Shown here piece after piece: positions 1 to 64,000 of a stretch of 64,000 nucleotides of DNA. The first letter of the stretch is position 1. Every line of letters starts with the position of its first letter. The DNA lies in NCBI GenBank assembly GCA_050084515.1, contig CM114271.1, forward strand, positions 5,456,001 to 5,520,000, written 5' to 3'. The position numbers and the translations under genes are program-made. This DNA comes from Blasia pusilla (taxonomy: Eukaryota). The notes beneath the pieces were generated by a model. That model made no database searches, was not told the origin of the DNA, and saw nothing but the letters and a program-made list of their open reading frames with translations.

Positions 1-1329
1 ACATTAGCTTTTTTATTTCTGGTGTATGGCACAGGCACCTTACTAGTACCCTAAACATGTGTTGGGGTCTTGGTGGCAGATTGCTTATCTTGCTTGTAGC
101 GTTACTCGACTTGTTGCTCTTGCTCTACTGCAAAAGTATGATTCACTCTCGTCATGCTGCATGAATCGCTCTTGCCATGTTTAGTGCTCACATTTTCATC
201 GACGTTTTTTGCTTTGTTCTTTCGCCTTCCCGTTCTGGTTCAACTCTCGATTGTCTTTTGGAAACTCCAAAAGCTGCTTGATAATCCCTTGATGATTTTC
301 ATGTTGCTATTTAGGCCCCATTGCTCCAAGAGTCCCAAGGCAATACTATCCATTATTACAGTTCGCCATGGTTGCATAGAAACATACACGTCCGTCCCTA
401 GGACGAACAAGTCTGAATAAGTCCACAGACATGGATTGCAAGAGGTGGGGCCCATCCTTATAATTCATGATGGAAGATAGGGAAAAGGCGAGTGGGGCAA
501 CAAGGGGGAAGGAAGTGGGGTTAGAGGGAAGAAGAAATCGGAAAGTATGGAACATATGGGCAAATGGGGGGAAATGAGAAAGATGGGGAAGGTGGGGCCC
601 ACATGAATAAGTCCTTCCATAGGACGGACGTAAGTCCATGGAAATGGATATGTCTGCGGACACAGACTTTGTCCACACGCAACCTTGCATCTTACGATTT
701 CTTACCCTCGATCTTTTGACTGTCTTACAGCTTTGTCCCTACGTTGCTACGGCTGCACACAAGGCCTAGCTCTCTTTATTGGAATCAATCTTGACGAGAT
801 CGTTGTTAGAAGTTAACATTGCAGTTGTTCTCATGTCACAGCCCTTTGGAACTTTGACTCCCGATTAGTGTGCTAGTGTCATTTCGCTATTCTTTGAACC
901 TGACACTTCCTGCAACGTCGTGAAGCAACTCACCCACACTTTCGCTTGTTGTTGAGCTCTTAACCCATGATTCATGTTCTTGCTCTCGAGGGCTTCACAT
1001 TGGTAGTGCCTATAGGGTTTTTCTTATGCTATTGCTTTATGTGCAATTCCATTTTTTCCCTTTCATTTGGTTCTCAGTTGTGTAGAACACTTGAGTGCTT
1101 GAGCTTGGATTTGTGTACTTAGCTTTATACCTTGCAATAGCTTTGCACATATTGGAGGAGGAGCATATGTGCTTCAGAGCCACTTGCTGGAAATTATCCA
1201 GAAAACTCCCATATCTCCTTTGAAACCACCTACTATCCACTTTTTATCTTTTATAGTTGTAACACTAGCCAAAAGACAGAGGAATATAAATGAATTGTTG
1301 TGCAAGGAAGTTCCCAAGGAACTTCCAAA

Positions 1330-2759
1330 GATCATAGCTCTATCGAGACCATCAAACAAGAGGGAAGAGAATAGTACGTTGGACAACAATGCATCCTTAT
1401 CTGCAAAAAACCGAGAAGCTTGGAAAGGAAGTTTGGTATAGGATGTAGGATTGGATCACCTTTGATTCTTCCACAAGAGGAATTCATTGTAAGATATGTT
1501 GGGAAGGAAAAGACAAGAGTGCCTTTGGCAAGGATGGTGCCATCAATTGTTAGGTCTCCGCCTTCACAGATCATGCAAAGTCAAACAACCATGTAAAGCT
1601 AGCTTGGGCAGCTAACAAAGGTAAAAAAATCCATGGCCAAGGCCATTGCTATATCCAATCAAACCTATGACGCTATGAGGCTGTGAGGTAGCTCTCCTTA
1701 CTTTATTTTGATGTGCATATTTTCTTGCTAAGGAGGCCATGGCTTTCTCAAAGTTAACAAATATTTGTAAGTTGATGCTTTTCTGAAAATGCACCTATTA
1801 TTGGAGATCTCTACCAAGATCAAAAAAGTTGAAGTGAAATTTGTTGTTGCTTTTGGATCTGACAGAGCCTCCTCAATGGTCGGGAGCCAAAATGGGATGG
1901 CTTCACAATTGAAGCAAAAGGTAAATACGTTCATTCTTTGTGTGCATTTTGCCGATCATAGGAAAAACCTTGTAGCTCTCACAACTGCTAAAGAAACTAA
2001 TTGCAAATCCATTTCCATTGAAGTAGATTCTATTCTCAATGTTGTAGCAAGGTATTTCAAGAGGTCTTTCGAGCAAAAAGCTATTATAGCTTCTCTGGAG
2101 GAGAAGATGAATGACTCCCAAAGAGTTATGAAAAGATGTCATAAGATTCGATGGTTGTCATGATGGCAAGTTATATCCATCCTATCTAATTCACTAGAAT
2201 CTATTTTAACATATTTTAGGAGCATTTCCCTTCAAAGATGATGGGAATGTTGCATACTTGCGAACAAGTTAAGATCATTCTTAATGATCTATGAATTATA
2301 CTTCCTTGCTAATATTCTCTCTATGTTGGCTAACTTAAGCAAGATATTTCAATACAAATTTTTTGATGTTAGTAGCATTGGCAGTATTGTTAGTTCTGAG
2401 ATTGTTGCTATTACTATGAATTTTGTGATCGAAACTCATGACTTGAATGCATCTACTGTTTTAAAGGACACTGGTTACCACATTCTACCACACTTTGGAC
2501 CTTTGGGTGTCTAACTGAGACACTTATAGTCAAAAATTAGAGAAAGGAAGTTCCATAGTATATACATGATTAGGGATCTCACGAGCAAGGATTTGGAAGC
2601 ATCTCTAATTTTTTAGAAGAGTTATGGTGAAAGTGTTTGTGTAGCCCTTCAAGATAAATTTAGAGAAATAAATCTTATTGGTGCAATAAGAATCTTGAAC
2701 CCTTTGTACCTGCCTTCTAGACAAGTCGGACTCATAAGTTGGGGATGTAGAGATATAGA
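1330..2759 (+). pseudogene. Degenerate hAT-superfamily (ZNF862-like) DNA transposase remnant
   Basis: Interrupted frames give a zinc-finger-like N-terminus (WITFDSSTRGIHCKICWEGKDKSAF, ~1450-1530), GSDRASSMVG...ILCVHFADHRKNL (decayed CxxH motif), KIRWLS and LANLSKIFQ. Multiple stops and frameshifts; cut off at 2760. Confidence 0.7.
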
Positions 2760-3297
2760 TGTCACATCTAAGTAGTCGATAGGCCGAGATTTATCGTGGA
2801 TAGGGTGTAGGAGCGAACGGACTGTCTTGAGTGTAACTTTGTCTCGTGGTGTTGGATGAGGTTGAAGATAGGTCCGTTGTGTCAGGAACGTCATTTCTGA
2901 CAACTTTTCTGTTGGGGTCTTTCACAGCCGGGTGACTTGTTGAGCAGGTCACCCGCCTCTGGTAACCTGTGCGCGTAGGTTACCAGGAGGATAGCTATTT
3001 TTAGGGAAGAGCCTTTTGGCTCTTCCTAACCCTATATAAAGGAGGAATATGGCTTTCCCAAGCCATGTTTCTCATGTTGGGCCGTTGGAGCACCTCTCTT
3101 GTATGTGTGTGAGATAGGACTAGGATGCTAGCGTCCGGATTCCTTTATAGCGCAGGGTAGACGATGCTCGATATGCCGAAGTAGATTGAGGAGTGGAGTT
3201 TTAGGCCAGGTGTGTTGTTTCTACTACTCTTTATTTTTGTTATGTGATCTCCATGTATATGTATGAGTTGATTTCTGTACATGTGTGGATCTACCCG
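2760..3297 (+). mobile_element. Probable partial LTR inserted into the hAT remnant and interrupted by the gypsy LTR at 3298
   Basis: hAT coding ends abruptly at TGTCACA (2760). A TATA-like CCTATATAAAG lies at ~3030. The 3' CA terminus is not visible. Confidence 0.4.
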
Positions 3298-4305
3298 TGT
3301 CGCGCCCCTACTCTCCTTGAACGTCAATCTTTAGTGTTGCGGAAGCGTACGTTCAGTAGGTCACGATCTCATCGCTGATCTGCACTCAAACACGCACTCT
3401 CGTTAGTCGGGTCTGGGCCAACCAGCGTTCCAACCCACCGAGTTCTCAACTCGACGTCTCATCAAGCTCAACCTTCCTTAGTTCCTAGTTTCCAAAACAC
3501 GGCAAGTCCTTCAAGACTTGGAACAGACTTCCTGGTTAGTCCAGGGATCTGAAACGGCACTTGCGTGCCTAGCGATCCCAATTGTTCAACGGACCTCGTG
3601 TGAGTTCCAAACCGAGACCCAAGTAATTGAGTCCCGGGGTGAAATCCAAGAGGGATGTCTAAAATCGCCTCAATAGACTTGGTGCAGGTTTTCCAACCCA
3701 ACTCCCAAACTTGCGTTCCGTTGCATGCCCTTGAGCCGCCCAGCGGCGCCCAAAGTGGGGTTCGGGTTCCAAGCACTCTCGAAGGCCTTCCCCCTTACTA
3801 GTACTTCTGGGGTTCTCCAATAACCCCCCCCCCCCCTTTGGGAAAGGAGGGTCGGGCCCTTCATTGTGGCCCTCAACCCGACTCTACTTACAGTCGTTTC
3901 CGGGTTGTTTCTCAGCCGTTGCTAAAGCGTTTGCAGAGATCCTTAGTGCGTTTGAACCGGCTTTCCATAAGCTTTGTAACGCATCCTTATTTAATCCAAA
4001 CTCATCTTGGCGCTAAAAGTTATGGCCATAAATACAGTCGGAAACTCTCAAACGCTAGTGGCGTTCCAAATCCGGATTCTTCCTTTTGGCAACCCACTTT
4101 CTAGACTCGACTTCTTTCAAGTCTCAATCCGCGTTTGGTCCAGGTTTCTCGGTCGTGACCACAACATCTGAAACACGACGCCTCGCTCGCGTCTCGTCTC
4201 TTGTCTCCTCTTTGAGACTACTCCAACGCGCAAACCATCTTAGCGTGAGCCCGCTAATGTTCCGATGTTCCGCTTGGCACTCGTTTGGTCATGAGGGTCG
4301 CGACA
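3298..4305 (-). repeat. 3' LTR (~1.0 kb) of the chromovirus element
   Basis: Inverted termini TGTCGCG/CGCGACA; homologous along its whole length to 31483-32479. Confidence 0.92.
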
Positions 4306-4993
4306 CTCACCCCTCTTTAGAGATTGATGCCCTCATCAACGCAAACCTTTGTTATGTCAAGTCTCCTGGGCAGCCTACCCCTTGACATTGAATTACGTTA
4401 TGGTGGCTAACCCGCAATTCCTCTTAGTCTATAGTTGTCGCTTTGCCCCACTTAGAATTAGTAGCCTCTCCTCTTTGATAAGCGTGGACAGGTTCCAAAG
4501 AACTAACCTATCAAATAAGCTAACTAAGTGTGCAACCTTACACTCTTCTGGCTCACTCTTGTAAACATCACACCTGTTTACCTGGTCTACAAATCGTACT
4601 ACTATTGGGTCACTCTCGTATTCGACTTAGGCGCGTCACTAAGTTTACTTATGTAGCCACAAGTAAGATCACCCCAAGCCCCAAGACAAACTTCATCTGC
4701 CCCGCCGACGCTAGGGCGAGCCCGAGTGTAATCCAACACAAGGTCCTGTTCTAGGTGCTTATCCACATACGAGCTCTCACCTCAAATACTCCTTGTCTGT
4801 CCTCTTGACGTACATCCTAAGCCTATGATGAACGACTCATAGCCATGCACTACCACATAAAAATTGCAACACTCTGGCATCGAATCTCCAAATGCATACA
4901 CTCCTTTATTGCAACACTAGCATATTCTAGTTACAACAGCCTTCGGCCCAAGATTCCACTGGTTACAAGTCATGTCTCTAGCTTCTCCTCGTA

Positions 4994-7900
4994 CTAACAT
5001 ATGTGCTTCGCTTGTGTTCGCTTGAAGTCTCGCAACAACTCTTGCGCGTGTTCCAAATCTGCCTCCGCAATCCAAGTCGCCTCCTTCACATGGTAGCCCT
5101 TCCATTTTACCAAGTATTCATACTTGTTGGCTCGACGCCTCGAACGTAAGATGGTCTCCACCTCAAACTCCGGCTCCTCATTTATGATGACCGGGTGCGG
5201 TCTCACCACCTGTCTCCGCGCGAAACGTCCATTATCTTGAAGATATTTCTTCAACAATGACACATGAAAGTTCGGGTGAATCTTGAACTCGTCCGGTAGC
5301 CTCAACGTATACACATCCTCAAATGGGTTTGCCACAATCACATACGGTCCAACATACTTGGCAGACAGCTTCGCAGACAACTCTTTCGGAAGAGTGATGT
5401 TCTTCACACTCAACCACACTTGCTCTCCAACTTGGAATCGTACTTGGCGCTGACTCTTGTTAGCATGCTTAACGTACCTCATTTGAGCCTTTGCAAGATT
5501 TCGCCTTGCTCGCTCTTCCCGTTCTTGCATCTCCACCAACAAACCTTCTGCCGTCGCTTGTCGTGTTCGTGCCAATGTAGTACCCTTCGAAAGGGCTAGG
5601 TCAAGAGGCCCTTCTGGCTCTCGTCCATTTTCCAGGAGAAAGGAAGATTCTCCAGTTGCAGAATGCTTGGTCGAGTTGTAGCAGTACTCCGCCATGCTCA
5701 ACCACTTGACCCAATCTCATTGATCAGCACTTACATAATTCCTTAAGTACTGATTCACCATAGAGTTCACCTTTTCAGTTTGTCCATCCGTCTGTGGGTG
5801 GAAAGCCGTACTGAAACTCAGCTTGGTCTTAAACCTTCTGAACAAGTGCTTCCAGAAAGCACTGGTAAACTTTGGATCCCGATCTGAAATAATGCTCCTC
5901 GGCAAACCGTGAGCATGCCACCAGCTATCGAGAAACAGTTGCAACGTCGTATAAGCCTTTGCGGAATCCACCGTCGGCACGAATCTCGCCAACTTGCTAA
6001 ATCGATCAACAATCACAAGTATAGCGTTGTATCCCTCAGATTCCGGAAGACTTGTGATGAAATCCATACTCACACTTTGCAAGGGTCCTTCTGGGATCGG
6101 CAAGGGATGCAGCAAGCCCTGTTTCTTATCATGAGAGACTCTATTTGCTTGGCAGGTCACACAGGTCTTCACATATTGAGCAACATCCTCTTTCATGTTG
6201 GGCCAAAAGAACCGCTTCGACAGAACAGCTAGCGTAGATTTCTCTCCTTTACGTCCTGCCAAGGGTCCATCGTGACATTCCGCTAACACCTTGGTTCGCA
6301 TCCTGCCTTGCCCTACATAGATCCTACTCTGTTGAACCTTAGTAAACTGTGCCTCAAACTTATGTTGGCCACCTTCTCACCGTGCTTCAACTTCCTCAGG
6401 TACTCCCCTGCGTGAGCATCCTTCATATATCCTTCACGAATCCTTCTTTCCAGGTCTGTCTCTTTAGGGAACATTGCTTTCAAGACCTGTGTCGTCGATG
6501 GCATGTGTTCCTCCTTGCGACTCAAAGCATCTGGAATCACATTATCTTTACCTGGCTTGTGAATCAACTCAACATCCATCAACGCCAAGGTATCATGCCA
6601 TCGTAGTTGCTTCGGTGTCACTCGATCCTGGGTCTCAAAATACTTGAGTGATATATTATCGGTGAATACTCGAGTCTTGTGGAGCCCTAGATAATGCCGC
6701 CACTTCCTCAAGCAATGTACCACTGCGAACAACTCTTTCTCGTGAGTAGGCCATCTCCTTTCAGTATCGCTAAGCTTCTTGCTCTCGTATGCCACCGGTC
6801 TCCCTTCTTGCACCAACATTCCTGCAACCGCGAAATCACTAGCATCGGTATGCACTTCGAACGGTTTGTCAAACTCTGGAAGCTTCAATACTGGTTCTTG
6901 CGATAGAATCTTCTTCACTCAGTTGAATGCCTCCTTAACTTCCTGGTTCCAAGTCGTGTTGGCAAACTTTGTTGTCCAGTCCGTGAGAGGTCTCACAATT
7001 CCCGAAAAGTTTTTCACATAAGTGCGATAGAACTGCACCGCACCTATGAACCTCCTCATCCCCTTTACAGTGGATGGGGGTTCCCACTCGACAATCGCTT
7101 TCACCTTCTCCATGTCTGGACTGACGCCATCTGCACTGACCACGTGACCCAAGAATTTGATCTTGCTCAAACCAAATTCGCTCTTCTCTACATTCGCATA
7201 AAGCTGATTTGCCCTTAGCTTAGACAAGACCTCTCTCACATGTCGAACGTGCTCCTCTAGTGATTTCGAATAGATAAATATGTCATCAATATAGATGATA
7301 ACATACTCATCCATTTCCTTGTGAAAAATGGAGTTCATCAATGTGGTGAACGTCGGAGGGGCGTTACATAGACCGAAAGGCATCACTACAAACTCAAAGG
7401 AACCGTATCTTGTCCTACACGCAGTCTTCTCCACATCTGCCTCGACAATCCGAATCTGGTAATATCCTGACTTCAAGTCAATCCTACTGAAATATCTCGC
7501 GCCTGCCAGCCTATCGAAGAGATCATCTATCCTCAGAAGAGGATAATTGTTCCGAACCGTCACTTTATTCAGCGCACGGTAATCAACACACAGCCTCATC
7601 TTTCCATCCTTCTTCTTTACAAAAAGAACAGGTGCTCCATAAGGTGACTTGCTAGTCCTAATGTAACCCTTTTCCAAGAGCTCACTTAACTTATTTTTCA
7701 ACTCAAGAAGTTCCTCCTGATTCAACCTATATGGTGCTTTTGAAGGCGGTTGGGAACCAGGTATGATCTCTATCTTATGATCAACGGCTCTATGTGGCGG
7801 AAATTCAGTCGGAAGCTCATTTGTCAAGACATCCTCAAACTCCTTGACCACTTCCTGGAGTGGTTCTGGGATTCCCCTTGAAGCAGTGTCCTGATCTCTG

Positions 7901-8875
7901 CGTATTCTGCTTGAAGCCTCCTCCACTTGTCTCATCAAGCAGAGGAATCCATCCTCCAACTCGGTCATGCTCCTCCTTGTAATTGAGTTCACTAACTCCT
8001 TTTTCGCCGGAACCTCACGGACCAACCGCACCTGTAACCGTTTGCCCTTTAGCAAGACGCTCAACCTCAAGGGTCTACGTCTTAACTCCACCTCATACGC
8101 ATCTAGGAATGTATTCCCCAAGACTCCGTCAATGCCATCCATTTCACACACAGTGAAATTCTCCTTCAACTCGAATACCCCGCATCCTACTGTCAAACCC
8201 AAGACCAAATCAGAAGTCCGATGAGACTTGCCTCTGCAAATCCTACTCGAATGGGCTCATCCGCCTTAGAGGTAGACAACCCCAGTTCCTTCACGATTCT
8301 CGGGCTTAGGAAGAAGTGCGAAGCACCTATATCCACGAGCAACAACACATCGCGATCAGCAATCTTGGATCTTAGGTACACCAAATTGTGCGTCCTCTTG
8401 GTGACCTGAAGGGACGTCTCGAGATCGCCCGCCAACAGATGCTTAGCAGCAAACGCAATCATACTCCCATTACTAACCTTCGAATTCGAACACACTTTCG
8501 CCAGGTGGCCCGGTTCGCCACAGTTGTAGCATACAACCTTGCCGTTCCCTGACTTCAAATGCTGTCCTCCTTTCGGCTTCGCATGAAGTTCCACTCGTTT
8601 TCTTTGTTGCAGGCGACGACCCTGGATCGTCCGCCCCCACCTCGCACTCTTTTGAACACCTCCTTATATTTCGACTTCTTCAAAAAACCTTTTGGCTTGA
8701 AGGGTTTCTGGGTTTGGACCTCATCGTCCCCAATCCGCTCCGCCAGCTTCAGAAGATCTGCGCAGGTATCTGGCAACGTCGGCATTTGGTAAAGGGCCTT
8801 TTCAGCGCTCGGCTTGAGTCCACTAATGAAGATAGCCTTCTTCGCGTGCTCATCCATCTTTGGAATAGAAGTCAC
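4994..8875 (-). pseudogene. gag-pol (zinc knuckle, aspartic protease, RT, RNase H, integrase, chromodomain), disrupted
   Basis: CYNCGEPGHLAKVC knuckle; LLVDIGASH protease; RLCVDYRALN and YIDD (RT); HTDASD (RNase H); VSMDFI/SDRD/TDGQTE and KYVGPY (integrase); FEVETIL...YEYLVKWKGY...ATW (chromodomain). In-frame TGA at 6919 and 5717 plus frameshifts. Confidence 0.95.
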
Positions 8876-9003
8876 TTTCGCACTTCAGTGATTCAGATTT
8901 AGATAAGAAATTTTACTTTCTTCACACCAATCTTAAGACCACAAGACGGTTCAAGAGGGGATGAAGGGGCTCGGATTAGCCAGTATCATACCCATCATTT
9001 CCC

Positions 9004-9310
9004 CTAAACCCCAATTACCCACCATTGTGAAACCATATGATTCTAGGTTTAGTAGCGCCTATGCATCACTCAATTACCCACCATTGTGAAACCATATGAT
9101 TCTAGGTTTAGTAGCGCCTATGCATCACTCACACTGAACCCTAATCACCCACCATCATGAAACCATATGATTCTAGGTTTAGTCGCGCCCATTCATCACT
9201 TCCACTTAACCCTAATCACCCACCATCATGAAACCATATGATTATAGGTTTAGTAGCGCCTATGCGTCACTTACACTAAACCCTAATCACCCACCACCAT
9301 GAGACCATGA
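9004..9310. repeat. Tandem minisatellite, ~71-bp unit, ~4.4 copies
   Basis: Unit AAT(T/C)ACCCACCAT..TGAAACCATATGATTCTAGGTTTAGT... starts at ~9013, 9072, 9143, 9214 and 9285; the first unit is 59 bp. Confidence 0.9.
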
Positions 9311-11699
9311 CCATGAGTTTAGTGGCTCCTCGACGTTCTTGACTTGCTACTGATCAAGTCATCCACCACGATCCCGCATTACTACATCCAGAGGCACACT
9401 GCTTTAGGCTATGTGGTTAGGAAGGTCACACAGGTAAGTTTCTCCTTTTTGGTCTCCACTGGTGGGGCCCCGGTGGGGCGTTCCAAAGATTTGAGTAAGC
9501 CGCTTCTGTATCCCGTACACGGTATTCTTTAGTAAAAGGCGAAAGAATAGTTCGCTCTGGATTGAATACACGGCTGTGTGAGGAGCGAACGGGTTTCAGG
9601 AGAATATATTCCTCATCAGGAACTATAGATGTTCTACGCTTATGGGTTTATTTAAGAACAGTGTATGAAAGAGTATTGATAGGAAGTGCGATTACGTGCT
9701 ATATGTTGGGGTTGGTTCTCCGCGTGAAGTGGCTGGAGATAATTACTTTCACCTGTGGGAAGAAATAATAATTTTGTAAATGGGGATCGGCAGAAAGCGC
9801 AGCGACTGCAGTTGTGAGGGGACGCTGAAATTGTGATGGAGCAATGAGCGCAGCGTTCTGCCTGAGTACTAGCAGCGTGAGTCGGAGGCGAAGAAAGGAG
9901 ACGAACGCTCAGCGCCGATTGCATTGGCGGTCGACACCCGATTACCAACATTTGTCTCATCGCAGACGCAACGGTTTAAACCGCGCGGGGCTACAGATCG
10001 AAGTTTTATGGGCCCTGGCTAACCCAAGAAATCAACCTTTTTGCTACTGAAACAGATTATTGTGATGTTAGAAGGTGGAGTTTTGCAATCGGGAGGTCAA
10101 AACTGCACGTCTGTCATACACCCAAACCCTAATATCTCAAATCTCTACCCTCCATGTTCACTGTGCTCTCTTCGCTCGTGCACACATTGCCCTCTTCACA
10201 TTGAAGCATTGCCTGAGAATCAATGTAGAGAAAACTACTCAATTTAGGGCTCCCAGCGAAATTGGCATCTGGTCTTATTCCGTCCGAGCACACATTTGTC
10301 TTCTCCTTCTTGCGCTGCGCTGCGCTCCAGTTCTAGACAAATCTTATGCGGCGCAGCAGTGCAGGCAAGAATCACAAGCGAGAGAGCCTCTGCCATTCTT
10401 TTCATTGTCTAAGCCTTCCACCTTGCTCTGTAGTGAGTTTCATTGCATAAGAATGCCTCACCACATCTCACTGTCCAGTAACAGCTTCTTAGGAACCTTA
10501 AACCCTAAAACGCCAGCCTGCTTTCTTACAGAGAACAACCCTCATGGATTGGTCTTAAGGGAGGCAAGGCCATGAACTTGGAAATGACAACAAATTCCTT
10601 ATGCAAGAGCACGAAATGTCAAGGCCGAAAGCACATGAAGGCGTCCCGATAGGGTTGTGTGGATGCATTACGTCAATGAAAAGCCCTTCCCAATGACGAC
10701 GACCGCAAAATAAACACTCGTGCTCTGGTAGATTGGTAGATTTCAGTTTGATCAATCCGTCAAATATGCAGTAATAGACTGCACAAGTCAGTGGGGATTG
10801 TACCACCTTCCCGTTGAATCATCTTCGCGTGGGGCTAGTTAGGGGTATCCACCTGCAGCTTTCCTATGCAATAAGGTGAGCTAATATGTTCAGGGTCCCT
10901 GCCATAAAATAGAGGGTAGGCCGGATGGCAATGACAACTTCTAGAACCTGAACTCCTCTTGGTCCGTTCGACGACTCAATTCACCTAGCTCACAAAATGC
11001 TGCAATTTCAGATGAAAGGCTAGGGAAGAGGGTAGCAACATCGACTGGCTAGATTGACAAAAGAGCGGGTGAAGAGCTCACGACTCACTCTCGTTGCAAA
11101 CGATCGTAACAACTGCTTGCCCTAGTGTACGGCCACTCTCAGGAATTGAGGGTTTAGGGTAAAGTGTAGGTTTAAGGATTGCAGCCACATTTAAGGTGAC
11201 TACTCCAGATGTACAACGCCTTCTCAAGTTCTGAGGGATCTATATGGCTAGACTAAAATGTAGGTTTAAGGATTGCAACCACATTGAAGGTGATGGATCA
11301 ACATGTGACTGCTGGTGTTGTTGCCTACCATTCCATTTAGAAGCTAAGGATAGCAAAGGCTTACCTCGCATTTAGAATCGACTCTTCAAGAACACAGGAA
11401 TACACTGTACAAAACCAATTTAAGGGATGCATATGATATTTGATCAGTCAATCAACATTTGGACGGTTCTAGAACCTCTGGGAACTTGCGGATTCCTCTG
11501 AAGCATAACTTTTTAGATGTGAATGAGCAGAGAAGCAGCAAAGAGAAAATGAGAGCACGAAATCTCCAATTTCATCCGGAGCATCACTTGTCTCGACCAC
11601 CAGCAGGAAAAACTTGAATATATGTGCTCAGACGACCAATTACATACCTACGGTTATCTTCAAAACCAACCTAAACAATTGGATGCTTCTGGCAAACAA

Positions 11700-12110
11700 T
11701 CATCCTGGTCCCACCTTCGGGATATCATAATGCTCACTGAGGTTCGCTAGATACTGATTGAACTCTTCTATCTTTTGTCTATGTGATTTGCTCGCCACCT
11801 TAGCTAGTCGTCTTGTCTCCAGCTCTATCCTCTGCTCATCATATTTCTTCTCAGCTGGCGTCCGATGATCCTCGTACACAGCAAGCTGATTCTCGCCACC
11901 CTCCGATTGGTCATGTTCTCCATGTAGAGGTGATCGAATTTCGTCTGCGTTCAGTCGAAATTCGGGTTCTTCTTTCTCATTCAACTGAAGTAGCTTTTGC
12001 TCGTAAGACTCTTGCATCTTCTTCTTCTTCTTTTTCATACCGCCTGCTTTGACGTCCAGAGCCTTGCCTTTCAGCTTCAGCTTGCCACCAATAACGTTGT
12101 TGAAAGACAT
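11700..12110 (-). CDS. FAM32A: FAM32A-like (DUF1754) small nuclear protein, 136 aa, single coding exon
   Basis: N-terminus MSFNNVIGGKLKLKGKALDVKAGGMKKKKKK, then D..TPAEKKY, and C-terminus ASKSHRQKIEEFNQYLANLSEHYDIPKVGPG, all typical of FAM32A. A splice acceptor (TTTTCTGCGCAG|G) just upstream at ~12123 indicates a 5'UTR intron. Confidence 0.93.
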   Translation of the reverse strand: MSFNNVIGGKLKLKGKALDVKAGGMKKKKKKMQESYEQKLLQLNEKEEPEFRLNADEIRSPLHGEHDQSEGGENQLAVYEDHRTPAEKKYDEQRIELETRRLAKVASKSHRQKIEEFNQYLANLSEHYDIPKVGPG

Positions 12111-12853
12111 TGTCCACCAACCTGCGCAGAAAAAACATTTCAAGTTTCCCTCAGCATTTCAAAGCTATTTTGCGCCTCCTAATATTTCAGAGTAATTTTG
12201 CGTAAGGCGGTCCACCTGTTCAATTTCTCATTCCAATTTATCCTCTCCGCTGCCTTTAACAGCAACGAAAATAAAAACCATCCTCCGCAAGACCAAAATG
12301 TCGTCCCCGCGAATCCCCAGGAGGAAGATAACGAACGATCCACATGCGCGAGATCTTGCCAACAAACAGCAACACCGCCACAGCGTGATATTAAACAGGA
12401 AGTAACGTAACCCTTACAAGCTACGCTCCCTCGCACCTAACCCTCGACCCTTCGTACCTTGACTTGCAAACCTTTCCTTGCCTGATTCTCGACCTACGAA
12501 CCCTTGTAACTCACACACGCAAAACTTCCTTCCTCTCCGACAACCTACCTCTCGTACAAAATTACTCCTCCCAGCCAGAGCACCAAATCTCGCCACAACA
12601 CTCGCCGGTGTTCCTCAGACGAGACGATTGTGCGTCTACTTCACGGCATCCACACGACGCTGGCGGCAGAAAACTCCGCGCTCGCATCCGCCCGTGCTTA
12701 CTGCCTCCTTGCTCACAACTTTCACTCCTCGACGGGCCTCCTGCCACAACAATCCGAAAATCACAGGACAGCTTCCATTGCCTCGCGCGTCCAAATCGAT
12801 ACCAGTGCTCCAGATTGAACTCCAATCACACAATGCCGCAAACACGGGCTAAA

Positions 12854-13372
12854 CATCACGGGTGTAATACAAGCCCGTGATTCCCTACTATAGGTTCCTC
12901 CAACATTACCTTACTAGTACATGACAAGAATAAGCACAAGGATGGGGTTTAATTTATTCTAGCATCACGGGTGTAATACAAGCCCGTGATTCGTTTTCAA
13001 TTAAGGGTCCCTACTATAAGGCTCCTCAAAATTACCTTACTATTAGACGACAAGAAAAAGCACAAGGAGGGGGGGTTTAAGAGAAGGGCTAAACCTATTC
13101 TAACATGCATCACGGGTGTAATACAAGCCCGTGATTCATTTTCAATTAAGGGTCCCTACTATAAGGTTCCTCAAAAATTACCTTACTATTACACGACAAG
13201 AAAAAGCACAAGGAGGGGGGGTTTAAGAGAAGGGCTAATATTCTAACATGCATAACAGGTGTAATACAAGCTCGTGATTCATTTTCAATTAAGGGTCGCT
13301 ACTATAGGGTTCCTCAAAATTACCTTACTATTACACGACAAGAAAAAGCGCAAGGAGGGGTTTAAGAGAAGG
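12854..13372. repeat. Tandem repeat, ~144-bp unit, 4 copies, each with a hairpin
   Basis: CATCACGGGTGTAATACAAGCCCGTGATTC starts at 12854, 12963, 13108 and 13251 (last copy degenerate). The first unit is shorter (109 bp). Confidence 0.9.
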
Positions 13373-13399
13373 CCGTCTTAGGGCAAGATCTCATGCATC

Positions 13400-16300
13400 C
13401 CGATCGTTGTAGAAGGTTGCCAATTTTTGTGGGGCCAAAACTTTTGGGCATAAAAATGGTATAACGTGAAGTAGTTAGGTATTAGTGATTGGTTTGTTTT
13501 GTTAAAATGTTGATTGGAAAAAAAATTTGGACACAAAAATGAGGATTATCAAGACTTTTGCGCATATCCATAGGATTGCATGCTATGACATGAATACCAT
13601 GTTTGACCATAACGATTTAAATCGGATTTTGCGACTTCCTAATGTAGGTTGCTCTTCACATGGTAACCTCTTTTCTTTTTCGTTTTTTTTTCTTTCTTTC
13701 CTCAACATTTTATTTCAAGCATGTATTTTTTTTACGTTCTTTTATTTAGACATGATGGATATGACCGTAGTCATGTATTATGTGTGTTTTAAGTGTTATT
13801 TTGTGTATTGGTTGGAGAATGTTGGGATGTAAGAAACTCGGATCATTGGTTTCATTGAGGGGTCTTACATCAAGCTTAGAACTAAATCGCCATTACCATA
13901 CTTTACCGAGCATTATCAGAATTGCCCCTCTTTCTAATTTTTTCCTCTACAAGCAATATATCATACATATCTTTAATGTTAGGAGTTATGCTAGATTGTA
14001 CTATATTCCACTTGTGATGCTTCACCCTTAAGGCAATCCCACGTGTATGAATGCTTTGAATCAAAACAAGCACTTCAAGATCCAAGTATCATTCTCCCAC
14101 TAATGGAAAATGAAACAATGACAATTCCACATATGATTATTGTAGATACGGCCCATCGTACACAATTATGGTTACTAAAATGCTTCCATCCACATCTACT
14201 CCAAGGTTTGAGAGAGAGAAAGACAGAGATTACACAAAGTTCAAGACTCTCGGCCCTATGAAGGTTGAGAGCTCGTTAGACCATATTCATATTCAAATCA
14301 AATTGTCTTGAATCCAAGTATTTGGCGTGCTAGATCTTGTCTATCTTTCTCAACCTCAATGATTCTATTTTATGTTTTCTCAAACATATCCACTTATTTC
14401 TTGATTGAAATTCCAATACCGTCATCACTATCCCTAGATTTTCATTTGCCTTTTTCGATGGTTTTTTATTCGCACTAAGAAGTGAGCATGATATACTTTG
14501 TGGAGTGGTTTTTAGGGTTTCATATATATATCCGCTTGAATGGATCTATCTTATTCTTCACTTGTAGATTACTCAACCTGAAAAAAAATACTATCCTTAG
14601 AAGTAAAAATACACTAAGGTTCACATTCACTCTAAATTAAGTCCAATTTGAGATAAAAATGAGAAATAGAGCCAAATTACATATTTTCACAAATTTTGAA
14701 GGCTTTTTTATATTTGGAACTTGAGAGTCTTGGACTTGCACACACGAGTCCCGCAAAAATGTTCCTAGGTTTGTATCCTCAACGATCATCTCTATATTGA
14801 TGATGGTTTTGATGTAGTTGGAAGCTTCATAAAAACCATATATGTAAGAAAATGGCAAAAAATAACACAAATTATATCATGACCTAACCACATTGAAAAT
14901 TATATAAATTGATTTTTCAGATTTCTAATGTTTCAAATAAAATATAAATCATATCAAATATGAAATCATGAGAATAGACCTAGAAATATGTACTAGTAGA
15001 GATTTGAGTACAAATGCGCCTTCATTACGAGTCCAATGTTTTCCTAAAGCTACTATTGCGAGTCTATTGCAATTTCCAATTTGTGAGTCCACTTTGTGCA
15101 ACTCCATTGAGGCTCTATGTAGCTTTGTGAGTCGCTGATGGTTTTCCAATTCAAAAAACCCTCCTATCGTTGCAATTATAGTGACTCGCAACTTACCAGT
15201 CTCCGAACGTGCAAGTAGACTTTTATGAGTCTCAAATCTAAAACCTTGGCTAGAATTCTCCTTTCCACCTCCTAACCGTTCCATTCCTCCTACTTCACTA
15301 AGACTCCTCTCCTCAATCTCTGACTAGTTATTTTCAAAAGTGGATCCAAGTTTTGAGTTTTTGTGGGTAATTTTTCTTTTACTTATTTAAGGATGAATGA
15401 AGTTCATAGTACTTATTTATGACTACTTAGACTCATAAGCATGTGCAAAGCTATGAATCTTTTGCTAGTTCCAAGCAAGCATTTTTTGACTAATCCCAAA
15501 TTTTGAATTGATTACAAGAGCAAGATTTGCAAAGATGCGAGTCCTATGCAAGTATATTGAAGCTCTTGAAATTTTCAAACTTGTTAAAAATACAGTAGTG
15601 ATTCTTATTATGAACTCCAAATTGATAAAATATGCCTAATATTGCACTCAAAATCCTCTTTTCTTCTCTCCTCGTCTCCTTTGGTGCAAATGATTTCTTG
15701 AGAGCTCTCTAACTTATCATAAAACAAGCCACCACAAATTTGGAGTTTGCATCTGCAATTCCATCCACTCTAGACCCACTCCACCATGTCTATCAACATG
15801 GAGGCACAATCAATGAGTAATATTTGGAGAAAACAAAGTGATATGATCTTGTTACACAACACCTTGCAAGTTTTCCAACACGGTGGCGTTCTCACTCTTA
15901 TCATTTCCTTATTGCACAATTATCTTCTATCCATGTAAGTTGGGCCAGAGGTGCCAAAACCAATGCCAAATCCTGAAAGGAGAGATCTAACTTCACTAAC
16001 ACCATGAACAATATCGAATGAATAGTTAAATGAATATGACTATTAGCTAGAGTGCTTGTAACAATGGCTTCTCCTAGAGTTTGAGTCCATCATAGAAGCC
16101 CTTTGGAGATGGAGATCCATTGTCTATAATATGAAATTGAAAGTAGTCAAGGATAATTTATTTCTTGAGTGGAGAAGATAAACATACTTGGTGAGGATAA
16201 TGTCAAATCTTTCAAGCATAACTCCTATGCATCTTAATATATAGCGGGGTAAATCAATATCATTCATTAGGATAAATATTTAGTCTGCTTCCTTGCTGCC

Positions 16301-19300
16301 ATCCCCACCGCTATTCCTTGCAACAATCTCCCTTTTATCATGAATCACCAAATCCTTATGGTTTTTACTAAAGGGTTTCTAAAAGATACTTGCAATTAAT
16401 TTTATGGTAAAAAAAATCATCAAAATGATCCGTGGTACTCCATTTAGGGATATGGTTGCTAGACCTAACCATCATTCTAAAAGAATTACTAAGGCATGTA
16501 GAACCACCATGCGAGAAGTTGTATGCCTTATGACATTTGAACTTCTAATTCAAGAGGTGCTTATTCTATAGTCACATGCAAGATATCTATGAGGTGTTTG
16601 GTGATTGTAATCAATATATCTCTAATTATAAAGTCAAAATAAATCATATCCCTCTGCCTCCTTCCTTACAAGTTGTACGTGTAAGTTTTCCAAATTAAAC
16701 TTCATAATTCTTTTGAACTATCTAATATGAATTGGGGATAAAGAAAATACCGCTTTTGATAGAATAAATAAACTTCATAAGAGGATGTAGACTAGGAAAG
16801 TTGAAAGTAATCCAAAAGGGAAGGAGATGAGAATTACAAAAAGAAGTTATTCATAGAATCATACAATCGAGCTTGTAGCCAACAAGCTCGATACCAAGCT
16901 ACAAACATTAAAGGATTAACATTAAAGCTCGATACATTAAAGACTTGTGTAGCCAACAAGCTCGATACCAAGGTACAAGCTCGATTGTATGATCTACGTC
17001 GTAAATTTCTTGATTAAAGCTAATTTGATGATTCTTTTAACATTGTGCTCTCAAAGAATGCATGTTTTGAAGAAAATAGAAAAGGATACGTGTAAGTACC
17101 AAAACACTTACACTAAAAAATATATTATATTATTCGTCATATCTCCGAACATAACTTCTTTATTCTTGTTGTTACATCAATTGCAAATTTTTGCGGAGGG
17201 AGCTCGTAAAAAATTTTAAAGATGTGGAATTTTTTTATATATGCCCAAACTCAAAATATTTTTTATACTTTAATACAATGATATTTGGACTTATAGGTCA
17301 TAAAGTTAAATGTGTATACAAGTCAATATTTATGATAAGATGATAGCCTTTGTGTGGATATATTCTAGGGCAAACAATAACTCTCTCTCCTTGATTCTTA
17401 CATGTATTTGTGGTCCTTAAGAATTAAAACATATCTTTTGGCATCAATCCATCTTGATCAGGCTTAGCTCCATCTAATGAAGCGATTAACCACTCTCTGG
17501 TGTCATAACATTTCATCAAGATTTCGTACCCATCTTGAATATCTTCTCAATCCCTACAATTAACGTATAATTTTCCCATCCTCATGATTAGTATCTTATG
17601 TTATCTCATCTCATGGCATGTGTATCACTATGATCTCTCTATTGTCGCAACTATCTCAATATAGATTTTTCCTCCATATTGATCCCATAATTATTCCTTA
17701 AAATAAGAATCGTGGCAAATTTTGGAGACATTCATTCGCATATATATCTAAGATTTAGTTCTTCACACAATATTCAATGTTTTGGTCACAACATTTCTTA
17801 AATTTTATTTTTTATAGTTTGTATCATCTTCTTTTATCCCTTAGGCCATATCTTTCTTATCCTAATTACAAGATGTATAAATATTAATTATGTAATATCC
17901 CAAAATAAGATATATTCACCTCAATTTCTATTTTAGGTAAATGGAGCTTTTTTTTGTTACATAGCGTCGTTAGTTGTAGTTGAATTTGAAGGCAAAAGCT
18001 CATAATTTCACTCTTGTCAATATCTGAAGTAATCATGTGGTCATGATACATGATCCAACCACATATACTTATTGATTTGTTCTTAATTATATATATAGTT
18101 GACCCATTCCTTGCACTAGTGTTACTTTTCTGTTATGCTTCTCTTTGTCTTGCATTGTCAATATTTTTTGTTTAGTTTTTTGTTTCTTTTATTGTCCCTA
18201 TCACACATCTTTGTTGTTTACTTATCTCATTGCATTTATCTGTATATTCATATGTCCTCGCATATAGGCCCATTTGCTAGTATACAAGAATATTTATGTA
18301 TGTCATTTGGATGAAATCTTAGTTCTTGTTGTTTGCAATTGTAATTTCTTGCTATTTTTCGCTTTCTCAACCTCCACTTCATGGCCATGCATCACTTCCC
18401 TTTGTCTTGTATTTCTATCCATGCAATCTATCTATATGTTATTTTCCGAATGTTAATTATTTTGTCTCGTGAATTCCATATATTGTTATGTCGGTTGGTT
18501 CTTCAATCATTACTATCTATCCACATGTCATTTCCCAAATCTCAATCTATTTTATCCCTTTTATACATTCATTTTTTCGTATCAATATGTTAGTTTGTTT
18601 AGTCCATTCAACCCTTCAGCAATTTGTATCATCAATATTATCTATCCTCTAGATTTCTTTCTTTTGAAAATATGATAAGAAAATTTTTTTATTCAAATTT
18701 TGCCATTTGGGTCATATTTTTGGCTGTAATTTGGGATAAATATTCATGTTATTAATAAGATTTATCAAAAGAAATCATCATGGGAGTGTAAGACCATTAA
18801 GCTCTCAAAGAGTTCAAAGATCCCTTTTCTACTCATTTGATTATGTAGAATATATCATAAGAGTAAACAATTATTGGGCTATACGTAGTTGCTTCTTGTC
18901 CACATCACAAGATTTCTTTTTAAAAAAGAGAAACGAACTTTCAAGATTGGACATGGTCTTATAAGATATGTTGTACTTAAGTTCTCTTTTGGAATTAATG
19001 TTATATTTTCAAATGTTTCCTTAAAACTATGATGTTTTATGGAGGTTGCATGATTTCTTTCAAAATATAGAGTTTTTAGTGAATCCATGTAAGTGATTTC
19101 CAAGGGAGGATTGGATTTGATATTTATAGCTCTTGAGTAGGGTTTATTTTTATTTTTTATAACTTTGTTTGGATTGAATCCATGATAAAATATCAAAAAG
19201 CATTCCAATTTTTAAATTATTACGGAAAGGCATTGTCTTGATTTCTAAATAAATCTTTGATCGACACACGGGAGTGGTACAACAAGAAAATATTTTAATA

Positions 19301-22300
19301 ATATGGGTAAAAAAGTTTTTAATTATGATGAGTTCATATGCATAGTACAAGTTACCCATTGGTTATTTTTAATAAGGCGTCTCAAATTGGAATTGCAAGT
19401 TTATTTTGCTTACTAGATAGGAACATCTTGTACAATGGGTTGTCTAATGTGGAGTGTTTCATGCAAAATGACTTTCTTTCTTGATTAAGTTCTGCAAGAA
19501 GGCCTCAAATCATATATCCCTTAGTGTTAAAATCTAAAATGCTTTAAATTCCTTAATGGCTAATCTATGTGACATGTTGGAATATATTCCAATTGCACTT
19601 TGATATATGTGCAATAAACTCTATATTAATTTTTTAAAACCACAAGATAAAACAACATGGTCATCATTAAGGAGTGGTGAATCTTTTGTTTTTTTATAGG
19701 ATCCTTTGTATAGTGTGTTGTCCCATTTTCTAACCCTTCATACTTTTTACAGCTTGCAATGAGCAGGGTAAATTTTACTCATGAAAAAATGAAAAAAATA
19801 TGTTTAAATTAGATTTTGGAGGGAAATTAATAAATGCATTTCTTAAAGGGGATTTAAGAAATTTATTTCGAGAAAGGAGGTTTTTTGTGTGGATTCTAGA
19901 GGAGATGGGGGTAAATTACCATATACTAGCCCTAAGTCAGGATACTCCAACCCTAAAAGTCCAATTGCGTGGCTCTAGCATCTTGGGAATTATGGAAGAA
20001 ATATAATATTTGACAACCCAAAACTATAGAAGAGATTTATAAAGTGAGACATCGCAAGATGATCTATGTCTTGGATGCAAGAGTTCTACAACATTCTCAA
20101 TCGCGGAAGAAATCAAGATGTGATGACTCAAAAATATAGATAGGATTCTATTAAGACTCACTTCGCAAATTTATATGCGTCACGGTTGCAAGATTCATAA
20201 AATGTCCTCACAATTGTAGAAACACATTTCACCTAATTAAAATCAAAATGATTGTTGAAAGATAGTATTACCCATCAAAATTGCAAAGAAATTATTAGTT
20301 ATCTCGCCTAAACCGCCACGAAAGCACTTGTGGGCAATTGGGGAATCCCAACCAAGGCTTAGACATATTTTTAGGATTTACTAATTATTTCTCAGCCCCT
20401 CAATTTTCGATAGATTTTCTCCATTCTTCCCTCAATATTTCTTACATTTCCAAATTTCAGTTGGAATTTTATTTAGTAACTTAATAAAGTTACTGCTAAA
20501 TTTGTTTTCCTCTCACTTAATTTGGATTCATGGTTTTTCCCCAGTTTCTTTTTTGTTGTATTTTGGACTTGTCATTTTTTCGTTCTTTTTTTCATTTATA
20601 AAAATCTCTTGTAGGATTTGAACATAAAAAATCCCACCGTAGGGGACCATATGTGCTAATCACCTTTCATACAAAGGCCAATGATTTTGTACAAAATTTT
20701 TCACTGGATATAAATAGATAATAACAATTATTAAGGATATAATAATAATAAGTGAAGAGCTAACATGAGTCTAAGAGGAAGACTCATTTAAGAATATGTT
20801 TATTTGCTATATTTTTGCTTTCGGATGGCATGATCATATGATCTAAAGAAGAAGAAAAATACAACTCAGGTCGATCACTTCCACATATCTATCACTTCGA
20901 TTAAAACATCATCACACTTACTTTTCTTAGAATATTGTTCTATGATAACTGTTACAAGGGATCTAAATGGTTAGAACCCAAAACATTCCCGAGCCTTGTT
21001 TTAATCACAATGTGAATACTAAAGTCCCTTTCATTAATAGTTCCATTCACATATGCACTTTTGCTATGTTAGTTGTTATGAGCAAATTAGTATATCTTAC
21101 ACTCAAAGAAGGACTCCAACAAATCATGCGCCATAAATCCTTGAAGGATGCATCTTTCCATTTTATGGTAGCTGGGATCTTGAAGACCAAAAACTCATTC
21201 TCAATGTTTACATTGGCCAAATAAGCCGTTTTGAACCATCCATATGAAGGCTTACTATCTTTATAAAAAATTACTAAATTTTCTATGTCTCTCACACCCC
21301 AATATTTCAAACCATCCATATATTATGAAAAATGAAAGGGATTGAAGATCTTCTTTCTTCCAACCAAACCATTATCCTTAATTCTTTCTCATGATGCAAA
21401 CACATATAGCATTGGTAAAATTCCTTAGAAGATTGCATCTTCTAGATAATTACGTGATACTTATCTATATTTTCATTTCCATTTGGATGGAATGGACGAT
21501 ACAGCCCTTTATTTTGAAATGAAGAACGCTTAAAACATCCATTGACACGCCCGTAATTTGGTATCACATGGAAACCATTGTATGTGGGTATGCATGTTAC
21601 ACTCTTATGAATGTAATTCATTTCAACATGTGCAATCTCGATGTTAATAATGGAAGGCATGATTGTAATATTTACAAGTTTTGGCTCAAATATTTTGCTC
21701 AATATAGCCATATAATTCGAATGCTCTATATAAGAGAAAAAAAAATGAAGGACAAAAAGATACTTTTGAATAATCTCAATAATAATAATAATGAAGATGT
21801 TGCGATGGGATCACTATCATCCTTGGGATCAGTACCTTGGATCTATCATCATCCTCGGGATCAATCCTTTGAAAACTAATACATACTCTAAACTATCTCA
21901 CAAAACTCTTATATGGTTTGCCCACCACTAAACCACCAAATCTTATGGTAATGTTTCATACACTCCCAAGAATCACTCTCGAGGGTCTCACTTTTGACAC
22001 ATCACATATGACAAAGTATAGGGTTTTTTAATTAGACTTTGGTGAATACTCATAAAGTCTTGTGGAAGGAGTTAAGGGTATTTTTTATTTACCACAACAC
22101 TTATAAGAAAAAGAGGGCAATATTAATTTTTCGGATGTACACGGAAGATGTCCAAGAAAGTAAGGGGTTTTTTTGGGTTTTAAATGTTGGGTACATATAT
22201 CAACCATTTATTGGTCCACGTGTAAACTCTACACGACTTTTAGAGCTAGTTAAATAAATGACATGGATTTATTAATTAATTTTGAATTTTAAATGAATAT

Positions 22301-25300
22301 CTAACCTAATGTGAGTACATTGGTGGGAGAGTCAGGCCCGCGTGTGAGAGGGGAAGGAATGCAACTCGGTGGTGGAGGAATGCTAATCGGAGTATGCGTG
22401 CAATTCAACAAGCCGCTGCCGCCACATTCGAGTTGTTGTCGCTCCACATTCTAGATATTGTTTTCAAATGTGTGTGCGGGATCTATAGTCGCAAGGGTAT
22501 GACATACGAGTGCTCGAGTAGCCACGAGCATATAAGTGGAAGCTACAAAGATGAGAGTGGAGCTATGGAGCGTTAAAGCGTGGCAAGAGCGCTCTAACTA
22601 CCAATAATGCATAAGTAGAACTTCAATCAAAGGTGAGGATTTGGTTGAGGACGCTGATAACAATCCATCCATAGAAACAGAAACATTGGGACATGAGATA
22701 AGGCATATATTCAGTTCAATTCTGCAGGAGTGCAAATAGAGTTCCTTGCCGAGTTATGCCTATTGTGACATTTGAGGGCAGAGTATACTTCAAGACTACT
22801 TTGGTGAGTGATTGGGCATGCAATCCTTTCATTTCTAAAGATAGGCTAACACGTATGTCATAGAAAATATATTACACTATAGACAAGCTAAAAGGACCAA
22901 CTAATCCAGATTGCCCAACTTATTATGTTGACATTGGAAGTGATATAACTGTTTTTTTAATCTATTGCACAAGTTGACCCTTTTATCAGATCAAGCAAGT
23001 CAAAGAAGAAAAAACAAAAAGAGATGGATAAGAATACAGTAGTTCCTACAAAGGAGTTTTGTTTAGGTTGCATTCTATTCATCAAATAGAAATATGGTAG
23101 TCAATGGGGTAGATGTAGATCTCCTATTGATCTTTTGGACCGGCTTGTCCCAAAAGATAGGAAAATAGGTAGTGTCTGTTGCATATTGTGCAATTGATAT
23201 CGGCACTCAGGTAAGAGCAACACCTTGTTCACATATGATACATGTGATGGCCAATATATTGATATTGAAATGGCGATTTCTAATTTGAGATTGTCCATGA
23301 AGCCAAGTCTTACATCTAGGATATATGAATTAGATAACGGTGATTTACAAGTGGTCAATGATTACATATGTAGTGTGATATCTTTTGCCAAGTGATGTGC
23401 ATATTTGAGTGTGAAGTCATTTTTTGAGATTATGATAGGCTAGTTTTGGGAGGGGATAGATTGGGGGGATGCCGGGTTTGGCCCAATGAGCATCTTGCTC
23501 ATTGTGAGGTTCAATTCCTCTCTGTCATAAGTTCCAAAGTTACTATGTTTGGCAATGGCGGTGGGTATGGCTGATCGTAAAGGTTATTAACAAGTCCAAC
23601 AACATAAGACTGCCACATGAAGGTATACGTATCTTTACTTTCAAGCCCCTAAACAAATCAAGGACAAAAATTTACTTAACAAAATATAAGGGTCGTAATT
23701 TTTTAAAATTGGAAGATTTGAAGTAAGTAAGGGGGAGGAAAAAAATGTCACTTATAAGTTAGGGGTTTCGGACCCTAAAATGTCGTAGGTGATGTAGGAG
23801 GTATACACAAAATGTCCCCCCCCCCCTTGAGGAATCATTCAACTTAAGTTCAATATATGACTTTGTAATAAACTTTAATATCCGACTATGTTTTTTATTA
23901 AAGTTAACTTGAAGGATTCAAAAGGATTAAGACTACGAGTATTTATTGCATTCATAAGAGAATTTACAACTCCTCTTTAAAATAAGATGAAATTGGATTA
24001 AAGAAGTTCCACATGATTACTAATTTCCTTACTTTTAGGAATTGTAGCTACAATAAGGATAGCTTGACACGACCTTCACAACAAAAAGGTATGTCAACCT
24101 ATATCATGGAAAACCCTAGTGGGCATATACTAGGTTGTAAACAAGTTTGATTCTTATTACCAAGGTATAAGTAATAAAAGCTAGAGGCAAGCCATGATGG
24201 ATGTTTTGAATGATAATGGTTGGGATTAAAAAAACTATGACCAAAAGCATATAAGAACTTAAGAAATGCTAAAGTCCCACAAGAGCTAGATTCTAAGCAG
24301 GCTAAAAGTTAGCTTGAAAGTTGGTTGAGCGTTTGGTGGCTTTCCACATTTGAAGGCATAGTAGCTCGATCCAAGATGAATTTGGAATGAACAACGATGG
24401 AGTTGGAAAGGTCATAAGAAGTTGATCCAACATATCCAGGATCTAAATAAACGTGTGATTAAAAGTCTTGAAACAAACCTAGAACAATCAGCAGGATAGT
24501 TTAGGTTGAAGGCCAAAAGAAACGGGCCAAGAGGAATTCTTGGGATGAAGGAGGGATAAATATCTCTAGAACCATATATAAGAGAGGAATTCTCCAAGAA
24601 TTTTTGGAAGTTGAACCCTCCATTAGGAACCATGGCATCTTAATCAATGACACATCATGGATTGAAATATCACCATTGGGATTTTGACACCAAATTGGAG
24701 AGGTCATGTTTTGGACCTTCACCCAAAGGTCAGAAATTAAGTTTTTGATTAGAGAGTCATTCAAGATCTATTGGGAAGTTGGGATTACCAAACGCACTAG
24801 CGTCGTTTAAGGTTTGTAGACCTACAAGTCTACTCCAATGCTTGAATAATTATCTTACCTTTGCGAGTGATGGATTTTGCTAATAGCTAATCCCATCTAG
24901 ATCTGTTAAGCTTGCGTGGTGACCCAAAACCCAAATTCAAGAGATACAAGGCTAGTTGATCCAAATCATGGCCAATATGGATATTTTTGGATGCAAATGC
25001 ATGTCAAGAGTGTGATTTGTTGAACACAAGCTTTTATGGTGCATTAAATTGTCATTCTAGCCAAAAAGATTTTAGTTTCGAACTTGGATTGAAGAGGCTT
25101 TAGTGCATCTATGTGATAAATTTGGAAATCATCGATCTTCTTTTCCAAGGACCCTAAGTAGTAGATAAACTTAGGGTTAGTAAATTTGATCTATAATTTT
25201 TTATTTACAACACTTTTAAATAGGCTATCATAGGAATGTAAGAAGAATAAACAATACTCATGACAACAATATTGAGAAGGAAAAAATTCTGCCCAAAACT

Positions 25301-28300
25301 TTCATCAAAAGATAGAAGTTCATCGAATCATGCAAATCATAAATAAATGTAAAGTCTAACATGAAACTAGAAGCATAGATGGGCATAAATTTATGGAAGA
25401 TTTACAAAACCTAGAGCAAGGAAACCATATTACATAAGCGGATAGTAAAACAACCCTAGGAAATTGAGATGCATGATAGCAATGCAAAAGGCACACGAAG
25501 TGAGCAAGGACTTGATATAAACACCCATCAAACATTCATGCACGAAAATAAAAAAGTTATAATCCACAAAACCCAAAACTATGGAGGCTAATAAGATCCA
25601 TAAAGTTAGAGAGTTTCAAATGGAGTAGATAGCAACAAAATCACTAAAGTTGCTAAGGTTCTAAACTTTGATTGACAAAATATGAAAGAGAACTTATCAA
25701 AGCACATTTGTGTTGGTTGTGGACACCATACATGTTTGAGAAAAGTTGTGGCAAATCACCATATACATAATGGTAGTATGATTCCTGCTAAGGGGGTGAT
25801 GCAAACTTAAGTACAAAGCAAACATGCATACATTCAAGAGTGCCAACTTTGAACTTTGAAGGGAGCACAAGTAGCAAAGCACGTTTGATACAAGCACTAG
25901 AGCAGATTGGATTTGAGGTTAAGGGACTCCTCATTTGAGTTGATAACACCGAGACCCAAGACATATTTGGGATAAATTTATCCCTAAACTTATCTTCAAA
26001 GCCACTTGATTTGAATTATATGGTGTTGGAAATATTCTGAGAGGCTAGTTCTAGCCACTACTACATTTGCAAAAAATGTGCTAGTCTCAAGAGCCGCACC
26101 TTTGCAACATTATAGTCATAGTCCATTGGCATTAGACTCGCAACCTTGCAAGTCTTGCAATTGTAATTGACCTTCAAACCTAAGAATTGAACTTGAAAAT
26201 TGTAATGTACAAGAGTTTTAAATTTATATTTGTTTATTGAGTTTGATCCCCAAGAGGATCATTGTTCGGTGAAAAGAGAGTTCACAATTAAAATTCTCTT
26301 GCAATAATTGTATTTAAGTGTATATGATTTAGATTAAATGACTTATCAACGTCTTCGGATCTCTCTTAGTACCAAGATTCCTTTCCTCAATTCTCTCTAG
26401 TGGAGCTAACATCGCGCTTAGGTAGATTTCCTCTCGACATCAAGAAACCTCACAGAGATCTCAACAAGGAAGTTGGATTCTTCTACTTTCGGAACTCAAC
26501 CCGTCTCGGGAGGCTACTCTATGTCAAACAAATTTCCTACAACTCCATGTTGATTATTCCATTGATGAGAAAGGTTCACCTGATTCACTCTTCACTCTAC
26601 AAACCCAAAAAGAATACTCAGACATGAGCATCGCACATCAGAATGAAGGAATGAGTGCTTTACTATTCCATCAAGAATGAGAAAGCTTCAAAAGTGTATG
26701 GAAGCATAAGAGGGTACTACTCCCTTACTTGGACCATTTCTACAGCATGAGAACTTCGTAAGAGAATGATAGTAATAGCTACTTTCATGCTTCTTAAATA
26801 CTCTCTGAAGAAGGAGTGTTCCAAAGATTCGAAGCGTTCTTGATGAAGTTGGTGTCGCTTAAACATTTTTAACTACCTAGATCTATGGTATTCTTCTCTT
26901 TTCCTAGGATCCCTATGAATCCGCGGAGCGTAATTATACTAACTTCCTATTTGATATAAAAAGTTGCGCCTCTTCCCAGTCTAACTGTTCTAATTGTGTG
27001 CCGCTTGAAATCATTTCTAGTCTTAGCTTCGCTTCGCTGCAAAGTATGAATCTCTGAAGCTCTTCCTTTGAAGACGAAGCGCTCCATTCTTCGGTGATGT
27101 TCCACGGGATTCGTTCTTCGTGCTTCGTTCAAGAGCGAAGTACTTCATACACAAGTTCTTAACAGAGTTTCCTTGACTTTTCCAAGCTTCGCGCGGGGTC
27201 TTTAGACTTCATTACTGCATTCTCCTCTCCTCTAAGGCAAATCCTTGATTTTTCCACCTCTCTGCCTTGTCCTTGGAGCTTCGTGATTCACTTCAATCTC
27301 ACTCATTCTTCTACTACGTAACCATAATATCAGAATCATAGTGTATATACAAGTCTTCTTTAAATAAAAATATGTAAATCTTCAAAAGTACAAAATTGTG
27401 GGTATCACAAAATTTTTGAACATAACATGGCTTGAACAATTCCGTTTCCTTATACTCACAAGACACAAAACGCTTGCAAGGTGCTCATAAGTGATTTTTA
27501 ACTTTTCTCCAGCTTCATGAGTTATTTACAAGTCATCACGAGTATGAGTAGTTGCAAATAAGTAAAAAAATAATCATAAAAGGGTCAAAATAAGTCTCAA
27601 AATAACGAGTCCAAGTAGTGCTTTTTTGCACTAAAAAAGTAGTGGTTTTTTACTCGCAAAATAGTAGTTTAGTGCAATCACTCAGTAGCTATTTTAGGCT
27701 TCTCTTTTGGTTAGTTTAGAATCATTTCTAGGTCTATATTATACTTTTGTAGGAGATTTGGCTCTTTCCAATTTTTTCTTAGGGATACCTTTGTTTTGTT
27801 TTTTTTCCTCCTTCATTTCTTATAGTTTAGAACCAATAATTTTTAAAAAAATGTAATACAATGAACTTTACCCATTTACATATCCTTCAATAAAAAATAA
27901 ATCCTTACCAAAAAATCCTCAAGACTTAACTCCATTATAGAAAGAAACTAGTCGCAAAGTGTGGAGAGGAAACCTGAAAATGGAGTAGTTTGGAGGTGAA
28001 AGGTGAATTTATTGCCAAGGTTTTGCTCTTTGCAAGTCCTTTGATGAGTTCATTTGCAAGTGCGTTTGCACTCATTTTCAATACCAAAAATTCACACTTT
28101 TTGAGTCATCTACAAGGCACACTTGCAAATCTCAAGACAAGATGCTTGTAAGTCTTTTGCGTCTTGTGGGACTCGTCAATGCGCGAGGCATGTAACTTAT
28201 TCAAAATTGACTAGCAAAGTTTGGAATAGTCGGAAACTAGAGTTGAGTGACATAGGACTTGCAAATGGCTTGCATAAATTGGACTTGAAAATTATTCATG

Positions 28301-29050
28301 AAGTAGTCCCAAAGACGAAAAAATGACTCACAAGATAACAAATATGAGCATCTCTGCCCTAGTAGTAAACATACCAAAGATCTCGAAACATTCATGACAA
28401 TAAGTCTTGAAACGTGCCTAGAATTGATGGAATGATAGGTTGGGTCAAAGGACACAAGGAAAGGCATGGATTTCTCTAAAACTACACTTGAGGTGAAATA
28501 TCTTCAAGGGGATTTTGGAATTTGAACCCCACCTTGGGAACCATGAGGGTTAACCAAGAGCATATGATGATTGAGAGGTTGGCATTACACTATTGACACC
28601 AAGCCACTGCCAAATAGTCCAATTTTGGGCGCTAACATTGGATCTTGAGCCGAGGCTCAAATATTGAGTTTCGTTTATAGACTGTTTGAGGTCTATTAGG
28701 AAATTGGGACCGCAAAGTGCAGTAGTGTTGTTTCATGTCCCTAGACTATCAAAGAAGTTTATTTGAAGTCATGAATGACTTGCTTGTGTTGGGGAGTGAG
28801 GGCTTAGGTCAATATCTAGCCTGGTCTAGATGTATTGAGCTTGAGGGGTGATTTGAGACCCAAACTTGGGCGAAATAAGACTGGTAAAGCCAAAATATGG
28901 CTGATTTGAATGTGTTTGGATGCATATAAGTAGCGAGAGTATGATATGTTAAGCGAAAGCTTCCGTGACACACAAGATGGACGTTCAAAGGAGTAAGTGC
29001 TTTAATTTTGGTTTTCCTCCATCCTAAAAAGATGCCGATTATCTTTTCGC
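13400..29050. other. AT-rich region of ancient, fragmented TE debris; no credible host gene
   Basis: Only short, non-conserved ORFs; scattered decayed integrase-like (~16.3-16.5 kb, -) and hAT-like pieces. Confidence 0.5.
20960..21730 (-). pseudogene. Second hAT-type transposase remnant (C-terminal half)
   Basis: ORF 21442-21711 (ILSKIFEPKLVNIT...MNYI...GFHVIPNYG) aligns by eye with ORF 2284-2514 (NLSKIFQYKFFDVS...MNFV...GYHILPHFG). It is followed by GLKYWG...FKDLW...YTNL, resembling the hAT dimerisation region. Confidence 0.65.
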
Positions 29051-29375
29051 TCTGTGGTTATTGTGGAAAATTGCTAAACAAGCATAACTAGTGGAAAACG
29101 ACTCTCTCTCACACACACACATCACCATGGAGAACGAAATTTGCAATGAGAGAATGAGTGGAGGTTGGTCTCCTTCTCAATTAGATAGGGTATGTACAAG
29201 CAATCATAACCCTAACCTTAACCATAGTCTCGAGTTAGACTAACTGCGATTAACTAACCCTAGTTAAGATAATCACGCTTAATTGACTAACCAAGATTAA
29301 GCTTCCCTACTTCGTGTGAGTACCAAATATAGTAGGTCAGGTGTCTCATGAGCTTGACTGTACCTCAATCTTCAA

Positions 29376-30190
29376 TACTCCCCCTCAAGCTCATATCGAT
29401 ATCTCTAACGCCTAAATCATTTCTAAACATCTCAAACTTATCTCTAGACAATGCCTTTGTAAAGATGTCAGAAATTTACTGATATGTGTCTATATACACA
29501 AGATCAATTTCTCCTGCAAGCACTTTCTCTATGATAAAATCATAGGGCACCTCAACATGTTTTGTACAAGCATGAAACACAAGGTTATTAGCAAGCTTGA
29601 TGCTACTAATATTGTCTGCATATATTACACCAGGTCCTAATTTACTAACACAAATCTCAACAAGTAATCGATGAAGCCACACCGCCTCACATGCTGGATT
29701 GGTTGCTCCTCTGTATTCAACATGTGTTGAAGATAAAGCAACTGTAGGTTGCTTCTTTGAAGCCCAACTTATAGTTGCGTTTCCCAAAGTAAATGAATAA
29801 CCAGATATGGAGTGCCGATCAGACATGCTTCTTGCCCAATTAGCATCTATGAATCCCTGTAATTGAAAACTCGGAGAAGGTTGAAATTGAAGCCCGAATT
29901 GAATAGAGAATTTCACATACCACATAATCCTCCTCACAACATCAAGGTGAGGTTTTTGAGGTGCTTGCATAAATTGGCTCACTAGGCCAACACCATAACT
30001 CAAATCTGGTATGGTTATAGTTAGATAGATTAAACTTCCAACCATATGCCTGTACATATTAGAATCTGTAAGCAACTCTCCTTCATCCACTCTTAGCTTC
30101 ACACTCTGGTCCAACGGTGTGGAGATTGGCTTACAAGTTATCATACCATATTTTGAAAGCATATGAAGAGCATATTGTCGTTGTAGTAAC
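29376..30190 (-). mobile_element. Ty1/copia fragment: end of RT, RNase H and PPT
   Basis: YRHMVGSLIYLTITIPDLSYGVGLVSQFMQAP, SWASKKQPTVALSST, HACTKHVEV, SDIFTKAL (~29450-29475); PPT TTGAGGGGGAG at ~29378-29388. Confidence 0.92.
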
Positions 30191-32570
30191 TTGACAATTG
30201 CCCTAAATCGGAATACATTGAGGTATGGGACTATTCAAGGAGTTGGTTATCGACCTACTATCCGGAGGTTTCATCAAGGAGATTATGTCTACTTGCAGCA
30301 CGACCTTGGATGTGATTGCATGACACACCATCTTGAGAGTGCGTGAGATTTTGCCATCCGATGTTCTCTTATTGGAGGGACGTGATGGTATGGTTTGGAA
30401 AGACCATGTGCGTAACTGTGCGCCATGTCATCTTCCAAACATTCACGATACAGTTGATCCGAGCTTAGCAGTAGTTCCTACAGGCTTGAGATGTATGTTG
30501 TGTGGTTTTGCCTGTGGTGCATCCACTATTTTAGTCTATGATGGATGTTCGAGAGGATGGCATATAGCATGTGTCATGCCACCTCTCACTAGGGTTCCTA
30601 AGGGAAGATGGATGTGTCCTAGATGTACATAGCGTAGGTATTTCTACGTTCCGACTTGTATCTATGATATGGATGACAATAAGGCGACTAACGATGGGGC
30701 CACATGAGCACCCGACTTTCTTGCTCTTAGCGTCTGAGAGATGTATGTCATGGTAGATAGGGATAGATGACTATCTGGAGTTAGAAGGACCTAACCACCA
30801 ACTAGGGGGGCGATTGGTGATATTTTGATACTTCTTGTCCCGTTGTTTGGATGCCATAAGTAAGCATGGGATCGTGTGTGTTTGTTTGTGTGTTCGGTAA
30901 CACCGATGTATGTTGTGTAGCATTGTGTATGCATACGACACCTGTCACCTCTTTTAGGATAGATTGGTGAGATCTAGTAGAGCGCCTTTGTGAGTAGTGG
31001 AGGACATGCTCAATAGGTCGAGGATGACGTGTTGAGGCCTCGGGAAACCTGAGAGAGCATGTTTCCCCTTCGTTTCGGCTCATTTGGAGCCATATTGAGG
31101 AATTTACTATTTTAGGTAAGTACCATTTTGAATATATGATATAATTTCTATTGTTGGTAAGTGGCCCTTGACCTCCTACATCAGGTCAAGAGCCAAGGAG
31201 GTGACCTGGGAGCATAAGTTACCATGGAGAGAGCTTTGGAGAGGGGAGGGGTATACCTCAAGGAGAGAGAGCTTGAGAGCTCATTCTCTTTTTGTTGAAC
31301 CTCTTGGCATGAGGCGGCGGAGCTATGGTCGTGCTTGCCTTGTGTGTGTAACCCAAGCCTCTCATTAGGAGAGTGGGTTTGGTTTGACATTGAGAGAGAT
31401 ATGTGAGAGTGCAAATATTTGAGATCTATGGGGTTGAGAGAGATTGGATCTTATTTTATTGGAGATATTTTGGTACTTCTTGTATCGCGCTCCTACTCTC
31501 CTTGAACGTCAATCTTTAATGTTGCGGAAGTGTGCGTTCAGTAGGTCACGAATTCATCGCCGATCTGCACCCAAACACGCACTCTCGTTAGTCGGGTTTG
31601 GCCAACCGGCGTTCCAACCCACCGAGTCCTCAACTCGGCGTCTCATCAAGCTCAACCTTCCTTAGTTCCTAGCTCCCAACACATGGCAAGTCCTTCAAGA
31701 CTTGGAACAGACTTCCTGGTTAGTCGAGGGATCTGAAACGGCACGCCTAGCGATCCCAACTGTTCAACGGTCTTCGTGTGAGTTCCGAACCGAGACCCAA
31801 GTAATTGAGTCGCGGCGTGAAATCCAAGAGGGATGTCTAAAATCGCCTCAATGGACTTGGTGCAGGTTTTCCAACCCAACGCCCAAACTCGCGTTCCGTT
31901 CCATGCCCTTGAGCCGCCCCGCGGCGCCCAAAGTGGGGTTTGGGTTCCAAACACTCTTGGAGACCTTCCCCCTTACTAGTACTTCTGGGGTTCTCCAATA
32001 ACCCCTCCCCTTTGGGAAAAGAGGGTCGGGCCCTTCATTGTGGCCCTCAACCCGACTTCACTTACAGTCGTTTTCGGGTTGTATCTCGGCCGCTGCTTAT
32101 GCGTTTGCAGCGATCTTTGGTGCGTTTTGACCGGCTCTCCATAATCTTTCCAACGCACTCTTATTTGCTCCAAACGCATCTTGTCGCTAAAAGTTATGGC
32201 CATAAATACAGTCGGAAACTCTCAAACGCTAGTTGCGTTTCCAAATCCGGATCTTCCCTTTGGCAACCCACTTCCTAGACTCGACTTCTTTCAATTCTCA
32301 TTCCGCGTTTGGTCCAGGTTTCTCAGTCGCGACCATAACACCTGAAACGCGACTCATTGCTCGCGACTCGTCTCTTGTCTCCTCTTTGAGACAACTCCAA
32401 CGCGCAAACCATCTTAGCGTGAGCCCGCTAATGTTCGGATGTTCCGCTTGGCACTTGTTTGGTCATGAGGGTCGCGACATCTTGTCTCGTTGTTTGGATG
32501 CCATGAGTTAGCATGAGATTGTGCGTGTTTGTGTGTGTGTTCGATGACAGCGATGTGTATGCGCACGACA
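30191..32570 (+). mobile_element. 3' fragment of a PHD-finger Ty3/gypsy element (integrase C-terminus, PHD, PPT, LTR)
   Basis: Colinear with ORF 34045-34839: TLRYG..GYRP, LLLEGRDGMVWKDHVRNCAPCHLPN, PHD CMLCG...DGCSRGWHIAC...WMCPRC*. PPT TAGGGGGGCGA at ~30803. LTR 30943-32570 (TGTC...GACA) is interrupted by a solo LTR. Confidence 0.88.
31483..32479 (-). mobile_element. Solo LTR of the chromovirus family found at 3298-8876
   Basis: Homologous to 3298-4305; termini TATCGCG (from TGTCGCG)...CGCGACA; perfect 5-bp TSD TCTTG at 31478-31482 and 32480-32484. Confidence 0.93.
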
Positions 32571-32639
32571 CAGTTTTCCACATATTTTTGGGAACAAGGG
32601 TGGATAGGAATATAGTAGATCTCACCAATTCATTACCTA

Positions 32640-33219
32640 TTGTGTACAGGAGCATATTTACCTAAGTGTCCACTCTATTGTGGATGAGGGGATGAGTCAT
32701 ATCTATCCAACTGAATTTTTGAACACATGCTTGCCTTTTGAAATTTCTCCTCATCGTTTGTGTTTGAAGATTGGTGCACCAATCATGCTCTTACGAAACA
32801 AGAATGGATCCCATGGACAAGCAAACAAGATAAGATTGGCAATTCATGCATTCATGGATCCATGCAACATTGCATAGATGTTGAAATTATCACAGGGAAG
32901 AATATTGGAGATCGAGTCTTTATTCCACGTACACCATTGATTGCATTGGATTATGGTTTTCCATTTGATTTGTGTACGTTTCAATTCCCTATTCGTCCAA
33001 CTTTTGCTATGACTATTAATAAGTCTCAAGGTCAAACGTTGCAAAAGGTTGGAATTTACCTGCCTACTCATGTATTTTCTCATGGTCAATTGTATGTAGC
33101 ATTATCTAGAGTAGGGAAGAGAAGTTCCATCCACATTACCATTGGAAGTGATGAACATTCAAATAAGGAAGGTGACTGACTACACACGAAATGTAGTGTA
33201 TAAAGAGATACTCGGATGA
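32640..33219 (+). pseudogene. PIF1-family helicase C-terminal fragment (Helitron-derived)
   Basis: YPTEFLN...PHRLCLKIGAPIMLLRN, FPIRPTFAMTINKSQGQTL, VFSHGQLYVALSRV and terminal TRNVVYKEIL: intronless Helitron RepHel helicase motifs, with stops. Confidence 0.88.
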
Positions 33220-33262
33220 AATAAATTTTTGATTTGCAAACACTTCTCTATTTGACATGTGT

Positions 33263-33736
33263 TGTCATGCGAATCCATATCGTCATACAATATACATTGC
33301 TGACATACCATACTCACCTACATGCATAACATAGACGAGAGCATCCACAAACACAAGTGTACCACAACTGAAATCCGTGAAAGACCTACTGTCATAAAAC
33401 ACGTATAGAATCACACACAATCGAGCCAAACCCACTCCATGATGGGAGAATCCAAGTCGAAGCTTGTGGGAACCACCATAGCCAAGAGCTCTACTCACTA
33501 CCAAGGCTAACTCCCAACGCAACAGGCTCAACTCAAAGAACTAACTTTTCTTTGAGTGCACTCCACACTATATCCTCCAACCTAAGAGCAGGCCCTACTG
33601 GAAAAGTCACCCTCAACGGAGTAACCCCCAACCCTATGTATGAAACCGCATCTCTACCTAGACATTACGACCCTACATAAGGTACGACCTCTACTAGCAC
33701 ACTATACTCTACGACATAATCCGTATGGTCATGACA
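33263..33736 (-). repeat. 3' LTR (474 bp) of the DNMT-PHD gypsy element
   Basis: Perfect 7-bp inverted termini TGTCATG...CATGACA. Its last 107 bp (33263-33369) are duplicated at 33739-33845, next to the PPT. Confidence 0.75.
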
Positions 33737-34017
33737 GTTGTCGTGCGAATCCACATCGTCATACAATATTCATCGTTGACATACCATACTCACCTACATG
33801 CATAACATAGACGAGAGCATCCACAAACACAAGTGTACCACAACTCGCCCCCCTAAGTGGCGGTTAGGTCCCTCTAACTCCCAAGTAGCCCTATACATCT
33901 ACTACATGCTATACACCTTCATGGGTGCACGAATCAGAAGCCCGTGTGTTAGGTTGCCCCATCGTTAGTCGTACATCTGTAATCCATATCATGCAAAGAT
34001 CAAGTCATCTACCTCTC

Positions 34018-34170
34018 CTAAGTACATTGAGGACAAACCCACATTCAAGTAGGAACAACATCCATACGTGGAGTCAAACACATCATGTGCCAACCCCTAG
34101 AACACCGATCACACACCAACATACGGGTTGCGTTACCAGCAGACCCACACAACATGCACCTCAAGCTAGC
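34018..34170 (-). pseudogene. PHD finger (C4HC3) at the C-terminus of integrase
   Basis: CMLCGSAGNATRMLVCDRCSRGWHMMCLTPRMDVVPT*MWVCPQCT*; one premature TGA interrupts an otherwise complete PHD. Confidence 0.9.
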
Positions 34171-37138
34171 ACGTATCGTGGCTAAGCTTGGGTCAACACT
34201 TCCATCCACATTTGGAAGATGACATGGCGCACAATTACGCACATGGTCCTTCCAAACAACTCCATCACGACCCTCCAACATGAGAACTCCAGAAGCTAAC
34301 ACCTCACGCACTCGTAAAATAGTGCGGCTTGCCGTCACATCCAACGTTGTCGGTGCAATCTGCTGCAAATAGACATAGTCCCCCACATGGAGCCTATGAA
34401 TGGATGGTCGATAACCTCCACCCCAAATGGTTGCATACCGCAACGTATCCCTGTGTTGAGCAATGGCAAGATTCTCAAAGGCTGTTGGCATAACTCTCCG
34501 AAAGAGCTCTGCCCACTGAGAACACACTCTCATCCACATCTCTGGGTTGTCAAGGTTCACCACCTCACTAGACTCCCCACGAATTGCTGCTGGCACGTCT
34601 GGATCTCGGCCGTGTAACAGAAAATAAGGTGAGAAGAAAGCCAAGGATGCTTGGCGACTGAACCTATACCCCATGGCTAACCATGGCAACTGAATATCCC
34701 AGTCTCCAAGATGCCCCTTCTGTTGGCCATACTTGCGCAATGCCCTCTTCACCGTCTGAACCACACGCTCAGCCAAACCATCCGCCTCTGGATGATCTCG
34801 AGACGTGGTCCGATGATCAATCAACGCCTTGTCACACAAGACTTGAAACTCACCCTGAAACTATGTACCCTGGTCGGTCAACACCTCAATTGGTGCACCA
34901 AAATGACTAAGCACTCTATCAAGAAACGCATACGCCGTTCCCTCACTTGCATTGTCAGGTAATGACACAAACTCAATCCACTTGGAGAAGTGCTCCACCA
35001 TCACCAACACATATCGATGATGTTGTGCAGTCAACGGTAACGGTCCCGCAAAGTCCACACTCCAACGGTAACTCAATCCCATAATAGGAAAGGGGTGTAA
35101 TTGTGGTGTATGGGCATTGAATGATGCCCTCACCCGATCATAAACCATACAACGTGACACCAACAACTGCACCTGGGTATGCATGCCATGCCACCAATAC
35201 TTGCCAAGGAGTAAGCTATACGTACCCTTTACCCCAAAATATCCCAACTCCTTATGGGCATGTCGCACAATGCGCTCTCTCTAAGCCAAATACGGCACTA
35301 CTCGTACTCTACCATCCTCCCACACACGGAGAATATATGTTCCCTCCAATCAATACCTCTTAGCACGTTGAAGAACACGGTCTCGCTCCTTGGCACTCAC
35401 TATGCTTGGCACCCTACTGGTCCGTAGGAACTCCAACACCAACGCATCATCATGAATATCACGCTGATGCGTACCACCATCTCCAACCTTAGGATCTGAA
35501 GGCTGGCCATCTAACCTCTGACTATAGTAAGATGTCATGTGGTCCTCCATACTAGAGTCCACCCCTAACCAACATAAAAAGGCAGATGCATGCCAACCTG
35601 GGACCATCTCCTCATCAACCTCACCACGCCATCGAGCCTTAGTTGCATCCTCTTGGCTAGTATATGGGTTCCTACTCAACCCATGAGCATCAAGGTTGGC
35701 AACTCCAGGTCTATGTACCACCTGGAAGTCATACTCCTATAAGATAAGAGCCCACCATACAAGCTTCCCTGCAAGCTTGTCAGACTCCATCAACCACTTG
35801 AGCGGTTGGTGATCAGTAACAAGGGTAAACTATGTGCCAAACAAGTAACACCTAAAGTGTGCCACAACCCACACTACTGCTAAGCACTCTCCCTCATATG
35901 AACTATAGCGCGACTCCGTTGCATTATTCGAACGACTTGCATAGGCCACCACAAACTCCATGTGCTCATCATCATGTTGTGTCAACACCGCTCCAAGTCC
36001 CAACCTACTCCAATAAGTGTGTAACTGAAATGGGCGCCCTCTGATAGGTCTCCTCAAGATAGGCGCCGTCACCAATTGGGCCTTGAGCTCCACAAAAGCT
36101 CTCTCCTGATAACCTCCCCAATGCCACTCATGATCTGATTTCAGAAATTGCTTCAAAGGCTTTGCCATAGCACTAAATCCCTTCACATACCTCCGATAGT
36201 AGTTCGCCAATCCCATGAATGCCCGAACTCTACTCACATCTACCAGACGAGGAATAAGTGCAATAGCCTCCACCTTTGCTTGCTGAACTCCCAAACCACC
36301 TGGATAGATCACATGACCCAAGTACTCAACATCCTCATGGAAGAACTTACACTTTCCTGGATGCAAACGTAGACCATGAGCTTTCAACCGCTCAAACACA
36401 ATCTGCAAATGTATCTGATGCTCCTCCACTGTGTTACTGAACACCAAGATATCATCAATGTAACACTGAACAAAATCCAACCCTGCTAGGATCCTGTCCA
36501 TCACTTCTCTGAAACTCGGCAGTTGCATTCTTCAACCCAAAGAGTAAAATTTTCCACTGGTACAAACAATCCTTGCCATGAGAGTTGACACCCCAAAATG
36601 CTGTCTTGGCCTTGTCACTCTCCCGAATCGGCAACTGATGGTATCCTGCCGGAAGATCCAAAGTACTGAAAATCTTTGTCTGTCCCACCACATCAAAGAT
36701 CTCCTCATGTGTAGGCATGGCATACCTATCAGTCTTGGTCTGCCGATTGATAGGACGATAATCTCCACACATCCGCCCATCCGTGTAGTTGCCATGCACA
36801 TCCTTTTTAGCAAGCATGACAGTGGCTGATGCATACTCTCCATGCGACAACTCCACTAATCTAGCCTCCAAAAGGTCCAACGTCCCACTCTGAATCAGGT
36901 TCCTCTCCATATCACCATATCGGTAGGGACGACAAAAGATTGGCATATCACTAGCCAAATCAATCCGTATACCGGGTCCAACCAAAGCACCCAACTCCTT
37001 CATGCTAAAGGCAAAACAACTCCTATAAGCACGTAGGCACTGTGTCAAGCGTCGTTTCTCACCTCCCGTAAGCTTGGGCCCAAGTAATGGCTCCCAAGTC
37101 TCCTCCACTGGCACACTAGAGGGAGAGGATGACACCAT
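34171..37138 (-). pseudogene. RT, RNase H and integrase of the DNMT-PHD gypsy element
   Basis: ORFs 36455-37138, 35830-36528, 35350-35721, 34861-35268 and 34045-34839 carry gypsy RT/RH/IN motifs, separated by stops and frameshifts. Confidence 0.93.
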
Positions 37139-37389
37139 TGGCTGCTACGCAACCCCCTCACAAGATGGTACACCCTTAGCTACTTCATCATCTGACCAAA
37201 TAACTCCTCCACAAGCATGAGCAACCAACTCCACATGCCCAGCCATAACATCCCATTTACTCCAAGGATGCAAAATACTACTCTCCTCAAAAAATGCCTC
37301 TACCTTCCCGGTAGCCATCGAGCTCATCACAAGGGGTGAAAGACCCACAGACATAGTCCGAAGTCGACGTTGCTCGGCCATACCAAGAC

Positions 37390-38335
37390 TCAAAATCCAG
37401 GTCAAACAATTCAAGTCCATGGCCTGACCCAAGACATGACGTCGTGAACCCTAAAAAATGGAAGCAACCATTGTCACACCAGTAGCAAATCCCATCGCTC
37501 GCTCTCTCATCAGCGTTAGGCTCCACCAACTGTCGCACATAAAAATCCCATACAATCCCAGGACCACCTTCCCTGTAGGCATGTGACGAGGGAAAACTCA
37601 CAAATATGGGTAGTGCCATCCTAGGCTGGCCCACACGGTTCACCACTGCCATGGGTGATCGATCAATAACCCTCACTACCTAAGAAAGTCGCCCAATATC
37701 CAAGATACTATCCATTGTAAGGCAAGGATCCCGGTGCACTGCATCATATGCTCGACGTAGAACCTCCCTAGGCAACAAGTTTGTCCACCACAAGCGTGGC
37801 CGATGTGCACGCGAGCCAACTTGCGTTGCATCCAACAACACCGCTGGTCCAATCCAAGACCGCACCTCATGCACACTCGCATCATCCGGGTCCGAGTGTC
37901 ACCCAACAATGGAACATTCTCCAGAATGTAAGTTGGAGCATGTGCCTGATGAACCTGAAGATGTCGTAATACCCATAACATTTCCCCAAACAATCGAGAC
38001 CTAGGGTCGTGTAATCCCTCACCACGACCAACACGTGTATGACCCTGACATGGCCATCCAGCAATCACCAAATCCACAGGACCAACCCTCTCAAGGTCCT
38101 GCGCTCCCAACAATGTAGTGTGTGACGACAAAGCACGGTGGCACCCACGAATAGCTGATGGCGGAAACAACTCAGGAAATCTCGCATCAACTGACCAATA
38201 TGTCGGGATGAGACTCTCTTGGTCGTCTCATCTTACTCCACATACACGTATCTCCGTACAAGAATACCGGCTTGCAACACTACAACCAAACCAGTGCTAA
38301 TCCTACCAAAGAGATCTAACACACAAATGCCCTCC
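37390..38335 (-). pseudogene. C5 cytosine DNA methyltransferase domain (DNMT3-like), embedded in retrotransposon pol
   Basis: Motif I CVLDLFGRISTG (VLDLF at 38308-38322); IV DLVIAGWPCQG; VI YILENV; VIII LLDATQVGSRAHRPRLWWTNL; IX EPNADER..RAMGFATG; X RRHVLGQAMDLN. Canonical I-X order, no introns, several frameshifts and stops. Confidence 0.92.
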
Positions 38336-38343
38336 AGAGGATA

Positions 38344-41029
38344 CTACCATACAATGGGTGTAGTATCCAAAGGGGATAACCCAACTGGACTAGAAGTAGG
38401 AGTCCGCCGTGGGGCCTCCTCTTCCTCATGAGGTATAACAACCTCACACCAAGCCTCATGCACTAGGCGATCAGCCTCCTCCCGTGGTGCACCGCCTGAA
38501 CTCCAAAGTGGCACATCTAACGATGAGGATACCACTGCTGCAAAACTAGGGACCTCCTCTACCTCTTCATGCACAGGAGAATCCATAACAGAAAGGTTAC
38601 CCTCCAAAAAGTCTCCTGGCCAAGTGACTACTCCATAGAAACCAGCCACCGATGCTAACACTGTTGGGGAAGACCCTCCTGGTCGAGCCCCATAAATAAA
38701 TCTCACAGGAACATGGCTCATACGTCCATCCCCGGACTGCCAACCATGTCTATAAGACGTTGTCTCATTCCAGTAGTCCATCTGAAAATCCATCGGGTAC
38801 AATATTGCTCCTCCAACTAGTACATCATACGACTCGGCTGATGTGACCATTGCAGGTACTCCCAACCTCGAGCTATCAGTTGCATGATCTGGTCTCAACT
38901 GTACAGACAACTTCTCCCGAGTCATGAAATGAGACCTATCATTGGTTCCTCCAAGTGATGTCTGAATCTGGAATGGGCAAGGCTCAAGCTCTGACCTCCG
39001 AATACCCAAACCAATACATGCCGCCTTTCCCAACATCAAAGGTTGGGCACCAGAGTCTAACAAGACTCTATCTGGTCTATACACCTATCATGTAAGACTC
39101 ACCAATCGGAATATCCCACTCTGGTTGTCCAACATACATACACCAGGTGTAAGCCTCTCACGATCAATGGCTGGCCGGGCTGGTAATGGATCCATCTTCG
39201 CCGCTGCTGCCTGCCAAGTAGCACGGATACTCAATGCTACACATGACATAGGGGGTCACTCCACTCCAACATCCTCATCACGTGTAGCCGTAACACTCCC
39301 GCGTTCACACAACGTGGCTGCAAGCTGAAATACAGGAGTGAAGTCAACTCCTAAAGCCATCAACTCCGTGGCTGAAAACAATGGGGATGCCAACACTGAA
39401 GTTGCCATCCGCAATACTGCACTGGATGCTGCATCCGTATCTACCACACGCGATGTAGATGCCTCAGTCCCCACTGTAGGCTCCATAGGTTGCATAGGAA
39501 CCATGGATGGAGTCCTAAGCACCTCAGACAACAAGAATGACTGGGGAAGCCTAGCCTACCTCCCAGCCTCACTCCTCTGTGGGTCCAACTCCACAGTAGC
39601 ACCACGTGGCTCTGACGCTCGAGTGGCTGCTCTTATAACTGCAGCTGATGCCTCAACCTGTGCTGCACTTGGCATATAAGAGAGATCATCCCCTCCATAA
39701 GAGGTGGAAGCCCCTGCTCCCGAACCTGCTCTATGCTGGGTATCAGCCATAGTACCCAACCTCTGCTCCAACTGCTCAATCTTGGCAGCCATAGCTGACT
39801 CTGTTGTAGTGGTAGGGGTAGCCACCGTAGGCTCTCCAACCACTGGTCCACCTCTACCACCTCGGCCTCTCAGAGCTACTCCACCACGTTCGCGGCCTGA
39901 TCTCAACTCTAGATGAAGATCAAAGCAACGCTCTGGAGGATGACTTGGTCTCCCGCAATGATCACACTGAGTTGGGGCCGACTGAGGCCCATCCTCCAAA
40001 GTCCGTCTCCCATCCTCTTGGGGACAAAACCTCCTAACATGATCACCTCCACATGTCCAACATGACTGTCCTTGCTACGGGGCAGAAAATGAAGGCAATG
40101 GTCTCTGCGCAAGTGTCCCTCTAGGACCTAACTGAGGTTGGGTGTACCCCCCACAACTCCCACTACTACTACCACCACCACTACTACGAGATTGTGAGGT
40201 GAACTGCTGAACACGAGAAGTAGTAGTTGTATCCCTATTGAATGCGGATGTCACCACTCTCTCCTCCAACATGTTAAGCTCAATCTTCTCAGATAGAGCA
40301 AACACCTAGATCAATGTGGGTGAATCATCACTCATAAGAGTAGCATCACGTACCCTGCGGCGCAACTCTCTGTCCAAGATCCCATACCAAAACGGATGCT
40401 CGAGCCTCGGTCCACACCTGGGTAATCTGAAATCAAGCGTTGCATACGAGTGTATGCCTCACGAAGACTCTCACCAGTCTTTCGCTCAAATTCCTGAAGA
40501 CTCCTCAACTTCTCTGTCTTCACTCCCTGATAGTTCTTCTTCAACCTCTTGAAGAACTCTGCAATCGGGCTGAATGATGGTGGGGCACTAGTACCTCCAC
40601 TAGTATCCCCACTGGTACCCCCACTCCGGCTCGTACTCGTACCACTCAACGTCGGGTTGGCTATCATAGTAGGAGCACTACTACCAATACCACCATGGGT
40701 GATAGACACATATCACACCACAACATCTGCATATCACACCACGTATCAAACTCCTCAATGAAGTCCTCCAACTCAATGGTGCCCACTGCACTTGAGTATC
40801 GTCGTAGGCCCTTCATGGCCCCATATATCCCATCCAAGTCCGAAATCAATGGAGCTGCAACATTCGATAACAACGTAGAAGACTCACTGTTTGGAACACC
40901 CTCGTCCTCCTCTTCATCAACCGTCAAAAGTGGAAAAGATAGCCGATACCTCAATCCACTCCGTGTAAAACTACCACTGTCCGCACCACGGTCCCCAACC
41001 AGACCACCAGACAGCTCCGTGATGACCAA
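38344..41029 (-). pseudogene. gag and aspartic protease of the DNMT-PHD gypsy element
   Basis: LEDFIEEFDTWCD, LQEFERKTGESLREAYTR (gag-like), two CCHC-type knuckles, and VLLDSGAQP...YDVLVGG (protease). Confidence 0.85.
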
Positions 41030-42239
41030 CGCCGATGCCGCACCACCACCAAATCACCACCACTAAGTAACCAAGTGACGTCGATGTCGCTGTACTATTC
41101 TAGCTCTACTAGCTATGGGTGTAGGAAAACTAACCTGTCATCACCACAAGAAGCCTCCCACGGTCTACTGGTCACCACTCCAGCCTCACTACCGGTAGCA
41201 CACAAGAGTGAAACTACTCTGGAAATCAGCGTCAACCCTAACAATGGGCGCGCAAGCAAGAAGCAACGATGGAGGGGATCCAAACACAAGAAGTTAAACG
41301 ACAACCCTCTAATCGCAAATGCAAATCAAGGTCATACAATCCACCAAACGTGGCACCCCCTGAATCCACATAATCCACCACACAATTCTAACACAATAGC
41401 TACTCCGCTGATAGTCAATGACGTGCTAGTCGCACTCGTAGCACCTGAAAATATCACCTGCATGGAGAGGCTACACCGTACTATACGCTAGAGGTCCATC
41501 AACCAAAAACCCGAGATGCATAAAGCGCCTAACACATCTCTGGACAGCACCAAATGAGGTACACCAGTGTGTACACTGGCATAGTTAAGAACTCTGCAGT
41601 TAAGCGTTTTCCAGGCAGAATAGCCCAAAGAAGGGCGACCAATTATGCAACACTCAACTCACAAATCCTGCAAAAACTGCCTCACGCCCAAGCAAGCAAG
41701 CTTGCTTGCTTGCTCCTTGCTCCTTGCTCCTTACTCCGGCTCTCACGCCCCGAGCTACCAGGAGTTGCCTCGAAACGCCAAGAAATGCTCGAGACATACC
41801 CTATTCGCCACGCTTTGCCATGCTTCGCTATGGAGAGAGGCCCAACCAAGGCGCCCCCAATGGGATAGGCGTCTCCAACAACGGACGAATCACCAACCTA
41901 CCAGCCCCTCCGATCTGCTGTCCACCATAGCCAGTCCTTGAGCTAGTTTGCAAAATTTTGATTAGCAATTACTCCACAAATCCTCGACCAAAATTGAATC
42001 TGTTTCGACCAGAATTCAATTGGCCACCATAGCTATCTCTCCACAAAAAATTAGTTACAACCAAGCTCTACACTGTGAGCTAAAAATCAGACAAACTTAT
42101 TGTCCATACACCTCAAGAATCGCAAATCCGACAGCGCTTCCGCCCAGATTCATACACACAGAAATCCGTAACGCTCCATACACTCAAACAGATAGCTTCA
42201 CATGAGAGCACAATACAGAGAGCAATAGGAACCTCTCAC

Positions 42240-42400
42240 CCTTCCATTTATATATATATATCACTAATACATTCGAAAATACATGGCACTGGCGTTAGTG
42301 GAACAAAGCCACATGACGTGGACCCCCGAGTGTCCACCAAATGACACGTGCCAAGCTCAGTACTCGGAGGACCTGTGGTGGGACCCATTATCCAGTTCCT
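42240..42400. promoter_or_regulatory. Candidate shared/divergent promoter between the DNMT-gypsy element and the ABC1 kinase gene
   Basis: (TA)n-TAAAT TATA-like run facing left (42244-42261); ACGTG cores (TGACGTGG, GACACGTG); GTGGGACCC TCP-like site; pyrimidine-rich putative 5'UTR of the kinase starting ~42400. Confidence 0.4.
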
Positions 42401-44042
42401 TGACTCTTTTCGGTCCCAATCGTCTTCCGGAACCTTACGACCTTTCTCCCCTTCGCCCGCGCTCTCGTGGAAATGTTACCGATTGACGTTAAACGTTAGT
42501 AATTCCGTGTGAATTACACCTTCGCCATCGAAAGATCCTACAGTTTTCCTGCGTTGCGGAAACTCCGCATTGATTTCAGAGCTTGTCGGAGCAAAGCATA
42601 TGCTGGATCGGATTCTCTCCTCGAATTGTCCGCCGTGCGTCGCAAGCTTGCGGAGGAGTTTGCGAGATATGTTTTTCTCCGTGGATTCTTTCGGAGGTTT
42701 TTTGCCCTTCCAGATCCGGTTCATACGATCTTTGCTGATCCCGTGAATTTTTGTGCCGCGTTTTCTTTCGTGAAGGCGCCCTCGGGTCTTGATTGGCGGC
42801 TCGTTTCTCGCGCGCCTCAGGTGTGTGGCGTGTTCGTTGTAGTCATTTTTGCTACTGTCTGTAGTCTGAAGCGCATACCGTTTTTAGCGATGGGTTCAAT
42901 TTTTGGAATTTCGGATTTTTCATGATGCCGAACCGCGTGTGATTGCTTCCTTTGTAGAGTGATTCCACATTTATGATACACTTAATTTTCTGCGCTTGCT
43001 TTCATCCCAAGTTGAAGTATCCCGCGGCTCTCTTTCTCTATGTCCTTCGCATGCTCCCGTGTCTTTCCTTTCATTATGCTGTCTCAATGCTTGTGCTCGC
43101 AATTTATGTCGGACATTCCTGAAACCTGAGTTGTGATGTCTTCTTTTTCCGTGGAAGTCCATTTGTAAATTTGCGATCTTTCTTTCAGCCTGGCATTCAA
43201 TTTCTGAGGAGCACAGAGTAACAAAGACCTTATTTTTTTTCGCTGAAGCTCAGAGCCAAAAAACCTGATAAGAATTTCCAGGGTAATCTCATCTCTTGTA
43301 CCCTATAGTCTTCGAGTTTTTGTGGATGGACGCCTGGAGGAATTGAATGGTAGCCATGTACATTTAGTGATTGAAGTGTATGTAGTAAAAGCTATAGCAC
43401 TCGATCTTTTGTCTTGCAACGTGCGCCTTCGCAGTGGTGCGTTGAAGTGAGATTTTCATTGAAGAAGTTGCCATCTATATCATTTTTTGGGAGCAATTCT
43501 GGAACAAAAGGGTGGGTATGGCATTCAAAGATAACGCTGCTACCACTAGAAGAGCCTTATGGCGCTCCCTATCCGCCTGGCATGACCGCCATAATGAATG
43601 TGAATGCTCGATTACAACTACCGTCTGGATGAGGAGTGTTCGTTAGTGGATTCAGGTACCGCTAGTCAACGGAATTTTCATTCGACTGCCCTGATCTCCT
43701 TAGCACCCTAGAAACGACGAAGTAAATCTGATACAACGGTCTTAAGATAAATTTGGTTATGCTCTAGTGTGAGTGACAGTGGATATGCCCAAGATAAACT
43801 GGCTTCTAAAATTTGGCGCTTAAGAAAATTACGAACACGGGTTGATTTTTCAGGTGTTTGAATGAGAGGGGATGTTTGACGAGAATTTGTCACCTTACGA
43901 TTCCGTCCGATCTAAATCTCATGTAGGCTCCTCGTTTTTTATTTAGAGCACCACCAATTGCTCGGCCGATTGCTATGTGTCGATTAGAGAAAAGAGATTG
44001 ATGAGTTAACTTCGTGTGCAGGTATTTCAAAACATATTAGGT

Positions 44043-47000
44043 ATGCGTTTCTTGTCTGCGATCAACGTGAAACGCATCTTTCACGTCGTTCAGGCGAATT
44101 TTTCGGGAAAGAACGCCAATGCAGTCCGATTGGGAAGCCACCGAGATCAATTGTTATCTCCGCCAACTATTCATCGGGGTGAAATTCATTCTAATAGCGC
44201 GGAAACATACCATCTAGTTTCCGGTGGTGCTCTGTATGCACACAATGCAAATAGCCTTAGAAATGTGCTTCAAGCTACCAAGTTGTTGATGGCTTCTGTG
44301 ATCGTTGGATCCTGGCGATGGGAAAGCGTCAGAAAAGAAACCGTGAAATTCACCAAAAGTCGTATGGGACAGTCTAATTACTGGGCTGATGTGCGAAATT
44401 TCTTTCAACCGAAAGATCCTAAAATAATATTCTTGGAGGAAAAAAGTTTTTTAAAGCCGTTTCATCAAGCGCTTCCATGGAGACCTGTACTATTCGTGAC
44501 TCTAGCTGACAGCAAAGGTCAGGTATTTTTCCTGTCACCCCTCACGTGAATGGCTGTTGGACATCTGCTCCTAACAAAGGAGGCTAGGAGAGATGGGCCT
44601 AATTGGTGCTTGTACGTATTCAACGCCCATACTTGTCTGTTTCCGATGCAACCACACCATTGTACTACTTACATCTGCGCTTCCCGGTGGAAAGATGGAT
44701 GACATCAGAACATGTCTCAGATCTTTGAAGTGTACATTGCCTGAGCTGTCCCACCACGCGTCGTCACATAAGAAATTAATCGTTTGCATGCGCTTGATCT
44801 AGTCGGTTGGAGGATATGCATTTGCTGTTGTTCGTTCTTTTAATTGAGTTTACCAAATTCAGCGGATTCATCGAATTAGGAAAAGATTGGAAGTATTCAA
44901 AGAATCGAATTAAGAAAAGAAAGGTCCTCAAATACTCGTTAGAGGTAATCTGCTCTTTATATCTTTTCTTAAACCGATTAAAATTGTTGTGATTCGGATC
45001 ATCAGTCAGTTAAATCTATAGTCGTGATCAATTTTTGTACAGATGGTGATGAGGTCGCTGGGTTTTATTTTGGGAGGATCCGTGTCCTGGAGAGATGGAT
45101 CGACACCTGTGGCTGAGCAGTTACATGGCAAAATGATAATAAACAGCATGAATCCTCTTCGTCTTTCTATAAGTGAGCAGATAGCTGCACTTCTGCGTAT
45201 GGTGAGTTAGCCGTCCTTCACCAAATCTACCTTCTTTGGTAGTGATATCTCTGATCGATCTGATCAGCGATACTGTAGCGTCGCTCAGAAACTATGTCCT
45301 TGTACAAATGAGTGTCGATGTCAATTATTTTCTGAAAATCGTCTACTGCGTCTCACAATATAGAGGGAGCTCACAGAATTCGAACTTATCTGTCTGCACT
45401 AGACTTCGCAATGAGCAACGTAGTTCTCAGCTCTCGTATTAAGCAACATAGAGTCTTGTTGGTTTGCTCTGATCAAATCTCAAATGATAGCATTGGATGA
45501 AAACTAATATCCTGATGTGTTTCTGAATATTGTTTTACATGACAAAGACAGTTGAAACAATGTCGCTTATATCCAGGGCAATTTACCTCTTGGCCCTTTT
45601 CACTCCATCGCTTATTCTTGGGACATTTTCAGACAGGTTTGGTGCCAAACTGCGAGTATACTGGCTCCAACTCCTACTCGCAACGCTTGAGCACGCAGGT
45701 TTTTCCAATCTCTTCTGTGCAACTAAAGCAAAAATTAAATAAACTAGAGTTGGAAAATGACGAGTTTTTGGGCTGTGTTGTTGAGTTTTATTGCAGAATT
45801 TTGTTTCTGCTTTTATTGATTCTAAAAGAGGATGCTTTCGTTTCTGACTCTAGGCCCTGCCTTCATAAAGTGGGGACAGTGGGCTGCAACACGTCCCGAT
45901 GTTTTCCCACCAGATATCTGCTCCTGGCTCGCAAAATTACACATGGCGGTGAGCGTGGCCTTGGCATTCACATTTTAGGAGTCTTAGTGCCTCCAATATT
46001 TTAGTATCAATGAAAAATTTCCAAAATCTTTGCAACTTTATGTCAGTGCCTGCCGTGTTGCCATTAAAACTTTACAGATTTGGAACCTTGGTGTTTATTC
46101 TGTTGTCAAAAAGTTTCTTATTTAGATCATAGCGATACTTACTGCGGTTCCATACTATTTCAATACAAGTTCTGCCTTAGTTGGCTATAAGTGCGGATTA
46201 CGAATTGTAATCAATGGGATTCCTCTCATCTTGTAATCAGCACCTATTACAGATCAGACACTGTGAAATCGCTGGCATGAGATAGATCTTCTACTCCAGA
46301 TTCTTGGCTGAGCTGATCAAGGTCTGGAATGAGTATTCTCTGTGAAGTAAATCGTCACAAAGCTGAAGGTTTAAGTTTTGATGGTGTCAACTTTGTGAGC
46401 ACGTTTGTGCTGTTAGTGTTCTCATTTGTGGTTACCCTACCCTGGAAGTTGTCTGTCCATGTCTGTCCCTTGGTGTGTGCTCCATCCTGCCTAATGAAAT
46501 TGACACATACCTTGTCGTGTGTGGTAGACAGGCACCCTCACATACCTTCCAACAAACCAGAAAGATCTGTGAGAAGGCTTTTAGGGCTCCACTGGAGGAC
46601 ATCTTTGAAGATTTTTCAGAAGAGCCTGTTGCCTCTGGGAGTATAGCACAGGTGTGCAACACTCTTGATCGATTGTTTTAATCTTTTGGATCTTGTCTCA
46701 AACCTTCAGGTTTCGCATCCTAAGTTTCCATGATTGTTGATCTTGGAGTGATGCATTTGTTGTCTCAAATATTGCAGGTTCACAAGGCAGTTTTGAAACA
46801 GCGAGGTTCGAATGGCAGTACGGGACAAATTGTAGCCGTTAAGGTATCTCAACGTTGGGATCAATAGGCTTTTGGGTATTGGTAATATTACAACATTGGA
46901 AAAATTTTGCGAGAAGATGTATTGATTTGATTCGAAGAATTCAGAGATCATTCTGTGATGGCACTTTTGTTAACAACACATCTAAATGACATGTCATCAC

Positions 47001-49334
47001 AGGTGCGACACCCAGGTGTAAGTAGGGTTATTCAACGAGATTTTATTATCATCAAGTGGTTGGCCAAAGTCTCAACTATCATACCAGGGCTGCAACATTT
47101 GCAGCTGGACAAGACCGTCCAGCAATTTGCGTCATTCATGACAAAGCAGGTACGTTCTTCATCAGCTTCTGGGATCTTTGATTCAGTCGCCGACTCTGAC
47201 CTCTTAGTTGCTGTTGTTCATACATTCCGCATATTGGAAAGAGTCTTTTAATTAATGGAAGTTAAAATGGATGTGTGTATCGTGCGTGGACAGGTTGATT
47301 TGACCTTGGAAGCAGCTCATCTCCTAAGATTTATCTACAATTTTCGAAAATCACGAAATGTATCTTTTCCTGTACCTATCTATCCGTGGGTACATCCTTC
47401 AGTTTTGGTTGAGGTATGCCCTGCCTTGCCAAAAAATTTCACTGAGACTACATGAATAATTGTCCCTAGAATTATCAACTAGTACGTGGACAGAGACAAT
47501 TGCGGAAGCAGGCTCTTTAACTTGCAATATGAGGCCAGTTGATGAAGGAAGTCAGAAAATTTCAACCACGTCGTTTGCTATATTCAGTTGATCGCTTGAC
47601 AGACGAGTGTTCTTTCCTACATATGCAGACATACGAAGAAGGGCAAAGCATTGCTAATTTTGTCGACTTGACGACAATTTTAACTCCCACACATACTCAA
47701 CTTGCATATATTGGCAGCAGTGCACTTTTGAAGATGTTGCTGGTAAATCATGGACTTCGCTTGCCTTTGCAGTAGCAAAAGAACTTTCGATCCAGAAGTA
47801 GAAAATTTCCGTCAGTTACACACGAATCAGGTTGTGTTGATATAACCATGTGCAGTAGTTACTTTGATGAAGCTTTGACAGAAGTCCAGCGGCGAGTTTG
47901 ATTTCAGCATCCTTTTTAGTGCTGGGAACTCGTAATGAATTTGGTGATTACAGATGGATAATTTCATTCATGGGGATCTACATCCAGGCAATATTTTTGT
48001 GCGATTTAAGGGTAGTCGTCCAAGTGTTATTCTTTTAGACGTGGGCATGACTGCGGAGTTGAACCAGAGAAGTCGAGACATCCTCATTGAAGTATTCAAG
48101 GTGAATATATCATCTCTTTTGTTTTTGGAAACAAGCTAGTAATACTTACAACAGGTTGAAAGGGCTATTCCAAGGGCGCGGCTGAGCAAACACACTGCAT
48201 GGGGTCATGATGCTTAGGAAAATCGAATAAATAATAGGACTAACTGGAGTCTCTCTTGTAAGATTAGGGTTCTTTGTCAATGGCGTATACACAAAATCTC
48301 ACACCCGTGGGTTGATTTCAATCCATTTCGGATTATCATCTAATTGCCACAACTGCAATTGGACTTTTTACTTCTGTGGGGCGGATTTCCCTTTGACACT
48401 GGCAAGTTGGCAGGCTGTGGCAGAAAAGAACGGAAGGGAAGTAGCAAAATGGACTTTGTTGTTTTCGGAAAATCAAAGTTGTCCGGATCCAGAGGTGACC
48501 ACTCAACTCACTCTTCGTCATTTAACGAGTTGCGTCAATGTGACCCAGAAGCTTTTTCTTGATATTCAAGAGCGCACGGACCACTTTCCGCGACTTTTGG
48601 CAACTCTGATCATCACTCGTTCAGATGCCATGCCAATGGTTTCTCCTGAAGAGGACCCCATATCATCGTCTTTGTCGAACCAGCCGACTCGAATTCTGTC
48701 TAAAGCACCACGAAAACTGACTCACAATTTGTCCAGTACGATTCCTAAGTAGACTATCCTGTGCACTTGCTTACCTATCGTTAGCTGTTGCCTTTTCGGG
48801 TACTTTGGATTGAAGTAAAATGCCCGGGCTCGCGGAGCCGTTACTTTTGCAGGGATTCGCTAGAGATGTGGATGAGAAATTCAAAGAGTACCTATCGATT
48901 AGAGGAACTGCCAAAAATACGGGTGAATGTATGACAGAGCTATTTGACCAGATTCGGAAACACAGAGTTGTCATTGAAGGGGATGTGTGTACAGTCATGG
49001 TCACAACGTTGATATTGGAGGTACGGCCTCTTCTCTGCTTGCAGTCTTCGACTCTGAGCTTGTCGTCTTGTGATGATTTTAAGCTTTGTACAACTTTATC
49101 ATAATGACCTTGTGAAGAGGGGAACACACTGGTCAATCTAAGGGGGGATCTTCTTCCTGTCCTGCCTGTTGAGCACCTGCAGCGTTACGGTTTCATTTGC
49201 ATGTGAATTCGCAGGGATGGCAAAGGAAGCTGGACCCAGATCTGGACATAATAACGATGGTAGGCGACATTCTGTTGAAACAGGAATGGGCCGTACCGTA
49301 CGATTACACCATCAGTGCCATTGCAGCTCCCTAG
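44043..49334 (+). CDS. ABC1K: ABC1/UbiB (ADCK2-like) atypical protein kinase, ~13 coding exons
   Basis: GT-AG exons approx. 44043-44522, 45043-45201, ~45550-45698, 45854-45948 (GPAFIKWGQWAATRPD), 46532-46651 (PVASGSIAQ), 46778-46843 (VHKA...VAVK), 47003-47149 (VRHPG), 47294-47413 (VDLTLEA), 47629-47742, 47954-48100 (DNFIHGDLHPGN...LLDVGM), 48414-48494, 48853-49020, 49215-49334 (GWQRKLDP...AAP*). Start codon and the first exons are less certain. Confidence 0.92.
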
Positions 49335-50347
49335 GAGACATCAATAGCGAACATGGAGACGACTTTTCGACCCTAAGAAGAGGAGAGACTTGGCTTGTGA
49401 TTTATTTCAGTGGGACGGTTTTGTGATGAACCAATGAATCGTCCCAAATGTCACGTCTCGTGCCGTGAACATTTCAAAATATCTGAGTGTAACAACGCGC
49501 AGCACGTCATTGAATGGGCAATGCTAATTTTGATAACCATAACCATGGCTTCTATAGAGCGAGACACCTGATGTAGTTTGGGATGTCTGACCGAATAAAT
49601 CATTGCCGGAGTGATCTGCCCCGCCTTCGCATGTATTCAGGCCAGGGTCCGCAGAGTTTTTTCGTGACAACCGGTACATTTCCGGTCTCTACAAAACCGA
49701 GCGGCAATTTTTGAAGATTTCAGTCCGGCCGGCTAAACAGATACGCATACAAAGGACACCCTCCCTGAACCTTCGGTTTTTGGCCGGTATGTGACAAACT
49801 GAATCGGAAATTCTCAAATTCTTCCGGCCAGCTCAACACGTAACCCCGGTTCTCCCCGAACATTGATTCAGGCTCGTTCGCAGTTTCCGTTCTCATCGAC
49901 TACATCAGAGAATCCGGAGATTCGGATTTTAACACATAGGGATACATCAATGCAAGATAAAAAGAGGTCATGTTTTTCGAGCATCTATCCCATTTGGGAC
50001 TTGGCGACCGTAAGGCACAGGAAATCTATCTCCTCACCTGCAAGTATGATGGTCTTTCATGCAAAACAATCCACTTGAAGGCAAAATGCACCACCCATGT
50101 TCATCATCCATCACAGATGTCCACTACCTATCTCTCCAAACCTTCTCCAAAAGATCCTCAAAAAATATGCATGACGGAGAACCCATAAACAAAAGAGGGG
50201 ACTCAAAGAGTGTCTAAATGCCACATGCGATCTTGAAAAAGAAAGAGGCATTTGCCCTTTCGATTAAACTCACCAATAGTTGAAACAATATCTGCAATTT
50301 CTAATACTAATGAGTTTCTAGCGTCGGTGTCTCCCATAGCCAAAAGC

Positions 50348-50548
50348 CCATTGGCGTGGGCATGTTTTAAAGATAAGGAGACCCGTTTCATGTAATAAAA
50401 GATCGTGGTAGCCAAGACAACTCCTTTCTCGATTGGAGATGACTAACCGCAAAAACCAATTGGTGTGGGCACGTTTTAAAGAGAAGGAGACCTATTTCAT
50501 GTAATAAAATATCGCGGTAGCCTAGACAACCCGTTTCTCGATTGGAAA
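50348..50548. repeat. Diverged direct repeat, two copies of ~90 bp with period ~109 bp
   Basis: ATTGG(C/T)GTGGGCA..TTTTAAAGA.AAGGAGACC..TTTCATGTAATAAAA...TTTCTCGATTGGA at ~50350 and ~50459. Confidence 0.75.
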
Positions 50549-51377
50549 CCCATAACCTGAGTCCGCAAGAAACGAATCAAACCTCTCCCCCTAATCCCAT
50601 ATATCTCTATGACTAAAGAGAACATAACGAATTCTGCTACGGATGCGACCATGCCACGTGTCTCAATCGTAGAATTTGAATGCCGGACACGAGAAGCTTC
50701 GAAACTCCGTGCCGGCGTCCTCCACTAAGAGTCTTCAAGTTTCCCGGCCAGGTCTCGGGCCTGGGCCGCCTGGCTCCCCGGGGGCCGGAGTTATCCCGGC
50801 GCCTCCGTGCACGTTGCGTTTCCCAAGTTCCCACAACCAGGAATCCAGGACTTAAAACTCGCCGCCAGATTGCGCACGTGGCATTATGTCAGAATTTCAA
50901 GGGGTTGCAGCGGGGAAACATGTCAGGACTCCCGGGGATTACTCCTGACTCCTGAGTCGCGCGAGTACTGAGGCTAAAGGGAGTGTCTAGGCTAGATTCT
51001 GGATTCTTGGAAGAAAGAACGTAGACCTCATGTTCACATCTTACCCTTGCTCTACGTCTTCCACCCGTTTGCAATGTTGCCCGCTGGCGGCGCCAAGCGG
51101 GCAACAATGTACGATGCTTTTTTCCTCGTTTCCAACCACGTAGGTGTATGTACTACGTGGTGATGCTGTACGGGGCCGCGAGACCTTCATACCGTGTAAT
51201 TCTGATCGAGGAGTGTCTTTCTACACGGATTCTCTTTTGTTATTGTATCTGTGTCTATCGACTATTGTTTCGCACCGAGGTGAGATTACTGCACTGTTTG
51301 AGATAGTCGGATTTGGAAAGCAGGAAGGCCGATGTCAGATGGTATCCGTCCTGTCTCCATGAACGCTTCATGCGGTG

Positions 51378-53865
51378 CTACTCTGGTGTTTGTATGTCGA
51401 ATGCGTTTCTCTCTTCTTTCTGTACTTGAGCGGGTTGGAGAGCCTCGTGTACAATGTGTGCCATTCTTACTGTTATCTGCATCCGATGTGTGCCATTCTT
51501 ACTGTTTGGTATCTTCACCGGAGGCTTTCTACCGGTCCACATCTGCCGGTCGCAGTGTTCGTCCAAGGCAATCGGATCGCCTTTGAATGGATCTTCTGCG
51601 GAAGTTTGGAGAGTACCATTATTCTTGTCTATGGAAATATCTGTCGGAACACAAGTCCTAGGCCCGCTGGTGAAGTCGCGGAGTGTCCAGTGTCCACGTC
51701 TTTGAAGGTTGGAAAAGACACCGGGGTGATCATCTTCTTCGTCCGACACTCACAGCCTTTGCGTTGTCGTTGCAGTCACAATGCAGTGCTGGCAGGCATT
51801 CAGGAATCTGGGATCTTCCCAGAAAGAGGAAACCGGTACAGTAGTCTCTCCAATCTGGCCAGACATTTGCTTCAAGACGACATTTCACATAATCGCACGG
51901 ATTCGCACCTTCAGCTACAGAGACCTAAAAGTTCTCCGCTTCTCTTTTGGACTGTAGCGCTGGCGGATTTTGAACATCCCTGTTACTTCATTCATCGGCG
52001 TGCACATGCAACTCCTCCCCGACCCCGAGTATTGCTTCCATAAGCACAGCATTCGTGAATCGTAATATCGTATTAGCCTGTGGAATCGCAGGCTCATCCT
52101 GTGTCAGGAACAGTTTGACTACTTTTTGTGCTTACCTGAGCCTTGCCCTCCATGAATCACTTCACCCGTCTCCTCGAACTCTGGTAATTCTCCTTCTTCA
52201 ATGATGGATGGCTCATGTCCCTTTTCGAGGCTACTTTCCTTCGCAATCGCATAGGACAGTAGGACAGACATGGACTCAACTTGGTAAAGATAATGCAGTA
52301 AACATCGAACGTCGTTCAACCTAACCTGAATTTTTTCTTCAATGATGGATGGCTCATATCCCTTTTCAAGGCTACTTTCCTTTGCAATCGCATAGGACAG
52401 TAGGACAGGCATGGACTCAACTTGGTAAAGATAATGCGGTAAACATCGAACGTCGTTCAACCTAACCTGAATTTTCTGTTGTGGTCAGTCCTCATCAGTT
52501 CCAATCGTCGTAAGCAGCAAATTGTGGATGGATGTGGTTTTGCAGAATCAGGATAAGGCGCTGTCGTCCACACAAGTACCGATTCTTCAAATTTTCAGGC
52601 TTAACCATCATAAAGCAATTAAAGGCAAAGCCAAGGGTCAGTGTCTCGGTGCTGCAGCTCTATATCTGTAGCATGGCTGTGCGTGCGCCAAGGGGTCGAG
52701 ATAATTATCAAGCGATAATATTCGAGGACCGATAAGAGAACCCGAAGCGAAAGGTATTTTGGTCTAGAGTATGTGTATCCCAAGTCGGGTGAATATCTTA
52801 TGCGTATGGACACTGTTTGCTTCGGACACTGAAAGGTACCAGAGACTGCGAGTTACAAACTCCAGCGCCAATTACTCCACCTGCTACGAATGCATGCTCG
52901 CATCGCACATCTGCTGCGATCGGGCTTCTGACGAGATATTTCTTTCGAAAATCACTCTTACCGAAGTCGAGACTTTGTAGAATGAAAGATCCGTGATACT
53001 GGATTTGGTTTCCACGTGACGACATGTTTAGTTTCATGCCCTAGACGGTCCTTCTGCATGGGCCATACGAAGAAATTGGCTGCTTCCACCGAAATTGCCC
53101 CCGACTGTTATCATTTGCTGCTTCCAAGCAGCATTGTCGGACACCAGCCATACCCTGCATTTGCACCCCAGGTTAATCGATTCGGATGATCGCACACACA
53201 GAACACGTTTACTGTGTCAACGAATACTATCACCAGGTGCGTCTTCCCAGCGCCTACAGTTGATGAGAGAATGCTTACGATCTGTCGAGGGTCGCTTTCC
53301 AGCAGTCCGTGACGACACTGCCAGACGACTCTGATCTAGAGAGTCGTAGAGACAAACCGACTCGATGGATTGATTCCCCCCGCTCCCCACCGTTCATCCA
53401 CATGAGCTGCGGCTTCAGCGTACATGTACACCTGCGAACGAATTTCAACGCAAGAAGATTGCAGCTCCGATTTGTGCAGGCTGTGCTGACGATCCCGTAC
53501 TGTCTGTCACTTGCTGAGGAAAAGCGGCTGCGATAGCTGCTCCAGGAGAGCGAGCTGACTTCGGTTTCGTCTCCGATCTCATCGCCACCACCGCCATCAT
53601 CATCATAATCCTCATCGTAAGTACGTAGACCTATCCTGCACTCCTCCCTCCTCCCGAGTCCCGGCCCGGTTTCTCGTGTAGCACCACCCAGAACTTCCTC
53701 CCTTCTTCCCGGCGTAGGGTTTGCTATCCCTTTCCACAAAGCTTCACCGATCACCCGGCGCGAGAACCAGCCGGTCGGACCTTGAGAGGCTACGAAAGGC
53801 CAATGGTGTACGTCGGGGGACAAAGCCGAGCATCCCGGTCTCGTAGTGACGCATGACGGTGACAA
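51378..53865 (-). other. Possible multi-exon gene of unknown function
   Basis: GC-rich non-TE sequence. ORF 53275-53865 has an acidic/Gly/Ser tract and a donor-like CAG|GTGTAC at ~53431. An exon-like segment at ~52137-52475 is bounded by AG and CAG|GTAAGC. No recognisable domain. Confidence 0.3.
52194..52475. repeat. 141-bp tandem duplication (2 copies)
   Basis: TTCTTCAATGATGGATGGCTC...CTAACCTGAATTTT starts at 52194 and 52335; encodes a 47-aa repeat in ORF 52119-52460. Confidence 0.92.
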
Positions 53866-54799
53866 GCGTGTTTCTCCTTCTGGTGAGAGGATTATCTTAC
53901 AGAATCGGATACCGTTCTTCTACGAGATTTGATTAGGCTGCCATATTCTTTTTTCATGTTTGGTTGACATTCTAAGATCTTATTAGGAATATGGAGCATG
54001 CCTAATAGACCTACTCAAACGTCGAGTTATCAAATTTTGGACAATGGGCCGGAGTTTTTAGTTGCTTATTGCTAACATATATGATATTATTGGAGAGTGT
54101 TTTCTCGGGAGTGAAAAATTGTTTCCCCTTCTAAGTATATCATGAAAAAAATCCCTTCATTCTTTCGGACCGCCACTAATAATTATTATGAGAAAATGTT
54201 TTTTATTTGTAAACACTTTTTACTTGACATGCGGCGATCGGGAAAAAAATACTTCCTCTTATATATATTTATTTATTTATTAGAGGGTGGAATAGCGCCG
54301 ATAACATTATTTAGGGAAGTGGAATATTACTTAAATTTTAAGTGAGGAGTGGAATCGATTAGTGGATGTTATTTTGGTAGGAAGAATGGAAAGGGAGGAG
54401 TAGAAATGGGAGGAATTAGCTTAAGGGGCCCCTAAATCTACTTATATTGCGATCATAATTTTGCTTCATTTTGAATACCCATCTTCATCCAATCACCTTC
54501 TTGCCTAGTGGAAGATCAATTCTCATCTTTGTTGTTTTCCCAAGGCTAATAGTTCTTCTTCCTCTATGACTTCAACCCGCTCTAGCTTCTAAATTATCTC
54601 TTCAAGAGTGTTTGGCTCATGTATTTGAAGAGTCTTTCCCATGTTTGCATGGTGAATAACCAAGAAGTTATCATGCATGAATCTCTATATCTAATATGTT
54701 ACATTGTTCGATGCTCTGAGTATGGAATTGGAATGAAGACTAAAATCTTCTTCATTTTGAGGAACATCCAATTGATGGATTGCTTTATATCTTCCATAA

Positions 54800-60257
<5,458 letters not shown>

Positions 60258-60398
60258 CTCAACCTTCAATTACCTCAATTGATATAATCATTTTTTTCTA
60301 TCAACTTTCCACTCTATGGATTAGCATACTTGGGAGAGTTGATAATTTCTCATGGTTTGTCTTATACTATTTGATGCTCTCATCACTATGGAGTTTGA

Positions 60399-63300
60399 AT
60401 GAAGACTGTAATTCTCTATGTCATGGCTAACAAGGCCATTCTCAAAGGACGGAGGATACGGTTGGATCTTGATGTTACATCTCTACAAGTCAAAGCTAGG
60501 AGAAAGAAGCTTGCAAAAGTCGAAGAGGCTCAAGAAGCAGATTTTTTTGCTTTTCTACGCGAGGGTCGAACAATTATTACCCAGAGAAAGAGAGACTTAT
60601 CAACCTAGCAATTCAAGGAGCTGAGAGTGTTGATATGGAATATACGTGGCCTTTCAACAACAAAGTATGTGAGTGCTCTACCCGTTTTGGAGATGGAGGA
60701 CATCATCAATATTGTGGAGATTTGGGAACATGAGAGCAATACTATTCAAGAGATACAAGGGTTAACTTTGGTGGGATTGACATGGAACAAAAGAAGGCAA
60801 CGGGCATGAAAGGTTATGGCAATATTGCTACTTTCATACGGTCTCAATTTCTACCTTTGATACATCTAGAAGAGCAAGACATCAATGGCCAATATCATTG
60901 GCTATGTCTTCGTTTGGTTAAGGGATCTTATTGTTATCTGGTAGTTTGTTATTTTGCATCACTGTCCATGCCTATCTACTCAACGCGCACTTGCAATCGG
61001 TGTCAACCATTTCATCAACTTATTGGGTATGTTCTCAAATATCAAAGCAAACGTGAAGTCTTACTAGTCGGGGATTTCAATGTTCGCACATGTACTGCTC
61101 AATTTACCCAATTCAGTGAGTCCTTGACTTCTCTTTTCCTCGAAGAACTAGAGGATGGTTTGTGGTATAGAATCTGTTCAAATATTTTCTACAAATCCTT
61201 TGAAAAAATATTTTTTAACTTTTGGAGCCACTTGTAATTTGAAAGTTCTTAATGGAACATGTCATTTTCCCAACTCTTACTCCAATACATGTTTCTCCTC
61301 TACCAATGCTATCACCATCGACTATCTTCTTTCCATACCCACTAATAGCTCTCATATCTCTACATTTGATATTTTAGAACCTCAACCTGAATCAGATCAT
61401 GCACCTCTTTTGTTTACTCTCTCATTATCGAAGATGATTCCTCTCTCAACATGTCAACCCATTTTAACTTCTCCTAAGTTTCGCTTAGATCCTCTTAAAA
61501 AATATCTTTACATGATAGATTTGTAAGAACTCTTGACTCACATTGTATGGATCCCTAATCCACAGACGACAAGTTTGCAACTAACCGAATTGCTCAAGAA
61601 CACTGCATCCAAGCTCTTTTCCCGGAACTGTAATAGAAGTGCTAGGAGGGCGCCTTGTAATGGATGGTTAAACTCTAAATACATGCAAGCAAGGGTAAGA
61701 TCAGTGGATAAATCTTTGGATATCCAAAGTCGGCTTATCATGACGAGCCTTTACGAAAATTTGGGGAAATCTAAAAAATGAGCTTTCTTGCGCCGGAAGC
61801 AGTCCTCCTTAATAGGGAACTCCATGACGATCCCAAATCGTTTAGGAGACGCTTAGTAGTACGGTCTTCAAAACCTACTCTTGATCCCGAGTCTTTGATA
61901 TCTTAGGCCGAAAAGCTCTATTTTTTCCCCGATGCTAAATCTATGCCCCGTTGTGAAGGCATACCATGCTTATTCTCTAAAGCACAGGTCATGACTCAAC
62001 TAAGAAGATTAGAAAATAGTATGTGAGGATTTGGATGGTCTTTCTGTTGAACTTCTCAAGTGGGGAGGAGATTCTATCAGACCGATCCTCACCAAAGTAT
62101 TGGGTGATGTTGCTATTGATGGTTTTCCTTCTACTTGGTCGCTACGATAGATTATTCCTATCCACAAATCAGGAAGGAAGGATTTGGTGAAAAACTACCG
62201 CACTGTCATGGAGGGTAGTGTTTTTGCCAAGTTATTTGGCAAAAATACTAAATTATTTTTCTATTAATAGAACATAAGGAAAATAGGTTAAAAACCCTAG
62301 TTTCTCTAGTAGTGAAATAGTCGGGAGTTGCAGTGGTAGGGCATTCTCTCGTATGTCGAGTTATCTCCATGTTCAGGTTCCATCGAAGCTCTTCTGTGAA
62401 CGCACGAACGGACTACATCACTTTGTATCTCCAAGTTTTATAAAAGATTTCAGTGATTTTTTCACTTTCTTTTTTTTCTCAGATTTCGTCCAACACACAA
62501 CACCATCGACCATATCCTGGCCTTACCTATTTTATCGGAGAAATCTAATGGCAATGGGAAAGCTTTGTTTTGCGGTTTCATTGATTTCGAAAAAATATTT
62601 TGATACAGTATCTCGTAAGCTATTATGGGATAAGTTGCAAGCCATTGGAGTACCACAAAATCTCCTAGCTGCCGTGGCTACTTGTACCATTCTGTTTGGG
62701 CCAAGATCAAAGGTTCACAAGTTCAAGAGATCTTGAGTACTATGGGAGTCATTCATGGTTGCCCTTTCTTCCCTACTTTATTTGTAGTTTTCATAGATGA
62801 TATCGAAAAGTGGTTGGAGGAATGTGACAGTGAAGGTGTCAAATTGGGAGACTTTGTCATCAAAGTTTTATTGTATCTAGATGATATCATATTACTAGCA
62901 CATGATGGCATTAGTTTATAAATGCACCTCGACACTTTGGTGGCAAGTTTTTGTACCAAAAAATCATATGGAGCTTAATATGGATAAGTCTAAAGTCATT
63001 CTAGTCGGTACTAGATCCAAGTTCTCTTTCTTTTACAAAGGTCTACAATTAGAACAAGTGAAGAGTTACAAATATCTAGCCATTGATTTCTCTCATGATT
63101 ATAGTTGGGTATTTTGCTTGAAAAAAAATAATAGAAGCTAGCTACAAAGCTCTATATTCATTTTTAGATCGGTATATAAATGCTCATCTTGTATCGTGGG
63201 GTCTTAGGAAGTTCTTATTTAGGAGCTTAGTGATGTCTGTGGTCTTATATGGAACCCAAGTTTGGAGCCCTAGTTGTAAAAAGACAGGTTGGGAGCGCGT

Positions 63301-64000
63301 GGTGAGGGTGCAAAAGATCTTTCTACAAGAAGAATTGGGTGTAAGAAACCAAACTCCTTATGTTATTCTTCTTGCAGAAACAAGTTGTATTCTTCTAGAA
63401 GGTGAAGCTCTCTACTTGACCATCACTTATATTGCAAGGATGAGATCTATTGATATTTCTCGTCTCCCTCATCAAGTTTTACGAGCCACACGTTCCATAG
63501 GGTGGATTGCACATGTGGTGACTTGGTCTTCAAAGTGGAATGTGGCGGAACGGGATTGGAATCTGAAACCGATGGCACTCGGCGAGCATCTACAGAAGTA
63601 ATTTCCCAACATTATTTGAAGCAACGGGGGCACAAAAATAGAGTATTATCAACTTCATGTTAATCCTATGCTTGTATATTATGAACAAGGATAGCTACTT
63701 GTGGGGATCTCCTTGTTCTTACGTCATATTATCGCATGACATAGAACTGGGTCTCATAGACTAGGAATTGAGGAAGGACGTTGGCTCAACATTGATAGAA
63801 AAGAACGAATTTATAAATTATGTGACAGAGAAAGTATTGAAGATGAAGAGCATGTGTTTGTTACATGTCCAAGGTATGAACAAATTAGACTAGTTCATAA
63901 AATAGATGTGGAGAATTTATATTCTTTACTACAGCTTATGACTTATGATTTAGGTTGTTATATTAGAGATATCATCATTCTTTGTTCAAAAGCTTTAGGC
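60399..64000 (+). mobile_element. Degenerate LINE (non-LTR) retrotransposon: ORF1 tail and ORF2 (APE endonuclease, RT, C-terminal zinc finger)
   Basis: LIWNIRGL, LLVGDFNVRT, TIDYLLS, ESDHAPL (APE); IIPIHKSG...NYRT, FDTVSR, GVIHGCPFFPTLF, LYLDDII, YKYLAI (RT); HRLGIEEGRW...ERI..LCD...EDEEHVFVTCPRY (C-terminus). Many stops and frameshifts. Confidence 0.92.

Follow-up and report, generated by a model that had tools for sequence, protein, structure and literature searches.

Why is the polypurine tract (PPT) of a gypsy-type retrotransposon in Blasia pusilla followed by a duplicate of the last part of its LTR, and only then by the LTR itself? The question is raised by a decayed element (element 1) in the 64-kb stretch of DNA analysed here, which we call the window.

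Element 1 and its 3' cassette

Element 1 is read on the minus strand, where its polypurine-type tract (TTAGGGGGGCGA; 33845..33856) runs straight into an internal copy of the terminal repeat, B1 (33739..33845), the final A of the tract doubling as the first base of B. B1 is 107 nt long, ends ...CGCACGACA and is followed by a spacer of two nucleotides (NN; here AC, 33737..33738) between its CA and the TG of A2 (33370..33736; 367 bp, first bases TGTCATG). The terminal copy, B2 (33263..33369), closes the element at its 3' end with the bases CATGACA, and A2 and B2 together form a 474-bp TG...CA unit at 33736-33263. The preliminary description had given this order (PPT, 107-bp segment, AC, 474-bp LTR), which proved right to the base on the minus strand. 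It had also called the layout non-canonical, and this was borne out by the distance between the G-run and TG, which was 109 nt in element 1 and 130 nt in a second, related copy (element 2), compared with 2 nt between PPT and LTR in a canonical element at 54.8-60.3 kb of the same window. In this control, the primer-binding site (PBS) lies 1 nt past the LTR.

A pairwise alignment of B1 and B2 of element 1 gave 102 matches in 107 positions. A repeat search of the window paired 33261-33369 with 33737-33845 (109 nt, 95%, spacing 476), the length being 109 rather than 107 nt because AC also happens to follow B2. With 107 nt at 95% and a blastn E-value of 1e-45 within the window, this similarity is not due to chance.

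The element extends over 33263..42350, with an exact 3' end at 33263 and an uncertain 5' end at about 42350. An excess of G over C and of T over A on the minus strand is typical of it, and this composition signal stops at ~42300-42400. Its minus-strand ORFs are interrupted by stops and frameshifts, and Pfam domains were found on them. A gag fragment (40332..40712, minus strand) matched PF03732 at 5.2e-04, which is under the curated cut-off, and is homologous to the gag of a related contig, L001, the similarity beginning at 40583. Upstream of the reverse transcriptase lies a cytosine-5 DNA methyltransferase domain (37503..38227, minus strand; PF00145, 2.4e-06 at 37676-38227), which aligns with the methyltransferase part of relatives; a PDB search with it returned DNMT2 (E=0.0021) and DNMT3B (E=0.0038) with similar scores. 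Reverse transcriptase and RNase H (PF00078, PF17919, PF17917) occupy 35830..37144, and two stop-to-stop frames at 34045..35280 (both minus strand) encode an integrase with zinc-binding domain (PF17921, 3.3e-11) and rve core (PF00665, 2e-10), followed by a C-terminal PHD finger (PF00628, 9.7e-07). The best named relative of this integrase is Mp_7g09570 of Marchantia polymorpha (83% identity); identity to KFL_001420210 of Klebsormidium nitens, which may not be the integrase of KnitGypsy-Dnmt3 itself, was 52%. The pol order of reverse transcriptase, RNase H of the Ty3/gypsy type and DDE integrase is the same in L001, and no tyrosine recombinase (PF00589-type) matched in the 13 minus-strand ORFs of element 1 or the three ORFs of L001. 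We conclude that element 1 is a dead Ty3/gypsy retrotransposon. It comes from a group of the green lineage which encodes a cytosine methyltransferase as well as an integrase ending in a PHD finger.

On its 5' side, no copy of A or B was found within the window, and element 1 may be truncated or rearranged. A blastn search of the 64 kb (word size 7) gave no second copy of the 367-bp A, and a Smith-Waterman comparison of the cassette with 41000-42700 scored 24, against a mean of 23.4 and a maximum of 30 for shuffled sequences. The short matches in this region, ACGGATTTC at ~42165, which agrees with the final bases of A, and TGTCAT at 42352 on the composition boundary, were given no weight because about three 9-mer matches between those stretches are expected by chance. 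Nor did we find a target-site duplication: the word made up of CA and the 3' flank occurs six times beyond 39 kb, which is the chance level, and its occurrence within element 1 at 41565, beside TGGTGTACC, is not significant. No PBS was seen, as 41000-42400 held no initiator-tRNA-type site; the motif matched only the control element and, with two mismatches, one site on the other strand. A search for tRNA genes in the 64-kb window found none. As no A1 is detectable in element 1, the full scheme of A1...B1-A2-B2 is borrowed from relatives and from published work.

Relatives with the same repeat order

The first relative lies in the window itself, tail to tail with element 1. Element 2 (30188..32570, plus strand) is truncated at its 5' side and retains the integrase end, the PHD finger and the 3' cassette; it is 68.6% identical to element 1 over 646 nt by blastn, and the tblastx matches agree. 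By sequence reading, its polypurine-type tract (CTAGGGGGGCG; 30802..30812) is followed by a B1 of 128 nt (30813..30940), which ends ...ACGACA and is succeeded by CC and TGTCACC. Reading and alignment place A at 30943..31457 and B2 at 31458..32570, all on the plus strand. B2 is in two parts (31458-31483 and 32486-32570), interrupted by a nested insertion of 997 bp (31484-32480) with CTTGT on both flanks. A 46-nt block around the tract of element 1 (33881-33836) shows 85% identity with 30777-30822 of element 2, compared with 69% in the adjoining coding sequence.

Among related contigs from a public collection, L001 and L002 carry the main comparison and L003 and L004 are partial; L005 and L006, which stop soon after the PHD finger, and L007 and L008, weak integrase-only matches, were not used. 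L002 shows a G-run, B1 (2311-2416), GC, A, B2 (2779-2884) and then unrelated flank. L001 has G-run, B, GC and A in the same order; it is nearly intact, with a methyltransferase (PF00145, 6.8e-12) and the zinc-binding and rve domains of the integrase. On its 5' side, A is followed by non-B sequence leading into gag, and B is single-copy in the 9.2-kb unit, a circular contig that could be an assembly collapse and whose 5' leader contains an A-run suggestive of a nested insertion. In L003 and L004, the G-run is followed by 54-55 nt and a 16-18-bp palindrome centred on CA-GC-TG, the second B falling beyond the contig ends. The spacer is thus AC in element 1, CC in element 2 and GC in L001-L004.

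Comparison of these copies defines the boundaries of the repeats. The first bases of A are TG and the last bases of B are CA, and these two ends form short inverted repeats, the conserved termini being TGTCA... at the start of A and ...GACA at the end of B. The start of B varies from copy to copy (AGTTG, ATTGG, CTTGA), with no TG at a common position; B begins 0-4 nt past the G-run. Within a copy, B1 and B2 matched at 102/107 positions in element 1, at 106/106 in L002 and at 95/111 aligned bases in element 2, where B2 also has a 17-nt deletion, compared with 50-62% identity between unrelated copies. As pairs within a copy are far more alike than between copies, B is, like an LTR pair, apparently renewed with every copy.

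We also compared, by eye only, the 12 internal-part entries with a visible 3' end in the Chlamydomonas repeat library v3.4. In nine of them (Gypsy-2a, 2b, 3, 6, 7a, 7b, 8a, 8b and 9a), the 3' end consists of a G-run, a duplicate of the last 6-50 nt of the LTR, and GC. Gypsy-5a_cRei brings the count to 10 of the 12 if its library entry is in reverse orientation, which the C-run after its copy makes probable; a mirror-image form, in which the spacer and a duplicate of the beginning of the LTR would lie on the 5' side, was dropped as an explanation of this entry. The remaining two, Gypsy-1 and Gypsy-4, have canonical ends. B comprises 6-8 nt in Gypsy-2, 7, 8 and 9 and 48-50 nt in Gypsy-3, 5a and 6, as opposed to 107-128 nt in the elements of the window. 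The Chlamydomonas spacer GC creates the palindrome CAGCTG, whereas the spacers in the window are AC or CC. Over all families or copies in which both B copies are known, the left edge of B lies at the primer tract in 9 of 10; the exception is Gypsy-2, where the closest G-run is 21 nt upstream of B.

Apart from Gypsy-7a_cRei, which has a PHD finger, these families are putative members of the clade of element 1. By eye, Gypsy-7a_cRei shares with the elements of the window the succession of G-run, duplicated LTR end, spacer of 2 nt and TG...CA LTR, and its internal part opens with a TGG-type primer site. According to the legend to Fig. 6 of Craig et al. (2022, Plant Cell 35:644, PMC9940879), its left LTR is without the last 8 bp; these are the 8 nt that separate the G-run from GC at the end of the internal part. 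Like element 1, it encodes an integrase and a PHD finger, although the legend places PHD before INT and in element 1 the PHD finger follows the integrase (PMC9940879). The same paper reports 86 new insertions in a laboratory strain, described as one structure (PMC9940879), and the layout is therefore functional.

A second published case is KnitGypsy-Dnmt3 of K. nitens, whose repeat structure is likened to that of a DIRS element in the legend to Fig. 4c of de Mendoza et al. (2018, Nat Commun 9:1341, PMC5890265); the legend to Fig. 1 gives the DIRS arrangement as 'A-coding region-B-A-B', and the peer-review file states that two A repeats flank the ORFs and two B repeats flank A2 (PMC5890265). 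KnitGypsy-Dnmt3 and element 1 have the domain set of Gypsy elements in common, including a cytosine methyltransferase within pol. The B-A-B 3' end is present in both copies of the window, but the 5' A was not found in element 1. The order A1 - genes - B1 - A2 - B2 is also that of PAT, Toc, Kangaroo and Ngaro, which are described as having a tyrosine recombinase and no DDE integrase (PMC4157794); unlike these, element 1 and L001 have an rve integrase, TG...CA ends and reverse transcriptase and RNase H of the Ty3/gypsy type. Our literature search, mostly outside subscription journals, found the layout only in the two figure legends, where it is given without explanation, and reports on REM1, on plant epigenetic networks and, as far as listed, on 'Chlamyvir' contained nothing bearing on it. 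The layout is thus not unreported, having been mentioned briefly in two papers.

Taken together, the architecture of split direct repeats, A1 - PBS - genes - PPT - B1 - NN - A2 - B2, and its conservation across the family are very probably correct. The preliminary description had asked whether the short duplicate recurs: the same layout is found in element 2, L001, L002 and 9-10 of the 12 Chlamydomonas entries, so that the relatives share the unusual arrangement and do not have a PPT adjoining U3. As judged from these comparisons, the odd 3' end is typical of a gypsy-type group of green plants and green algae.

Possible routes of duplication and integration

The preliminary description had placed both integrase-type ends within the 3' cassette, and there B, with its CA, and A, with its TG, do stand back to back, 2 nt apart. 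The description needs correction in that relatives carry a 5' repeat A1, and the element is therefore not dependent on the 3' cassette alone. Nor is B1-NN-A2, which had been likened to a two-LTR-circle junction, the counterpart of one: in a retroviral circle the last nucleotide ahead of the PBS is joined to the first one past the PPT, and by the position of the primer sites the equivalent joint is A2|B2. B1-NN-A2 is an unbroken stretch of the template in which the integrase site lies.

The start of B probably corresponds to the PPT and the end of A to the PBS. What counts against this assignment is a stretch of 20 nt starting with TGG in L002, which separates B2 from the portion of A that L001 also has and is without a counterpart in L001; in that family, A may therefore end at different bases on the two sides. 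We considered a copy of the PBS between A2 and B2 and rejected it, as the 20 nt of L002 are unmatched in L001 and Gypsy-7a_cRei has none.

With these boundaries, the plus strand would be started from the first base of B and the minus strand from the last base of A, and reverse transcription would therefore duplicate the unit B-NN-A. The linear cDNA would read B-NN-A-PBS-genes-PPT-B-NN-A, and its blunt ends would not be integrase ends, because the two attachment ends of the integrase would stand back to back at CA-NN-TG within the unit. The A end of the cDNA may then be joined to the B start, by ligation or by an end-to-end template jump, in a joint equivalent to that of a two-LTR circle. If integrase subsequently cut CA-NN-TG beside the PBS-side unit, TG-A...B-NN-A-B-CA would be inserted. 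The arrangement suggests that integrase cuts at a site inside the repeat copied by reverse transcription. That the integrated copy is a circular permutation of the cDNA, requiring its ends to be joined and then cut at CA-NN-TG, is a tentative proposal to which we give somewhat less than an even chance.

The integrases of foamy virus and HIV-1 cut the palindromic LTR-LTR junction of two-LTR circles internally, at a CA...TG inverted repeat, and leave integration-ready ends, which is the reaction that the model needs (Delelis et al. 2005, PMC1180852; Delelis et al. 2007, PMC1905944). In retroviruses, this junction arises only after circularization and represents a side route, whereas here it would be encoded in the genome inside the unit copied by reverse transcriptase, with two nucleotides as spacer, and integration would have no other route. 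Retroviral circles are not regarded as the normal precursor of integration, which counts against joining followed by cutting. Moreover, a tandem of two B-NN-A units has two identical CA-NN-TG sites, and a cut at the other site would give A-B-NN-A-PBS-genes-PPT-B, a form not seen among the copies and entries compared. Two equal sites and a single product form mean that the route needs a directionality which the model does not explain.

We weighed this proposal against four others. The 583-bp block B-NN-A-B may be one ordinary LTR, present at both ends of intact copies and produced by canonical priming and integration of linear cDNA; a single LTR with internal repeats had been named in the preliminary description as an outcome that would refute its reading. 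B1 starts straight after the PPT, as a canonical LTR does, a TG lies close to the start of the block (element 1, AGT-TG; element 2, AT-TG) and CA forms its end, and the 5' end of element 1 cannot exclude this directly. In relatives, however, the whole block does not stand at the 5' side: in L001, non-B sequence links A to gag and a single copy of B is present, and both papers give a 5' repeat without B (PMC5890265, PMC9940879). The conserved inverted termini, too, are at the start of A and the end of B rather than at the start of B, which differs among copies and has no common TG position. We therefore consider a single large LTR quite improbable. It is hardly credible that the cassette was a one-off product of aberrant strand transfer, of unequal recombination leaving a partial tandem LTR, or of assembly. 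Element 1 is old, broken and without a recognisable 5' repeat, as such an accident might be, but the same layout and boundaries occur in element 2, L001-L004 and most of the Chlamydomonas Gypsy entries examined, and the identity of B within copies greatly exceeds that between copies, so that this origin is already contradicted. Insertion of a circular cDNA formed through split repeats by a recombinase, as in DIRS, PAT and Ngaro, would account for the order, since PAT and Ngaro are themselves defined by split direct repeats arranged A1-B1-A2-B2 (PMC4157794), and the comparison was drawn by de Mendoza et al. themselves (PMC5890265). It is nevertheless very unlikely, as element 1 and L001 both have zinc-binding and rve domains and no tyrosine recombinase domain, their TG...CA termini with inverted repeats are those of integrase substrates, and the reverse transcriptase and RNase H are of the Ty3/gypsy type.

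Finally, B2 may be templated from a parental RNA that runs through A2-B2, the minus strand starting at or beyond the 3' end of the RNA. Integrase would then trim the extra B-NN off the left cDNA end, and end-joining would be unnecessary. Templated copying would explain the exact joint, since A and B are contiguous only in the parental 3' cassette, and it yields a single product, which fits the one structure reported for the new Gypsy-7a_cRei insertions (PMC9940879). B ends in CA, and in element 1 it is GT-rich. CA is a common cleavage dinucleotide for polyadenylation. Against this stand the TGG-type primer sites directly after the 5' A in Gypsy-7a/8_cRei and 1 nt into the internal part in Gypsy-9a_cRei, a family whose 5' LTR may still carry B; these sites argue for ordinary tRNA priming there. 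A further objection is the lack of an evident primer for a start at the 3' end. Integrase would, in addition, need to trim the left end by 10 to ~130 nt, and the coincidence of the left edge of B with the PPT at both copies would be left unexplained. We regard both the templated origin of B2 and the associated trimming as unlikely. Our preferred explanation, a split-repeat gypsy group in which B-NN-A is duplicated and the cDNA ends are joined and cut, has as a whole about an even chance of being correct.

Implications for the family

LTR-finding programs presume two equal LTRs touched by the PPT and the PBS, and elements of the form A...B-NN-A-B will be mis-bounded or missed by them. With a DNA methyltransferase and a chromatin-reading PHD finger aboard, these elements matter for studies of plant and algal epigenomes. 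The layout also separates two definitions of the LTR that are one in textbook elements, namely the unit duplicated by reverse transcription and the unit recognised by integrase.

If the cDNA ends are indeed joined and then cut, the family would provide a natural case of an integrase working at an internal junction, and the activity of one member in a laboratory Chlamydomonas strain makes this idea directly testable. It is possible, if rather doubtful, that a whole clade of Ty3/gypsy elements, ranging from chlorophyte algae to liverworts, uses an intermediate with joined ends for its integration, either of the circle type or a tandem repeat. If true, this would make obligatory the retroviral scheme of the circle as precursor, once proposed and later abandoned, and it would explain why elements with a DDE integrase came to share, by convergence, the split direct repeats of retrotransposons that encode a tyrosine recombinase.

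The 3' cassette and coding region of element 1

On the minus strand of element 1, a decayed Ty3/gypsy retrotransposon, the G-run primer tract (PPT; TTAGGGGGGCGA, 33856-33845) is followed by a 107-nt segment, B1 (33845-33739; 3' terminus CGCACGACA), the spacer AC (NN; 33738-33737) and a 474-bp TG...CA unit (33736-33263) that starts with TGTCATG and ends with CATGACA. The last 107 nt of this unit repeat B1, and we refer to its first part as A (33736-33370) and to its terminal part as B2 (33369-33263). This layout agrees exactly with the PPT, 107-bp segment, 2 nt and 474-bp LTR of the preliminary description. A repeat finder reported the B repeat as 109 nt with 95% identity and a spacing of 476, and B1 and B2 matched at 102 of 107 positions in a pairwise alignment. 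No second copy of A was found elsewhere in the 64-kb window. In the related contig L002 the bases following B2 (AG) are unlike the spacer (GC); CA is therefore the element terminus, and the AC 3' of B2 in element 1 is best read as a coincidence.

The minus-strand frames in the 34.0-40.7 kb region, all interrupted by stops and frameshifts, contain a weak gag match, reverse transcriptase (RT), RNase H, the integrase zinc-binding domain, the rve core and a PHD finger. A cytosine-5 DNA methyltransferase (DNMT; PF00145) is located in pol, 5' of RT (37503-38227, minus strand). The element thus has a DDE integrase; no recombinase was found, and no tyrosine recombinase is among its minus-strand domain matches. 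The integrase-PHD frame matched 220 of 1946 candidate proteins (E<=0.001), the top named match being Mp_7g09570 of Marchantia polymorpha (83% identity); remoter relatives occur in Calypogeia, Klebsormidium, Haematococcus, Pleodorina, Tetrabaena and Chromochloris, and several relatives likewise carry PF00145. Element 1 and one relative (P0016) have the order DNMT-RT-RH-IN-PHD, whereas in four algal relatives the DNMT lies between RNase H and integrase (RT-RH-DNMT-IN-PHD), which indicates that the DNMT has moved or was acquired twice in this group. The PHD finger is located at the integrase C-terminus (element 1, 34045-34150, minus strand; element 2, 30480-30630, plus strand), the place of the chromodomain in chromoviruses, and may guide target choice.

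Recurrence of the cassette in other copies and families

From sequence comparison we are confident that the cassette is not peculiar to a single copy and that its architecture recurs. The truncated element 2 (30188-32570, plus strand) and element 1 are in tail-to-tail orientation, ~700 bp apart, with 68.6% identity across 646 nt. Its PPT (CTAGGGGGGCG, 30802-30812) is followed on the plus strand by B1 (30813-30940, ending in ACGACA), a CC spacer, A (30943-31457, starting with TGTCACC) and B2 (31458-31483 and 32486-32570, ending in CACGACA). B1 and B2 match at 95 of 111 aligned bases and differ further by a 17-nt deletion, an identity slightly understated by B2 coordinates that are 2 nt off. B2 is split by a 997-bp insertion (31484-32480) flanked by CTTGT and 88-94% identical to window positions 3286-4127, which adjoin a gypsy element with a chromodomain (4994-8663, minus strand). 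The insertion probably represents an LTR of this gypsy family, either solo or partial, although its ends are no obvious TG...CA. The 690 bp between elements 1 and 2 are occupied by a helicase fragment (32742-33179, plus strand; weak PF02689, Pif1/Helitron-like by eye), and older Helitron-like sequence may have been the insertion target of both. Tandem arrays with periods of ~71, 143, 109 and 141 bp occur at 9013-9308, 12882-13363, 50341-50557 and 52194-52475.

One scan of a prokaryote genome collection yielded eight contigs encoding relatives. In L002, a G-run is followed by B1 (2311-2416), GC, A (2419-2778), B2 (2779-2884) and then unrelated sequence, and B1 and B2 are identical (106/106). 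Two contigs with integrases of 43-45% identity (L003, L004) each have a G-run, 54-55 nt and ACGTGACA-GC-TGTCACG, which forms a 16-18-bp palindrome; both stop before any second B. We also compared by eye 12 internal-part 3' ends from the Chlamydomonas repeat library (Supplemental Dataset 15, Craig et al. 2022). At the 3' end of nine of these entries (Gypsy-2a, 2b, 3, 6, 7a, 7b, 8a, 8b and 9a), a G-run precedes a repeat of the terminal 6-50 nt of the respective LTR, and GC comes last; Gypsy-5a matches provided that its entry is in reverse orientation, and Gypsy-1 and Gypsy-4 have canonical 3' ends. The alternative named beforehand, that most relatives have the PPT adjacent to U3, is at odds with the layout of element 2, L002 and these nine entries. 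A one-off rearrangement is hardly credible given this conservation across copies. A canonical LTR element (54802-60272, minus strand; LTR pair ~85-92% identical) served as an in-window control: 2 nt separate its PPT from the 3' LTR, and a tRNA-type PBS (TGGTATCAGATC) lies 1 nt past the 5' LTR.

In all copies compared, A starts with TGTCA or TGT- and B ends with -ACA, forming inverted repeats of 4-8 nt with a 2-nt gap. B begins 0-4 nt past the G-run in nine of ten families or copies with both B known, the exception being the library's Gypsy-2 (21 nt). The B segments of separate families are only 50-62% alike, in contrast to the near-identity of B1 and B2 inside one copy; B2 is therefore remade from B1 at each transposition, as in an LTR.

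The 5' repeat and a possible route to the integrated form

The element-like strand composition of element 1 stops near 42350, the site of TGTCATTTGG, and gag homology starts at 40583. On this 5' side no A- or B-like sequence and no recognisable PBS were found, nor was a convincing target-site duplication; truncation or recombination may have affected this copy. The region 41920-42360 (minus strand) contains GGCTATGGTGG, also present inside A2 (the 3' copy of A), two more ATGGTGG(A/C)CA motifs, a TATATATATATAAATGG stretch and ACGGATTTC, which equals the final bases of A2; no motif is significant alone.

In relatives, L001 and the consulted parts of de Mendoza et al. 2018 and Craig et al. 2022 agree on a 5' repeat consisting of A without B. 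L001 (9285 bp; gag-PR-DNMT-RT-RH-IN-PHD nearly intact) has a G-run, a single B (6949-7054), GC and A (7057-7395), followed by non-B sequence, with gag 1.2 kb further on. Given its terminal overlap of 127 nt, the contig represents circular DNA or else an assembly in which LTRs were collapsed. Its AT-rich leader between A and gag (7396-8180, ~780 bp) ends with a ~28-A run and has the appearance of a poly(A) retroposon nested in the element. De Mendoza et al. 2018 (PMC5890265) give the DIRS arrangement as 'A-coding region-B-A-B' in their Fig. 1 legend, and their Fig. 4c legend describes the repeats of Klebsormidium nitens Gypsy-Dnmt3 as likewise arranged; the peer-review file contains a matching description. 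According to a figure legend in Craig et al. 2022 (PMC9940879), the left LTR of Gypsy-7a_cRei lacks the last 8 bp. By eye, these are the 8 nt from G-run to GC at the end of the internal part in the library, which opens with a TGG-type site. That the whole 583-bp block is one large LTR (B-NN-A-B at both ends), as the preliminary description had allowed, is improbable, being contradicted by L001 and both legends.

We consider it probable that the start of B marks the plus-strand and the end of A the minus-strand start. Plus strands would begin at the first base of B and minus strands at the last base of A; reverse transcription would therefore yield [B-NN-A]-PBS-genes-PPT-[B-NN-A]. The ends of this linear cDNA would have no correctly placed CA, and CA-NN-TG within the duplicated unit would hold both integrase ends. 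The integrated A...B-NN-A-B would be a circular permutation of the cDNA, with the left-terminal B shifted to the right end. Such a form would require ligation or another kind of fusion between the A end and the B start, and opening of the molecule at CA-NN-TG beside the PBS-side unit. This joining and cutting we propose only tentatively, and it has an open problem: the tandem holds two identical CA-NN-TG sites, and the observed form arises from just one cut. The preliminary description likened CA-NN-TG to a two-LTR circle junction; on the primer mapping, the counterpart of that junction would be A2/B2, and B1-NN-A2 would be plain template that carries the integrase site. Foamy-virus and HIV-1 integrases are reported, in the consulted parts of PMC1180852 and PMC1905944, to cut LTR-LTR junctions internally. 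In L002, 20 nt starting with TGG (2759-2778) lie between the L001-shared part of A and B2, with no match in L001 at <=3 mismatches, and may represent either what is left of a primer site at this junction or family divergence.

Templating of B2 from A2-B2 of the parental RNA would give a single product, but it would need a primer for a 3'-end start and long trimming, and we regard it as unlikely. A DIRS-like recombinase mechanism is very improbable in view of the enzyme content and the TG...CA ends.

Relation to known elements

Our literature search, with most subscription journals outside its scope, found no explanation of the A...B-NN-A-B layout. As far as the consulted sources describe them, the split direct repeats of PAT and Ngaro (PMC4157794) resemble element 1 in repeats only, and integrase cleavage of circle junctions is analogous to the proposed scheme in reaction only. 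KnitGypsy-Dnmt3, Gypsy-7a_cRei and its library neighbours are among the nearest known. The window copy is a fresh liverwort member of a kind seen twice before, in figure legends; the B of the window copies is far longer (107-128 nt) and the spacer is non-palindromic.

Follow-up and report, generated by a model that had tools for sequence, protein, structure and literature searches.

The integrase of a gypsy-type retrotransposon in the liverwort Blasia pusilla appears to end in a PHD finger, at the place where chromoviruses carry a chromodomain, and the same polyprotein seems to encode a C5 DNA methyltransferase (DNMT). This raises the question whether the combination is peculiar to one decayed copy or is the build of a family, and whether the finger would serve the integrase or the DNMT. 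The window analysed here is a stretch of 64,000 nucleotides (contig CM114271.1, positions 5,456,001 to 5,520,000), to which all coordinates refer. The stretch in question is the 3' end of pol in a dead copy of a Ty3/gypsy-type family with the order gag, protease (PR), DNMT3-like domain, reverse transcriptase (RT), RNase H (RH), integrase (IN) and PHD. As the best explanation of the whole, with a probability of roughly 0.6, we propose a gypsy clade bearing a DNMT3-like domain and tipped with a PHD finger, in which the finger would steer integration and the DNMT would form a separate module.

34024–34158, minus strand: C4HC3 PHD finger, C-terminal in the integrase (Pfam PF00628 and zinc ligands read directly)

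The C4HC3 finger that the original prediction had placed at the end of the integrase was borne out by Pfam and by its zinc ligands. With its internal TGA read as X, PF00628 matched residues 235–279 of the translated minus-strand ORF 34021–34860 over the full profile (positions 1–47 of 47; 38.8 bits, E 9.2e-10; curated cut-off 24 bits), and reading the translation by eye located all eight ligands in the order C4-H-C3 and with canonical spacing (C-x2-C-x11-C-x2-C-x4-H-x2-C-x14-C-x2-C). A tryptophan stands two residues ahead of the last cysteine pair (W-V-C-P-Q-C), and the ORF is closed by a TAG (34018–34020) one residue past the finger. Among reader-type domains, PHD and PHDvar_NSD alone were matched by Pfam in this copy at E ≤ 0.01, with no ADD_DNMT3, and the integrase C-terminus gave the PHD and no chromodomain. 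When compared to solved PHD sequences, the finger matched 80 at E ≤ 0.01, the best being the PHD of KMT2C (E 1e-16). The finger is interrupted by an in-frame TGA (34045–34047) that falls after the His-Cys pair and ahead of the final two cysteines; the single nonsense codon reported earlier is correct for the PHD but not for the whole RH-IN-PHD frame (34021–35829), which contains five in-frame stops.

The register of the finger could be assessed against a chromovirus in the same window (element 1; 4997–8663, minus strand; Chromo 56.7 bits in Pfam). When the PHD ORF was aligned with the C-terminal ORF of this chromovirus (4997–5716), the offset was 52 residues, and the chromodomain at residues 184–233 falls at 236–285 of the PHD ORF, as compared to 235–279 for the PHD, so that the finger does occupy the chromodomain's place. 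The accompanying claim of two other gypsy elements with chromodomains holds for element 1, whereas element 3 (~54.8–60.3 kb) has a chromodomain-like motif recognised by eye alone, split by a frameshift, with no Pfam match for either of its two pieces. A related integrase end was also found closer to the finger:

30167–30632, plus strand: second fragment, integrase C-terminus and PHD of a related element (blastn, translation, Pfam)

This fragment is 74% identical to 34078–34358 (blastn), and its PHD (32.5 bits in Pfam) contains no stop and has its third zinc ligand changed from Cys to Tyr. A copy full of stops and frameshifts, with a stop in the PHD itself, might in principle hold a chance pattern of cysteines and histidines or a host exon that it alone had captured. 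The probability of this is negligible, as the Pfam match spans the full profile, the window holds the second PHD fragment, and a PHD is present in all 120 integrase relatives listed and encoded in 18 of 18 metagenome DNA loci that reach the place. The 74% identical fragment, together with conservation in all relatives examined, argues against chance, and conservation in the relatives and metagenome loci refutes a pattern that is accidental or private to the copy.

The domains of the element run gag-PR-DNMT-RT-RH-IN-PHD on the minus strand, and beside the finger comprise:

33200–34017, minus strand: 3' non-coding end of the element, containing a 109-nt direct repeat
34159–35280, minus strand: integrase, with the H2C2 zinc domain at 35125–35280 and the rve core from 35067; frame broken by stops
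35830–37144, minus strand: reverse transcriptase with RNase H, split over two frames that share 36455–36531 (Pfam, tblastn to relative P0132)
37368–38340, minus strand: DNMT3-like C5 cytosine methyltransferase domain, decayed (Pfam, tblastn to the P0132 DNMT, motifs)
38344–39324, minus strand: aspartic protease region (tblastn to P0132; D-S-G motif read near 39040)
39556–41053, minus strand: gag-like region including a zinc knuckle of CCHC type (weak Pfam match and motif read)

The copy was collinear with P0132 in tblastn, with 50% identity over 882 aa spanning RT-RH-IN-PHD. Its Ty3/gypsy type is given by Pfam matches in gypsy-type order to RVT_1 (in pieces at 36506–36778 and 36307–36504), RT_RNaseH_2 (35836–36120, 95.8 bits), Integrase_H2C2 (43.5 bits) and rve (41.3 bits). 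An SH3-like domain at the C-terminus of the integrase was placed at ~34230–34415 from the alignment with the window chromovirus. Further upstream, the protease region gave no match in Pfam and was aligned by tblastn with residues 922–1169 of P0132 (29% identity, E 6e-20), while the Retrotrans_gag match is weak (20.6 bits, under the cut-off) and a zinc knuckle, C-x2-C-x4-H-x4-C, was read in the ORF 39556–40074.

At the 3' end, the two units of the direct repeat (33261–33369 and 33737–33845) are 95% identical, the family's DNA and RNA read depth runs on through 33200–34017, and the ends of RNA molecules cluster near 33575. Neither an LTR pair nor inverted termini joining the two ends of the copy were found by repeat finding, self-blastn of the window or low-stringency blastn, and the same repeat searches returned no 5' counterpart of the 109-nt repeat. 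The best end-to-end match considered as a terminal repeat was rejected (E 0.11, low-stringency blastn), and seven long related loci likewise contained no terminal repeats within flanks that are possibly too short. Possible reasons are a truncation of this copy or, in the family as a whole, termini of another kind, such as those described for KnitGypsy-Dnmt3. Because of the five stops in RH-IN-PHD, frameshifts in both DNMT and RT, and the lack of an LTR pair, the copy is considered dead and non-functional.

The presence of a C5 DNA methyltransferase in the same polyprotein, also part of the original prediction, was supported by PF00145 (37889–38077, 27.7 bits), by tblastn and by motifs. Flanked by PR and RT and encoded on their strand, the domain is collinear with the DNMT of intact P0132, which it matches in frames -1 and -3 with a motif I remnant in a third frame; two or more frameshifts and a stop codon have accumulated. 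Motif I was located near 38270–38330, IV and VI within 37889–38077 and VIII near 37800, and the order I, IV, VI, VIII in both P0132 and the window copy is the normal one. The DNMT of P0012, which is the closest relative with an intact sequence, matched 29 DNMT3A/B/C sequences first (E ~1e-6), ahead of HaeIII, and by this match ranking the domain is classed as DNMT3-like. Among the DNMTs of 98 elements, the catalytic cysteine and the E-N of motif VI are each kept in 94, and the R/W/N of motif VIII is kept in 96–97. Only four proteins came back from a word-based search for homologues of the DNMT, and K. nitens was not represented among the matches of any search; the ESM Atlas gave generic DNA_methylase clusters, the first mostly from Streptophyta and two phage clusters scoring equally.

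The two domains were then followed through the relatives. A DNMT accompanies the PHD in 93 of the 120 integrase relatives listed, and, counted from the other side, a PHD is present in 39 of the 42 DNMT relatives in which the place is assessable. Since they co-occur family-wide, PHD and DNMT are not independently distributed, and the co-occurrence supposed by the original prediction was confirmed. Strict C4HC3 is found in 116 of the 120, the remaining four having a precomputed PF00628 match, and a 14-row alignment spanning clades contains 12 invariant PHD columns, including the tryptophan before the last cysteine pair. In the window clade the PHD lies 2–10 residues from the protein end. The DNMT is found directly upstream of the integrase (RT-RH-DNMT-IN-PHD) in 77 of the 120 relatives listed; no DNMT lies between RT and IN in 24 of them, many of which miss the upstream part of the protein. 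Two of the 42 elements end in a Tudor-like tail instead of a PHD (a weak Pfam match, below the cut-off), and no chromodomain was matched among 150 DNMT relatives with the window chromodomain as query, which is a weak test.

Coleochaete scutata supplies the nearest relative, a transcript in which RT-RH-IN-PHD is intact (66% identity); the sequences of the window's nearest relatives (P0004, P0006–P0010) are all cut just upstream of RT. In trees, the window copy groups with P0012 and P0132, both of them DNMT-RT-IN-PHD proteins (support 99). DNMT-less subclades nested in the tree still carry the PHD, which indicates a role for the finger without the DNMT. A scan of metagenomes with P0010 returned loci of 38–55% identity only, of chlorophyte type. 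The family is hosted by the chlorophytes Haematococcus, Tetrabaena, Pleodorina and Hariotina, by Coleochaete and by the liverwort itself, in addition to many metagenome and assembly records. As judged from these sequences, the PHD-DNMT pairing has been kept by hundreds of relatives of the element in green algae and early land plants and is not peculiar to the window element, but appears as the standard build of a large chlorophyte and streptophyte family. This suggests that DNMT3-bearing gypsy elements are far wider spread in the green lineage than one published Klebsormidium family, nearly all of them coupling the DNMT with a PHD at the tip of the integrase.

To which histone mark the finger might bind was approached through solved structures, whose reader classes were taken in part from PMC6979384. 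A profile of the family's PHD gave 117 matches in the PDB, of which the best 60 comprise the fingers of CHD4/5, KMT2C/D, ATXR5, KDM5A/B PHD1, DPF2/3, BAZ2A/B, PHF21A, UHRF1, AIRE and similar proteins; ING, BPTF and TAF3 are absent from these best 60 of 117. According to PMC6979384, KDM5A/B PHD1, PHF21A, AIRE, CHD4/5 and DPF2 are readers of H3 unmethylated at K4 (H3K4me0), CHD4 also binds H3K9me3, and the tandem fingers of DPF3 and KAT6A read acetyl-lysine. The PHD is by profile comparison closest to solved fingers reading unmethylated H3K4, not to the aromatic-cage readers of H3K4me3, and its predicted mark is H3K4me0. Between the first two cysteine pairs, the window clade has a basic R-R as compared to an acidic D/E cluster in the chlorophyte clade, and specificity may therefore differ between the clades.

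The finger most likely steers integration in the manner of a chromodomain, as its position and its nearest solved fingers suggest. In intact copies the PHD would remain on the integrase and tether the pre-integration complex to nucleosomes with an H3 tail unmethylated at K4, and insertions would thereby be steered off H3K4me3-marked promoters, much as chromoviruses are led by their chromodomains to chromatin methylated at H3K9. De novo DNA methylation would fall to the DNMT3-like domain as a separate module; such activity is reported for retrotransposon DNMTs by de Mendoza et al. 2018 (PMC5890265). The hypothesis of insertion targeting is thus made concrete, with H3K4me0 rather than H3K9me as the expected mark, and the chromodomain and PHD gypsy elements of the same window offer a natural comparison within one genome.

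Steering presupposes that the finger reads histones, and some PHD fingers bind non-histone partners, as described in PMC3241642. A PHD that instead binds a host protein or nucleic acid, or acts as a structural zinc module, in nuclear import or in multimerisation, would be in keeping with the missing acidic cluster in the window clade. We nevertheless regard such a role as distinctly unlikely, given that the family profile matches H3-binding PHDs at E 1e-25 to 1e-12 and that the finger's slot is held in chromoviruses by the chromodomain, which is known to read histones, and in the two elements mentioned by the weakly matched Tudor-like tail.

H3K4me0 is the mark read by the ADD domain of DNMT3, and the original prediction saw DNMT3 logic echoed in the element. 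On H3K4me0 chromatin, the PHD might accordingly guide or activate the DNMT encoded by the same element, in the way of ADD in DNMT3, either in an unprocessed polyprotein or in a mature DNMT-IN-PHD protein of the chlorophyte architecture. The tight co-inheritance of the domains, the position of the DNMT directly upstream of IN-PHD in those 77 relatives, its DNMT3-like type and a predicted PHD subtype nearest to H3K4me0 readers all speak for such coupling. In the window architecture, on the other hand, RT, RH and IN separate DNMT and PHD by ~1100–1300 residues, the PHD is no ADD by Pfam, the nested DNMT-less subclades retain it, and two DNMT elements have another C-terminal domain in its stead. 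The echo thus holds for the type of DNMT and for the nearest readers of the PHD, but not for an ADD domain or for its proximity to the DNMT, and coupling is in our view doubtful compared to steering by the integrase-borne finger. If the two did act together, the element would carry, on a transposon, the kind of de novo methylation under histone guidance that is known from animal DNMT3.

A broader proposal can be put forward tentatively: the H3K4me0-type PHD and the DNMT3-like DNMT may have been inherited together since before the chlorophyte-streptophyte split, as a reader-writer cassette of a single gypsy lineage. This cassette would have survived two domain orders (DNMT-RT-RH-IN-PHD and RT-RH-DNMT-IN-PHD) and would persist, in high copy and transcribed, in a land plant, where the element would choose H3K4me0 chromatin and write 5mC there. 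Such a cassette, if real, would reproduce ADD-DNMT3 logic in mobile form and could shape the methylomes of its hosts; it might also be kin by descent to cellular DNMT3. The catalytic domain of the element is nearest to DNMT3A/B/C, and motif VIII, S-x-A-H-R-x-R-x-[FY]-W-x-N, is common to the element DNMTs and DNMT3B in the alignment. Both DNMT3 and, by prediction, the element hold a zinc-finger reader of the H3K4me0 kind in the same polypeptide as the DNMT; in DNMT3, however, the ADD (GATA-like plus PHD) adjoins the catalytic domain, whereas the element has a plain PHD at its far C-terminus behind RT-RH-IN and, unlike DNMT3, no PWWP domain.

To our knowledge, retrotransposons with a DNA methyltransferase of their own are known from very few lineages. 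Judged by its description in PMC5890265, the closest described member is KnitGypsy-Dnmt3 of Klebsormidium nitens, which is likewise gypsy-type, has a streptophyte host and encodes within its pol ORF a Dnmt3-like DNMT that is not rearranged. Its copies are reported there as silent and methylated in the host and with unusual terminal repeats, while no LTR pair was found for the window copy, whose host is a liverwort and hence a land plant. The word PHD does not occur in the main text or in one text supplement of that paper; Figure 4c and the PDF supplements may show one. Chromoviruses (MAGGY, Tcn1, CRM; REXdb classes in PMC6317226) have the same pol order, an integrase with an SH3-like C-terminal domain and a small histone reader in the same register with the same proposed role of chromatin-guided integration. 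Their reader is, however, a chromodomain for H3K9me instead of a zinc-binding PHD with H3K4me0 as the predicted mark; the RT of the window element is 34% identical to that of the window chromovirus, and its DNMT domain is extra. Neither PHD nor methyltransferase is mentioned in the accessible text of PMC6317226.

As accessory domains of transposable elements, PHD fingers are well documented, being a "common accessory domain" in those of C. reinhardtii (PMC8557442) and "widespread" in retrotransposons according to PMC6673714. They occur in CR1 non-LTR elements, in REM1 and Chlamys of Chlamydomonas and in cnidarian retrotransposons, and the accessible texts (PMC8557442, PMC6673714, 10.1101/2021.11.30.470311) describe none that ends the integrase of a gypsy element with a DNMT. 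According to the last of these, the fingers of the cnidarian elements are PYGO-like H3K4me readers and belong to another subtype than the window PHD. DNA methyltransferases and a chromatin reader are likewise combined, as a "complex epigenetic toolkit", in the EpiLTRs and DAM-LTRs of Euglena and Collodictyon-type hosts (bioRxiv 10.64898/2026.05.21.726589), but with a chromodomain as the reader and with DAM and a DNMT4-related DNMT; a PHD finger is not mentioned in that text. A literature text search including the accessible part of PMC9998398 returned no description of PHD and DNMT in one gypsy element, with figures, PDF supplements, Repbase and the thesis "Craig 2021" lying outside its scope.

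The family is highly repeated and transcribed in the host liverwort. In two raw-read RNA runs, ~5,500 reads per run fell on the element at a likeness of at least 80%, with strong strand bias. The reads were mostly 90–99% alike, and only 35 of 5,485 and 31 of 5,457 reached at least 99%; they stem from other copies of the family. The 40 of 1,494 read-difference rows listed include none at positions 34045–34047. RNA depth over the PHD bins was 125–210, as compared to 1–10 on the opposite strand.

Minus-strand translation from 34860 to 33787 yields the C-terminal part of the integrase of the gypsy element at 34024-41053, and its end reads C-MLC-(11)-C-DRC-SRGW-H-MMC-(14, including one TGA)-W-V-C-PQC-T, followed by a TAG. 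With the TGA read as X, this open reading frame (ORF) matched Pfam PF00628 (PHD; E 9.2e-10, 38.8 bits against a cut-off of 24) over all 47 profile positions (residues 235-279, nt 34158-34024, minus strand), with a weaker match to PHDvar_NSD in the same ORF. When compared to solved structures, the 56-residue PHD stretch matched 80 distinct PHD sequences at E ≤ 0.01, the best being a PHD finger of KMT2C (1e-16). The full-profile match and the solved PHD fingers thus confirm the PHD finger read at the integrase end in the original prediction. The single nonsense codon reported with it holds for the PHD finger alone, whereas the RNase H-integrase-PHD region (34021-35829), a single frame, contains five in-frame stops.

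34018-20, minus strand: terminal TAG of the PHD-bearing ORF (translation)
34045-34047, minus strand: in-frame TGA inside the PHD finger (translation)
37889-38077, minus strand: DNA_methylase, PF00145 (Pfam, 27.7 bits)

Two other gypsy elements in the window had been said to carry chromodomains at the position of the PHD finger.

4997-8663, minus strand: first gypsy element, a chromovirus with protease (PR), reverse transcriptase (RT), RNase H (RH), integrase (IN), SH3_Tf2-1 and chromodomain (Pfam Chromo 56.7 bits)
54802-60251, minus strand: third gypsy element, with LTR-like direct repeats of ~330 nt (54802-55135 and 59963-60251, 92% identical; self-comparison)

The last ORF of the chromovirus comprises SH3_Tf2-1 (residues 97-158) and Chromo (184-233) by Pfam; one stop separates this ORF from the integrase core. 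In the BLASTP alignment, the first residue of the chromovirus ORF falls opposite residue 53 of the PHD-bearing ORF, and as this offset places the chromodomain at 236-285 and the PHD finger lies at 235-279, the two domains occupy the same slot of the integrase C-terminus, in line with the predicted replacement. In the third element, by contrast, a chromodomain-like motif was recognised by eye alone, split by a frameshift, and Pfam gave no match on the pieces of that region.

Pfam searches of the minus-strand ORFs returned, in 3' to 5' order, PHD, rve, Integrase_H2C2, RT_RNaseH_2, RVT_1 (split over two overlapping frames), PF00145 and a weak gag match. By tblastn, the intact related protein P0132 (2,811 residues) was collinear with 39324-34024, matching the protease region (29% identity), the C5 DNA methyltransferase (DNMT) in two frames, then the RT, with 50% identity over 882 residues of RT-RH-IN-PHD. 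Because P0132 has the order DNMT (1380-1481)-RT-RH-IN-PHD (2765-2808 of 2811), and another related protein, P0192, the order gag CCHC-PR-DNMT-RT-RH-IN, the window element is gag-PR-DNMT-RT-RH-IN-PHD. The PF00145 match and this collinearity place the methyltransferase in the same element as the PHD finger, as had been proposed. Motifs I, IV (P-C-Q), VI (E-N-V) and VIII are recognisable in the window DNMT, spread across three frames and including one stop, and neither an LTR pair nor inverted termini were found for the element by repeat searches, window self-comparison or blastn of its ends. Taken by itself, the locus is a decayed and ordinary transposon relic, no longer alive. The sole repeat found 3' of the PHD stop was a 109-nt direct repeat (33261-33369 and 33737-33845).

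A search of longer proteins with the integrase C-terminus and PHD finger as query retrieved 150 of 1,123 candidates at E ≤ 0.001, and 120 of these 150 were listed. Precomputed PF00628 was present in 119 of these 120, the remaining one (P0084) fitting the strict C4HC3 pattern that 116 of them fit. The closest relative among the matches listed was a transcript of the streptophyte alga Coleochaete scutata (65-66% identity), and the chlorophytes Haematococcus lacustris, Tetrabaena socialis and Pleodorina starrii, as well as Hariotina reticulata, were also represented. Precomputed PF00145 was found in just 24 of the 120 listed relatives; phmmer with the DNMT domains of two family members detected a DNMT (at least 50 bits) in 93, arranged as RT-RH-DNMT-IN-PHD (77), as DNMT-IN-PHD in proteins starting after the RT (14) or as DNMT-RT-RH-IN-PHD (2). 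A further 24 of the 120 have both RT and IN but show no DNMT in the interval, and many of them begin 54-200 residues before the RT, so that an upstream DNMT is not visible there; in the other three, DNMT status could not be judged. In the chlorophyte type (P0033, P0067 and 75 other proteins; metagenome DNA loci L002-L015), the DNMT lies between RNase H and integrase, and the PHD finger is followed by a tail with a median of 329 residues. This order, RT-RH-DNMT-IN-PHD plus the ~330-residue tail, differs from the DNMT-RT-RH-IN-PHD of the window's clade, where the PHD finger ends 2-10 residues from the C-terminus (P0004, the Coleochaete transcript; P0006-P0010, P0012 and P0132).

With the DNMT part of P0012 as query, an exhaustive HMMER search yielded 1,555 cluster representatives (E ≤ 0.001; 373 of them at ≤ 1e-10 and 37 at ≤ 1e-30), and domain classes were taken for the best 150. 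Among these, 39 have IN followed by PHD, 19 end before the PHD place, 21 have RT without IN, 68 are DNMT only, mostly short proteins, and 3 have IN and at least 260 residues thereafter with no PHD pattern. In one of the latter (P0274) the PHD finger is cut before its last Cys pair; in P0233 and P0278 it is replaced by another C-terminal domain with a Tudor-like motif (PTM_DIR17_Tudor, 21.8 bits, below the Pfam threshold), which hints that the reader slot is exchangeable. No chromodomain matches were found among the best 150. In metagenome DNA, 18 of 21 chlorophyte-type loci encode the PHD finger and the remaining 3 end before its place, and of 15 loci that extend far enough upstream, 14 encode a DNMT, the exception being L013; L007, with a weak partial DNMT match, was counted in neither group, and five other loci begin at IN. 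The co-occurrence that the original prediction had put forward for checking was thus found from both sides (a DNMT in 93 of 120 listed PHD relatives; a PHD finger in 39 of the 42 assessable proteins among the best 150 DNMT matches), and from the protein and locus counts together PHD and DNMT are tightly co-inherited.

A FastTree phylogeny of the IN-to-PHD region (123 rows, outgroup the window chromovirus) recovered a 9-row clade (support 99) made up of the window copy, the Coleochaete transcript, P0010, P0006-P0009 and two DNMT-RT-IN-PHD proteins, P0012 and P0132. Every RT-DNMT-IN protein fell into one 105-row clade (support 97), within which three DNMT-less subclades were nested. An IQ-TREE quick search (LG+G4; 54 of the FastTree rows plus P0192) was in agreement, with the window copy in a 7-row clade (support 99), the chlorophyte type in a 39-row clade (support 97) and P0192 grouping with the P0014/15/17 clade (support 95). 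As the root rests on one very long outgroup branch, the tree does not settle the ancestral DNMT position.

The first 29 matches of the P0012 DNMT were DNMT3A/B/C sequences (E 1.1e-6 to 1.3e-5), followed by M.HaeIII (4.4e-5) and chain 4onj (1.5e-4; 'DNA methyltransferase'), which we take to be a plant DRM. Motif VIII is common to P0012 and DNMT3B in the printed alignment. Across 98 family DNMT segments, the catalytic Cys is retained in 94, the motif VI Glu and Asn in 94 each, and the motif VIII Arg, Trp and Asn in 97, 96 and 96. The catalytic Cys is unusually preceded by Glu in 56 segments, against the usual Pro in 24.

A family PHD profile (14 PHDs, 12 invariant columns) matched 117 solved sequences at E ≤ 0.001, the best 60 of which comprise CHD4, KMT2C/D, ATXR5, PHD1 of KDM5A/B/D and Lid, WSTF, DPF2/3, BAZ2A/B, PHF12, KAT6A/B, PHF21A, EHD3, ORC1b, UHRF1/2, AIRE, CHD5 and PHF10, and no ING, BPTF or TAF3 fingers. 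KDM5A/B PHD1, PHF21A, AIRE, CHD4/5 and DPF2 are readers of unmethylated H3K4 according to PMC6979384. Family PHDs, KMT2C and DPF2 alike show the signature C-D-x-C-x-x-G-[YW]-H-x-x-C-L-x-P in printed alignments. Judged from these similarities, the family PHD finger is predicted to prefer K4-unmethylated H3 tails and would thereby steer integration clear of active promoters. Specificity could differ between clades, since the chlorophyte PHD has an acidic D/E cluster before M-L-L-C-D and the window's clade has G-D-x-R-R there.

Beyond what was observed (which domains are present and in what order, their conservation and co-inheritance, and the activity of the family), the PHD finger would act as the integrase's chromatin tether, in the chromodomain slot and presumably in the chromodomain's role, and the DNMT3-like domain would form a separate de novo methyltransferase module; retrotransposon DNMTs are reported to perform de novo CG methylation (PMC5890265). 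The stronger idea, that the PHD finger guides the element's own DNMT, is possible and most plausible under the chlorophyte order DNMT-IN-PHD, but it is weakened because RT-RH-IN sits between the two domains in the window's architecture, the DNMT-less subclades retain the PHD finger, and the PHD finger is no ADD domain. The interpretation offered in the original prediction is thus supported in part.

The closest described system is KnitGypsy-Dnmt3 from Klebsormidium nitens (PMC5890265), in which the pol of a gypsy-type element contains a Dnmt3-like domain and the terminal repeats are unusual. The window element is accordingly classed with Gypsy-DNMT3, as a decayed member most likely hosted by a liverwort. 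That article's text makes no mention of a PHD finger, which its figure and PDF supplements may show. PHD fingers in transposable elements have been described in general terms (PMC8557442, PMC6673714, 10.1101/2021.11.30.470311). A 2026 preprint (bioRxiv 10.64898/2026.05.21.726589) describes 'EpiLTRs' with a methyltransferase plus chromodomain and cites streptophyte Gypsy-DNMT3, giving a PHD finger for neither, and the REXdb survey (PMC6317226) mentions neither PHD nor methyltransferase. Searchable literature text contained no account of the near-obligate PHD-DNMT pairing, the two domain orders, the breadth across the green lineage, or the presence and transcription in a land plant. The pattern exposed by this dead copy is a coherent, testable and apparently undescribed trait of a little-studied transposon family.

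At most 0.48 of the stretch's words were present in indexed public runs. Two sets of DNA contigs and two runs of stranded, raw RNA reads, all from the same organism, were mapped on 33200-41600 at a likeness of at least 80%. The DNA contig pieces (187,642 and 4,811) covered all 30 bins, and the family is thus highly repeated. RNA reads numbered 5,485 and 5,457, with a strong strand bias (depth 185 vs 10 and 210 vs 6.9 in bin 34043-34323) that fits minus-strand, element-sense transcripts, assuming standard library preparation, and depth rose from ~20-30 over gag to 125-210 over integrase and PHD. Just 35 and 31 reads were at least 99% alike, so the transcripts stem from other copies. Nearly all reads differed from the window copy at many sites, which are changes private to it; one falls inside an integrase in-frame stop, and the PHD TGA was not among the 40 of 1,494 read-difference rows listed. 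RNA fragment ends cluster at 33575 in the 3' non-coding part and may mark a transcript 3' end. Some reads (16 and 29 in the two runs) skip from 34490 to 35499 across an insert of 9 other letters. The listed joint row gave no DNA contig of this shape, and the reads probably come from a transcribed family copy in which ~1 kb of integrase has been replaced, rather than marking an intron.

The neighbourhood of the PHD element is a nest of transposon fragments.

29476-30234, minus strand: copia-like RT/RNase H fragment, adjoining the next
30167-30632, plus strand: 3' fragment of a related element, integrase C-terminus and PHD (74% DNA identity to 34078-34358)
32742-33179, plus strand: Pif1/Helitron-like helicase fragment (weak Herpes_Helicase Pfam match), just downstream of the PHD element

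The PHD finger of the related fragment (32.5 bits, Pfam) is stop-free, with its third zinc-binding Cys changed to Tyr. A 1-kb direct repeat (3297-4305 and 31482-32479, 91% identical) has one of its copies between the two PHD-bearing fragments. At 11703-12158 on the minus strand, a FAM32A-like ORF without introns (Pfam FAM32A, 54 bits) shares 76-77% identity with proteins of Marchantia paleacea, M. polymorpha and Riccia fluitans, and is less alike to those of other bryophytes and seed plants. The host is therefore most likely a liverwort, and a species other than these three. Short tandem arrays were seen by self-comparison at 59099-59213, 12882-13372 and 9004-9308.
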